DNA of 64,000 nucleotides from Blepharisma stoltei ATCC 30299 (GCA_965603825.1 CBFDEM010000038.1:499582-563581), one strand, 5' to 3'. Counted from the stretch's first letter, positions 1-64,000 are shown. Numbers and translations are program-made. Notes: generated from the sequence alone by a model not told the origin.

Positions 1-912
1 ATTATATGTGCATTAAACCATCACTCATTCCTAAATTTGAAATAAAAACTTTCCCGCAAAATTAACTTTTTAGCTTAAGCACTAGCAATCTTAATCTCAT
101 TGTTTAATGGAATTTTCTACATATATACTAAAATAATTATAAAAATTTTTTTAATAGGGCTGATTTTGATGAGGGTAATAATGTCTAAGAATTCGGAGTT
201 ATAAGGATAAAATAAGGAATACTCTTAAAATTGTACGCTAATACTAAGAATATTTTAATTATTAATTCAATAAAGTGAAAAAAGGAAAAGATATTCGGAG
301 AAAGCCTTAAATAGCATAAAGATTCAAATATCTTTGGAGAAAAAAAAAACTCGAAACCAATTGAAAAATTGAAAGGATTTGGAATTGTCATAGATAATAA
401 TTTTTCTATTTATATGAGCTTATTCGCTAATATTGCCATTCTTTAAATTGATAAATCAGAGAATCTTTTCATAAATTGTTTATCCTTATTTAAGCTGGAG
501 ATATCTATTTCTCAAAAAATCCAAAAATAAGTCAAATTTAATTTTGATCAATTATTATTCGTTGCAGACAAATAAAATTAAGGTATAATCATAAAGCTTA
601 CAATCATCAAGAGTTGCTATATGTGATCGAAGAATAAAATCAAGCAAAGCAGCCTGAACATACAAAGTCATCCTTATATATATTATAAACTATAAAATAA
701 ATTAAACTCAAATATATAACAATTCTAAAATTAATTAAAATAGCTTTTTACAGAGGTTTAGCAATATTTAAAAACGAGATGTCAAGCAGCTTTTAAAGCA
801 GCCATAATTAAAGATTGCTTATTTCTCTGAAAATTAGAATCCTTTTGGTGATCTTAAATATCAGAAAGTTTATAGAATTATAAAATATGAGATAAAAGCA
901 TAGAAATTAGTA

Positions 913-2307
913 ATGGAAAGTCAAGAAAATTCTGAAATAATAAAAGAAAGCTTGATTGCTCTAGGCTTTGAAGAATGGAAAATTAACATCATCCTCTCAT
1001 TTGCAAATTCTTGTGAGCAAGCCATTGATCTTATTTTATATAATGATTGAGATTCAATTGATTTAGATTCTATAAAAAATGAACCTATTGTACAAACAGA
1101 AAACTCAATCAATCCTGAATCAGCCGGAAATAATGCAGAGATAATAAAGAACCTACGGGAGATGATTCCTGGCTGTGAAGAATTACATGAAAAATTGATG
1201 CAAGACATAGTCACGAATGATGAAAATAAAGAGAAAATCTATTTAATGGCCCGAGAAATGGGCTTTGACGATAAAAACTCAAGGTGAGCAGCAGATCAAT
1301 TTGATAATTTGGAAAGCGCTGTAAGTTATTTAGCAGAAAGGGCTAAAGCAGACGAATTAAGCCAAATAAAAACACAGATATACATTACTGCTAAAGAAAT
1401 GGGCAAGGATGAAGCTACAGCTACGAAGGCAGGGTTTGAATTTGACAGCCTTGAAGATGCTATTAAATTTTTGTCAATAGAAGAAGAAGTCAAACAATCA
1501 GAAAATATTACAATAAGTCAGCCTAATGAAGAAGAAAATTCTAAAAAAATCAATGAAACTAATCAATTCACTGAAGAAACACCAATTGCTGCCTCACGGT
1601 CATACACTGGTAGAGAAGATGAAGGAGAAATTTCAAGTGCAATAAATAATGAAGAGAGATCTATTTTAAATACTCAAGATTCTAGCATGCAGAACCAAAT
1701 AAATTCTAATCAAGGGAATGGAGAGTTTATGTTCGAAGATTTAGAAGGCTTTATTCATCAAGGAGTAAAAATCTCAAACGAGCCCAGTATTCAGCCTCTA
1801 TATTATACTGATTATGAAGAAGTATATGAAGAAGAGGAATGTGAAGAATATGCAGGGCAAAATTTATATGCAGCGGAAAATGCTGATAATTATGAAGGTG
1901 ATTTTAATGAAGAAAATCAGCCCGACGAAATGGGACTTGAAGAGTTTGGCATAAGAGTAGAGGATATAAGTGAGGAAAGAAAAGAAAACGGTGGGGAAAG
2001 GTGAATTTCTTCTGAGCCAATAAACATTAATGGGGAATATGTAGAAGGGATAGATAGAGAGCACATCATGGATATTTTAAGCAATATTATTCCTGTAACA
2101 GGACTATCTGAAGAAGCAAAGTCAAGAATTGTTGAGTTCATGTATGACGGCGAAATTCTTTGTAAGGAATGTGTCATTTGTTGTGACAAATTCGAAGAGA
2201 AGGACGTTCTTTATAAACTACCATGCAGTCACATTTTCCACAAAGACTGCTTCTTGAAGTACGCTGAGAGGAGTGAGAGTTGTCCCTTAGATCGACAAAA
2301 AATTTAA
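913..2307 (+). CDS. UBA-like repeat / RING-H2 E3 ubiquitin ligase (464 aa with TGA=Trp)
   Basis: ATG 913 is in frame with track ORFs 1309 and 2068, with only TGA codons in between. N-terminus MESQENSEIIKESLIALGFEEWKINIILSFANSCEQAIDLIL is UBA-like, with further EMG..AI.FL units. Acidic linker, then C-terminal RING-H2 CVICC..LPCSHIFHKDC..CPLD. Stop TAA. Confidence 0.88.
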
Positions 2308-2447
2308 TTGTGCTATAGTCTCTAAATAATTGATAATTTGGAGCTGCAAGAATTTTTATTAATGTAATATCAGAAAAATTATTAAAATTGTTTTTCGAAT
2401 TTTAATCGATTTCTCATGAGATTATCGATTGAGATAATTTTTAAATA

Positions 2448-2710
2448 GGAGACTCAGAAATTATTAACCCAAGCTAACTGCTATTGGATTTGGAGAATGG
2501 ACAATTAATTAAATGCTTCTTATGAGAAAGTTCCTAGCTACCTTACAGATGAAGATTCAAAAAATACAGATTTTATTTCTACAAAAATAGCAAGCCTAGA
2601 AACTTGGGATGACATACAATTATTTTGAAGCTGCCGCTTCCTCTTACGATACAACGATTATATCAGAAAACTGAAAAAATAAGAACTAGAGACAAAAAAT
2701 GCACAAAATT
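2448..2710 (+). pseudogene. Decayed fragment of the UBA-RING family N-terminus
   Basis: Translates in pieces to SEII..KLTAIGFGEWTIN..ASYEKVPSYLTDED..TDFISTK, matching the flanking paralogs (AEIIKSKLLNIGFDEWKID..NSYEEALNYILDAD..NFVSTN). It has no ATG and carries indels and stops. Confidence 0.7.
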
Positions 2711-3287
2711 AAGCTTTATAAATATTCGAATTAATGAAAACAAATTTAGACTTTTCCATAAAAATTTTTAATAAATTTTTATATTAATACAAATTATATA
2801 TGAATAAACTGATATATAAAGAGATAAAATAGTAAAGGTTTCAAATAAAAATTATAATGAGTTTTCTAATAGAGACTATAAAGCCCCATAATTAAATATG
2901 GCGCTAATAGAAGATCTCCTTACTTTGATTAAATCAGCACCGATTAATATAGATTTTGGGATTAATTGCAATCAGCAATCGAATTTTAGCACATCTTGAG
3001 TATAAAATAAATACTGCCAGAGCTTATGATCTTATAGCATGCTTTGCAATATAGTCATACAGCTAAAAGAAGTCATTATGCCAAACTTATAAGAGGTCTA
3101 TTTAATGTATTTAAAACCTCATTAATAATGTTTAATCCGCATAAAATTACTGAGACTGCTATCATATAATCATGTGAGCATGACCCCTAAAACCAGGCAC
3201 TGCTTTTCCTCTGTATACTCCATCTAAAGTGACTGTTGTAAAGCCAACTCTTGTAAGAAATTTTACCAATAAACTCTATAATTTTTA

Positions 3288-4169
3288 ATGGAAATAAGGG
3301 AAAACGCTGAAATCATTAAATCCAAGCTATTAAATATAGGATTTGATGAATGAAAAATAGACTTAACATTGCAATTTGCAAATTCTTATGAAGAAGCTCT
3401 TAATTATATTCTTGATGCAGACTGAGACAATATTAATTTCGTTTCTACAAATATTTCAGAGACAAGACAAAATGAGATGCAAACAGACTATGGGAATTCT
3501 GCAACTATTTCTAGTAGAGCAACTGTAAATGAGGCACACAGAAAATCAGGAAATATAATAAAAGAGGAATTAATAAAACAAAAAAGGAGATTTCATCAAG
3601 CAGCACAAAATTTAGGCATCAGTGAAGCCACATTTAAAGCAAAAATTGAGAGTGTAGAGACTTTAGAAGAATTGGATAAAGCTGTTTTTGAGTTCATAAA
3701 TCAGTGCAAGCTTAAAGATAAAATATATACATATGCTTTGGAAATTGGTCTCAGTCATAAAACAGCAAAATGAGCATCAGTATTTTTTGACAATTTAGAA
3801 AATGCTATGGAATATTTAAATGAATTATGAGTAGACGAAAAAAAATGTAAAGAGAAAAATCAAATCTATTCCCAAGCACCAAAAAATGAGTCCAATATTC
3901 CATTTTTGTCAAGAGAAGAAGAGAATAAGCTTATCACTCCTGTTAATTGAGCTGATGATGAAGCAGATATTAATGGAGATGATGAAGATTTTGATGAGTA
4001 TCCCCGAAAAATCTACAAAATGTTTAGAGATATTGGCATTGAAGAAGAAAAATCTAGAGAAATGCTAAGAGAATGCACAAATATGAAAGAAGCTAAAGAA
4101 ATGGCAGATGAATATACAAGATTTAAAAAACATATGCCTTTTTTCTGTATTTTTTTTTGAAATTGATAG
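3288..4169 (+). CDS. UBA-like repeat protein, N-terminal part of the second UBA-RING paralog (293 aa as written)
   Basis: ATG 3288 gives MEIRENAEIIKSKLLNIGFDE(TGA)KIDLTLQFANSYEEALNYIL, a paralog of the gene at 913. It reads through several TGA to a TAG at 4167-4169, just after a T9 run. Confidence 0.75.
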
Positions 4170-4213
4170 TTGAGCTCTGTGCAAGTCCAGTCATATTGAT
4201 TATAAATTTATAT

Positions 4214-4801
4214 ATGTCTAAAAATTATTATCCCGTATATGAACAATTGGGTAATTCCAGCCAAGAAGAAGTCTTTCTCGCCTATAATCCGTTTTATCAA
4301 TTAGAAGAACAAGAAGAATTTGAAGAAGAAAAATATTTATACAGCGGAGAAGATTTGATAGGATTTTCAGATGGCCCTCGAATATCCGAATATATTTATG
4401 AGGAAAATAATAGCAGTGAAGAAGAATTAAATGAAATTAGCTGAGAAAGGCAAGAAATAAGGGATGTGGAAAGAGAGGAAAATATTGGAGAATGATGGAT
4501 TTCTTCAGATCCAATCATTATTGATGGAATGTATGCTCAGGAAACTAATAGAGAGCAAATTATGGATATTTTAAGTGGAGTAGTCCCTGCAAAAGGGCTA
4601 TCTGAAGAAGCACGAGCAAGAATCACAGAATTTTTGTATAATGATGAAATTAGTGACGAGAATTGTGTAATTTGCTGTGAAAAATTCGAAGAAAAAAATG
4701 TCCTATTAAAATTACCATGCAGTCATATTTTTCATAAAGACTGTTTTTTGGAGTATGCTGAAAGGAGTGATAATTGTCCTTTGGACCGAAAAAAAATTTA
4801 A
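4214..4801 (+). CDS. RING-H2 protein, C-terminal part of the second UBA-RING paralog (195 aa)
   Basis: Track ORFs 4157 and 4529 share a frame through TGA codons. Contains the WISSDPIIIDG motif and a RING-H2 nearly identical to that of gene 913. It may be one gene with 3288..4169 (see findings). Confidence 0.78.
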
Positions 4802-5174
4802 TCATATATAGTGCAGGCTTAAGTAATTTTAAGTAAATAAGTTAACTTTAAATAAATCTGTAATAAATTCTTAATCTTGAAGATGGCGCTGCTCGAAAAA
4901 AACTATATAATTTTTTTTTAGGATTAGGCTAGAAACAGCGTATTCGAGATTCATTTTAATTTTTCCTCCTAATTGGAGAGTATCAGCTACTAATTTCAAT
5001 TTTTTTACTTTATGTTTTATCTTATGCTAATAATATGTTTCTTTAAAAAGTCATTATCCTTCTAAATGAAAGAAAATTATAAAAGTTTATTATGCAAATA
5101 CAATTTAAATGAGCACGTAAAATTAATATGAAAGCAGCACAAACAATTAAGGTTATGCAAATCCTGAATTAAAT

Positions 5175-5547
5175 ATAGCTTCAGTAGGAGATCTCTTTCC
5201 TCCCCTTGACAAATACAGATGTTCCTTTGATATATCAGAAAACACTAATTAAATAGTAAATACTATTTGCATAACTGCCCTTCATCTGGATATTGTATTA
5301 AATATTATTTATAAAGAGAAGGAATAGAGAATCCCCTCTAAGGCGAATAAGACAAAAATGAGCCAAAAGCAGCCAAACAGATTAAACTTATTGAGATGAG
5401 TATTTATGAGCCAGCTGAGCCTGGCAAATATCAAAGCAGAAAGAAAAATAAAGCATTTAAAAAGCTCAAGATGAAGAAATTCAAAGCCTCAAATTTAACA
5501 CAGAAAAAGAGTAAGAAAAATTGATCATTTGAGTGAATGATATTTAA
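5175..5547 (+). pseudogene. Decayed paralog of the Cys-motif gene at 5766
   Basis: Pieces IASVGDL..CSFDIS, CPSSGYC, NKAFKK and KIDHLSE(TGA)Y match MVSIGDI..CSDIS, CSSCGYC, DKVFKK and KVDYLNGWY of gene 5766. The start is ATA instead of ATG, and there are frameshifts and stops. Confidence 0.6.
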
Positions 5548-5765
5548 GAGTTAACTACGACTTATGCTCATTAATAATTGCTTGTGCATCTAAACAGAAT
5601 TTATTATCAAACCAATTCAATCACCGCATCTATATTTCATTTATTTTAAGATCTACTTTAACATTAGCAGTAGATGAAAAATTTGCAAATATTAGCACTT
5701 CTAAATCAATATAACTCTTCTAAATTACACTCAGCTTTTATTTTAAGTAGCCCCATAAATTAAAG

Positions 5766-6245
5766 ATGGTATCGATAGGTGATATTCTAGCTATGATCGT
5801 TGACGATAATGACTCTTGTTCTGATATTTCAGGCAGTGAAGGCTCAAACTGATCTTCTGGTTCTTATGACAGCCAACATCGTCGTTATAATCATGGCTGC
5901 TCAAGCTGCGGATATTGTAGAAGTTGTTATGATAAATACGGCTGCAACAAAGATAGTTTTGACTCGATGGATCTTATTTTCCAAGACGATTGAGAGACGC
6001 CAATAGAATTCGTGATTCAAGATACTACAGATCAAAATTATTGAAATAGCTTTTTTTCTGAGACAATTAAATGTACAAAAAATTTTTATTTTAAAAGAAA
6101 TTCTAAAAAGATGAAAAATGATAAAGTTTTTAAAAAAGCAAATTTGCTAGGAAAAAATAATTGGAAAAATGAAAAAATCCAAAACTTAAAGAGAAAAAGC
6201 AGAGAAAAGGCGAAGAAAGTTGACTATTTAAATGGCTGGTATTAA
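5766..6245 (+). CDS. Hypothetical 159-aa protein with CxxCxxCxxC motif, acidic N-half and basic C-half
   Basis: Open ATG..TAA with three internal TGA; not in the ORF track. An adjacent decayed paralog supports a coding origin. Confidence 0.7.
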
Positions 6246-6766
6246 AATCAGAATTAGTATTGCATTGGTTTTAAGATAACTTGCTAATCAGATTTTATAA
6301 TTCTTTTAAATAATACTATATAAGGAAAAACCTTTAGAAATAATTAATAGTCATTGCTGCAGCTTGAAAGTCAAACCAAGCAATAATTATCTGCCTACTT
6401 ATTTATAATCATATAGCTTAAAGAATATATTTCATAATAAAATGCCAAATCAAAAATTCATTCAAAAATTGAAAAATTATAAGTTTTATTAATAGCTAAA
6501 CCATTTTTTAGTAACTAAAAAAATATATTGATTAATTATAAATTTAATTATTAAAGTTACAAACTAATATGCTATCTTCTTTAAACCAATATCTTCTATA
6601 ATGATATCAAACAATTAAAGCCAGCACTCTCTTAAAGCTACTCAAATTCTTCAGAGTTTTTATTTTATTTATAAAATTCATTTTAAATAAGTTTTAAACT
6701 ATTATTTAAATTATCCAAAAGCTATCTCCTTATTAATATAAAAAATATAATTTTTATATCGTAAAT

Positions 6767-7744
6767 ATGAGGAGAAGTTATAGTCACACCTACCTTAATT
6801 CTTCGCTAACATCTCCGTCAAATTCGACCTCAAACCAACCTATAACTCTTCAAGGCAATTTATCAAAAAAATTCCCTGACACAAACTCCTCCAAATGGGA
6901 AGGCTTATCTTTAACTGGCAATCCCAGCAATGCTAAGCAGTTAGCTGGAATTCGGTCTCCACGACGTTGGGACGAATACAGCAATGGGTCTCGAACTGTA
7001 ATCCCAAGCCAGCCAGCTACAGAGCCAATTACACCTCGCCGTACAATGACTCCTCGTGCCTCCAATGCAACAGGAAATCTTATGGACATGATTAATAAAG
7101 GATACTCCAAAGAAGAACTAGGGACTTACTCAAGAAGAGTCTCTATTAATGGAAAAACTGTATATTCAAATGCTACAAGCATTGACAATACTGCTTGTAA
7201 TGAAGCTTATAAAGGAAAAGGCATCTACGCCCCTGGGTTCATTCAAGATCGAAAAATAAGAAAAGAAAGCGGGATTGGCTTTGAAAATCGGCAAAGCCAA
7301 ATTTCGACCCTCCCTGGCCCACATAAAGAAGCTAAAGAAAAGCCGAGAGAAATTCGTATCAAGCCTGACTATTATTCACACATCTCTGATTTGCCTGGAT
7401 ATTTAACTAAACCAGAGCCTTCAGTTGAAAAAGCAAATCCACTTGTAAAATTGTCAAGACATACAGCGACTTCTATAGAAAAACAAAATATGCTAGGGCA
7501 AACACCTGACAAGACTGGACCAAAACGAGAAATAATTCCTTCTAAGAAGCCTGCCGACTCAGAGTTTAATAACATTGGAAAGGAAAGGGCGCTAAATCCT
7601 TATAGCACAGGCAAGCTTTCTAATAAAGAAGCCCAACAAAGGCTACTTGGAGCTAGTAACTCTGAATGCACTGATTTCAGCAAAAGAGCTCGGCCGATGT
7701 CGGCAAGAGACATGTTTAAAAGCAGCATCCCATTTTTAAGTTAA
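6767..7744 (+). CDS. Hypothetical 325-aa Ser/Pro/Lys-rich, probably disordered protein
   Basis: Uninterrupted ORF with an AT-rich leader and an internal repeat QISTLPG/HISDLPG. No domain recognised. Confidence 0.75.
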   Translation: MRRSYSHTYLNSSLTSPSNSTSNQPITLQGNLSKKFPDTNSSKWEGLSLTGNPSNAKQLAGIRSPRRWDEYSNGSRTVIPSQPATEPITPRRTMTPRASNATGNLMDMINKGYSKEELGTYSRRVSINGKTVYSNATSIDNTACNEAYKGKGIYAPGFIQDRKIRKESGIGFENRQSQISTLPGPHKEAKEKPREIRIKPDYYSHISDLPGYLTKPEPSVEKANPLVKLSRHTATSIEKQNMLGQTPDKTGPKREIIPSKKPADSEFNNIGKERALNPYSTGKLSNKEAQQRLLGASNSECTDFSKRARPMSARDMFKSSIPFLS

Positions 7745-7756
7745 TTCGTCATTTAA

Positions 7757-9070
7757 TTACTTACAAAAACAGCAAAAAATCTTTTTCAAGCTACTTTTTT
7801 TAGTTTTTTCAGTCTGTGTGCATTTCACTGAGAGCGGGTGTCTTTCTTCTTGTTCAGTCCCATTGTATTCTTCATTGTGTTTTTCTTCATGATGCTCATT
7901 AGAATCATTAATTTGATATGAAATAAAATTATTGTTACTCATTGAATACATCGAGCTGAATTCTTCTGAGCTTTCAGAACCATGAACGACTTCTTTTAGC
8001 TTTCTAGGAGGTTTTCTTTTGTGTACTGAAGAGTCCAAAACTGCAGGCTTCCTTTCGTTTTCGTCTTCTGATTGATTTGTAAATTTCATTGCTCATAACT
8101 CATTATCGATTTTTCAATCACTTGAAAAGTCATTATCAATTTTTAGTCTATTTTTGACAGATTTTCCATTGATATTAATATCTTCAGGAATCGGAATTGT
8201 GAAATCAGGATTGCTAAATGAAAACACACTATTATGCCCAAATGACTTAGAATTTTGTATCGAGGAAATATTTTCCCCTGAAGGAAAAGCTTGAAATAGC
8301 TTCATTTTCTCTGCTTTCGAGCTATCTAATATTTTCAAATCAATTGATGAGCTAGATATACTTTCCATCACAGAATCTTTAAGTAAATAGCTTACGCCAT
8401 CCTCTAAGTCGCTGCTTTTCATTTTATTGATAAATCTCCTTAAATCTCTTCTGATATCCTCCACATTAGACTGAAGCGAATTGGTCATTTCTGGCTTTTC
8501 TGTGCTCTGGCTACCTTCAATAGCTGCTTTTAAATGTGAGCTTAAATATCTTTCCTCGTTTTCCTCTATTTTTCCTTGAGTTACCTCACTTGGTTCCAAG
8601 CTTAAAGTCGGTATATAATTCCCAGTGGTCTCTTCCTCCTGAATAGAGGCAAAAATCCCTTGAAGTTTTGAATTTTTGTTTAAATTGAGCTGAATAAGAG
8701 TTGGGATTATCAGAGCTTGTTCTATCTCACTTAAATATTTGACTTTTAGATATCGTTCTTGCTTTAAATAAGTACTATATTGCTAAATAACTCTTACCAA
8801 AATCGTAGTCTGGCGTTCCCTTATATCCAAAGCTCATTGTTTTCTATTTTCATCCAAAAATGCTTTTAGGTCATAGACCTGCTTTTTTAGCTTCAAACAG
8901 TTGAGCACCAGTCTTGCTTTTCTTTGGTCTTTAGCCCGCTGGAGCTCTAAAGCTTTGGTTTTATTTACATTTTGGGCCTTTTCGATCTGCTTTTTTACCT
9001 CTGCTATTTGACGTGTAAGTGTGTCTATGATTGACATGTCAAAATCTTCATCATCAAGGGACTTTTCCAT
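7757..9070 (-). CDS. Hypothetical coiled-coil protein (432 aa; one 15-nt intron) ending in KKIFCCFCK
   Basis: Track ORFs 8834-9070, 8114-8599 and 7757-8089 share one frame, joined by TGA codons and intron 8783-8797. The C-terminal Cys cluster suggests lipid anchoring. Confidence 0.78.
8783..8797 (-). other. 15-nt spliceosomal intron GTAAGAGTTATTTAG
   Basis: GT..AG with A at position 10; removes the only in-frame TAG. Confidence 0.85.
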
Positions 9071-9101
9071 GAAAATTAATTTAAAATTATTTCACATAGA
9101 A

Positions 9102-11789
9102 CTAGAAATCTTCATCCCAGTTCAAGTTTGACCCAGGCCGCTGCTTAGGTGTGATTGATGGGAAAGCTGAATTAGCCTCCTCTTTAGATATATAATCATC
9201 CAAATTAAAATGTAAAAGACCTGACTGAGCTGATTCTGTCTCAACTATCAAAGGAATTAAAGGTGGCTTTACCTGCTTAGAAAGCAAATTTTCCCACAAA
9301 ACAGTGGAAAATCATGAATTTGTTTTTAATTTTTGAATTGACCCTCCATTTCTAAGCGACGGGTTCAGATGAAGCAGCTGCTCAACGAAAACTCGTGCAG
9401 GCAAGCTTTGGTCAAGTCAAGAAGGGAACATCAAGTTATGGTCCAAAATTTTCTGGTAAATTGCGAAAGGGTCTTCTTCGTCTTCACCAAAAGGCACACT
9501 CCCACATATAAACTCATATAGAATGATCCCCATGCTTCAATAGTCAACTGGGGTCCCATAGCCTTTCCCAGTGATTATTTCAGGGGCCATATAGTGTGGA
9601 GTCCCTACAATCGTGAAGGTTCGCCCTTGCAAAATCTTAGCAACCCCGAAATCTATTAATTTCGGGTATCCATCATCGTCGACCATTATATTTTCAGGTT
9701 TCAGGTCTCTATAAACAATATCTCGCTCATGTAAATGTTCTAAAATGACGACTAAACAAGATATATAAAACTTTGCGTCACTTTCTGATAATAGCCCCAT
9801 CTGTCTTATGACATCAAACAATTCTTGGCCTCTTACATATTCTGTCAAAAAATAAATGCGTTTTTCGTCTTTAAAAGTCCTTATCAGCTTCATTATCATT
9901 ATATGGTCGAGCTGCATCAGGACTTTTCTTTCTAATACCAAATTGTTTTGAATTTGGTATCTGAGGACTTTTTTCCTTTCTACAGTTTTTAAGGCGTAGC
10001 AGGTTTTTTTGGACTTATGCATGACTAAAAATACGATCCCAAACATACCTCTGCCAAGGGTCTTTTTGATGATCAAGTCTTGCAAATTGACATTTGTGTC
10101 TTGAAGCTGTATTCGTTTGACAAGGAGATTTTTGATGTCATCGTTTATGATGTTTAAAAAATCTTTTTGATGTAAAACCCAGCAGGTGACTTGGCCTGAT
10201 GCTTTTATGGAGGCAGTACGGAGGTCGTTGTAAAGGACTGATCTTTCTCCAAAGTAGTCATGCTTTGCTACTGTACGAACTCTTATATGATTTTTTATTA
10301 CTTCAACTCGCCCTGTTTTTATAATAAAAAGGGAATCCCCAGGGTCGTTTTGTTTAAAAATGAAATCTCCGTCCTGGAATTCTTCTAATTTTAAACAGTT
10401 CATTAGCCGAATGATTTTATCTTGAGACAGGTCTCGAAAAATCTGGACCTTTTTAAGCACAGCCAAAGCTTCATTTTTGTTAATAATTTCAATAAACTCC
10501 CCACCAATTAAAATTTCAAATTCAGCCCTTGATATAACAGCTATATCAACTTTTCCTTCCGCTATAAGTTCTTCTGGGTAAATTTCATTAAAATTTCCAG
10601 TTATATCTAAGTCACCTAAACAGCAAAGTGACTCATAGACTTTAGTTCCGGAATGGTTTCTAAGATTTCCTTTTAGTAAAATATATAATGCTACCCCTTT
10701 TTCAATGCCTGCATTAATAACAATTTGGCCATGCTGGAAAGTATGGACTCTCATACTCCTAATTATAGATTCAACTTGGTCTCTTGTTAATTGTGAAATA
10801 TAAGGGCTTCTTTCCAGTGCAATTCGTTGTGTATTTATGTAAATAATGTGTTGGAGCTTGCTGCCCAGCACTTTTGTTAAAGAGTCTCTCCCAATTGCTA
10901 AGCACTTAACCTGAGTAATTGCAATAACTGTTGCAGTTCGTACACAGTTATGAAGTAAAGCTTGCTCTCCAAAATAATCTCCTCTTCCCATGCTTCTTAT
11001 TTCTTGCCCCTCCTTCACACAAGAAACCGTTCCTTCCTTAATAAGGTAAAACAAGTCTCCAGGCTCGCCTTCGTTTACAATCCTCTGCTGTGGATAAAAT
11101 GCATGTGTTGATAGAGAGCTAACCAGCGCATCTCTTTGTTGTACAGTTAAAATTTGGAAAATTGGCACAGTCTCAATAAAATTGAGATTTTCTTGATAAT
11201 TCATGGAATTCAGTTGCTCTAGTGTCGTTCTAAATGTTTGTCGGTCAACACCTCAAAGAACTGTTTTTTCTATTGTCTTTATAGTCGCACTTCTTGGGGT
11301 GTCATGGAGAAGTGCAAGTTCTCCAAACGAGTCCCCTGGCTTTAGGATTTTTGTCAAAGTTCCATTGATAATTACTTGCAGCTTGCCTGAAGCCACAACA
11401 AAAAAATTGCCTCCAGGCTGGTCTTGCATAAATACTATTGCATCAGGGCTCAAAGCGTAATGCTTCATTTTGCCTATTATAAAATCGAGCTGATCCTCAG
11501 TCAAGCTATTGAAAATAAAGTGTTTACTCAGGGCATATTTAATATTATCCACTTCTCTTCTTGTTTTATCTTTATCGGTCACCACTGCTGTCGGAGCATC
11601 TAAAGTGATTTCTTCTTCTAGCCGAGAATCGAAAGCAGATCCTTTCTTTTTAAAAAGTTTCCTCGCTCCACTGTTTTCAAATGTATTAAGACTGATTTTC
11701 TGTTCTTCTTGCACTAGCACTGTGCTAAGCAAGCTTCTTGAATCGACTGAATGTATTGACGGCTTTGCAATTGACATACAAACTCCCAT
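9102..11789 (-). CDS. PKG: cGMP-dependent protein kinase, alveolate type (895 aa; four cyclic-nucleotide-binding domains)
   Basis: MGVCMS acylation N-terminus. CNB motifs FGELALLHDTPRSAT, FGEQALLHNCVRTAT, a degenerate third domain, and FGERSVLYNDLRTAS. Kinase motifs GRGMFG, YRDLKPEN, DFG and GTPHYMAPE. TGA at conserved Trp: L(W)GVDR, DY(W)SMG, NS(W)F. Confidence 0.95.
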
Positions 11790-11863
11790 TTATTAATTTT
11801 TCATAATAGAAAAAACATATATTCCATTTTTTATCTCAAAATTTTAGATATCCAACTGTACAG

Positions 11864-13225
11864 CTAAATTACCCGTGCTAGGTCTTTTATAGTAGCTCGA
11901 GGTCGGATATGTATCACGCACTTTTCTTCCACATAAGGTCTTCCAGCTGTTTCAGGTCTCAATGGTGCAGGCGTTATATTAGCAATGCTCAAAGATCCTC
12001 GCTGTCGTAAAAATTCCCCTTGCACAATTTCTGATGTTTGTGGCCTTATTACATTAAAATAGCTTCTTGGTACAACGGGTTCATCATTGCATGGTGTTTC
12101 ATCCTCATCAGCAATTTTAGACACATTCATACGTGGCCTTTGTGTTTCATTTGCTACCGTTTCAGGTCTATCTTTAAAACTGAAATAACTTCTATGGTTT
12201 CCTTGAGTCATAGGCCTTACATTAGATACAATATTTTCAGGGGCAAGCTGCATTCTTAATTGCGACTTAAATGTTGTTTCAGGCGGCTGAGACAAAACCC
12301 TAGACAATTGATGTGTTTCTTGAGAAATTTTAGTTGTGCTTTCATTTGTTGTGATATTTGTGGATAAGATAGAATTTTCAGTTTTGTAACAATTGCGAGG
12401 ATCTGGCTGCATGATCGGTTTTCTGTAAAGTTTTTTTATAAATAATGGGACTTCTGTTAGCGCTTCTTTAATTTCAGGCCTTTTGTAGCTGTTTTTATCA
12501 AGAAACTTCATTATAAAGCTTACTAATTTCGGAGAATATCTCGCAGGCAGCTGCCGAGGTGCTTTATTCAGAATATTATACCCAAGAGTAATCAAATTAT
12601 CTCCTAAAAAGGGCAAATCCAATGCAGCAATATTATAAAGCACACAGCCTATAGCTCATATATCAGCTTTATTCCCATAAGGGTGCCTTCTTACCTGTTC
12701 AGGACTGAGGTAAAGTGGAGTTCCTACGATTGACGTATGCATCTGCTTCGTCCTTGTCATTTTTGACAATCCTAAATCTCCTATTTTTATCCTTTTCTCA
12801 TTGTCCAGAAAGATATTCATGCATTTTATATCCCTATGCAGGATATTGTTGGAATGAAGATAATTAACTGCCAGACAAATTTCGTATGCTCATGTCCATA
12901 ATTGGCTTTCATCAATTCCTTTACGTTTTTCTTTTGTTTTCGAGATAAAGCTTTGTAAATCGCCACCAGATGCATATTCCATGAGGATGAATAGCGTTTC
13001 GTCCTTTATTATGCTGTTATAGTAACGGATTATGTGCTCATGACTAACCGTGCTCAAAATTTCTACTTCTTTTTCTGCTTTATTTTGCTTATTTTTCGAC
13101 AGATTTGAAAGATCAATTGCTTTTATTACATAAAACCTACCATTTCCTTGGTGCTGTACTTTGTACACAATCCCTGAAGTGCCTCTGCCTAGTTCTTTTA
13201 CAACTGCAACACCTAATTCTTCCAT
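11864..13225 (-). CDS. NIMA-related (NEK family) Ser/Thr kinase (453 aa)
   Basis: GRGTSG, YVIKAI, HRDIKCMNIFL, KIGDLGLSK, GTPLYLSPE and KADI(TGA)AIGC; one frame through two TGA. Confidence 0.92.
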
Positions 13226-13260
13226 ATAGCGTAACTTATATTAATATTTTTATTTTATCA

Positions 13261-16200
13261 TTACTCTTTAACTCCATTATTAAGTGGCCTTGTGGATACT
13301 CCTGTGCTATAATAAGCGGCGTCATTTTCATTTTTTTTGTTTTCCTCAATTGGCTCTATTTTATCAGTATTCTTAGTCAGCTTATCAGCCAACGTCGGAT
13401 GATAAAGCTTCATATAGCAATGGACGATATATAAAGGGACAACACAAATTCCAGTCGATAAAATAATCCCGCTCCAAAAGCTCATGGTTGAAAAATAGTC
13501 AGCTGTGCTTGCGAAGACCCAGGCATCAGGAACATTGTCATAAATAAACACAAAGGTGGGGCAGTATAAGATGAAGCCAAGACCCCATATGACAAAATGC
13601 TGAAACCAGGTCCAATAATGCATATAAATTATGAGGACAAAGTTGACTATACAGACGACTGACGTGTACATGCATACACTTAAAGCCCAGTGACCTTCAG
13701 TTGCGCCTCAGTCATTCATAGCTTGTTTATAGTAAATTCAGCTTGGGATTATATAGACAACTAGGCTGCAAAAAATACCATATAGTAGCCAAATAATGAA
13801 TTTTACAAGAGTTAGAGGCTGCTGAGTCTTGGTTTCCAAGTACAGTTGAGGCCAAAAGTTCTTGATTCTAGGATTTATACGATAATTTACATCTTGGTCC
13901 CACAATGAGTACATAACAATCCCAGCAGCTGTGGTAACTGAATTAAATAGCAATAAATATCAGTCATCCCAAACTGTTTGTCCACTATACCCATTTCTAG
14001 TGCCAAAATATAGCTGTACTAATGTGAAAGAAATATTTTTGTAAAAAAAATAAAGGACGTAAAACCCTATTCTCCTTAAATTTCACCTACCATGCACAAA
14101 CATAAGATGCCTTAGATGTCGGAATTCACAAATAGCGAAATCGCTACAGTCTGCAGCTTGGTGGCCTTCTTTGCCAAAAATTCCTATACCTATGTGAGCG
14201 GCTTGGATCATGGAGACGTCGTTTCCTCCATCTCCAATTGCTAGGGTAACTGCATGTGGCTGGTGGATTTTTATGAATTTCACGACTTCAGCTTTTTGCT
14301 TGGGGTTTGAGCGGCAACAGATTACAGATTTGCTGGCTTGACAGAGGCTGAAAAAGTTAGGGTGTTTTAGACAGGTGGCTAAAGCGTCGCCTTCTATTAT
14401 TAAAGCAATTGAGTTTTGTTGAGTTTTAAAGCTAGGAAATAGGCCGGGGGAAATATCTTTATTGATATTGGCTAAGGATTTTTCGATATCTTCTTCTTTT
14501 TGGTTAAGAATATAATAAGTTGCCCAGTTTTGGTTCAGCAAATTGCAAGCATATGCAATATTTTCAGCAGTCTCCACCTTATCTCCAGTCAACATCCAAA
14601 CCTTCATATTAGCATCTGTAAACTCTTTGATTGCTTTTGGGACACTTTTCTGTAGCCTATCCTCCACAGCTGTAGCACCAAGCAAAAAAATATCCTGTTC
14701 AATTTCTTCTGCTAGTGCTGCCAAGTTCTGTGCCTGTGCTTCCCCAAAGCTGCATTTTTCTGTCTTATATTTCCCAAACCACTCTTGGAAATCTTCTTCA
14801 TTAATCACTTTAAAACCTACACAAAGCGTCCTTAATCCTTTTCTACAAAACTTGCTTAATGCAGCTTTTGTATTATCAAGATATGGGATTTCGTTGACTG
14901 AGTAGTCCAATCTTTCTTCAATAACAGTATCAGCTCCTTTTATATACAACCTTATAGAAAAATCTTTAGGATGCCTTACAATGACTGACATCCTTTTCCT
15001 TTCTGCAGTAAAATCATTTATCGCTAGAATTTCAAACATCCTGTTTTCCCCTTTGCAATTCGTCAAGATAGAGTCCGCAGTTCTTTCTAAAAAGACGTAG
15101 CCAATCTCTTTTGCGGCATCTACCAATGTGACTTCATCAGGACTGGAGCCTAAATATTGGATTTCGTCGCCTTCTTTGTATTCAGAAACCACGTCATTGC
15201 ATACTAGTAGTGCTGTTAAAAATTCATCAATATAATCAGATATATTAGTCAGTCTAACAGTTTCTGTGATTATTTCTAAACATTGGCTGCTATCTGATTT
15301 TTTTAGGTCACTTATAATCCCACTCACGTCAAAGCTCCACAAAACGTCATTTCCTTTGATTGCTCTAGTAGGGTTTCCTATAGGTGTATAGGAAACGCTA
15401 AAAGACCTATCCAGGTGTTCTTCTTTATTTACCGAAAAACTCTCACTTCTCTTAATTTCCTCATTAATTTCAAATTTCGTCATAATTTTCGGAGAATCTG
15501 AAAAATCACCATATACAGCCCCACCAATTGCACAGCCTTTAAACTCCATTGTATTTGAAGTCAAAGTGCCAGTTTTATCACAAAACACATAATCTACATT
15601 CCCTAGCTCTTCTAAAATATTCAATGAATACACCCTTGCACATCTGTCTTGCTCCTCACTATACATTTTCAAATCAATCTGTATAAAAAAAGCTGCAATG
15701 AACTTGACGAGCTCTAGTGTCACAATAATAGAAATCGGAATCAGAGAATTTAACAATATAAAATAGCTCATATAAGACAAAACTATTACTTTCCCTGTAG
15801 AAGTGTCATAATCCTGGAACAAGTAGTCTTCGTCCTCATGGTCAGACACAAATGAAGACGCTGAAATGCAGGCAAAAACACACAGTCCGACCTGTATAAG
15901 GAGCTGAATAACGACGATGTTGTTCATAATAGTTTCGTATTTGCTTCTTTTAAAAGGCGCATGTCGCTGATTCATCATTATTTTGGTGTTCATCCCGGCG
16001 TAGACTACAAGACCAATTACATAGCTGGTGTTCCTTAAGTTTGAGCCTCTCAGTAAAAGCTGCTTGGCGTCGAGTCAATAGCTTTGATCATTTATTTCAA
16101 TTTTCCCTGCAAAGGTGGAAAGACGGTAGTCAGGTGGGTTTACAGTGATTTTTATGCTGCCCTGACGGGTAACAAGCTTTTCAGTCTCAAAAAGCCCGAC

Positions 16201-16734
16201 TGTGGCGGTTAAGGCTTGCCTTGTTTTTAAATTTTGTTCACCGTCGAGATTTGCTGTTTGGATTTTGCAGTCACCCTTTTGGCTGCTTGAGGTTAAGATG
16301 AGCAAATCAGCTGGAAACTCTTCGTAGTCGTGGACTTTTATGATGTCGCCGGGAGTGATATCTTTTCACTCGACTTCTACTCAATCCTGGTCAATTCACT
16401 TTGAAGTCTTACTGTGATTCACCAGTCGGTCATTTTTTCGGCGTTTCTATATAAAAGTTACTCAGTCTTCAATAGCTTCTTTTATCATTGCGATAATTAG
16501 CACCAATAAGAGTGGCGCTATTGCAGTAAATGGACTAATTGGAGAAATATTTGGTATTGACTGCACAATAGCTGTCAGCAGGAAATATATGTTGGCAAGA
16601 CGTTTGAATTGAAACAGAGTGCAAAGCGGGACAAATGAAATCAGCGAGTACTTGCATGTGTTCACTTTGTTTGTTTTGTGTGAGAATGGCTTGTTCAGAT
16701 TTGGGTCATCAAGATATACGCAGTATTCTTCCAT
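13261..16734 (-). CDS. P4-type ATPase, phospholipid flippase (1152 aa; one 15-nt intron)
   Basis: ANIYFL, ED(W)KR, TANLDGEQNLK, IPISIIVTLE, CDKTGTLT, WMLTGDK, AIGDGGNDVSMIQ and VHGR(W). Five track ORFs lie in one frame. Confidence 0.95.
16447..16461 (-). other. 15-nt spliceosomal intron GTAACTTTTATATAG
   Basis: Removal restores the conserved flippase motif EDWKRRKND; A at position 10. Confidence 0.92.
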
Positions 16735-17294
16735 AATTCTATTTGTGAAAAAATTATAAATGCATAGAGGTGATAAAGGATTGGGATAGATTTATGAGTT
16801 TTGAGATATTGATAATTATTAGTAATTTTTAAGAGAAAACCGATAAGATTCTTTGTAAGAAAATTTATCATTTTATCTAGAATTTATTATATTTCCTATT
16901 GCTCCTTGGACTAATTATGGTAGAGTCTAGCATGTTACGATGAATAGACAATATTGAAAATTTGACAAATAAATCATAAATTATTCTGACTAAATTTCTT
17001 ATAAAAATAAAATAAAACTGAAATTAGAAAGGCATTCTGGAAGCTTTTCTTGGTTTTAGATAAAACTAATTACTGGATTATATTTATTTCGTATTTTCTT
17101 TAAATAATTAGTGTTATAGATTGAATTTAGGATGCTTCATAGTATACCATCTAATATTTAATAAGAAAATTATCGAGCAAGATTCAATCAGATGTAAATA
17201 AATCAGTGAAGCCAAACACTAATAATATTATATTTACATCGGGATTGCCGAAATTACCAAAAGCATTTTTTATTAGTATTACCTATTACCTGAG

Positions 17295-18065
17295 TTAATT
17301 TTCATCTCTAATCCCAGGAGCAAGAAAATATCTTAGCTCTCCCAGATAAAATTTGAATTGTAGCATCACAGGTGCGTCGCTCGACATAGAAATTGAGACT
17401 TCTTCAGACAGGCATGACGCTTTATTAAAATGGTTGAGGTATTTCAAGTTCAAATCCATGCTTACCGGCTGCGTCACTCTCAAAACCATTTTATGGTCTG
17501 GTATTTCAGCTGGTCTTAGCGATACCACCCCACTTCCAATATCCTCATTCACAAATTCAAAATTAAGTGCTTCTTTATCAATTGACAAAGATATAGGGTT
17601 TAGTGCAGGACAAAATGACCTGCAGATTCTTGCAAACTCTAAGCTTGGGACTTTTGCATATACAGAGTAGTCTTGTTCAGGAATCCCAAAGTTTTCAAGC
17701 TCAATATCTAACAAATTTAAGGTGAATTCACTAGTCCTCTTGTTGTCTAAGCCTGCAAATGCTAATGAAAGGACATTGGAATTGTCTTCAATTTTGAGTG
17801 TGACCGTTTCGTTATTATTAGCCAAATTGAGAAACTTCGATAGATTTGGTATTGAGATTCCGATGGTTTCGGGATGGCTGCAGTGGTATTCATCGAATTG
17901 GTCGGCTTGCAATGTGAGAATTATTAAGGCAATTTTGGAAGAATCCATTGTTTTAATGCTGATCCCTTCAGAAGTTATTTCAAGATTGGCTTCTGTAATA
18001 AGATCCTTGATAGCTGAAATAAGCTTTTTTAATATCGTAGCATTTCCCAACAACGCTTCAAACAT
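17295..18065 (-). CDS. PCNA: Proliferating cell nuclear antigen, divergent (256 aa)
   Basis: MFEA.L....LKK..AIKDL, MDSS, L.LLDIE.E..GIPEQDY, YLN.F.KA..LS and YFLAP motifs; typical length. Confidence 0.93.
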   Translation of the reverse strand: MFEALLGNATILKKLISAIKDLITEANLEITSEGISIKTMDSSKIALIILTLQADQFDEYHCSHPETIGISIPNLSKFLNLANNNETVTLKIEDNSNVLSLAFAGLDNKRTSEFTLNLLDIELENFGIPEQDYSVYAKVPSLEFARICRSFCPALNPISLSIDKEALNFEFVNEDIGSGVVSLRPAEIPDHKMVLRVTQPVSMDLNLKYLNHFNKASCLSEEVSISMSSDAPVMLQFKFYLGELRYFLAPGIRDEN

Positions 18066-18439
18066 GTTATATATAAAAAGTCAAAAAGGGCGCGATTTTT
18101 GAGAGATGATACGGGATTATTTTTATATCAGAAATGAATAGCAGTCTATATGTAAATATTTGCCTTGACACTTGGGTAAGCTTTGAATAAAGTAGGTATT
18201 AAATTAATTAATTTTATTTATGCTAACATTAGAATGAGCTTTGATCACTAAATTATGTGCAGTATTTTATTAGAGGTAACTGAGAAATCAATTTGAAAAG
18301 CAAAAAATCATTTAAGAACAAATGATGATTAGACTTATTTTGAGAATTAAGTAAGTTTGAAGGATAAACCCGTGCAATATAATTCCTTTATACAATGTGT
18401 CAAGCTCAGCAGATCATATATAAAATTATTGTTCAAAAT

Positions 18440-19072
18440 ATGGTCTTCTTATTTCAAGCTAAAAATTACAGGACGTTAAAATCCCTTCTAAGACAGCACA
18501 CTTTCTTCAAATTTCCGTTCCCAAGATTCTTTTCAAGCAATTCTGACTCCCTTCCAAAAGACGGCTCAAATGTCGAATGAGATCTCAATAACGTAATTAT
18601 GGTCTGAAATACGCCTTATACAGCACATGAATGAGATATTTTAAGATTTTTTAAACAGTGTGGAGAGCCCAAATTGGCCAAGAACTGAACTGCAAACAAA
18701 TCAAACACACTAATACAGTTTCAAAACGAATCAGAAGTAAATAAAGCTCTTGCATTAAATCGCACTGAATTTATGGGTCGCCCACTTTTTATTAAGAAAA
18801 TTGAAGGCAAAGAGGAAAACAAAACAATTTTAGCATGAAATATCCCAAAAATATTAGAACTTAATAAGCTTAAGCTGAAGGAATTTTTTGAAGATTATGG
18901 AACGGTAGTTGATATTCGCCTAAATAGAAACTACAAAAAAGAATTTTTAGGGAAGGCATTTATTGAATTTAAGAGTACAGAGGATGCGCTGAATGCATTT
19001 AAATTACATAATAAAAAGTTTTTAGGAAAAAACATACAGCTGACCACAGCAATTAACAAGCCTCCAAGATAA
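18440..19072 (+). CDS. Tandem RRM RNA-binding protein with a mitochondrial-presequence-like N-terminus (210 aa)
   Basis: The frame of track ORF 18395 continues through five TGA to TAA 19070. RRM1: VIMVWNTPY..FFKQCG..KALALNRTEFMGRPL. RRM2: TILAWNIP..LKEFFEDYGTV..GKAFIEF..LHNKKFLGKNI. Alternative start at 18395. Confidence 0.85.
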
Positions 19073-19101
19073 AATTTGAAATCTTAAAATTAATAATATG
19101 C

Positions 19102-21426
19102 TTACAAAATTTCTCTAAACCCTTCTAAGGTATTTCGAAAGTCTGAAGAACTCCCACTCGAATTGACACTAATTGAAGATGGCATAATAGGCGAATACAT
19201 GCTTTCATTGAATGATGAACTCCTTTCAAGTTCATCAATTCCATAGTCAAAGTCACTGTTCCTATCCACCTCACCAAACTTGAATTTCACCACAACTGGC
19301 TCTGTTACAATTTTTTCAGGCAAAAAATGCGATTTTTTCTTTTTAATCACTTTTTCACTTCGGAGTGGGAATTCTTCTCCTTCCTCGCTTGAAGACGAGG
19401 ACCCTAGTATATTTACGTAATTTTTATTTTTACCTGACATTTCGCCTTCTTCTTCAACTTTGGAAAGAACTGTTGTCTCTTTGTCTTTATCTCTATCAGA
19501 GTCTGGCAGCCTGTATTTTTCCTGCTTTAGGGTGTCTAGGTACTTCATTGATTTTTGCTTTAAAATGATGTTGTCAGCAAACAAGCTACTTGGCTGTCTG
19601 TATAATCCGATAACGTTTTTTGCATCGAACCCAGCTTTTCAATTGATTTTTCGGTCTTTTCTATCAAAATTAGGAGAGCAGTCGTCTTGGTTTTTAGAAA
19701 TTAGTCTTTTGCCTCCTTTCTTTTGAAGCCATTTATCTTTCAAAAATTTGTGATCAAGATCAAGGATGGCTGATGTGCACCGAGTGGCCACATGTCCTAA
19801 TTTTTTACATAAGTAGCAATGAACCCCTAGAATCGCATAATCCTTTGAGCAGCGCTCCTGCAGCAGCCTTGTGATGCTATTAGCGTTAGGAAATTTTTCA
19901 AGAATAGTATCAAGGTCATCTCTCTTCAGAATTAGTAGCTCAGCAAAGCACAAGCACCTTGCTGATGAAGTTCTAGGGTGTTTTGCAAAGAATCCGATTT
20001 CTCCGAAGTAATGGTCTTCTTCTAGCAGTTTAAATACAGATTTTGTGGCTTTATCGAAGAGTTCTATTGTCCCTGAATTAATAAAATAAACACTGGAGCT
20101 TTTTTCTCCTTCCTGAATCACGATATCGTCAGGTGCGAAGGTTCTATATACAACATCCTTGCTGAGCCTTCCGATGAATTTTTCACTGTACAGCTGTGCG
20201 AAGACTTTGCATTTTGCTATGTATTTTCCTCTGGTTATCCCAAAAATATCATCCCTTAGAGGCTCAGAAACCATTTTCAAAATGGCGTCTTCGTCAAGTT
20301 TATCTAGTTTTTGGTTTGTCCATATAAACTTTAAATATCTCCTGATTTTAAACCTCAAAGATGACGGCAAATAGGCTTTTTTCATATAAATATTCAAATT
20401 TATCATTTTTTCTCTAAAGGAGTATTCTTTTTCGCCTTGCTTGCTGACTTCTCCACTAATAGATGACAAAACATAACTAAAAATAATCACAGCAATAAAC
20501 AGCATACAGACACAAAAAAGTTTTTCATTTGTTGTATAAGGCTTCAAATCTCCATATCCTACTGTAGCGACAGTTGTAATAGAAAAATATAAAGCTTTTA
20601 CATAAAGTGTAATTATATTATCATTGCCCTGCTGATAAGAAAGGCCTACTCACGTAATCGGAGTAGTCGCAGCATCATCATAGCATATAAAAAACCACAT
20701 GCACGCACATCAGTGAGCTACCAGTAGCGCAAAAACAATCAATTTTATTACTTGAATTGAGGCAGCAACTGCAGAGCTTCCTAAAAAACTTTCAAGGTGC
20801 CCAATTAAAAGCTTAACTTTCACAATTCTGATAAGAGGGGTAAATTTCAAAATTGAAATGACTTTAAAAGATGTGGTCACTCCGACGTTGTTATTATTGC
20901 TCCGAAATAGATCATGAGAATCAACTATCAGATCAAAAGGAAAAGTGGCAAGAATGTCAATCAGAAATCATTTTTTAAGGTAATGCATCATGATTTTTTT
21001 CCTAGAGGTTACTACGTGGCCTTTGGCATAGTAAGCTGTATTAAAACTCAAGAATATGTCCAAAATAAAATAACTATTCACAGTATTTATAACTTTTATA
21101 AGTAAGGCATAATCTCTAACAGGAAACGCTTGTATAAAAGGAATCACTGTTGCTTGAGATGCGATTATAAAAATGCTAATTATATTCCAAATCAATTTCA
21201 ATACATTGTCTGGGTGGATTGTGTACTTGGACTGGCCTTCATTAGATCAGGCAGCCAGCTGGAAAAAATCACGTCGCGTGTTTCTTTTTTTGATAAAAAT
21301 CGAGTTTCCTACGTCTTCTAATTTTATTGAAGGGGTTTCTGGATTCTTATTCAGAGTTAAAAGTGAAATTTCACTTCATTTTCTTCGTGCTGTTAACGCA
21401 GGCTTTAAAACTTTCTTTTGTCCCAT
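19102..21426 (-). CDS. Cyclic-nucleotide-binding-domain K+ channel (EAG/HCN-like) with C-terminal CCHC zinc knuckle (774 aa)
   Basis: YLKK(W)FLIDILATFPFD, AH(W)CACMWF, pore TTVATVGYGD, C-linker, CNBD YFGEIGFF..PRTSSA, and CYLCKKLGHVATRC; single frame from ATG 21426. Confidence 0.92.
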
Positions 21427-23148
21427 TATTAGTAATTTTCATAACTTAATTAATTATGCCTTGTGATTAAGGCTCTTTCCAAGCATTATGCCTTATAGTC
21501 ATATTTTTATTCCTCTAATCCTTTAAATTCTCTTCAGCATCAGATACTAATTTTGAGCCTTGGCTTTGCACCACTTATTTAAAGTCCATCCACCTTAAAA
21601 TTCCTCACACTCTTAGATTTTGCTCCTTATTTTTCTTAAATTTTCTTATTCATCAGGCTCCAGGATTCAGTTATTGCTCCAAAATATTCCAGATCTACTC
21701 TTGTTTGCAACATTTTTCTCCTCACTCTCTATTTCTTCAGCTTCTCCTTTGCATTAACTTTCACTTTCATTTCCCTTATTATAAATTCTCCAAAAATTCC
21801 AAAGTATCTATCAATGCAGCATTTTTCCCTGCATCATCGCAGGCTACCCTGCTCACTCCTTCTAAGTTCAAATCTTATTCTTCTTCTTCTTCCATTGTCC
21901 AGATCTTCTTATCAGTCTTCTTCATCAGCTTTACCACTCTTATCTTTATTTATATTTTTCGCAATTTCCGGGTATGCTACCTATCACGGCTGATTCTACT
22001 GCTTTATCTCTTTTCAACGCTATTATCTTTACCTTCTTATGCATTTAACCAGAGTCCTCAACTAGACTTTCGAGATCGCTTGAGATTACAATATCAGCAT
22101 TTACCACATCTAGCTCTTATCTTAGTTTTCACATTCAAATTAATGCCCATATTTAGAGTCATAATTATATTCAAATTCCCCATCAAATTTTCATCCTTAT
22201 ACTCATCTAATATACTCCTCTTAATGGATCTTCAATTCATTTCTTCATCTGACCAACAGTCACCCACTTCAAAGTCTTTAAATGAATTACTGCTCATATA
22301 ACTCCTACTTCAGTAGACTGTTGTTCAAAGAAAATGACGCTCATCCATTGAATTTACAAGCCTTAATTTTAATAGTGAAATTGCAATTAAAAAAGAATAC
22401 TTTAATTATCAGAAATTGAAAATTAAACTTTAAGATTATATGGAGTTTATAGATTTTTGATATTAATTTTAATTATAAGGATCAATAAAAGTACAGTGAT
22501 ATTAAGTAATATCTTAAAACTATTTAAATCATGATTTTATTATTAATTTAAATAAGACTCCATATCCAATAAAGCACTATTTAAGTCTTATGGGTGATCG
22601 CAAAACTTTAATACCAAAGTTCAGAAGGTTAATTATAGAAGTTAAAATATCTCCATTCAATTTTATTAAAAAAATTTAACAGCTTAAATTTTTAAAGTGT
22701 ATTAAAGCAATTTAAATGATTATAAATATCATAAAAACTCATAAATTATACGAGCCAAAAAAAATTACACAATATCTCTATTCTGCATTTATCTTAATTT
22801 CCCTTCCTCAAAAAAGATCAATCTTTTGTTGAATTGCTTCATATATTTTTTTTGGCAGATTTAATAGCTAATTAAATATGGATATAATTAATAAAACCAT
22901 ACCTTTCAGATATAATTATATAAAAAATATTCCGAAGGAGAGCATTAAATTAATTAATTTTTAAAAATAAATTTTATTTATCCATTAAGAATCCTCAGTA
23001 ATTTCAGCATTTATATGCTATTCAGAAGTTTTAAAAGGGTGATTTTAATTTTATTTTTAGTTTAATAATTCGGCTTAATTTAAACTTCTAATAAAAATTC
23101 ATATCATTTAATAAAATAAAACAATCGCCAATACATTGAGATATAAAA

Positions 23149-26100
23149 ATGTTTGAATTTGAGAGATCAATATTAGGCGAAGATATTTTCTTCGAAGGAA
23201 AAGAAAAAGTGCTAATTAAGTCGATTCAGCAAGTTTCCCCTATCGGATACATCGGAAACATTTTTAAAGAAGAATACAGCAGTAAAGTTCCAATCAAAAG
23301 ACAAGTAATTATTGAAACAGTAACAAGCATTATTATTGCCCTCCAAATGACTTCAATAAGCTGATACTCAGAGATGCCAATAGACAATTGGAAAGACTAC
23401 GACAGTTTTTGACAAATGATTGGAGTTTTCAATATTGAAATGGTATGTGCACATTATGGTTTTCTTGATGACTGCTTTTTTGGGTCAATTGCTATTGTTT
23501 CTGTAGCTTTGGCTGCTGTCCTTGTATCTGGAATATTAGCTTACTATCATAAAATTTTCCCACAAATACTTGAAACTACTCTCCGAAGCTATATAAATTT
23601 GGTTTCAACTGTTTTCTTTATCCCCATTTTGACGATGCTACTTTATGCTTTTGATAGATCTGTTGCGAATAGAGATATAAATGACCCATATGCGACAGAT
23701 AGGACAGAGAGTCAAGTTAAATTTGGAATTTGAGGAGTATTAGTTAGTTTTTCTTTTATATTAATATTCTTAGCAATCACCATACTTTATGTATTATTTA
23801 CTGCTGACTTATGCCACTCTAATTGTAAAAGAAACATCAAAGCAAGATCCAACTCATCTCTCGATATCGCGGTGGTTGCTTTACATACAATCCAATGTAT
23901 TTTATACTTCGCTACTCCTAAAAGTCATATATTAAATTCTGAATTCATCCTCCTGCTACTATCTGTTTCTCTAATAGGTGTATTCTGGCTTCAACTCCCT
24001 TATTACAATTTTATAGGAAACATAATAGTAATTTCCAAACTTTCCTCATATATTCTTATGATTTTTTCTTTGATTTTCTCAAACTTAATAAACGACGCAA
24101 GGGCAGCTTTATTTTGCTATATCATTTTGCAGCCTATTCTTTTGCTGAATATTTTCCGAATTCTTAAAGACAGGCATAACGAAATCCCTGATCAGTCTCT
24201 TATTTATACAGACCAGTTTGATTTTGAACTAAAATCACGACATTTATTAGTTGATAAAAACCTCGAAGACAAAGAAATCGTAGTGGATTTATTTAATGAG
24301 CTATATAAAACAAAAAGGCTCATAATAAACAAGCTGGCTGTCGTTTGGGAATTTTATTTTTGTTTTCATGTTATGAAAGACGAAAGGCTTGCAAGGGTCA
24401 GATTAGTGAAAATTCCTATGGTAAATAACTGTCTTGAAGGTAGCGTCCAGGAATGAAAAATTTTAAGAAAACTGTGAATGTCAAGAGATGATGATTTAAA
24501 TGATATTAAATATATTGAATATTTACTAGACATTGAAAGTGCTAAGGTTTATGATAAAGAATTATGTATGAGCTTGCTTGTTTTATTAGCCGAATTTGTG
24601 ACAAGATCGCCGAGGATTGGCAAACTGACTACAATTGTGACAAAAGCAACTGATATGCTTTGCAAAGTCCAATCTTCATACTCGAGACTTATTGAAACTT
24701 ATAGAAACTTGGAAGCATTTGATATTTATATTTCGCTTTCAGAAAATATTCTTAGACATGCTGATGAAGCCAATTTAATAAAAAAGAAAAAAAGCCGATT
24801 TGCAGAGCTGGATTTGGTGCTTAAATACGAAAATTCATTAAATAGATTTGACGACCGTGTGGGAATTATTTTGATTTCTGCAAATCCAGACTCCTTTGGG
24901 ACTCTTTCATATGTCAATGAAAAAGCAGCCCAATACTTAAGACAGCCAATGCAGTGCTTGCTAGGAACCGACCTATCTGATTTTGTGCCATGGCCTTATA
25001 ATCTCAACCACAAAGAAATCATGAAAAAATTCGCAGCCAGCTGCAAAGACTCCAATGCCCAAATTTCTCCTATATTTTTCCTCCTAGATGGCCACAACTT
25101 CTTATTCGAGTGCAAAATCCAAATGAAATACACGGCGCTGGGCTACAATGCATTCTTTTTAGTATCCATTCAAGTCCACAATTTCTCCCGCGAGCTTATT
25201 TTACTGTCATCAGAAGGCCACATTCTTGGATTTTCTAGTAAAGTCCCCAGTATTTTTAACTCCCTTGACCGCAGAATATTAAATCAAGCAAATATTACCC
25301 AGCTGGTTCCTCATTACTTCGAAATTGCCCTTAATAAACCTTTTTTTATGCTATATGGAGGACATCCTTTATGTGTGGTAAAGCAAAATCTTGTATTTAA
25401 ATCTACGACGCTGCATCTGCTTTTTATTGTATGGGACAATGATAAAATTCAGCAGTTAAAATCTGGGAAAAGCTTTGAGCAGACTTTTAAAAATAACTCC
25501 CGCAAGCGGAAAGTGAAGGAAAAGTCGACAACTTTTTTGAATGAATGAAAAATGAGAGAAAAAAGGATTGAAGAAAGGATTATGGATTCTAAAGAGTTTA
25601 ATAAGGATTATAAAGAAGATCTCAATACAACAACTGTTTTAAACTCAACTAATGGGGATATCCAGTCTAAGACAGTCAGTTTAAATCCAAGCAGCAGCTC
25701 AAGCACGTCTAGCAGTAATAGCTAATTAGACATAATAAATGCATTCGCATTACAGTTGGAAAGAGCTATCAAAATCTTCAAGTGGGTTTTATTGTGCGCA
25801 GTAAGGCTTATATAGATTGTAGCAGTTATTTCTACAAACATCGCAATTCTAGCAACAGTGTATGAAATTGTATCTCATACAACTACCATAAGGACTTTTT
25901 CTGACCTCGGACAGATTTCTTACTATATCACAACTTTAGCTGATACAGTAAGGTCTATTGATCTTGATTTGAGGCTGAATATGTTTAATTTGACCAATGA
26001 TGTGGCAGTCCTCACTGATGATGTAGACCATTTAATGAGCCTGCAAAACACAATTCTGGATGACTATGATGACTGGAAATACTGCTCATCATCAGAAATT

Positions 26101-27333
26101 GTCATAAATAAAAAAATCCCTCTATGAATTTTCGACTCCAAGCAAAAAATTGAAGAATATAATCTACTAGATACAGTCCAACTTTTTATTAACCATGTAA
26201 AATACATTTAGTGTAATAATGTTCTAAACGCTGCAGCCACAAAAGGGCAATACAGGTCTGATTTATTGTTTTTGATAACTAATAGCTTAGGGTCAGCTTA
26301 TGATGAAATAAATTTATCACTAAAAGATCTAGTTGACTGTGAAGTCAATAGAATCCAAGACTCAGGAAACAAGGTAAGAGTACTAATTATCTGCGTCATT
26401 GTTTTGCTAGGTGTTGTAGGGATTTTTCTTTCTATAAGCATTATTTTTGTGGAGAGAAAATACGAGAAATTCTGAGAGTACGCAAGAGAAAATGCATATA
26501 ATTCTTATTTTCGCTTGAAAAGTGCAGCTATTGAGAGGCTGTCAAACGTGCATGGGCTGGGGTCTCCAGATGATGAAAATCTTAAAAAGCTGAAAAAATC
26601 AGAAAGGCTGAACATTAAATCAGGGATTTTCAGAAGATATAGCTCACGAATTCTCATTTTCATTGTGATTGCTTTATCATTCTACCTATTAACTCTCTTT
26701 TATCTCTATGAAAACTGTGAAAACAGCATGAAAGACCGGCCAAGAGTCCTCTATAGCTTAATTTTTACAAGGGCGCTGCTTTCAAAGGTCGGACTATGGG
26801 TCCGAGAGGTAATCCATCATACATTATTTGCTCAGTATCCAGCAGCATACCAATTCCCTTACCCAGACCTCGAATTTGAAATCGTTATAAATGATTTGGT
26901 CAGACAGGTCAAAGATTTGAGGAGATCTGACTTTTTAAAGCTGATGTCTGATGGGCTAAAAGATAGGATTTTTGAGCAATCTGACGTAGAAAAGCCTATT
27001 TTGATGTATGGCTCTAAGTCTGCTATTGATGCAGTTATTCTTGACTCTTATTCGTACTCGACGACCACTTATACAATTTCTAATCAAATCCTTTCTTATT
27101 ATATTGCAAACTACTCTATTGTCAGAGACGAAGTGGGGGTTAATTATGATATGACTGACACAGACTCTAAAAATAAAATCACTGAAGAGCTCGTCGTGTT
27201 TATTTATGTGACTATTGTGTACTCAATAATTCTTGCACTTATATATTTATTATATTATTTGCCGTTTTTATCGAAAGAAGTGAGGTTTTTGAATAAGCTG
27301 AAAATGCTGGTCTCAATTCTTATAGAAAAATAG
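23149..27333 (+). CDS. Large multi-pass membrane protein with central PAS domain (TmcB/TmcC-like architecture; 1379 aa; three 15-nt introns)
   Basis: Seven track ORFs share one frame. N-terminal hydrophobic helices, PAS-like segment YVNEKAAQYL..LLGTDLSDFVPWPYNLNHKEIM, Ser-rich linker, then further TM helices. Stop TAG. Confidence 0.82.
25715..25729 (+). other. 15-nt spliceosomal intron GTAATAGCTAATTAG
   Basis: Removes an in-frame TAA; A at position 10. Confidence 0.85.
25801..25815 (+). other. 15-nt spliceosomal intron GTAAGGCTTATATAG
   Basis: Removes an in-frame TAG inside a predicted TM helix; A at position 10. Confidence 0.88.
26197..26211 (+). other. 15-nt spliceosomal intron GTAAAATACATTTAG
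   Basis: Removes an in-frame TAG; A at position 10. Confidence 0.88.
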
Positions 27334-27602
27334 TTAACCTAATCAATATTAAAATTATTAACTTGTTGAATAGCAAAAATATCTATTGCTTCTAAATTCG
27401 TTTATCAACAAAATTAATTCAAATAGCACTCAAGCTGGCCTAAAATTTATGAGTTTAGTCCTTTTGAGCATTTAAAGAATTATTTATTTTTTATTTTATG
27501 AAAATAATAAAAAGATATAACTCACAGTAAAGTTTTATATAATAAAAAAGATTGGATCTTTGTTTATACCAATCAATAAAAACTATTTGTTTAGTTTAGA
27601 GT

Positions 27603-28538
27603 TTAAGATGAGGCTTTGCGGACTTTAAATTCTATTTGATGGGCTTGGAAATAATCATAAACCGCAAAATTAATTCCTATCGTTGGCACTACCTTCACAA
27701 CATTGACCAATACTCCTCGGTAAAAACCTCTCACACCTTGAGATTTCAGTGTTCCTTTAACACAACTCAAAATTGAATCATACCCCTCTGTATATCCTTC
27801 AGACTTGCTAATTTGCAGTTTTCTTTTGATTGTGTCAAGTGGATAAAACAGTGTTTCCGCTGCCAGTCCTGCCAAACTTCCAGCACTAAAATACTTTCCA
27901 ATCTCTTTATACTCGCTCTGCTCATTATTTTCCATCCATTGTCTTATTTCTTCATGCAAATAAAAAGCTAAACCTAAATACGGCCCCATTGTTGCCACAG
28001 AAATCATATATCCTTGATAAGCTCCTTTAATTTTATGCTCATCAAACGCACTTTTAATACAGCTCCACGATGATGCATGAATTCGATGTCTTCTTATTCC
28101 AAAATCTCCTGCCATTCTTGTCCTTGCTAAGTCAAAAGGATAAGCCCATGTCATGATTAAAGTCCCTGTTATCCAGCCTGCACACCATTCCAGTAGCATT
28201 TTCTCAAATGTCGTTTTTTCTTTACTTCCTCGAATTATTATATTCCTAATCCTTAATCCAATCCAAAATTTCATTGAAGTTGACGAAAATATTGAAAGAA
28301 GACTTGCACAGTTGCCTCGCCAATAACCAAAGAAGCCTTCTCGGCTTGGAACTGATGACAAATAATGAGCGACCCCTCGATATCGTTCATGGACTGGCAG
28401 ATTAGAAATATCTTGTGTTTGGAGGATAAGCTTAATTCTTTCCAATGGGGCAAGTGTTGTTTTAGCGATAGCTGCTGGAACAAAGCCGTAAGCTATGGCG
28501 TGGAAGTATCATTTTAAACGGGAGTCTCTGCGTTCCAT
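27603..28538 (-). CDS. Mitochondrial carrier (SLC25), adenine-nucleotide/CoA-carrier-like (311 aa)
   Basis: Three Px[DE]xx[KR] motifs (PLERIK, PFDLAR, PLDTIK), plus YWRGN and GFYRG. The start extends to ATG 28538 through one TGA. Confidence 0.9.
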
Positions 28539-28970
28539 TTAGGATATTATGATTTACCACAAATGATTATAATGATAAATGGAAATTAAGCTTAGCTGCA
28601 GTTATGAATAGATTTTATGATGATAAAGCTATCAGGATCAAGATATGGATGCTTCTTTGGCCTTTAATGATATCCTCTGAATAAACTTACAAGTAGAGAA
28701 TTAACATTTCTTTTTGTATTTTCAAAAGATCATTAAAATCGTAAATATCTATCAACATGCAATAAGATCTGCTTTATCTTATAACAGCAGCAATAATCTT
28801 GCTTTCATAAGTAATTAATTATGATCCTTATAATATTTGCATTAAAAGACTTAAATTTGTAAGAATTAGCATATGATTATGCTTTATTAAATTCTTCTAC
28901 TTCTATTTTTAATGCCAATTTGATAAAATATTACAAGCCTAATTTATTAATCCTTACTTTTCTAACTAAA

Positions 28971-29786
28971 TTATAGATTTAAATTACATAAAGGGCACTT
29001 GGTTTTTCTACTTAGCCACCCCATTATACAATTTTGATGGAACAGATGATTGCGTGGCAATCCGAATATAGCTTCATTTATTGTAAATTTTTCAATGCAA
29101 ATAGCGCATAAATCAGGCGCCATCCCAATTTGATAGTCAATTTTTCTTGGTTTTTGCTTATTTCTTTCAGATATCCCTTTTGAATAATTAAATCTATCAG
29201 AAAAATTGTAATTCACATTTAATTGGTCTGATGGTAGAGATTGATCAACTTCTTTTCCTTCTTCATGATCAGCAAGCTGCTCGCTGATCTGTAATAGTTG
29301 AGGACTCATTTCTCTTGGACTTATTTGCCTTCTTGTGTTAACTCTCAAAGCTGCTTCACGCACCTTCTTGGCTTCTTCGCGAGCCTTCTTGGATTCTTCG
29401 CGAGCCTTCTTGGCTTCTTCACGACCCTTCTCGGCTTCCTCGCGAGCCTTCTCGGCTTCCTCGCGAGCCTTCTTGGCTTCTTCGCGAGCCTTCTTGGCTG
29501 CTTCACGAGCTTTAATGGCTTCTTCGCGAGCATTCTTGGCTGCTTCGCGAGCTTCAATGGCTTCTTCGCGAGCCTTCTTGGCTTCTTCGCGAGCCTTTTT
29601 GGCTCCTTCGCGAGCCTTCATGGCTGCTTTGTTAGACTCCATCAAAATAATTTCATTGTTTTCTATTAATTTAACAGCTTCTTTCGTATTGCTAGCATTC
29701 TGCAGTATATTATCCATTATATTTTCTTGGAAATCTACAGCTTGCAGAGATATTTTCAAAGAATTTCATTGTGAAAGTCTTTCCAT
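28971..29786 (-). CDS. RING-H2 family protein with (AKKAREE)n insert and mutated third Zn ligand (271 aa)
   Basis: ATG 29786 is in frame via one TGA. C-terminal CAIC..LPRNHLFHQNC..W..CPLC; paralogous to the two neighbouring RING genes. Confidence 0.72.
29353..29625 (-). repeat. 21-bp coding minisatellite, about 13 units (GCCAAGAAGGCTCGCGAAGAA)
   Basis: Directly visible tandem units encoding AKKAREE variants; GC-rich relative to the surroundings. Confidence 0.92.
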
Positions 29787-30689
29787 ATTTAATCTTTCTA
29801 TACTTTTAAAAGACAAAATTTTGCAGTTAAGCCAAAATTGAAATAATCCTGGTTTATACCCAAGAGATGAATTCTTTTATCCAAAAGAAGTTGGAAATCC
29901 ACTATTATGGCAGATTTTCAAGCTGACAAGCTTGCTATCTGCTGGAGCTGAAAAGGCTGATAGATTCAATTTTCTATAATATTTAAATCGGAAAGTGCTT
30001 TTTTTTGCTTCTGCTGAATTAAAGCATAAATAAAGAAAAAATTTGTCTATATCGAATTCAATATATAAATAAAGTAATTGTTTAAATTAGCTCTTAATGA
30101 TATTATTTTATTAACTTGTCTTAACCTATATAATGAGGGACTTTCTTGAAAGATACATTTAAATAATAAAAGCATTTGACTATGCATTCTTTATTTTATA
30201 AATAATGGATTTAAAATATGAATTTTGTGATGGGTAATATTAAAACTTGCTGAAGATAGTAAATCCAACTCTGGAAATCTGAAGGAATCCAATAATCTGT
30301 AATTTGATTTTCAATTGTGATAAATGGAAAAAAATAAGAATTTTATTGATCTAAATATAGCAAATTGTTTCGATCTGCTAGATAAATATGATTTTGCTAT
30401 ACTCTGAAAACTAATAACGAAAATGACACTATTTTTTCCTTGAATTTTTTGTATTTTAATTGAAACATAATATATCGATAAAAATCCATTTAGCATCGAG
30501 GTCATCTCTGATATAAATCTCAATGGCTTTTTTTCAGCATAGTGCTGACTTCTATATTAAAATTTTTTTAATTTTTTAAATTATGATGCTATTAATTTAT
30601 CTATTGAGTTATTACTAGAGTAATTAAGATTAAGTTACATAATTAATCTTAGCAAGCATAGCCATCAATGCTATATTTTATAAATAAAA

Positions 30690-31910
30690 TTATATATCTA
30701 AAAGATCGAGAGGGCACTTGGCACTCATTTTTAGCCACTTCTTTATGCAATCATTATGAAAGCAATGATTGCATGGCAACTTTTGTAGGAACTCATTAGC
30801 AGTAAAGGCTTCCATACAAATTGCGCAAGTATCAGGACTCGTCCCAGCCTGGTATCTGATTTCTCTAAGTTTTTTCATATTACTTTCAGAAATCCCATTT
30901 GGGCGATAATAACTTTCTAAAATATTCAATATATAAAGTTGAGAACGCGGAGGAAATACATTTCCATTGATAATTATTGGCTCAGGAGATATATATTGAT
31001 AGTTATCACCTTCATGATAAGCATCTTGCTCTTCAAATGGGATTTCTTCATTTATATTTTGTCGCTCCTGAAGTAAATTCTGATTTATAGGTTCTTCCCA
31101 ATCAGCAAATTGCTCCTCAATTGGGAAGTCTTCATTTATCTGTTCTGAGTATAAATATGGATGCAAGATATCTTCTTTTGACTCCTCTCTTGCTGCCTTT
31201 ATTTCTTCAGGAGAAAAATCTTGAATATCCTCATTTCTTGGTCTTTCCTGACATCCTCTTCTGATGATATTTCTTTTTATTTCATTAAAAGCAGTCTCTA
31301 AAGATTTCCCTTGCTGCTTCAGTTTCTGGGCGTAAGTATCAACTGGCCCACCTTTACAAAACAATCGATCTCCTATATCTTCAACAATATTGATAATTTT
31401 ATGAAAGGCGCTATTTGGTTCGGCAGGCTTTTTAGGAACTTTATTTTCTTCTTGAAAATTATTAAAAATTGCAAGTCCTATGTGTAAAAATTTTTCTGCA
31501 TCACTCATCGAAGCTGAATTTTTGGCAGGCTGTTCAAGGACTTGATTTTTTTCTTGAGGTTTTTTGAAAAATATTATAGGCAATGGCTTTTCAGCAGCTT
31601 CATGGGCACGCTTTTTAGGAGCCTGATTTATTTCTGGAGGATTGTTGAGAAAATCAAGTGCTTCTGTAAGTGATGGCTTTTCAGCAGCTTTGCTGACAGC
31701 GTCTAAAGGGTATCCCATTTCGCGAAGCTGCAGGAAGTAATAATCTTTCGCTGGAATTTGACTTCGGCCTTTTTCGGTGACATCTAAAATGCATTGGATT
31801 GCTTCACTTATATTATCGGTCTGCCAAAGTGCAATTGCGATTACATTTTCTTTAAATCCTAGCTCTAATAGCTTATTTTTTAGAGAATTTGTATCTGAAG
31901 AGCCGTTCAT
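30690..31910 (-). CDS. Tandem UBA / RING-H2 E3 ubiquitin ligase (406 aa)
   Basis: UBA units LLELGF..EAIQCIL and LREMGYP..EALDFL; YISPEPIIING motif; RING-H2 CAIC..LPCNHCFHNDC..CPLD. Confidence 0.9.
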   Translation of the reverse strand: MNGSSDTNSLKNKLLELGFKENVIAIALWQTDNISEAIQCILDVTEKGRSQIPAKDYYFLQLREMGYPLDAVSKAAEKPSLTEALDFLNNPPEINQAPKKRAHEAAEKPLPIIFFKKPQEKNQVLEQPAKNSASMSDAEKFLHIGLAIFNNFQEENKVPKKPAEPNSAFHKIINIVEDIGDRLFCKGGPVDTYAQKLKQQGKSLETAFNEIKRNIIRRGCQERPRNEDIQDFSPEEIKAAREESKEDILHPYLYSEQINEDFPIEEQFADWEEPINQNLLQERQNINEEIPFEEQDAYHEGDNYQYISPEPIIINGNVFPPRSQLYILNILESYYRPNGISESNMKKLREIRYQAGTSPDTCAICMEAFTANEFLQKLPCNHCFHNDCIKKWLKMSAKCPLDLLDI

Positions 31911-32080
31911 GTTATTAATTGATAATTCTATAATTCAATTTTACACTCATCTTTAAAGCAATTTCTATAAGCTTTGTTTTTATAGTAAATTTTTTATCAT
32001 TTTAATTTAATGAATTTTTAATTAAAAAAAATTAAGAGGCTTAATTAAATATTACCTCTCACGAATCCAGACAAACCAGA

Positions 32081-32971
32081 TTATATATTTAAGTTGCAGA
32101 GAGGGCACTTGGTGCTCCTTTTAAGCCACTCCAATATGCAGTCTTGATGAAAAACATGATTGCACGGCAGCATATAGACTTGCTCATTTACTTCAAAGTC
32201 TTCCATGCAAACTGTACAAGACTCAGGTTTCATCCTAAGCTGATACCCAATTTTTCTCAATTTTTTCTTGTCTCTTTCCGAAATCCCTCTTTGAGGGATA
32301 ATATTATCCAAAATAATTAAAATTTCTAGATAAGAAGTTGGGCTAACGACAACCCCATCTATAATTATTGGCTCACCAGATATATACTGACCATCTTCTT
32401 TTAGTTCTTCATTACCAGGTAGCCTTTGACGTCTTCTTCGAGCAAAATTTCTTTGCAGCTCTCTAAAAGCGTCCTCAAAAGTCATCCCATCCCGCAAAAA
32501 TTGTTCAGCATATTTTTCAACTTTTCCTCCAGCTGATAAATCATTTCTGACCCTTTCGACTTCATTTGAAAGGTGATTTAAGAAGTCACCTACTTTTTTG
32601 GCTTCGTTTTGAAGCAAACCTCTCATTTGACTAAATAAATTTCTTCCTGGCTGTCTTTGATTTTGAGCAGGATTATCAGGAATGGCTTTAGACTCTTCAG
32701 GAGGATTGTCGAGAAAGTCTATGGCTTCATTAAGTGATGATTTTTCAATAGCCATGATAACAGCTTCGCAAGGGTATCCCATTGAAGAAAGGTAGTTAAA
32801 ATAATATTCTTTGGGGGAAATTTGGCCTCAAGTATTTTGGATGAATTCACATAAATCAACTGCTTTTTCCATCTCGCTAGTCTTTCATACTGCAATTGTC
32901 GCCAGATTTTCTTGATAACCCATCGCCAATAGCGAATTTTTCAAAGAATTAGCATCTAGTGGACCATCCAT
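32081..32971 (-). CDS. Tandem UBA / RING-H2 E3 ubiquitin ligase (296 aa)
   Basis: ATG 32971 gives MDGPLDANSLKNSLLAMGYQENLATIAV(TGA)KT, which aligns with MNGSSDTNSLKNKLLELGFKENVIAIALWQT of its neighbour. RING-H2 ends in CPLC. Confidence 0.9.
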
Positions 32972-33443
32972 GCTATTTAAATTTTCTATAATTATAATAC
33001 ATTGAGCATTAAATTTATAGCCTATGAATATTTAATAAATTATAAAATTTTATATTATCTGGCGCTTTATAAAAGCAAAAAATGCAATTATTATTTAAAA
33101 TTTGCATTTAATTAAGCATAGAAATTTTTAATTAATTTATTTTAATGCTATTTTGCTAGAAAACCTAAATATTTAAATAAAATAGTTTCCTAATATTTGC
33201 AATAGGGCAGTTATTAGTATTTTTAAATTATTTCAACAATTAGTTTATCCAGTTCAATCTACATAAATTTTTCTTCAAAGCTGCTTCAGAGCTTTTAAAT
33301 TTTAGGTCTTGATCCTTTATGGACATAAGTTATCAAAATCTCAACATATCTATTCAATAATGTGCGTCTACACTATCCACAAGAATTCATTAGCTAAGAT
33401 TAATCTCGGAGCTTATTTAGCTCTTTTTAATTATTCACCTTTA

Positions 33444-33800
33444 TTAGCCAAACACAACATCTGATCTAAAAGATGAGATGACATCACTTACATCTTCCAA
33501 GTCTTGCTCAATAACTCCTCTTTCTCTTAAGACTTGAAACAGGTTGGACACAAATCTATCATAATGAGCACCAGTAATTCCCATTCCTACATGCACCCTT
33601 CTAATTGATGTAAAAAAGTGATTTTCCGCGGTACCAAGTGCTGCCTTCAACAGTCCTGCATTCATTGCTTTTACTCTTTCGACGTCTTTTCCTACAAAAA
33701 ATCCTTGCAGTGTAGGATCAGATATATTTAGGTTATAAAATTCATCGAGAACTCTATGCCAGAACGGATCTCCTCCGTATTTTTCAAACAACGAGGCCAT
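33444..33800 (-). CDS. Group I truncated (2/2) hemoglobin (118 aa)
   Basis: SLFEKYGG, DEFY..DPTLQGFF, proximal His in RRVHVGMGIT..YDRF; typical of ciliate/cyanobacterial trHbN. Confidence 0.9.
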   Translation of the reverse strand: MASLFEKYGGDPFWHRVLDEFYNLNISDPTLQGFFVGKDVERVKAMNAGLLKAALGTAENHFFTSIRRVHVGMGITGAHYDRFVSNLFQVLRERGVIEQDLEDVSDVISSFRSDVVFG

Positions 33801-33820
33801 ATTTATCAACTATTTAATTC

Positions 33821-35440
33821 TTAAAGTTCTATATTATTAACTGACATAAGTGTTTGGTTCCCTGATAGTGATATGCTCAAGCCATCCAGGTTCATTAAGC
33901 TGGCTTCTAAATTTGAGTGGCTTATAGGGCGCTTTTCAGTTTGAAGGTTTTGAGGACCCTGAATATTGCCATTCATAAAAGGCTGGGGCTGGAAAGAGTT
34001 CCCATTTGAAAATCCATTCGTCCTTGGATTGAACTGATTAAAAGTTCCTTGAGGAGAATTGTAGGCAAAGCTATTTGGGGTAGGATAAGGATTTTGGAAA
34101 TTTTGGGCTTGCATATATGGGTTTTGAGCGGTAAATTGAGGGTTCGGTATTGGATTATTGTAAAATTGATTTTGGGGGTAATAAAGGTTTTGAGCTGGAA
34201 CTTGAGGGTTCTGTTTGGGATAAACAGAATATGAAGGTTCAATACTCACAGAGTCAAAGGGATCTGAATAAGCTGGTGCTGCTTTGGTTTGCTGAGTAGC
34301 TGAAGCTTCATCAAATGGGTTATAAGAATTTGATGGATAGCTACTATTGAAACTTGGCATTGACTGCTGGAGCACAGGCTTTGGAATATCTGTTGTAAAC
34401 AAGTCAGCTAATAATTCTTGGGTTGAAGGGGTTGGTGTAACTGGCTCTGCAGCGAAGCCATTTGCTAAACTCTTTGAATTTGGGAGGTTTGTAACGCTGT
34501 GTGAGTGTTGGTTCGGTTTTTGCTTTAATTGTGTTCCTTTAAAGAAATCTGGCTTACTTTGACTGCTGCCATTAGTTATCCCATTATTCTGACTTATAGG
34601 AGGGAATTCTTGTGCTTCCTGATTAATTTTCCTTTTTTGGTCTTTTACTTGGATTCCTTTAAAAATGTCTTGCTTAGGCTTTTCTTGGAATTCTTGCTTA
34701 GGTTTTTCTTGAAAAATGTCTACCTTTGGCCTCTGATTGAAAATATCTTTGAAGCTCTCCGGCGCCTCTGTCGGCTCTTGCTTGCTTTCAGGCTGCCTAT
34801 TCACAGCAGCTGGACTAATTTTGGCCTGCTCATACCAAGGTTCATTCTGTACAGGCGCCGGATTTTTTTCAATGATTTTGGTCTGTGGTGGCTCATAATT
34901 GTAATTGCTAATCGGTTCTTCATATTTCATCACCTGTGGAGGATTTTGATGGCTACCTACTTCTTTTGACGAAATCGACATAAACCTCTCCCTCTGTATT
35001 CTACCTGCAGCCCTTTCTTCTTGCAAAAACTGTTCATTACTTAAAAGGTGGACTATTTGCCTTACCTTTGTCCTGACCACATCGCCTTGCTCCAATCCTT
35101 TTTCCCTATACGAAAATTCCAGTAAAGCCCTAACTCTGGCTTGGTTGGTTTGTATATCAGACAAAATATAGTTTGACCCTACCTTTATGAGTGTTTCTAT
35201 CAGTGTAAGGGTCTTGCTAATTTTTTTCCAGTCTTTTTCAGGTGCTTTTAAGTAATGCCAAATTGCCTTTGAGATGACTGGGACTTCTTCGGTGTTGAAG
35301 CTCTTGTCGGCAATTGAGTAAAGTGAGCTTTTGGAAGGTACCGAGTCGTTATTCTTTGTCACTTCCGAAATGAGCTTTTCTAGTGGCGTTTTTGTAAGTT
35401 TATGCTTCAAGTTTGTTGCTGCTTTCTTAAATCTCTCCAT
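33821..35440 (-). CDS. ENTH-domain (epsin-like) endocytic adaptor (539 aa)
   Basis: ENTH motifs WKKISKTLTLIETLIKVGS, DVVRTK and LQEER; disordered tail with NPF, DPF and LLADLF motifs. Confidence 0.9.
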   Translation of the reverse strand: MERFKKAATNLKHKLTKTPLEKLISEVTKNNDSVPSKSSLYSIADKSFNTEEVPVISKAIWHYLKAPEKDWKKISKTLTLIETLIKVGSNYILSDIQTNQARVRALLEFSYREKGLEQGDVVRTKVRQIVHLLSNEQFLQEERAAGRIQRERFMSISSKEVGSHQNPPQVMKYEEPISNYNYEPPQTKIIEKNPAPVQNEPWYEQAKISPAAVNRQPESKQEPTEAPESFKDIFNQRPKVDIFQEKPKQEFQEKPKQDIFKGIQVKDQKRKINQEAQEFPPISQNNGITNGSSQSKPDFFKGTQLKQKPNQHSHSVTNLPNSKSLANGFAAEPVTPTPSTQELLADLFTTDIPKPVLQQSMPSFNSSYPSNSYNPFDEASATQQTKAAPAYSDPFDSVSIEPSYSVYPKQNPQVPAQNLYYPQNQFYNNPIPNPQFTAQNPYMQAQNFQNPYPTPNSFAYNSPQGTFNQFNPRTNGFSNGNSFQPQPFMNGNIQGPQNLQTEKRPISHSNLEASLMNLDGLSISLSGNQTLMSVNNIEL

Positions 35441-35688
35441 TTTATCAGATAATTATAAGCTTCTTAACGACCCAAGGTGTTGAGAATATTTATAGAGAGT
35501 GGAAAAAGCAGAGATATGGTAAAAAAATGATGCCAAAAAGTAAAAAAAGTTATTAAATACGGCTACTTCGCATGAGATGCGAAAATGTGTGGAGAATTTT
35601 GATATAAAACGTAATAAAAATCCTTTATAAAGCTATTTTGTAACCTAAATTATTTGAAATTTAAACCTGATTAATTTAAACATAAGTA

Positions 35689-38600
35689 TTATTCTTCTCG
35701 AATAATCCCTTTCTGCCTTATTTTCTCAAAGAAACTGCTTGCAGCTATTTCTGAAGACTTCAGTTTGGAAACATCTCTTCCTTCACTCACAAACTCTTCA
35801 TCTAAAAACACCCTAGTCACAAACTCAGAGGATTCTGGGTTCCTATAGTTTTCCACCTTATACCTCTGTATTCTTACACTCCCAATCTTCTGCTTTTGGG
35901 CCCACATAAGCAATCTCGAGTGTGGGTGCTCCTCAATTCCCTTTGGATTCGATATGTGCTCTATATGATTTTTCATAATTTTGAAGATAATATCTTTGCA
36001 CACCTCAAAAGACCCTGAATCAAGATATACTGCCCCTACAAGTGACTCTATTTGGTCAGCTAAAACTTTCAGTCCAGGATCAGGGAATTTCTTCATGTCG
36101 ATTTCTCCTTCTAATTCCATCCTTTCTTTAGCTTGGACAAGTGCTTTAATGTCTTTTGCTAAATCAGCATTATCATGCTTTAGATGCTTATATAGCCCAA
36201 GCTCAAAATTCAGCAAGGCAAAAAACCTATTATTGACTCCAGCTGTTTTCATTTTGCTTAAAAGCCCTGGAGTTGCCTCTGGGTTTTTTATCATTAAATG
36301 CTCTAGGACCACCAAATCAATAACAGCGTCGCCTAAAAACTCTAGTCTTTGGTAATCGCAGCCTTTCATAAGAGACGGATGGGTCATTGCTTCTGCAAAT
36401 AAATCCTTATTTTTGAACTCATAGCCAATTTTAAATTCAATGTCTGTAAACTCCCCTTCGATTTTCCCATAGTCAATTACAGCTGGAGGATGATCAATCA
36501 GCTTAAAGTTAGCTAACAGCTGAGTCGCTAGCTCAAATCCGCCTTCTAAATAAGCAGCCCCGATAAGCGCTTCAATGCAGTCAGCTAGCTGCTTGTGACT
36601 GATTTCTACTACAGTGTTAGAAGGCTTGAAGTAGAGCTCTCCATCTTCTTCTAAAGTTTTGTCCCAGCCAAGCTCATCACAAGCCTCCTTTTCATTTTCT
36701 TCGTCGCTTGAGCTTGGGATTTCTATATCGTCATTAAAAATCTCATTCATCCCTGGGGCAAGCCATCTTTTTGTATTCAGTGGCTTAACTTGCATATATC
36801 TGTATATTTTAAGCTGTAAGGCAAGCTTAAATAACCGATGGTTTGAAATAATTTCTATACGCTTTTTTGTGAGGAGGCCTTCTGGATCTCCTGGATTTAT
36901 GTGGTAGAGATAGATTGAGGTAAGGTATTTGAGGACACAGTCACCTAGAATTTCTAGTCTTTCGTAGTTAGAGAGCTCCAGGGCACTTGTGGAGGTTATT
37001 GCTTCGATTATTTTGGTGGAAGGTAAGGGGATGTCGATTTCTTGCTTAAGATTGATCATCAGGAATATCTTGTTGAGCTTGTTCAGAATAGAAGGGGTAA
37101 ATTTGCCTAGCAGAAGATATTCAGCTGGGATCGGAAAAATCTGAGCTAAATCGTGGGGAATATAAGCAGTTCGGGAATGGTCTTTCCCTGGATTCAGCTT
37201 TGGACGATCAAATTGCCTAAATGTCCCAAGTTTTCTTGCTATATAAACAACTGAGCTTTCTAAGTTTAGCCCATATTTTGTATGATAGTATTCTTCAACC
37301 GACCAAACTCTATGCCTATGCTGATCCTCAAATTCATAGTCCAAACCATCCTTAATTTCTTCATAAACAACAAAAAACTCATGCAGATGCGTCGTGTATA
37401 TTACTTTTCCAACCGCGTCAAATTTCGCATCATTTGGCTGCTTTACAAAGTCAATTGCATTATTAATAGTTTCCCAATCAATCTCATCCCCCAATAATGG
37501 TATCACACAAGTAGGGATTTCAGTAATTTCTTTATTCCCAAAAATCCCAATTTTTTCATTTTTCCTGATTTTTTCAGCCAGATTTTTGTACCTCATACCT
37601 AAAATTGAGTTAAAAATGATATGGAAGGTTTGAATTTTTAATAATTCTTCATTTGTATAGGTCTTTAAATTTAATAGCACTGGCATTGCCGTAAACGGGA
37701 ATAAATTGCATTTTCCGCAACTTTCGTTAGGGTCGTGAAAGCTTTTGTCATGCTTAATATCAATCCCACGGTATCTGAATAAATTGTAAGGAAACACTGT
37801 AAAAGGCTCTCCTGGAATTTCAACTGATGATAAAATCCCAATATAAAGTGAACAATTTTCAGGAAAAACTGGATTCAGCTGGATTTTATATAAAAATAAA
37901 TGTGCGTCTTGTCTAGCACGGATAGTGAAAAGGGAAAAGATCTGTGGCATAAGAGTCATAGACGTGAAATCTTCTTTTGAACGCTTTGCTCTGATTCTTC
38001 CTCCGTTTTTGTTAATAAATTCAATTTCAGGATCATCGTGTGGGTATTCTTTTTCAGTTGAATTTTCAGCCCATGTTGGTCTTAAATGCTTATTTAGCAG
38101 CCCAGCGCTAAATAGTTCTCCGACAGCTTGCAGGCTTGCGTCTTCTTTTGATTCGTTTTCTTTAGGCCAGAGTTTGCTTGATCTAATTGGTGATATTTTA
38201 AAAAGCTTAGGAAGCTTCAATGTGCATAAATATCCTCCTCTTAAGCTATTAACCCCAGGAATAGTGCATTCTCCAGGCCGATAATACTTATATTCATAAT
38301 GTGGCTTTAAAACTGTATATTGGTCAGTCGGGTATTTTTTGCAGAACTCTTTAATAAATTTTACACTCCATTCGATGCACACTTTTGCCCCAGTTTCTGG
38401 GTTTTCGTAGTACTGAGGATTAGGCATCTTTCGGACTGGCTTTGAGAAATTTTCATCAGCAATTGTTTTAAGCCAGGAAATGGCGTCCTCAAAGCCATTT
38501 AGCTGTGCCTCCATATCTTTTTTATTACCATGCTCCACAAGTACCATAAAAGTTGAGTTTTGGTCTCTAGCTCTCCCTTTTGACTGCACATAAGACCTTA

Positions 38601-39894
38601 GATTAGTAGAAGACCCATCAAAACGAATCACTAAATCACAGGATGGAATATCAAGCCCTTCCTCAATTATAGTCGTTGCTACCAAAACATTGAAGTCTTT
38701 ATTTTTAAATCCTTCTATAGTCTCCCTTTGACAGCGGCCTTTCATTCTATATGTCCTAAAATTTCCTCCTCCAGTGGTTTTTCCTATCAATTTTCCAGCT
38801 TTTATTTCATAACTTCCTTCAGCAGAAAAAATTTCATTCAGTAAATCAGCTAAGTATCAAACAGTGATTTTTCTTTCTGCTAAAACTATGACTTGAGAGG
38901 AATTCTCTTTGCCTTCGAAATGTTTTTTAAGCTCATTGACGAGCAGCTTGACTCTTTCTGATATATCCATTCTATTGTTTATAAGCTTTGTAATTTCATG
39001 CTTTATTGACTGATTTTCGGCTCTTAAACAAAGTTCACGTAAGTAGAGAAACAGTCCTCGCCTTCCGAGCAAATTCAGCAAATATAATCCATAGTTGTTG
39101 ATTTCGGTGACTAATAAAGTTGATTCTTCACATGCAGGAAGGTTTTCCAGACTTCTTAAAACAAATTCAAAATTGACCTGCTGGCCAATCTTTACCTCTT
39201 TTACTACAAATATCGGCTTATTCGCAATACTTGCTACGCTTTCTCTATCTATTGAGGCAAATTCGCAGTCAAGAAACAAGCATAAATTTTCTAAATCATC
39301 CTTTAAGTTGCCTTTTTGCTGCAAATTTCCATGAATAACAGGAGATGCAGTTAAGCCCATGACTTTTGGCTTGTATTTAGAGTTATGATAAAATTCCTTC
39401 ATAATGCTCATATAAGGGTGGTTTCCATTGCAATGATGGCACTCGTCAAAAATCATCAAGGAAAATTGGTTTAATCGGAGATATCCGTATCTAAGTGCAT
39501 TTAAAAACAGCTGGGGTGTTATCACTATTAATTGGACTCTTTCTAAGGCTTCTTGCCAAGTTTGATAATCCCATCGATCTGCAATTTCGCCTTCAAGGCC
39601 TATAGATATAATTTCGAAGTTTTTCGAGTATGAGGCTTGTTGGTGCACCAAGGCAATATTTGGGGCTAAGAAAACAGATTTGCCAAGGGTTTCTTTTATG
39701 AGATTCATTGCTATAAAAGTTTTCCCTGTTCCTGTATCTAGGAATGCGATGATGTTTTTTTGACGGGCGATATCTAAAACTTGCAGCTGATAAGCCCTTG
39801 GGTGATTTTTTTCAATATTGAGGTCGTCATCGAAATCAGGGGAGTCTAGTTCGTCAGATTCGTGAGAATTTTGAGAGTAATTAGAAGAGCTCAT
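35689..39894 (-). CDS. DCR: Dicer ribonuclease (1401 aa): DExD/H helicase, dimerisation domain, PAZ-like region, two RNase III, dsRBD
   Basis: PRAYQ, DTGTGKT, DECHH, GLTASP, EEGLDIP and YVQSKGRAR. RNase IIIa ERLEILGD..ADCIEALIGA; RNase IIIb QRLEFLGD..ADQIESLVGA. Two track ORFs are joined by a single TGA. Confidence 0.95.
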
Positions 39895-40445
39895 ATTTAT
39901 ATATGTTCATATTTCATGAGGGAAAAATGTTTAAATTTAGGGAAAAATGAAATTCTATAGATAATAAATTAGATATTATTGATAAGAGAGGGTTAAAGAT
40001 AGACCGCATCAGGCTAAGAATAAACTGAAGCAAATTTTAAGAATTTTAATTCTAATTAGAGCTAAAGTTAATTTGTCATCTAATAGCATATGCAGCATTA
40101 ATTTTTGATTAAGATTTTAATAGTTTATGTATTGGAAAAGAAATATTTCGTTTTAAGCTTTCTCTCATAACTACTCAAAAGAATATAAATGTATTTAAGT
40201 GTCAAAATAAAACTTTTATATAAATTCAGTTATCTAGACTTTTCTTAGCAATAGGAAAGAAATAATACATACACAAAAACTATAGATATATTATAAAAGT
40301 TAATAGTCACTAACAAGATTGGTATTCTCTAACACTAAATCAATACCACCTTTTTTCATGCACTTCTTATGAAAATCTCTATATCTCCATCCCATCATTA
40401 TCAATTTTATTTAATCATCTTCCGATATTCTCGTCATAATCAAAA

Positions 40446-42413
40446 ATGGATCGACAACAGTTTAAAGAAACAAAAAAGATCCTCGAGCACTCCCCACAAT
40501 GCAAAAACTCAGGGTCAAGAGCCTTCAAAAACACAGCTTCTTCTATAAATGAAGAAGACAGCAGCCCTCCCTTTGGCTCTGAAGATGAAATTTTTGATTC
40601 TTTTAGCATCATGGGGTCAATCAGTGAAGGTGTCCAAGTCCAAAAGGTCCCTAAAGTCGAAATGAGCCCGAAAATTATTAAAGTCGAAGCTGCACCTCTT
40701 GATGCGCATTTAGAGAAGCGCTTATACGACTTCTTCAGAGACCCATCACAAGATGATTTCGTTGGCAAGCTTTCTGACCTTGATAAATCGAGCGAAACTA
40801 CAGAGCCAACCCAGGAGGGGAACGAAAGGATGAACCAAGCTCTATGAGACGCAGCTGAAGCAAATCAATATGAAACCTGCAGAATGCTCATGGACAAGCA
40901 TCTTCATGGAGATATAGTGGCCGATGTTAATAGCCACATGGCAGGTGGACTTACAGCCCTTCATATAGCTGCACTCAAAGGGCACGTCAAAGTATGCGAA
41001 ACACTATTGGATTATGGAGACAGCACAGATTTAAACTCACAAGATGCCTCATTGAGGACTCCTTTACATTTGGCATGCATGCACGCAAAGCTGCAAGTGG
41101 CTCAGCTACTAGTCAGGTCAGGAGCTTTTTTAAATGCAGTCGACATTGATGGGAACACGCCTTTGCATTATGCAGTTTTGACTGAAGATAAAGACTTCCT
41201 CCATTGAATTTTGTGCAGGTTCCCAGACTTGAACTTAAAAAACAACCAAGGGAAAACTGCTTTAGAAATGACAGACAAAATCAGTATCCACGAAATGGCA
41301 GAAAAGAAGCGGTCACCACCTCCGCTGATTGATATGACCCCTCAGAGAATAAAAATCAGGAACTCAATAGACGAAATAGCTGACTTTATGATGCAAAGGG
41401 TTTCTAATGTAAAATGCCCTTTTAGCATCCCAGAAACCCCACATCCAGAAAAGAAAAGGATTTCTCCACTTGATTTTCAAGCAATACAACAAATTGGAAA
41501 AGGCAGTTTTGGAGAAGTTTTTTTAGTAGAAAAGAAAGACACCCATGAACAATTTGCAATGAAAATCTTGAGGAAAAATAAAGTAATGGGGCAGAATATT
41601 GTGAAATATGCTATGACTGAGAGAAATGTCCTGAGCTATATGAAGCATCCATTTATTGTAGGGCTAAAATATGCATTTCAAACCCAAAATAAGCTTTTTT
41701 TAATATTGGATTATTGCCCAGGAGGGGATTTAGGATCCCATATAGCTAGAGAAAAAAGGTTCAGTGAAACTAGGGCAAGAATTTACCTTTGTGAAATTTT
41801 GGTAGCATTAGAAGAGCTGCATAAGCGAGATATCATTTTTAGAGACTTAAAGCCAGATAATGTCGTTTTAGACTCAGAAGGCCACGCAATGTTAACGGAT
41901 TTTGGGTTGTCTAAAGAAGGGGTCTTAGATAACTTCTCAGCAAAATCCTTTTGTGGATCTGTCGCATACTTAGCCCCAGAAATGCTAAAGCGACAAGGCC
42001 ATGGCAAAGCTGTTGACTGGTATTTATTAGGAGTTTTACTATATGAAATGCTGGTAGGAATCCCGCCTTATTTTTCTCACAATAAAGACCAACTTTTCCA
42101 TAATATCCAGCATTCGACATTAAAAATCCCTACAAGTCTGAGCCCAGATGCTAAAAGTCTGATGAAAGGCTTATTACAAAGAGAACCATCTAAAAGGCTA
42201 GGAAGCCGACGAGATGCTGAAGAAATCAAAGAGCATCATTTCTTTTATGGGATAAACTGGGACTCAGTTATGAGAAGGGAGTTGAGGCCACCACGGCCTC
42301 CTAAGCCAATTATGGTCCATGGGACTGTTTCTCAAGAAAGGGTAGTGGCTGCAGAAAGCTTGGTGAATAATGAGACCACCCACTTGACTGGCTGGACATT
42401 TATATCTGAATAA
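40446..42413 (+). CDS. Ankyrin-repeat AGC (RSK/AKT-like) Ser/Thr kinase (655 aa)
   Basis: Ankyrin repeats TALHIAA, TPLHLAC and GNTPLHYA; kinase motifs GKGSFG, FRDLKPDN, DFGLSKE and SFCGSVAYLAPE. Three ORFs joined by two TGA. Confidence 0.93.
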
Positions 42414-42485
42414 TGTAAAATGCTTAATTAAGTAATAATTATGGATTTTATGAAATTTTAATTAATTATTTAAAAGGAAAATCAA

Positions 42486-43118
42486 ATGTCGAGGAGGTCG
42501 CCGTTTATTAAAGTTGAAGCACTTATGGATAAATTGTCTAAAGACTACCCAGCGCTGAATAAAACAGTAATTCCTACAATTTCACATAGATCTACACCTG
42601 TGGGAAGAAATATGACTCCTGTAAGGCCGACTATTCCTCCGGATTTTGCTATAATGATGCTTAAGGAAAACACGAAATTTGCGAAAATAAAAGACTTGAA
42701 GCTAGCGAAGCCACCTAAAAGGCCAACTCCTTTGACAGTAAAAGTCCATGAGTATGAAGCTGAAACTTCATTGAATTGTTTCATGAAACACATCGCTACT
42801 GAGTCTTATGAACGATATTTATCGGAAAGGGCGCCAGGTTTTAGGAAAGGAAAAGAAATATATGTAAAAATCCCAGAAGGGAATGCTAAGAAAAGGAAAA
42901 GAAAAGTTGGGAAAATGGCTTGCTTAAGTCCAAGTAATTTGGAATTGTTGGGGCAGAAAGAGTTTTCGAATACTCAGCCTGAATTTATTAAAAAAAATCT
43001 GACTTCAGTTAATCGAAGATTGCAGAAAACCGTCAAAAACTGGTGCCTAGCTGAAATGAAAAAGAAAAGCACAGATTTACAGTTAATTGATCATTACACA
43101 TTTAGATCTAAGCATTAG
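42486..43118 (+). CDS. Hypothetical basic protein (210 aa)
   Basis: Uninterrupted ORF with typical AT-rich leader; no domain recognised. Confidence 0.72.
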   Translation: MSRRSPFIKVEALMDKLSKDYPALNKTVIPTISHRSTPVGRNMTPVRPTIPPDFAIMMLKENTKFAKIKDLKLAKPPKRPTPLTVKVHEYEAETSLNCFMKHIATESYERYLSERAPGFRKGKEIYVKIPEGNAKKRKRKVGKMACLSPSNLELLGQKEFSNTQPEFIKKNLTSVNRRLQKTVKNWCLAEMKKKSTDLQLIDHYTFRSKH

Positions 43119-43446
43119 AGTGTTTTGGTATTTTACGAGAGTATAAGCTGAGATAATTTTTTCAACTTTAAATTGATATTTTCCAAATATCTTTAAATTT
43201 AAAAAAATAGATATGAAGAATATTTTTTTGGTAATTTTATACAATCTATCTCGTTAGAAAATCTAATAAGCTCAGTTCCTTGTAGAATTGTCTATAATAA
43301 ATCTGTCAAAAATTCAATTCTTTCCTAATAAGCTTTTAGAGCAAATCATTTTATCTCCTCATTAAGAATTTAATAACGGTAAATCAGTATTAAAATCATT
43401 TAGCCTGCTTTTCTTCAACTTTTCTAATTCCATATTGAATTAACGT

Positions 43447-45252
43447 ATGCAAGTATCAGAGCTGGAATTATTTAAAGAAGCAAGTAAAGAGCCTAAATTT
43501 TTATATCAGTACACTGACGCTCAGGTCATGAAGATTTTATATAAAGTTTGGTCTGGGTTCACCAAGTTTATCAGGAGTTTAATTATGCAAGGACGGAATG
43601 TTAATTGTATGGAATTCGGAAGATTTATTTGTGGGTCTGAAAATAAGGTAAAATTCATCCCAAATCAAAAATTTCTCAGTTCAGGCGGATTTTCTTCACA
43701 TCTAGAAGAAGAAAAAATTGATAAAAGTAAAGACCAACATATAAGTTACTCTGCTATTGCGTATGCAGCTAATTTAGACCGAGAAGTAGTTAATAAAGCT
43801 ATAAAAGAGATTATAGGTACAGCAATAAAAGTATCAAGCAGTGGGAGAAATGTGAAACTTGATATGAGGGTTGGGGTGCTAATTATTGGGAATAAAACTT
43901 TTGAGTTTAAATATGGGTTAGAGTCTGGGACAAGAGCAGAAGGCCAGAGATCTCCAAGCTTAAGTTCAGCAAAAACTCCATCAACAAGCAGATGCACTAT
44001 TTTTCGTCCTGATTCTGAACAAAGTGCTGGATATCACCCATCAAATCCAAATCCTCGATACCAAGGCTTAAGTCCTGTCAAACTCAAGCCAATCCCAGAA
44101 AAAACTTCTGAAACCTCCATACCTTGGCCTTATTTGCCAGAAGCCTACAACGACAAGGTCTCGCCTGGAAAAGGTACCAAAAAGCTAAACATCCCTCCCC
44201 CAATTTCTGCTCGAAAGCTTTTAAATGACCAAAGAGCACAAATTGAGCAAAAAAAAGAGAAAAAAGAAACAGAAAGCAAGCAAGCCAAAGAATACGAAAA
44301 TAAACTGATAAAAGACATAAACCAAAGGCTGATTTCAGACAGAGAGTCAAAAGAAATCGCTGAATGAGAAAAAAAGCTGATTTTTATAGAAGGAAACAAA
44401 AAACAGCTAAGAGAGCACGATGAAAAACGCAAGAAAATTAAAGAAGAAAGGAATAAAGAGTCTTATGATTATTTTCCTTTTACTCATGGAGATGCTCTTG
44501 AGCAGAAACAAAGAGAAATTAAAGAAGAATGGCAAAAAGAAATGAACCAAGTCAGAGAAAAAAGCAGCTCAAAAGCACGCTCAAAACTATCAGACTCCTA
44601 TATAGCACAATACCCAGTATGGTTAAAACAAGATGAGTATGCACCGATAAGAAGAATTAATGAAGACCACGTAGAAATCGTAATGGATCAAGCTTTGCAA
44701 AGATATGAAGAGCAGCTGCAAAAAATTGAAGAAGAAAACGTTAAAAGAGAGGAATTAAATGAAAAACAAGACAATTTTAATAAAGCATTTGAAAAGCTGA
44801 AGTCCAAAGAAAGAGAAAAAGCTATCAGAGAAAACGAAAATATTTTACGAGAACAAATGAAAGAAAAAAAACTAAAAAAGAAAAAAGAAACAACAGAAAA
44901 TAAAGAGCTTGAAAACACGAATTTCGGGCCAGATGAAGGGGTAAGTGAGCTTATGGAGGAGGCAGAAGAACAAGCCAAAATAAAAATGGAATTAAAAGAA
45001 GCTCTACAAACACAAATAAAAGTAAAAAACATATAGGAAAAGCATGAAAAGCTGAGAAAAAGGCAAAAAGAAGAAAGGGAAATGGATATTTCTCTAAATC
45101 AGCTGTTTGAAGAAGCTTGGGAAAACGAACAAATGAATTCCAAGCTAAAATCGCAAGCAAATAAGTAAGGATTATATAGGAACCTCTATAAAGAAGTCTG
45201 GCTTAAACAAATGAAAATGAGGCAGCTTCAAAATAATTTATCAAATGAATAA
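43447..45252 (+). CDS. CCDC81-like protein: two N-terminal HU-like domains plus long coiled coil (591 aa; two 15-nt introns)
   Basis: VWSGFTKFIRSLIMQGRNVNCMEFGRF and ISYSAIA..SSGRNVKLDMRVGVL resemble the paired HU domains of CCDC81. E/K-rich tail; introns 45022-45036 and 45165-45179. Confidence 0.75.
45022..45036 (+). other. 15-nt spliceosomal intron GTAAAAAACATATAG
   Basis: Removes an in-frame TAG; the coiled coil continues; A at position 10. Confidence 0.85.
45165..45179 (+). other. 15-nt spliceosomal intron GTAAGGATTATATAG
   Basis: Removes an in-frame TAA; A at position 10. Confidence 0.85.
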
Positions 45253-45267
45253 ATTGTTAATTAATAA

Positions 45268-45510
45268 ATGGGTCTCAGAAATAAGAAAGATGCAGTCTCG
45301 AGTTTTGTGCTGAGAGCTCAAATGCTAATATTTTTAAGCATTTCAGCATGATTAGTTCACCATCGCTATCATAAAGATCCTCTTGAAAAGAAGTCAGCTA
45401 GATATGAGGCAGAAGATATCTCTGTTTTCAATCTAATTAGGAGTCAAATTATTATGTCTGTGAACAACATGTTTAGAAAGCCTCCAAATGAGCCTAAGAA
45501 GCCTGAATAA
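45268..45510 (+). CDS. Small 80-aa protein with one predicted hydrophobic helix
   Basis: MGLRNKKDAVSSFVLRAQMLIFLSISA(TGA)LVHHRYHKDPLEKK..KPPNEPKKPE-TAA; coding-like composition between AT-rich spacers. Confidence 0.62.
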
Positions 45511-45651
45511 TTTTAATCACGATTACTAATAATTCTTGAGGTATTTTGGAAATTACTTAATTTAGTTAGAGTTTTGAAAAGGTTAAGCTTGTAATGAGAT
45601 TAAAATAAATATAAAAATAAATAGAGAATTGCATTTCATAAGAGAAATAAT

Positions 45652-46527
45652 ATGGAATGAAGTAAAACAGAAGGCAAGAGCAGTGATCATAAACCAAAAG
45701 ATTCTAAAATTATCCATAAGGAAACCCATTTAAAAGATCTTCCAGAAACACCATATATTTCATATATACCCAGGAAGGAGTGCTTGAGGACTTTTGACGT
45801 TTTAAAACAGGTTAAATCTGACTCTACGATAAATCTACCAATGCAACGAGGAAATATTAATGATATTAATGTAGTATTATGCCGGCTACCAGAAAACAAA
45901 TATTTTTGTTATTGCTGTAGAGCTTTTGATGAAATTGGGACTGTTTTTTGTATTGATTCTCACAATCATTTAGAGATTTTTGAATCTGAACTGGCCTATT
46001 ATCAATCATTTTGCGTTTATTGTGATGGATTTGTATATGTTCTAGGAGGAAATAATAAATCTAGCCCATTGAGCCAGTGTATTAGGTTTAACTTATTCAA
46101 AAAGAGATGAGAACGTAGAGCTAATTTTGTAAATCAAATTTATTATTATTCAGGAGGGCAAATTCAAGGATTTATCATTTATTCTGCTATGAATGGAGTT
46201 AATATTTATGATCCTTTTGCCAATTCCCATCAAGAAGTACTATCTAATCTGTCCATTTCCAAGTTGGTTTTTGCAGGAAATTGCAAAGGGTACTGTCTAG
46301 AGTTTTCTGGAGGGATTTATGAAAGTGATTTTAATAATATTTTTGCTTGGAAGCATGTGGGGAAGCTTTATTTTAAGTTTTCACCATTGCTGGGATATGA
46401 AGTTTGTATCCAAAATAATATTTATTTCACTTGCTGGCCATATGTTTATAAATTTAGCTTGAATAAGTACACTGTTGAGGAGTATTTTAGCTTTGAAAAC
46501 CCTGAATCTTACTTAAAAGCTATATAA
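45652..46527 (+). CDS. Kelch-like beta-propeller protein (291 aa)
   Basis: LCRLPENKYFCY and VYVLGG..CIRFNLFKKR(TGA)E; similar to the propeller of genes 46608 and 59624. Confidence 0.8.
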
Positions 46528-46607
46528 ATGGTAAGTAGTTTTATAGAAATCACGAAATTTACGAAGTCCAGTTTTTATAAATTTTTTAATAAACTTATAA
46601 TTTTAAT

Positions 46608-48320
46608 ATGGTGATACTGAGTTGCTTTCAAATAGACTGCAAAAAAGAAGTTAAGTATAGGTGCCAGTGCACTTCTCCTGAGACTTACATGTGCGAAAAA
46701 CACTTATCGAAGCACCTTAAGCGATTAGGCCAACATTCCTTTGAAAGTATGTTCCTGGAGCCCCTAGATCAAACAAAAGAAGCTATTCTGGAATTTATTA
46801 CAAAAAAACAAACTAAAAATGAGAAATTAAAGAAAAAAATTCTAGCTTATTTTACGATAAGAATAAGCAGATCTGAAATCGGGGTTAGAGAGATGATAAG
46901 CCAGCTCGATTCTGACTCAACAAAACTGTTTTCTCTATTTCAAAAAATTAATATGGTTAATAAAGTATCTATTCTCGAGCAGGATCCGATTTTAAAACTA
47001 TTGCCTTTACCCCCTGATGAAGCAATTGTTAGAATTAAACCAATTATAAAAAATCTAGATTCAAAAAATTATAATTGCAGCTTAAATGATGCTGAAATTG
47101 ATAATCAGCTGACTAAAATTAGGGAATCTATTTCGAATCTGAGAAATGATATGAAGAAAGACAAAAAAGAGCTTGAAGATTGAAAGAAAAAAATAGAAGA
47201 GAAACTTGGAACTCTTATAGAAAAGCAAAAATGTGAAGACCCTCTGCAAATTAATAATCTTGAAGAAAAATTACAAAAAGAACTTAAAAATATGGAAAAT
47301 TCAATTAATTCCCAGCAAAAGAATGCATTGCTTCCAATTTTAGAATTAAAAAAAAATGGTATGGAAAACTCTCAGGTTAATTTTCAAATAAATGAGCTGA
47401 AAGAAAAAAAAAGACTATTTTTAGACGGACAAAATAATTCAGAGATAGGAAGAGACTTCAGAAGAACTTGCTGACTTTATGAAAATGAGCTAAAAACGCT
47501 TTTAGAGTCAAATAAAGATTTGGAGGAGGCTTATCTAGACTACAAAAATAGTTATAATCAATCAGTTTCTATATACCTTTTAAACTTAGATGACAACCAA
47601 AATACCAATTTGATCATTTTTGACACAGAAAATGAAAAAGAAGCTTTTGTTAGGCTAGATAATGCAAAACCATTAAATACAGGCACATGCTTAGCCCAAA
47701 TTCCTGGAGGCGAATTGTTTTGCTTTGGCAGTCAATACCCACCTTCTGGAGTTACTATGATGATTGATACAAAATATAAAACTCGGATGCTGCCAAGTGG
47801 TAGACCATGCTACTCTTCTTCATCTATATACTGCAATAGAAGCATTTACTGCTTCGGCGGATTATCCAAGAGTGATGAGCTATTAACCCTAGCAGAGAGG
47901 TTTGATTTAGATGAAATGAGATGAATAAAATTATCTCCATTGCCAGCAGCAGACGGTAATTGCCATTGCATATTGTTCAAAGAGAATATTTTGATTTCTG
48001 GCTATCGAAATCAAAACCTTATGCGGTATTCAATTAAAGAAAATGCTTTTAATTCAATTCCTTTTAAATTTGCGGAGAGAAAAAAGAAGCTTTTAATTAA
48101 TGACGATAGGTTGTATTTGATTGAGTGTGATGGGTTAATATATGAAAGTGAGGCTGGAGATGAGTATAGATGAAAAAAAATCGGGAACTCAATAATTAGT
48201 GATAAATGACCTCCTCAAGTTTATTTGTCATACAATAAAGAAGCAGTTTACATTGGATGCAGGTATCCTCATGCCTATTATAAGTTTAATTTAGATGAAA
48301 AAGTAATGATTCAGCTTTAA
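46608..48320 (+). CDS. B-box-like Zn module + coiled coil + Kelch-like propeller (570 aa)
   Basis: C-x4-C-x7-CxC-x7-C-x2-H-x3-H-x6-H N-terminus, EQDPILKLL motif, and IYCFGG..AERFDLDEMR(TGA). Four track ORFs lie in one frame. Confidence 0.85.
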
Positions 48321-48891
48321 AATTTGTTATAATATTAGGCTTAGACTAATTTAATTTCTCTTAGAGCCTACAATTTTATTTTTTGCTTATAAATAGGATT
48401 TTAAACCTATAGGCTACTGGAATAAAAACGGAGGCATAGTTGATGCCGATATAGCTAGAGGATTTATCAAAACAAAAAATCAAGTTGCCAATCCTAAGTT
48501 TTCACTCCATAGAATTTAAAATAGGAAGCGCCGAGTATTTAATACTATTCCTTTAGACAATATCTTTGCAACTTAAAATCCAGCATGGAGACCACTGGAA
48601 ATAAGCAAAATTTTCAGAGGATTTTCCAAGCTCAAAAATAATTGAAGCAAAAGCAAATCTTAAAATTTATGGGTCTCCCACTTTTATAACATATTTTTTT
48701 CAATTGCATTCATCTTTTATATGAATTTATTATTTGCTTAATCCCTTCATTATTTTTTTTCTGCTTAAGCAATTATAAAATGCTTTACTTTTCTTCAATT
48801 TCATAAAGCTATATTCATTTAGAATAATCGTTATTGAAACTCTTTTTTTGTAATAATATTGCATCATATTTTTAAACATTCTGATCATAAT

Positions 48892-51561
48892 ATGGAAATC
48901 AAAAAGTGCTTTGAGCCGAGCTGTAACCTTGAAGCTGAATATATATGCCAATGCACTTCCCTTGGAATATTCTCGTGCGAATTGCACATAGCGGATCATT
49001 GCAAACAAAATAGCCTTTCTCATAATTTTGACTCTATATTTTTACAGCCAATAGAAGAGACTAAAAACGCGATTCTTGGATTTCTTACCGAAGAAAAGGA
49101 TCAAAGAGAGCAAAGACAAAAGAAGCTAGCAAATTTGTTTATAAATAGCCTTTGAACTTTAAAACGGATATTCATAGAACTATTAAAAGGGCTTGATGAA
49201 GATTCTACAAAAATTAAAACTTATTTTGAAAAGATTTCTCAAGCGCAAAGACTCTCAAAATTTGAGAGTGACCCAATTTTGAAATTATTAGTTTTGCATA
49301 CTGATGAAGCATTAGAAAAAATTAAATCAGTCACCCAAGAAAAGTCAAATTCAGTTTATTGCGAAAACCTATTTTGTAGGCTTAATGATGAAATTTTCAA
49401 AACAATAAAAAGTTTTAATCAAGAAAGCATCGGTATTGATCTAAGCCAAAGATTGACTGAGATAGAAAAAGACGCTGAAAAGCGTAATGAAATTATTAAT
49501 TTAAATAAAAAAGACATGCTGGATTCGTATAAAAACATGGGAGCCATTAAGATTGATCCAAGTTGTGACACAGCATACAATGATGCTGGGCTTGCCTTTT
49601 ATAACCAAAAGATGTACGACGAAGCAATAAAATATTATAACAGCGCAATTGAAATTCGTCCAAGCTGTGCAATTTATTATAAAAATAAAGGAGATGCTCT
49701 GAAAGAGCTAGGAAGAAACGAAGAAGCAATGGAATGCTATAAGGAAGCTGTCAAAATTAATATTAGCTATGATGCAGCATATAATAATATAGGAATTATC
49801 TTGTTTAAGATGAAAAGGTATGAAGAAGCGATGCAATCATTCATGGAAGCAATTAAAATAAATCCAGAATCCTCAGTTTATCATAAAAATAGAGGAGATG
49901 CTTTAAAGGAACTAGGTAGAACAGCAGAAGCAATTGAATGCTATAACCAAGCGATTAGGATTAATCCAAATTTTGTGTCAGGATACAACGATTTAGGAAT
50001 GATTTTATATGATGAAAAGAGATATGAAGAAGCGATCAAGTACTACAATGAGGCAATCAGAATTGAACCAGACAGCATTAATATATATAAAAATAAAGTA
50101 TTAGCATTAAAGCAGCTAAGCAGAATTTCAGAAACAATAGATTGCTGAAATGAAATTATCAGAATTGGTCCAAAAAACGCTTCAGCTTGCAATGAGATGG
50201 GAATTTACTTATATGATGAAAAAAGATATGAAGAAGCAATAAAATATTTCAATATAGCAATCAAAATGGAACCAAATAGTGCGGTTTTCTATAAAAATAA
50301 AGCTCTACCTCTAAGAGAAACCAAAAGAATAAAAGAGGCTATGGATTGCTATAGTGAAGCTATTAGGATAGATCCAAACTTTGTTTCAGCTTACAATGAA
50401 ATGGGAATTGTACTATCCAATGAAAAAAGAGATAAGGAAGCAATTGAATATTATAATAAAGCAATAAGAATAGAGCCCACTGATGCAATTCTATATAAAA
50501 ATAAAGCGATGTCTCTAAGGGAACTACGAAGGATGAATGAGGCAATTGATTGCTATAATGAAGCTATTAGAGTTAATCCAAATTTCGTAGACGCTTATAA
50601 TGAAATGGGAATTGTCTTACATGGTGAGAACAGAAATGAAGAAGCAATCAAATATTATAACGAGGCAATTAGATTAAAACCAAATTCAGAAACTATATAC
50701 AGCAATAAAGCATTAGTTTTGAAGGAACTAGGAAGAATCGAAGAAGCAATAGAGTGCTATAATGAAATAATTAGAATTAATCCCAAAAATTTATCAGCTT
50801 ACAATGATATAGGAAATCTCTTATGAAATGAAAAGAGATATGAGGAATCTATCAAGAATTATGAGGAGGCAATCAAAATTGAGCCAAAAAATGAAGTTTT
50901 GTATAAAAATAAAATAGGCGCTCTAAAAAAACTAAAAAGAATAGATGAAATAATAGAATGCTACAATGAAATGATCAGAATTAATCCAAATAATGTTTCA
51001 ACCTTCAATGATTTCGGAAATTTCTTATCCAGTGAAAATAGACATGAAGAAGCAGTAAAATATTATAACGATGCAATTAGAATTAAACCTAATGATACGG
51101 TTTTATATAAAAATAAAGCACTATCCCTAAAAGACCTAGGAAAAATAGATGAAGTAATTGACTGTTATAATGAAATGATTAGAATTAATCCAAATAATGT
51201 TTCAACCTTCAATGATTTTGGAAATTTCTTATCCAATGAAAATAGACATGAAGAAGCTGTAAAATATTACAACGAGGCAATCAGAATTAAGCCTAATGAT
51301 ATAGTTTTATATAAAAACAAAGCACTATCCTTGAGAGATTTAGGAAAAATAGACGAAGTAATTGGCTGTTATAATGAAATGATTAGAATTAATCCAAATA
51401 ATGTTTCAACATACAATGATTTAGGAATTTACTTATACGGAGAAAAGAGATATGAGGATGCACTAAAATATTACAATGATGCAATTAGAATTAAACCAAG
51501 TGATAAGGTTCTACGTAGCAATAAATTATTAGCTTTAAAGGCATTAGGAAGAGTAGAATAA
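48892..51561 (+). CDS. B-box-like Zn module + coiled coil + about 19-20 TPR repeats (889 aa)
   Basis: Same N-terminal module as 46608, followed by 34-aa TPRs (AYN..G..L....RYEEAI.YY..AI.I.P). Four ORFs joined by TGA. Confidence 0.9.
50971..51520 (+). repeat. Near-identical 204-bp (two-TPR) tandem units
   Basis: ATGATYAGAATTAATCCAAATAATGTTTCAAC recurs at 50971, 51175 and 51379. Confidence 0.88.
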
Positions 51562-51796
51562 TAAAATGCTATAACATCATAAGAAATAATTTAGTATTAA
51601 TGGGTTTAAAAATTAATTTATCCATTTTAATTATGTTAAAATAATGATTTTAATTCACAAAGATTAATTTCTAAAATATAAATTGCTAAAATTTTGATAT
51701 TATGTGACTTCAGATCTGTTTTGATTTTATTAGTTTTTTTCTGCGCTTTATTTTAAATAATTTAGTATAATTTAAAAGAGAATGATTTATTAATAT

Positions 51797-54112
51797 TTAA
51801 TGGTATTTTTTCTTCTTGTAAAACGCAAGATAGAGCTTATGCCAATCAGGGTCATTTTTGCTGACTATATCATCATCATATTTCTCCCATTCGCTATTAT
51901 TCTTAGTAAATGCTATGAAATGAAACCCATAATAGCATATTACTCCAAAAATTTGATAAGTTTCATTACTAATCTGCAACTCATCTGGTATTTCATTAAA
52001 ACCTTGGTGATCAGGCATATAAATTGTTAAAATATCAGGCCAATCAACTCTTTCAGTTTCCAGAGTTATATCTCTCAGTTCTCCACATCTGTCGCACATT
52101 AGCTGATTTTCCCAATTAAAATACTTCTTTTCTCCAACAATATTGTTTAAAAATTCTCTTATATTGCTTTGGGAATTTTTTGGAATAATTATAAAATTTG
52201 AAGATTCTTCGACATATGATTTATGCTTGTAAGGGCATGTAAAAGTTTGCGTTTTAGCCACTTTAAAAGGATTTGCATCTTCAATTTTATCTGAGATGAT
52301 TAAAAACAGCTCTTTTGAATCATTTGGAGACCTTCCAGCGTACTAAATAAATATTACCATCGAGTATTCTTTTGAAATTATATCTTTAAATTCACTGATA
52401 TGTGGCATTATTGATATCTTTGAAGCATTACTATTCATTAATGATATAACTGAATTCAGGCTCTGTAATAATTTATTGCTACTAATGCTGCTTATTGATT
52501 TTGTAAATTCAGAAATACTTGCTAATATTTGTATAACAGAATTCATATAGCAGGTATTTCCTATATTTGGCAAGCCTGATTTGCTATAAATTAGAGATCT
52601 TGTCGGTAGAGTTTGAGTCTGAGTATTTAAGGACCGTCTTTGCCTTTCAGCTTCTTGATAATCTTCAGAAAATATATTTTGTCTTGATGGCAGAGTCACT
52701 GTCTGGCCAATTATCTGATACTCGGTTTTAGGTTCATTTGAGCGAACAACAGATTGTCTGAAAATTTCAGACTTATATTTTTCTATTTCTTCCTCAATTG
52801 CTTTTAACTGTTTAACTGCTAATTCTATGTTGCTCTCTAGCTCAGCTATTTTATTCTTGCTAGTATCGTTGCTTTTTAGTATATTTTCGATGCTATTATC
52901 AACTTGCCATTTCCAATCCCCCAATCCCTTATTTAAGTCATTGCTTTGAGCCAAAAGCTTTTCGGTATAAGATTTATATTCCTCTATTTCATTTTTAATA
53001 CTTTTGATGTCATTATTAGCATGAAATTGCCAATCTTGTATATCCTTGTTATAATTCTTTGATTTCTCAATTTCATTTAAAAGACTTTCTAGCTTTGCAT
53101 CAGATTTATTTTCTATTTCCTCAATGTAATTTAATTGCGATTTTAATTTTTCAATAGAAATTTTGTTTTCATTTTCAATTCTTTCAATTTTTCTATTTAA
53201 ATCCTCAAAATGTGCGTTTATACTGTCACTATTGGATTTGCAATTTTTATTCAACTTATTTAATTCAGATTTAATGCCCTGAACTTGAATATTGGTATAT
53301 TCTTTACAGGTTTCAATACTTGCAGTAGCTTTGGTGGATTTGAACTCCAATTCATTTAATTTGGAAATTATTTCACTGCTATTTGCATTTACCACTGATT
53401 TTATATAATCCAATACCCTATCATTTTTAAGGAATTCTTCTGGGCTTGGGCAATTATTTTGTTTTCGCTCATTGTCCTTGGAGAATTTTTCTAATTCTTT
53501 CATTTTATTTGTAAGCACTTCTTTAATGCGATGGAAATCTTTTTCTAGCTTATACTCCATAGCTATAGTGCTGTTAGAATTTTTTGTTTCTATAATATCG
53601 GCTGCTGAATGTATCTTCTCTTCACATTGAGCTAATAACCACTCTATCATGCTTTCGGACTTATTTTCGATATCCTTTTCTATCTTTTCAGCTAATTTCT
53701 CTTGTAATTCAGTGAAATAATTAGCTATAGCGCTTGCGCTTAATATTATTTGCCTATTATCTTGAAAACCGCTGCTATTAGGTAAGCTCAGGCTTTGTAA
53801 TTCAATTTTTTGATGGGAATTAGGTTCTTTTTCAACAGATAGAATATTATTCTGTTTTCTTGAATAACTGTCAATATCTCTATTTAGATTACCATTGCCC
53901 AAATTTGTTGAAGAAGTAGACGGGTGGCTTATTGGGGATATGTGAAAATCAGGAGGTAAATCTTTTCTATAATGAGGACCTTGCTCATAGTAAATGCTTT
54001 GGGCATTAATTTGATCGATCGCAAGAGGTTTTAGGTCTTTCCTTATATAAACTAAAATCGATGGCGAATATACTGTTGTCAATTCCAATTTTTGCGTCAA
54101 CAACCAAAACAT
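51797..54112 (-). CDS. Ubiquitin-specific protease (USP/C19) with long N-terminal coiled coil (766 aa or longer; one 15-nt intron)
   Basis: Cys box GLPNIGNTCYMNSVIQIL; His box GFHFIAFTK..WEKYDD; intron 52343-52357. The true start may be 54389 in a shifted frame. Confidence 0.85.
52343..52357 (-). other. 15-nt spliceosomal intron GTAATATTTATTTAG
   Basis: Joins the Cys box and His box halves of the USP domain in frame; A at position 10. Confidence 0.9.
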
Positions 54113-54389
54113 CTTTTAGTGGTTCACTTTCTATTGTATGACTAATGTAATTCATTCAGTTTTTATTTCTCTCGCAAATTTTGTAAAATATTTCTAGAGT
54201 GCCTCAGCATGACTCGAAACCTCTAATACTGAGAAGTTGATTATCAGAAATCCCATTTCTAAATGCATTTGTCGTAATTTCATGCAGATATCTGTCCAGC
54301 ATTTGAAACCTTGGATCCAGATATGCATTTATGTTGCTGCTAATAGTCGCTATCATCCAGCATGCCCGCCTCAAATGAAAATTGCTCAT
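54006..54389 (-). CDS. 127-aa ORF, probably the frameshifted 5' part of the USP gene
   Basis: ATG 54389 has a good AT-rich leader and reads through two TGA. It overlaps the USP ORF by 107 nt in another frame. Confidence 0.45.
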
Positions 54390-54819
54390 TTTTATTAGTT
54401 TCTACAAATTCAATTAACCAAAACTCAATCGCTAAATGTATTTGTCGATGTGATTTAATGGCAGCAAAGCAGTCGTTAAGGAGACGGCATGTCAAAAATT
54501 AAAATACTTAAGAAAATGCGATAAAAGGAGTTTTAAAAATCAAGCTTTTGCTTGATAGGACCAATTATGCTTTAATACAGCTTAAACTTTATAGACTAAA
54601 AATTATTAGCAACAAATCTAATTTATGTTTGGGCCGACAAGATATTAATGACTTGGAAATATTCAAATCTAAAAATTTATTTTAAAAGCAAAGTGAGTTG
54701 ATAGTTGATAAATATTTACAAAGCAGTTTAAAGACTTAGTTTATTAGATATAATTTTTTCAAGTAACTTTAGCTTAAGAAATGTGAAAATCTTCAGGTCA
54801 GGTCAAAGTTAATCATAAT

Positions 54820-56620
54820 TATTTGGAGTCTAATAATCTACGGAGATCAGTTAATCAAAAGACCCAATCTATAACTGGAAAAAAAATAAATGAAGATAAT
54901 ACAAGAAGTATCTCATATAGCAATAAATTGTCAACTAATGCAAACACAAGAGATTCAAGAAATGCTGACTCAGGTAGGCATGAAAGTAGAAGTGGAATCA
55001 GAGAGTTGCGAGCACAAAACAAAGTTTGCAGTATTCAAAGACTATTAAAGCACCCAACAAAAACCAAGCATAATGAGGAAAATCAAAAATTGCAAACGAA
55101 AATATTAATCCACTTCAAGTCCACCCGAAACATAGGATCAAAAGATACGATAATAATTTCCAGCATGATGGCGCATTTTATTTTCGCTAAAAGCTGGAGG
55201 AGCTTAGCCTGCGAATTTAGGAAGAATTTGCATTGTGAGAAAGGATTCTGCGACGCATGAGCCTTTCTAGTGCTGAATCTATGAAGCATTGTATTGAAAT
55301 AAAGATAAAGATATGATTCAACGAGGAGTCAGGGAGCCAACGCATGGATATTTTTTATATAATTGAAGTTAGAGATCCAGTGGATTCCAGGAAAACTTTT
55401 TATTTTAATTGCCTAACCTGGATGAGCAAGTAGGTGGTGCATTTAAAACAAAATTTCTCGTGAATTTGAATGCACTTGGAGATCTGAGGTTGTAAAATAT
55501 GCGGAGTTTCTGCTTGGTAGAAGTGATAAGGCTTGTGCTTGTTGAAAGATATGACAATTTGCTATGGAAGAGATTAACGGTTAATTAAAAAGAGAGAAGT
55601 GCTTGCAAGACCGGCAGTAAAAGTTTTAGATAAGATAGCATTAAAAGATACTAATTTAAGTGTTCATTATGCATCATAATGCTGGCTATTAATCTCAGTT
55701 AAACTTTCAAGCACAGCTCTATTTGATGCAATAGAATTGAGCTATAAGATATAGGCTGAAGAGCTAATTAAACAAATAGGTTATACTGAAGCTAGAGGAA
55801 AAGATTCAGAAGCTAAAAATGTATTATTGAAATTCTAATTGAAAAAAGGAAAATATTGAGGAAAGGCTGAGGAACAGTGAATCAAGAGTTTCTGAAAGGA
55901 TAATGAGAGAGTCTAATAGGAAATTTAAATAAAAATGATAAAATTAAGAAGAAAAATAAAGAGTTTGACTTTGAACTAAATAAATATAAATCGATACTAC
56001 CAAATCTGAAGCAGAAAATAAAGAATTGAGGCTCAAAGCAGACCAAGAAGAAAAAATAAAAGAGCAAGAGCAGAAATTTCACATTTTGAGCCAGAAAAAT
56101 TCTCAAATGAGCCAACAAAGTTAATCTTAACAAATGCAGCTACTTTAATAAAAAAAGTTCTATTAAAAGATAGAAAAAACCTTTATTGAAAGAAATCAAA
56201 ACCCAAGAGCAGATTATAAAGACTGCCAAAAAGAAAATGAAAGGCTTGCTGAATTAAAACAATTAAGTTCCCAGCTTAAATAAGAGCAGGATAAATTCAT
56301 CATGAAAATATAAAAGTAGACTTATTAAAAGCAACCTCGTAAAATACCACGGAGGGGTGCCAATCAAAGAAAGTACTTCTGACTTTGGAGCTATTAATGA
56401 ATAGAGATCGGAAAATGACGCTTAGACTTGCTCAAGATTTATTGGAAAAAGAGAGATTTAACTGAAAAAGAAATAATATCAAAAATTATTGAAAATTAAG
56501 AAAATTCCAAGCTAAAGTTGAATTCAGTTTTCTACAGCGCAAGAAGGCTTAGTTAATACCCAAAAATAAACAAAATCCATGAAAAAATCAATCACTTAAA
56601 GGAGGCGTATGAGAATTTTT
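54820..56620 (+). pseudogene. Decayed coding-like sequence (K/E-rich remnants, many stops)
   Basis: Purine-rich, coding-like composition, but I could not follow any frame far without TAA/TAG. Origin not recognised. Confidence 0.4.
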
Positions 56621-56629
56621 GTAAAGCAA

Positions 56630-56900
56630 TTGCTTAGCTCATCTGAAACTTGTTCCAAAAGCTGTTCAGAGCCATTTCTTGGTTCAACTAGACGCTAGCT
56701 AAAGGATGCTAGGAATTTTTCCTTCTGCTTGCTATTTTTTGACTACTCTTTTGTAAAAATCTAAGAATTGCTTCTTTTATTCCTTTAATCGGCTCTAAAA
56801 GTATTTTTTCAATAGCTTGAGCCTTACGAAGAAGCTTTAAATGTTACCCGAAGTGCAGTTCACAGCATAAATTGTACGAGAGGCGGACGGCATGCATATA
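56630..56900 (-). pseudogene. Pseudogene fragment of the B-box-like module
   Basis: LCCELHFG*HLKLLRKAQAIEKILLEPIKGIKEAILRFLQK aligns with SCEAHIGKHANLPDRAHNLESIFIQPYEGTKEAILEFLT; in-frame TAA and TAG. Confidence 0.78.
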
Positions 56901-56938
56901 TATTATTATAATTATGGCTTATTATAACCAAATTTTAT

Positions 56939-59624
56939 TTAAATCTGCAATTTTTGGAGTAGTTCATTACGGTCTCGACCTAATACATCGTTAATAAAAT
57001 TTATGTCTTTTTCCGAAAGCTCCCATTCATCCCCAGCAAAAATACCACTTACTTGATTTTCTTGCTTTAAATTGTAAGCCTTATTAAAGTCCTTCAAAGC
57101 TGCTTCTTGTCTGAGATTATTAAATACTCTAGCTCGGCTGCAGAAATGTAAAGGATTGTTGGGTTCAAGCTTGATTGCCTCATCATAGCATTCTATTGCT
57201 TCTTGATATCTCTCTAAAACATAAAGAGTATTGCCTTTACTATTATAAAACTTTGCATCTTTTGGATAGACTCTGATTGCTTCTTCATAATTTTCTACTG
57301 CTTCTGGGTATCTTCCAAGTTCATTTAAAGCATCCCCTTTATTATAGTAAAAATTAGCATCTTGTGGATTGTGTTTGATTGCTTCATCAAAGCATTCGAT
57401 AGCTTCTAGATATCGTTTTAGATTATAAAAAGATAATCCTTTATGATTATAAAATCTAGCGTTGCTTGGATCGAGTTTGATTGCTTTGTCATAACATTTG
57501 ATTGCTTCTAGATATCGTTTTAGATTATAAAAAGCTAATCCTTTATTATTATAAATATCAGAACTTTTTGGATTGAGTTTGATTGCTTTGTCATAGCATT
57601 CGATTGCTTCTAGATATCTTTCTAAATCATAAAAATAAAAACCTTTATTATTGTATAAATAAGAATTTTTTGGATTCTGTTTGATTACTTCGTCACAGCA
57701 TTCGATTGCTTCTAGTTTTTCTCCTGGCACGTTGCTGCCATTTTAATGTATATTGATAAATGATTGGGAAGAGTAAATATTCTAGAGTAGTATCTTTTAC
57801 ATTGCATTCATCTAGATAATAAGGTTCGAGTTTAAAATTCTGATTATTGCACTTTATTGCTTCAATCTTTTTACCTGCTCTTCTAAGTGAGAAATGCTCA
57901 TTATAATAAGCAACATCAATAGCGATTTTTTGATCTAAATTAAAATAATAATATTCTCTAATTGAACTAAAAATAGTTGAGATGTATATTCCTCCTTTAT
58001 TATATGTACAATAAGCTTGATTCGGAGCGCAATCGATTATTGATTTTCCAATTCGTCTCCAATTTCATAAACTTCCAACTTCGCTTTCATAGATTAATCC
58101 ATTTTGGCATTCAATCAAATATAGTCTCTCTGCATTTATCAGGATCTTTCTTTTCCGATATGCAAACTCATAAGGAATTGTCGAGAAAGAATCAATATCT
58201 ATTGAGTATAACAAAATATTTGTATTAATCCGTCCAGAAATCAAAATATTTCCATTAAATATTATAGTATGGCATTCATCATCATCTTCTGGCATTGAAG
58301 TTAATTGAATTCATCGATTTCGATCTAAATCAAATCTACTAGATAGAGTTAAAGCATAACTCTTTTTATTCTTTCCTCCAAAACAATAGATGCTGCTGTT
58401 GAAATAGATACATGATGAGTCAGAGCAAGGAGTTCCAGATGGCAACAATTCGAATTCACCGTTCACATCAATTAGCACTGCAATTCCAGAAGTTGGATAA
58501 TTACCAAAACAGAATAGCTTGCCATTTGGAAGTTGAGTTATGCAAGTTTTATCGCCTAATAGTTCTGGGATCTGCAAGAATTTGATTTCCCTGGCTTCAG
58601 TTTCAGTGTTGTAAATAATTAAATTAGTTCTGTCGTCCTCATCCACTGCTATATTATAAAGAGATGTTTTTTGGTGATAAGCTTTAAGATAATCTTGGCA
58701 AGCTTGAATTAATGGTGGATCATAAAAACGAGAATGGATGTGAATTGCTGAGCAAGTTGTATTGAAATCCATCTCTAATTCTGGATTGTTTGGCCTACTC
58801 AAAATCTCAGCTGTTTTATTTCTTAAGATGTCTATAAGGTTTAAAGCACTTTCTGCTTCTTTGGGTTTACTGTTGAGATAATTAGAAACAGTGCTTATTT
58901 GAGAATTAAGCAAACTTGTCTCGCTTTCTAAGCTTTTTTTTATTGGCCTGTTTGCGTTTTCAGACCCTTTTAATTTCTCACTGTTCTCATTTATTATCAA
59001 GGAAATCGAATCCTTAACGTTTGCTGACTCTATGGTTTTATTCACTTCAGGAGTATTTTGCATATTCATATTTTCTAGATATGCACCACCTTTTTCTTCA
59101 ACAAAGGATCTATTTAAACTCGCTAGCTTTTCAGTGATTATATAAAAGAATCTTGCACTGTTGTATCAATCTTTCATGGCTATAATCATCAATTTTACTT
59201 TCTCAACAGCTTCTCCAGGCTGTAAAACCAATAATCCTAATATTGGATCTTGCTCTAGCTTTGATACTTTTTTAACTTGGGAAATTTTTGCAAAGAAATC
59301 ATTTATTTCACCTGAGCAATCATCCAATTTTTTCCTAAAATCTCTTAAATTTCTCTTTAAGTTAAATGGGCAATTCTTAAAAGAATCTATGATTTTTCTT
59401 CTCAGCTCGCTGTACTTTGAATTTTCTATTGTAAGGAATTCAAGAATTGCTTCTTTTGTGCCTTCATAAGGCTGGATAAATATTGATTCAAGGTTATGAG
59501 CTCTATCAGGCAAGTTTGCATGCTTTCCAATGTGCGCTTCACAAGATAAAGTCTCAGGAGAAGAGCATTTGCATGAATACTTAACCTCATTCGTACAGCC
59601 TGACTCGAAACACTTCTTCGCCAT
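56939..59624 (-). CDS. B-box-like Zn module + coiled coil + Kelch-like propeller + TPR repeats, interrupted by a 49-nt insertion (658 aa as written, ending 57648; 878 aa if 57725-57773 is removed)
   Basis: MAKKCFESGC.. from ATG 59624 reads through TGA into the Kelch region and the first degenerate TPRs. The TPR ORF 56939-57730 is one base out of frame. TPRs occur as 102-bp near-repeats. Confidence 0.78.
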
Positions 59625-59846
59625 CGTATAATAATTATTAAATAGATGATTTTTAAAACTTTTTACATTCAAATAAGATATTCAACTCATCAGCAGAGAC
59701 TGGGTTTGACATGAAGAGCGGGATAGCAGGTTTTGGAATGTGCAGAGTCTCAGAAAATCTATTGAGAGCAGTGTACAACTTGAAAATCAACTCATCACAA
59801 CCAACACTTCAGGCAATAATGAATTAGATCCCGGACTCTTTATTAA

Positions 59847-60620
59847 AGACAGGATAAATTCAAATATTCACTGTTCTTAACTCGGAGGAAACGAAACTTG
59901 AAAAATCAGTATGTGAATGGCGAAATTGAGCTTGGCCTCATTCCCCAGGGTTATTTGGTTGAAAGACTCATAGCATGCGGTATTTCAGCTTTCCACATAC
60001 TGGTGCTTGCGGCTAGGTTGAAGAAGGCGACTTTGTCAGAAGTGTGGATAGGAGGGAAAATAGTAGAGAAGGTATCCACCCCGAGGGAGGTAAGAAATAC
60101 ATCCTTGAAGAAGCATTCAGAGGAGACTTTGGCCTCATCAAGGCTTAGAAATCAAACACTGAGGGCAGCTTGATTTACAGAAAGACTGCCAGGAATTTCA
60201 ACCTTGACATTGCTGGGTCTTCAAAATAACGATTGTAGAAGTCAAGAAGAAATCGTCCCTGCTGGCACTGTCGACCCAGTTCATATAATCGTTAAAGGTG
60301 AGTATTTTGAAAAGCCTATGAAAGGCTGGGTCTCAATACTGGAGATGAAATCGAGCTTCCTGGGACTCCTGAACAAATCAGGAAGCGTGAGAGAATTGAC
60401 AAAAGAGTTTCCAAAGAAATTCAGGACGCAATATATGTGAACTTTATTAGAATGCCAACCTTCGTGCCAAACTACTTGCCCAAAGGGTATCACAATTTTG
60501 CTTCATAAAGCTAGGAATAGGACCATATCTAAATCAGGTGAGCAATTTCCAAACGCTAATGCTGACAAAGAAACTATCACAAAAGTCTCCAGACAGCAAA
60601 TTTTTAATTTAACAAATTAA
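59847..60620 (+). other. 257-codon open frame (TGA=Trp) without an initiating ATG; relatively GC-rich; unknown origin
   Basis: Track ORFs 59898 and 60204 share a frame that continues to TAA 60618; bounded upstream by TAA 59844. Confidence 0.4.
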
Positions 60621-60659
60621 ATAATTATTATTATCAATATCAGAGAAAATTTTATTTGT

Positions 60660-61055
60660 TAAAATTATTCTGCCTTGGCTAAGATAACTATGAATTGCCA
60701 CTATTTTTTTTTATAATTCTAGAGTAAAAGATTTAATTTAGTTCAAAATAGATGATATCTTATTTGTGATCTGCCTAAAGAAAGTGATTATACCTCATTT
60801 ATTGTCTTTAATAGGAAAATTTTAATATCTGGACTTAGTCATACAGACATATATGAATACGATGAAGCTATTGATGAATGCTCTAAAATTCATGTAAAAG
60901 CTCTTAAATGCAGAAAAGAAAGACAGCTGGTTTTAGGAAATTCGAGAGTATATATAATTCAATTTCCCTTGTCTATTTTTGAAAGCAAAGTTGATGATCA
61001 ATATCATTGGCGATATACTGGAGAAATAAAAATTCAGCCTTATATATTCAATTAA
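60660..61055 (+). pseudogene. 5'-truncated Kelch-like propeller remnant
   Basis: KLFCLG* followed by RFNLVQNR(W)..FNRKILISG..RVYII..IFESKVDDQYHWRY, matching the propellers of 46608 and 59624. No start codon. Confidence 0.8.
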
Positions 61056-61628
61056 GAAAAGTTCATAGAGATGCTATTTTTGATGATTTTAAGACCTAAA
61101 ATACAGTTATCTCTTGAAGTCTGATTTTTTCAAATAATTGATTTTTGTTGCAAATGTCTACTGTATTTTGATATACTCATGCTGAGGGAACTGCTAAAAC
61201 TCTTTATTTAAATATGTATTATGCAAGCCTGACAATTAAGATCACTCCTGTAAAATAGTTCATAGTTGCTAATTGGAATAATGTAAGTGAAATTATAAAT
61301 CGAGCACAATTTTGAGCTTGATTATTATTTCTAAATTAGTCCCAGAATCAAACATGATAAGTTTATTCTCGTCATATGAATTAGCTGTGTATTAATATAT
61401 AGATCTAACTATAAAGTTCACATCACTCAAGATCTTCTTGTATAGTTATGTGAATTTTTGAGATAAGATTAAATTCATCTTCTTTGCTTTTAACCCACTT
61501 TAAGAGCCTAAAAGCAGTTACTGGTTTATATAATTCATATATGGAGCCCATTAAGAGAGCATGAAGTGATGGTTGATTGAAGAATTACATAGAAAAATTA
61601 TAGAAATCAACTCTATTGAAGAATAAAT

Positions 61629-64000
61629 GTGTTAGGGGTGTTAGGGTGTTAGGGTGTTAGGGTGTTAGGGTGTTAGGGTGTTAGGGTGTTAGGGTGTTAG
61701 GGTGTTAGGGTGTTAGGGTGTTAGGGTGTTAGGGGTGTTAGGGTGTTAGGGTGTTAGGGTGTTAGGGTGTTAGGGTGTTAGGGTGTTAGGGTGTTAGGGT
61801 GTTAGGGTGTTAGGGTGTTAGGGTGTTAGGGTGTTAGGGTGTTAGGGTGTTAGGGTGTTAGGGTGTTAGGGTGTTAGGGTGTTAGGGTGTTAGGGTGTTA
61901 GGGTGTTAGGGTGTTAGGGTGTTAGGGTGTTAGGGTGTTAGGGTGTTAGGGTGTTAGGGTGTTAGGGTGTTAGGGTGTTAGGGTGTTAGGGTGTTAGGGT
62001 GTTAGGGTGTTAGGGTGTTAGGGTGTTAGGGTGTTAGGGTGTTAGGGTGTTAGGGTGTTAGGGTGTTAGGGTGTTAGGGTGTTAGGGTGTTAGGGTGTTA
62101 GGGTGTTAGGGTGTTAGGGTGTTAGGGTGTTAGGGTGTTAGGGTGTTAGGGTGTTAGGGTGTTAGGGTGTTAGGGTGTTAGGGTGTTAGGGTGTTAGGGT
62201 GTTAGGGTGTTAGGGTGGTTAGGGTGTTAGGGTGTTAGGGTGTTAGGGTGTTAGGGTGTTAGGGTGTTAGGGTGTTAGGGTGTTAGGGTGTTAGGGTGTT
62301 AGGGTGTTAGGGTGTTAGGGTGTTAGGGTGTTAGGGTGTTAGGGTGTTAGGGTGTTAGGGTGTTAGGGTGTTAGGGTGTTAGGGTGTTAGGGTGTTAGGG
62401 TGTTAGGGTGTTAGGGTGTTAGGGTGTTAGGGTGTTAGGGTGTTAGGGTGTTAGGGTGTTAGGGTGTTAGGGTGTTAGGGGTGTTAGGGTGTTAGGGTGT
62501 TAGGGTGTTAGGGTGTTAGGGTGTTAGGGTGTTAGGGTGTTAGGGTGTTAGGGTGTTAGGGTGTTAGGGTGTTAGGGTGTTAGGGTGTTAGGGTGTTAGG
62601 GTGTTAGGGTGTTAGGGTGTTAGGGTGTTAGGGTGTTAGGGTGTTAGGGTGTTAGGGTGTTAGGGTGTTAGGGTGTTAGGGTGTTAGGGTGTTAGGGTGT
62701 TAGGGTGTTAGGGTGTTAGGGTGTTAGGGTGTTAGGGTGTTAGGGTGTTAGGGTGTTAGGGTGTTAGGGTGTTAGGGTGTTAGGGTGTTAGGGTGTTAGG
62801 GTGGTGTTAGGGTGTTAGGGTGTTAGGGTGTTAGGGTGTTAGGGTGTTAGGGTGTTAGGGTGTTAGGGTGTTAGGGTGTTAGGGTGTTAGGGGTGTTAGG
62901 GTGTTAGGGTGTTAGGGTGTTAGGGTGTTAGGGTGTTAGGGTGTTAGGGTGTTAGGGTGTTAGGGTGTTAGGGTGTTAGGGTGTTAGGGTGTTAGGGTGT
63001 TAGGGTGTTAGGGTGTTAGGGTGTTAGGGTGTTAGGGTGTTAGGGTGTTAGGGTGTTAGGGTGTTAGGGTGTTAGGGTGTTAGGGTGTTAGGGTGTTAGG
63101 GTGTTAGGGGGTGTTAGGGTGTTAGGGTGTTAGGGTGTTAGGGGTGGGTGTTAGGGTGTTAGGGTGTTAGGGTGTTAGGGTGTTAGGGTGTTAGGGTGTT
63201 AGGGTGTTAGGGTGTTAGGGTGTTAGGGTGTTAGGGTGTTAGGGTGTTAGGGGGGTTAGGGTGTTAGGGTGTTAGGGTGTTAGGGTGTTAGGGTGTTAGG
63301 GTGTTAGGGTGTTAGGGTGTTAGGGTGTTAGGGTGTTAGGGTGTTAGGGTGTTAGGGTGTGGGTGTAGGGTGTTAGGGTGTTAGGGTGTTAGGGTGTTAG
63401 GGTGTTAGGGTGTTAGGGTGTTAGGGTGTTAGGGTGTAGGGTGTAGGGTGTTAGGGTGTTAGGGTGTGGGTGTTAGGGTGTTAGGGTGTTAGGGTGTTAG
63501 GGTGTTAGGGTGTTAGGGTGTTGGGGTGTTAGGGTGTTAGGGTGTTAGGGTGTTAGGGTGTTAGGGTGTTAGGGTGTTAGGGTGTTAGGGTGTTAGGGTG
63601 TTAGGGTGTTAGGGTGTTAGGGTGTTAGGGTGTTAGGGTGTTAGGGTGTTAGGGTGTTAGGGTGTGTTGGGTGTTAGGGTGTTAGGGTGTTAGGGTGTTA
63701 GGGTGTTAGGGTGGGTGTTAGGGTGTTGGGGTGGGTGTGGGGTGTTGGGTGTTGGGTGTTAGGGTGTTAGGGTGTTGGGGTTGGGTGTTAGGGTGTTAGG
63801 GTGGTTAGGGGGTGGGTGTTAGGGGTGTTGGGGTGTTGGGGTGTTGGGTGTTGGGGTGGGTGTTGGGTGTTAGGGGTGTTAGGGTGTTGGGGGGTTGGGT
63901 GTGGGTGTTGGGGGTGTGGGGTGTGGGGTGTTGGGGGTGGTTAGGGTGTTAGGGTGTTAGGGTGTTAGGGTGTTAGGGTGTGTTATGGTGTTAGGGTGTT
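61629..64000 (+). repeat. Telomere, (TGTTAGGG)n = (CCCTAACA)n, about 295 units
   Basis: 8-bp G-rich tandem repeat running 5'->3' to the end of the window; it degenerates in the last ~650 nt. Confidence 0.98.

Follow-up and report, generated by a model that had tools for sequence, protein, structure and literature searches.

The B-box/coiled-coil/variable-tail design is known from the TRIM/RBCC proteins, where it is described as metazoan-specific in its RING-bearing form and where a single B-box is always of type 2 (PMC2533329). The TRIM coiled coil is an antiparallel dimer (PMC12549529). A second point of reference is the F-box and MATH-BTB adaptors of nematodes, in which positive selection is found in the substrate-binding domain only (PMC4334554); in Kelch domains, it is the DA and BC loops that give the substrate pocket its shape (PMC3597819). 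Here we describe a gene family in which a ciliate employs this design for a growing repertoire.

The 64,000-nucleotide stretch of DNA that was analyzed (the window) forms the right-hand end of contig C38 in an assembly of 41.46 Mb and 64 contigs. Its long reading frames appear only with TGA read as Trp (UGA=Trp), and the window fits the macronuclear genome of Blepharisma stoltei ATCC 30299 (PMC9942806), of which it is one contig end. As telomeres are added to this genome at ~46,700 alternative sites and its molecules are ~130 kb long (PMC9942806), "subtelomeric" is used here for a location close to the end of a contig. The window contains the following features:

45652–46527, plus strand: stand-alone Kelch gene, headless and divergent, 291 aa (family Kelch profile, E 1.6e-58)
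46608–48320, plus strand: gene 1, intact, 570 aa, with a B-box-like head (46608–47039), a coiled-coil linker, and a Kelch propeller (47547–48317)
48892–51561, plus strand: gene 2, intact, 889 aa, with a head (48892–49326), a linker, and 19 TPR units of two alternating types
51797–54112, minus strand: deubiquitinase gene of the USP type, whose N-terminus is a long coiled coil and which lacks the family head
56611–56900, minus strand: dead head remnant with stops and a frameshift (E 4.9e-13)
56939–57724, minus strand: TPR tail of gene 3, 5–6 TPRs (57155–57658) and a cap, out of frame and without a Met
57648–59624, minus strand: reading frame of gene 3, 658 aa, with a head (59193–59624), a linker, a Kelch domain (57912–58685), one partial TPR, and an out-of-frame end
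57725–57773, minus strand: 49-nt insertion at the Kelch–TPR junction of gene 3, without GT-AG and not TA-bounded
59650–60600, minus strand: upstream flank of gene 3, co-duplicated, 82% identical to the flank of a paralog at C48:10640
60720–61052, plus strand: dead Kelch piece
61222–61624: block next to the telomere, with 91% identity to the upstream DNA of a family gene that lies close to the left end of contig C51
61636–64000, plus strand: telomeric repeat array with an 8-nt unit, a permutation of CCCTAACA

The initial annotation had proposed three genes with a common N-terminal module, and the three heads at 46608–47039 (plus), 48892–49326 (plus), and 59193–59624 (minus) are indeed related, with pairwise identities of 41–46%. 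Their common part comprises ~145 aa, with eight Cys/His followed by a predicted 63-residue helix. The stand-alone Kelch gene, the dead head, the dead Kelch piece, and the telomere were all found as described. The tails had been given as Kelch, about 20 TPRs, and Kelch plus TPRs, which holds for the Kelch of gene 1 and the 19 TPRs of gene 2, but not for gene 3, whose 49-nt insertion puts the Kelch domain and the TPRs in different frames. Gene 3 is thus not an intact Kelch+TPR gene. Intact Kelch+TPR paralogs of gene 3 exist in the genome, and the insertion is missing from four in-frame paralogs. No hydrophobic segment was found in the window's genes. About half of the words sampled from the stretch with genes 1 and 2 are contained in RNA-type runs, which suggests that this stretch is at least partly transcribed.

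A DNA contig from another sample contained the 49-nt insert and the adjoining Kelch side with zero differences, so that an error of the assembly is excluded. The insert is skipped in one DNA contig of low depth, which stems from a paralog or an allele. Among the RNA contigs, no joint skipping the insert was found, and the listed RNA pieces over gene 3 differ from the gene 3 sequence. An intron was ruled out by the lack of GT-AG ends and of an RNA joint, an IES by the absence of TA ends, and a restart site by the ATG of the insert, which is out of frame. The genome contained no second copy of the insert but only a 19-nt match, in L032.

In the USP gene, the catalytic Cys and His motifs are present. 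An in-frame TAG sits within a 15-nt intron (52343–52357) that is spliced out in RNA run X8, and as this codon lies in an intron removed in RNA, the gene is intact. The spliced gene, searched exon by exon, is a distant relative of the USP tails that are fused to the family head elsewhere. It lacks the head and does not by itself support the link to ubiquitin that had been read from its presence in the cluster; head–USP and head–ubiquitin-like fusions elsewhere are the better evidence.

The pattern C-x4-C-x7-CxC-x7-C-x2-H-x3-H-x6/7-H was invariant in 28 head copies. Its residues C6, C11, C19, C21, C29, H32, H36, and H43 were present in 28/28 copies and 93–99% conserved in 156 diverse sequences, and these eight Cys/His would constitute a ligand set for two zinc ions in the style of a B-box. 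K57, D126, and L132 were invariant in 23 heads, and in the wide family, apart from T57/K58, conservation was limited to the zinc ligands and helix core residues. Pfam, including its zf-B_box profile, gave zero matches for the 23 heads, a PDB sequence search with the head matched nothing real, and Atlas B-box clusters reached only 0.82–0.84 against the head. The nearest Atlas models were ciliate B-box/RING clusters, and the Atlas neighbours were unnamed ciliate clusters.

With the predicted model of the finger (pLDDT 75), PML B1 (Foldseek probability 0.99, TM 0.65–0.73, with E-values that were not significant) and TRIM28 B-box1 (Z 5.5, and thus below 8, with an rmsd of 1.2 Å over 41 residues) were the best matches, in agreement with the B-box-like module of the initial annotation. 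CONSTANS-like and CYLD B-boxes were also among the top matches, and ZZ and RING folds ranked lower. B-boxes came first by both structure-comparison methods, with modest scores as expected at 50 residues, and the finger is predicted to have a B-box1-like fold. The coiled coil that had been placed after the zinc module corresponds to one predicted helix (54–116; pLDDT 96–98 over residues 61–110) that directly follows the finger and precedes three short helices. This helix of ~63 residues is shorter than TRIM helices. The family is RING-less, as had been stated: Pfam found no RING ahead of the B-box, and the head starts at Met1, with its first ligand at residue 6. No similarity of the head to F-box, BTB, or SOCS domains was found, by sequence or by fold.

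The hydrophobic period of the helix is 3.6. Its strongest long-range covarying pairs (72–101, 65–108, 69–109, 65–112, and 68–104) have i+j values of 172–178, and its hydrophobic profile is mirror-symmetric at i+j 173; the covariation band near 173 has a post hoc p of 0.001–0.03. The unbroken helix, together with the covariation and mirror symmetry near 173, suggests that the heads form an antiparallel homodimer with residue 87 at its centre, like that of TRIMs (PMC12549529). We regard this dimer as a lead, because the choice of the band was made post hoc. A hairpin within one chain would also be compatible with the band. Instead of the common docking partner that had been envisaged for the head, the covariation would thus point to antiparallel self-pairing.

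The predicted large repertoire was confirmed, with at least 180 distinct head loci tabulated in the genome and 300–400 candidates. Three profile searches of the genome covered the best 150 of 282–398 candidates each, the weakest scored with the broad profile having an E of 2e-23. A HMMER search of a sequence library with the head yielded 460 clusters at 50% identity, and some of these relatives came from freshwater metagenomes. One metagenome contig, which has a GC content of 25% and seems to read through TGA, contains four heads in tandem; another contig has 39% GC. Word-index homolog searches with the head, a method blind to fusions and distant kin, returned only the self match, and we found no description of this head family in the literature.

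Among the best 150 heads, 50 were followed by Kelch, 6 by TPR, and 3 by Kelch+TPR tails. The 57 best-scoring (young) heads, with the coordinates of the matches listed joined by hand, comprised 20 Kelch+TPR, 20 Kelch-only, 8 TPR-only, and 9 unassigned genes; TPR tails may be undercounted here. Further tails were WD40, USP, ubiquitin-like, WWE, MORN, pentapeptide, C1, and C-terminal Cys fingers, one of which is named RING-type by UniRef and has no Pfam match. Three head-fused USP domains are without the catalytic Cys (pseudo-USP), and most family members have no effector domain. The Kelch/TPR genes that were read have no introns. The family Kelch tail, whose profile matches KLHL20 (E 4e-28) and KEAP1 (E 1e-22), has at least 394 candidates in the genome, many of them without a listed head nearby, and one tail of this type is fused to a kinase head.

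Of the 57 young heads, 12 lay within 20 kb of a contig's start, versus 1.8 expected (P 1e-7), and 12 of the 25 young clusters lay no more than 20 kb from an end, compared to 2.2 expected (contigs of known length). Older heads were hardly enriched at ends (5/94 versus 2.9 expected; clusters 0/14). The term "subtelomeric" is therefore adequate for about half of the young clusters, but not for older members. Family fragments were also end-enriched. Flanks shared between contig ends point to ectopic exchange, and repeats favouring assembly breaks may also be a source of the end enrichment. Frameshifts, stops, or truncations broke 16 of the 30 best loci, the break of gene 3 alone having been compared with other reads. 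An explanation of the frameshifts by 15- or 16-nt introns was rejected, as GT-AG candidates were absent at the breaks.

On a head tree of 99 rows with 15 tail labels, a quick tree with many open forks, the labels changed 27 times, at a minimum of 14 and a shuffled mean of 47.5. The tails are thus strongly clustered on the head tree, which means that swaps were occasional founder events followed by duplication. All three window genes fall within one young clade of the head tree (support 98). The head and Kelch trees agree in their deep groups; they conflict within the Kelch+TPR clade (p-AU 0.044 and 0.008, for groups named after seeing the trees), and the Kelch domain fused to a kinase falls within the Kelch genes that bear a head (100/100). 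For P0022/P0038, a separate second origin of the Kelch+TPR tail was unsupported (p-AU 0.10). Tail swaps are real and occur at both linker ends, but they are rare relative to duplication, so that the tails are "swappable" in a more restricted sense than originally proposed. Turnover of the repertoire proceeds by tandem and ectopic duplication, occasional linker recombination, changes in TPR number, and frequent gene death.

Selection was analyzed with codon models (table 4, F3x4, M1a versus M2a, without multinucleotide changes), and the codon analyses drew on ~35 loci. A dN/dS analysis, which the initial annotation had called for, indicated strong positive selection on the Kelch tails, with Kelch omega values of 6–8 at LRTs of 104–148 and a head LRT of 0. 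In seven genes of the Kelch+TPR clade, a positive class was absent from the head (omega 0.52), and 9% of the Kelch codons had an omega of 8 (LRT 104). Ten Kelch tails gave an LRT of 148, which became 108 with three codons masked around gaps and 115 with a star tree; analyzed by thirds, the LRTs were 46, 27, and 8, each of them significant. Overall, the positive class comprised ~8–11% of the Kelch codons, and the omega of scaffold codons was near 0.1. In older Kelch-only genes, the LRT was 16 for Kelch and 0 for heads. Sixteen null simulations, eight of them with recombination, gave LRTs of 4.5 at most. Synonymous diversity was 0.146 near and 0.144 far from hot codons, and hot codons varied at all three positions, with all four bases used. 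Local hypermutation or an adenine-specific change of the DGR type was ruled out by the lack of a synonymous rise and by the variation at all positions and bases.

Of 17 selected Kelch sites, 14 directly precede strand A or directly follow the Gly-Gly position. Aligning the motifs with solved Kelch domains, and not a model of the family Kelch, places these sites in the DA or BC loops of the substrate face. TPR units vary at positions 2, 5, 9, 12, 13, 33, and 34 (ligand-groove positions as named in PMC1261162), with selection at positions 2 (LRT 12) and 5 (LRT 15); in gene 2's own TPR units, no selection was found. Tails thus diversify on their binding faces under positive selection, and the head does not. 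None of the outcomes that the initial annotation had named as contradicting it was observed: the family has many copies, head and Kelch trees that are partly incongruent, young members enriched at contig ends, Kelch tails under positive selection, and no counterpart found in a characterised family with a fixed architecture.

We consider it somewhat more probable than its negation (about 0.55) that these are dimeric, RING-less, TRIM-like recognition proteins and that foreign proteins are their opponents in an arms race. The head would be a two-zinc B-box1-like finger with a long helix, as the fold prediction indicates, and from the covariation most likely an antiparallel homodimer, so that each dimer would show two copies of the tail. 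Judging by domain position, the Kelch top-face loops and TPR groove residues would bind ligands. Selection drives the tail faces apart, most likely against changing foreign intracellular proteins; symbionts, parasites, viruses, or ingested prey could be their source. If the proteins cluster on a repetitive target, their B-boxes could assemble into higher-order structures, as those of TRIM5 and PML do, and pairing of the head with family members bearing ubiquitin-related tails could route the target to degradation. The proteins of this lineage-expanded family would be soluble. A constant head with diversifying tails resembles the pattern of intracellular immune receptors, and the proteins may have an immune role. 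It is doubtful whether this extends to an entire modular intracellular immune repertoire, arisen independently of animal TRIMs, in which hundreds of B-box/coiled-coil sensors with diversified Kelch/TPR faces would co-assemble via the head with rarer ubiquitin-related, WD40, or other effector tails.

The ubiquitin-related tails could also indicate, close to the proposal of the initial annotation, that family members serve a ubiquitin ligase, of the cullin type or another, as its substrate adaptors, with the head docking on one constant component, like F-box or BTB domains, and the tails picking substrates. This is rather unlikely, as the head resembles neither of these domains nor SOCS in sequence or fold, and as conservation confined to the zinc ligands and helix core, T57/K58 apart, leaves little invariant surface for a fixed partner. 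The arms race could be internal, with tails that recognise proteins of germline transposons or selfish elements in nuclear development, or that act in self/non-self or mating recognition. Positive selection does not tell foreign from selfish ligands, and TRIM28 and PML, whose B-box1 domains are the closest folds, are nuclear silencing proteins; we nevertheless regard this as unlikely. Mostly non-adaptive turnover, in which an ordinary coiled-coil/Kelch scaffold family was amplified and shuffled at unstable ends and decays under relaxed selection, would agree with the 16/30 broken copies, the end-enriched fragments, the co-duplicated flanks, the young-clade head omega of 0.52, and a transcription of gene 3 that was not visible in RNA contigs, but it is very improbable and for the Kelch tails largely refuted, as relaxation brings omega near 1, not to 6–8 confined to binding-face codons at normal synonymous rates, with scaffold codons near 0.1.

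For the recognition of intracellular invaders by free-living protists, TRIM-like proteins of this kind are a concrete, testable candidate: they have a constant head that annotation tools miss, the selected codons can be named exactly and map to binding faces that are known, and intact genes are available for expression. With the metazoan TRIM/RBCC proteins (TRIM5alpha, PML/TRIM19, TRIM28, the TRIM-NHL proteins, and the RING-less TRIM29 and TRIM44), the family has in common a B-box fold, a long helix with short return helices, a variable and fast-evolving C-terminal binding domain, and lineage-specific expansion. It differs in the lack of an N-terminal RING, in a single B-box that is closest to type 1, in C-x4-C and CxC spacings that escape Pfam zf-B_box, and in tails that are Kelch, TPR, WD40, or USP, not SPRY or NHL. 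Having no RING and a single type-1-like B-box, the family does not belong to the TRIMs (PMC2533329), and its design was probably assembled independently of them from shared parts. In the genome, canonical ciliate B-box proteins account for 62 Pfam PF00643 matches, whose listed positions never coincide with family heads; the family head is a separate, Pfam-invisible B-box lineage.

With nematode F-box/MATH-BTB, plant F-box-Kelch, and BTB-Kelch (KLHL) adaptors, the family shares a constant N-terminal module and birth-death expansion, and with those of the KLHL type also the Kelch binding face (PMC3597819), but its head is a B-box/coiled coil without a cullin-docking domain. As in arms-race adaptor repertoires, selection acts in the binding domain and not in the constant domain, and birth-death turnover is found. 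The young LRR genes of Tetrahymena are a similar ciliate repeat-protein expansion with its youngest members near chromosome ends and with ectopic recombination, but their LRR arrays are built from 90-bp exons, in contrast to the intronless Kelch/TPR genes with a zinc head (PMC6564038). Unlike targets of diversity-generating retroelements, the Kelch hot codons show no adenine-specific template-repeat hypervariation. The family is thus TRIM-like in design and resembles the nematode F-box/MATH-BTB adaptors in its evolution (PMC4334554).

Outside the window, family members show further architectures and arrangements. At locus L034 (551-2539), a protein kinase, a coiled coil, and a Kelch domain are fused, the Kelch domain coming from within the family with the B-box-like head, and this fusion is a recent head replacement. 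A pair of head-Kelch genes at L033 (4508-7886) is arranged head to head with a spacing of 420 bases, one of the two being intact and the other frameshifted. The coiled-coil linker of a further member (L029, 1-1932) is long and internally repeated, and the corresponding part of the L037 linker contains a tandem repeat of about 108 nt. On contigs C19 and C60 of the B. stoltei assembly, close Kelch and TPR relatives are clustered, with no head among the matches listed; these clusters may carry other heads.

Within the window, the family cluster is preceded upstream by a gene that is predicted from its translation:

40440-42413: ankyrin-repeat and AGC-type kinase gene

Two blocks accompany the family genes. 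The GC-richer block at 59847-60620 has open frames overlapping on both strands and was co-duplicated with family genes. As these frames are not kept in the copy at L023, the block is probably a decayed gene. Decayed, coiled-coil-like frames lie on the + strand at 55880-56600, and the DNA of this region matches L032, L049, and L034 at 85%, where it adjoins other family genes.

Around the USP-type deubiquitinase gene inside the cluster, DNA sequencing runs differ from the window. Just upstream of this gene, at 54240-54246, one contig of run X6 contains about 660 extra letters, probably a germline-limited IES. A joint in runs X5 and X6 over 54943-56007 omits 1063 letters and has 25 different letters in between, reflecting either a paralog or a structural variant.

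Family arrays also occur in another organism, which is probably a ciliate. Its contig, L051, from a freshwater metagenome, carries four family heads in tandem (4200-10708), with 25% GC and apparent TGA read-through.
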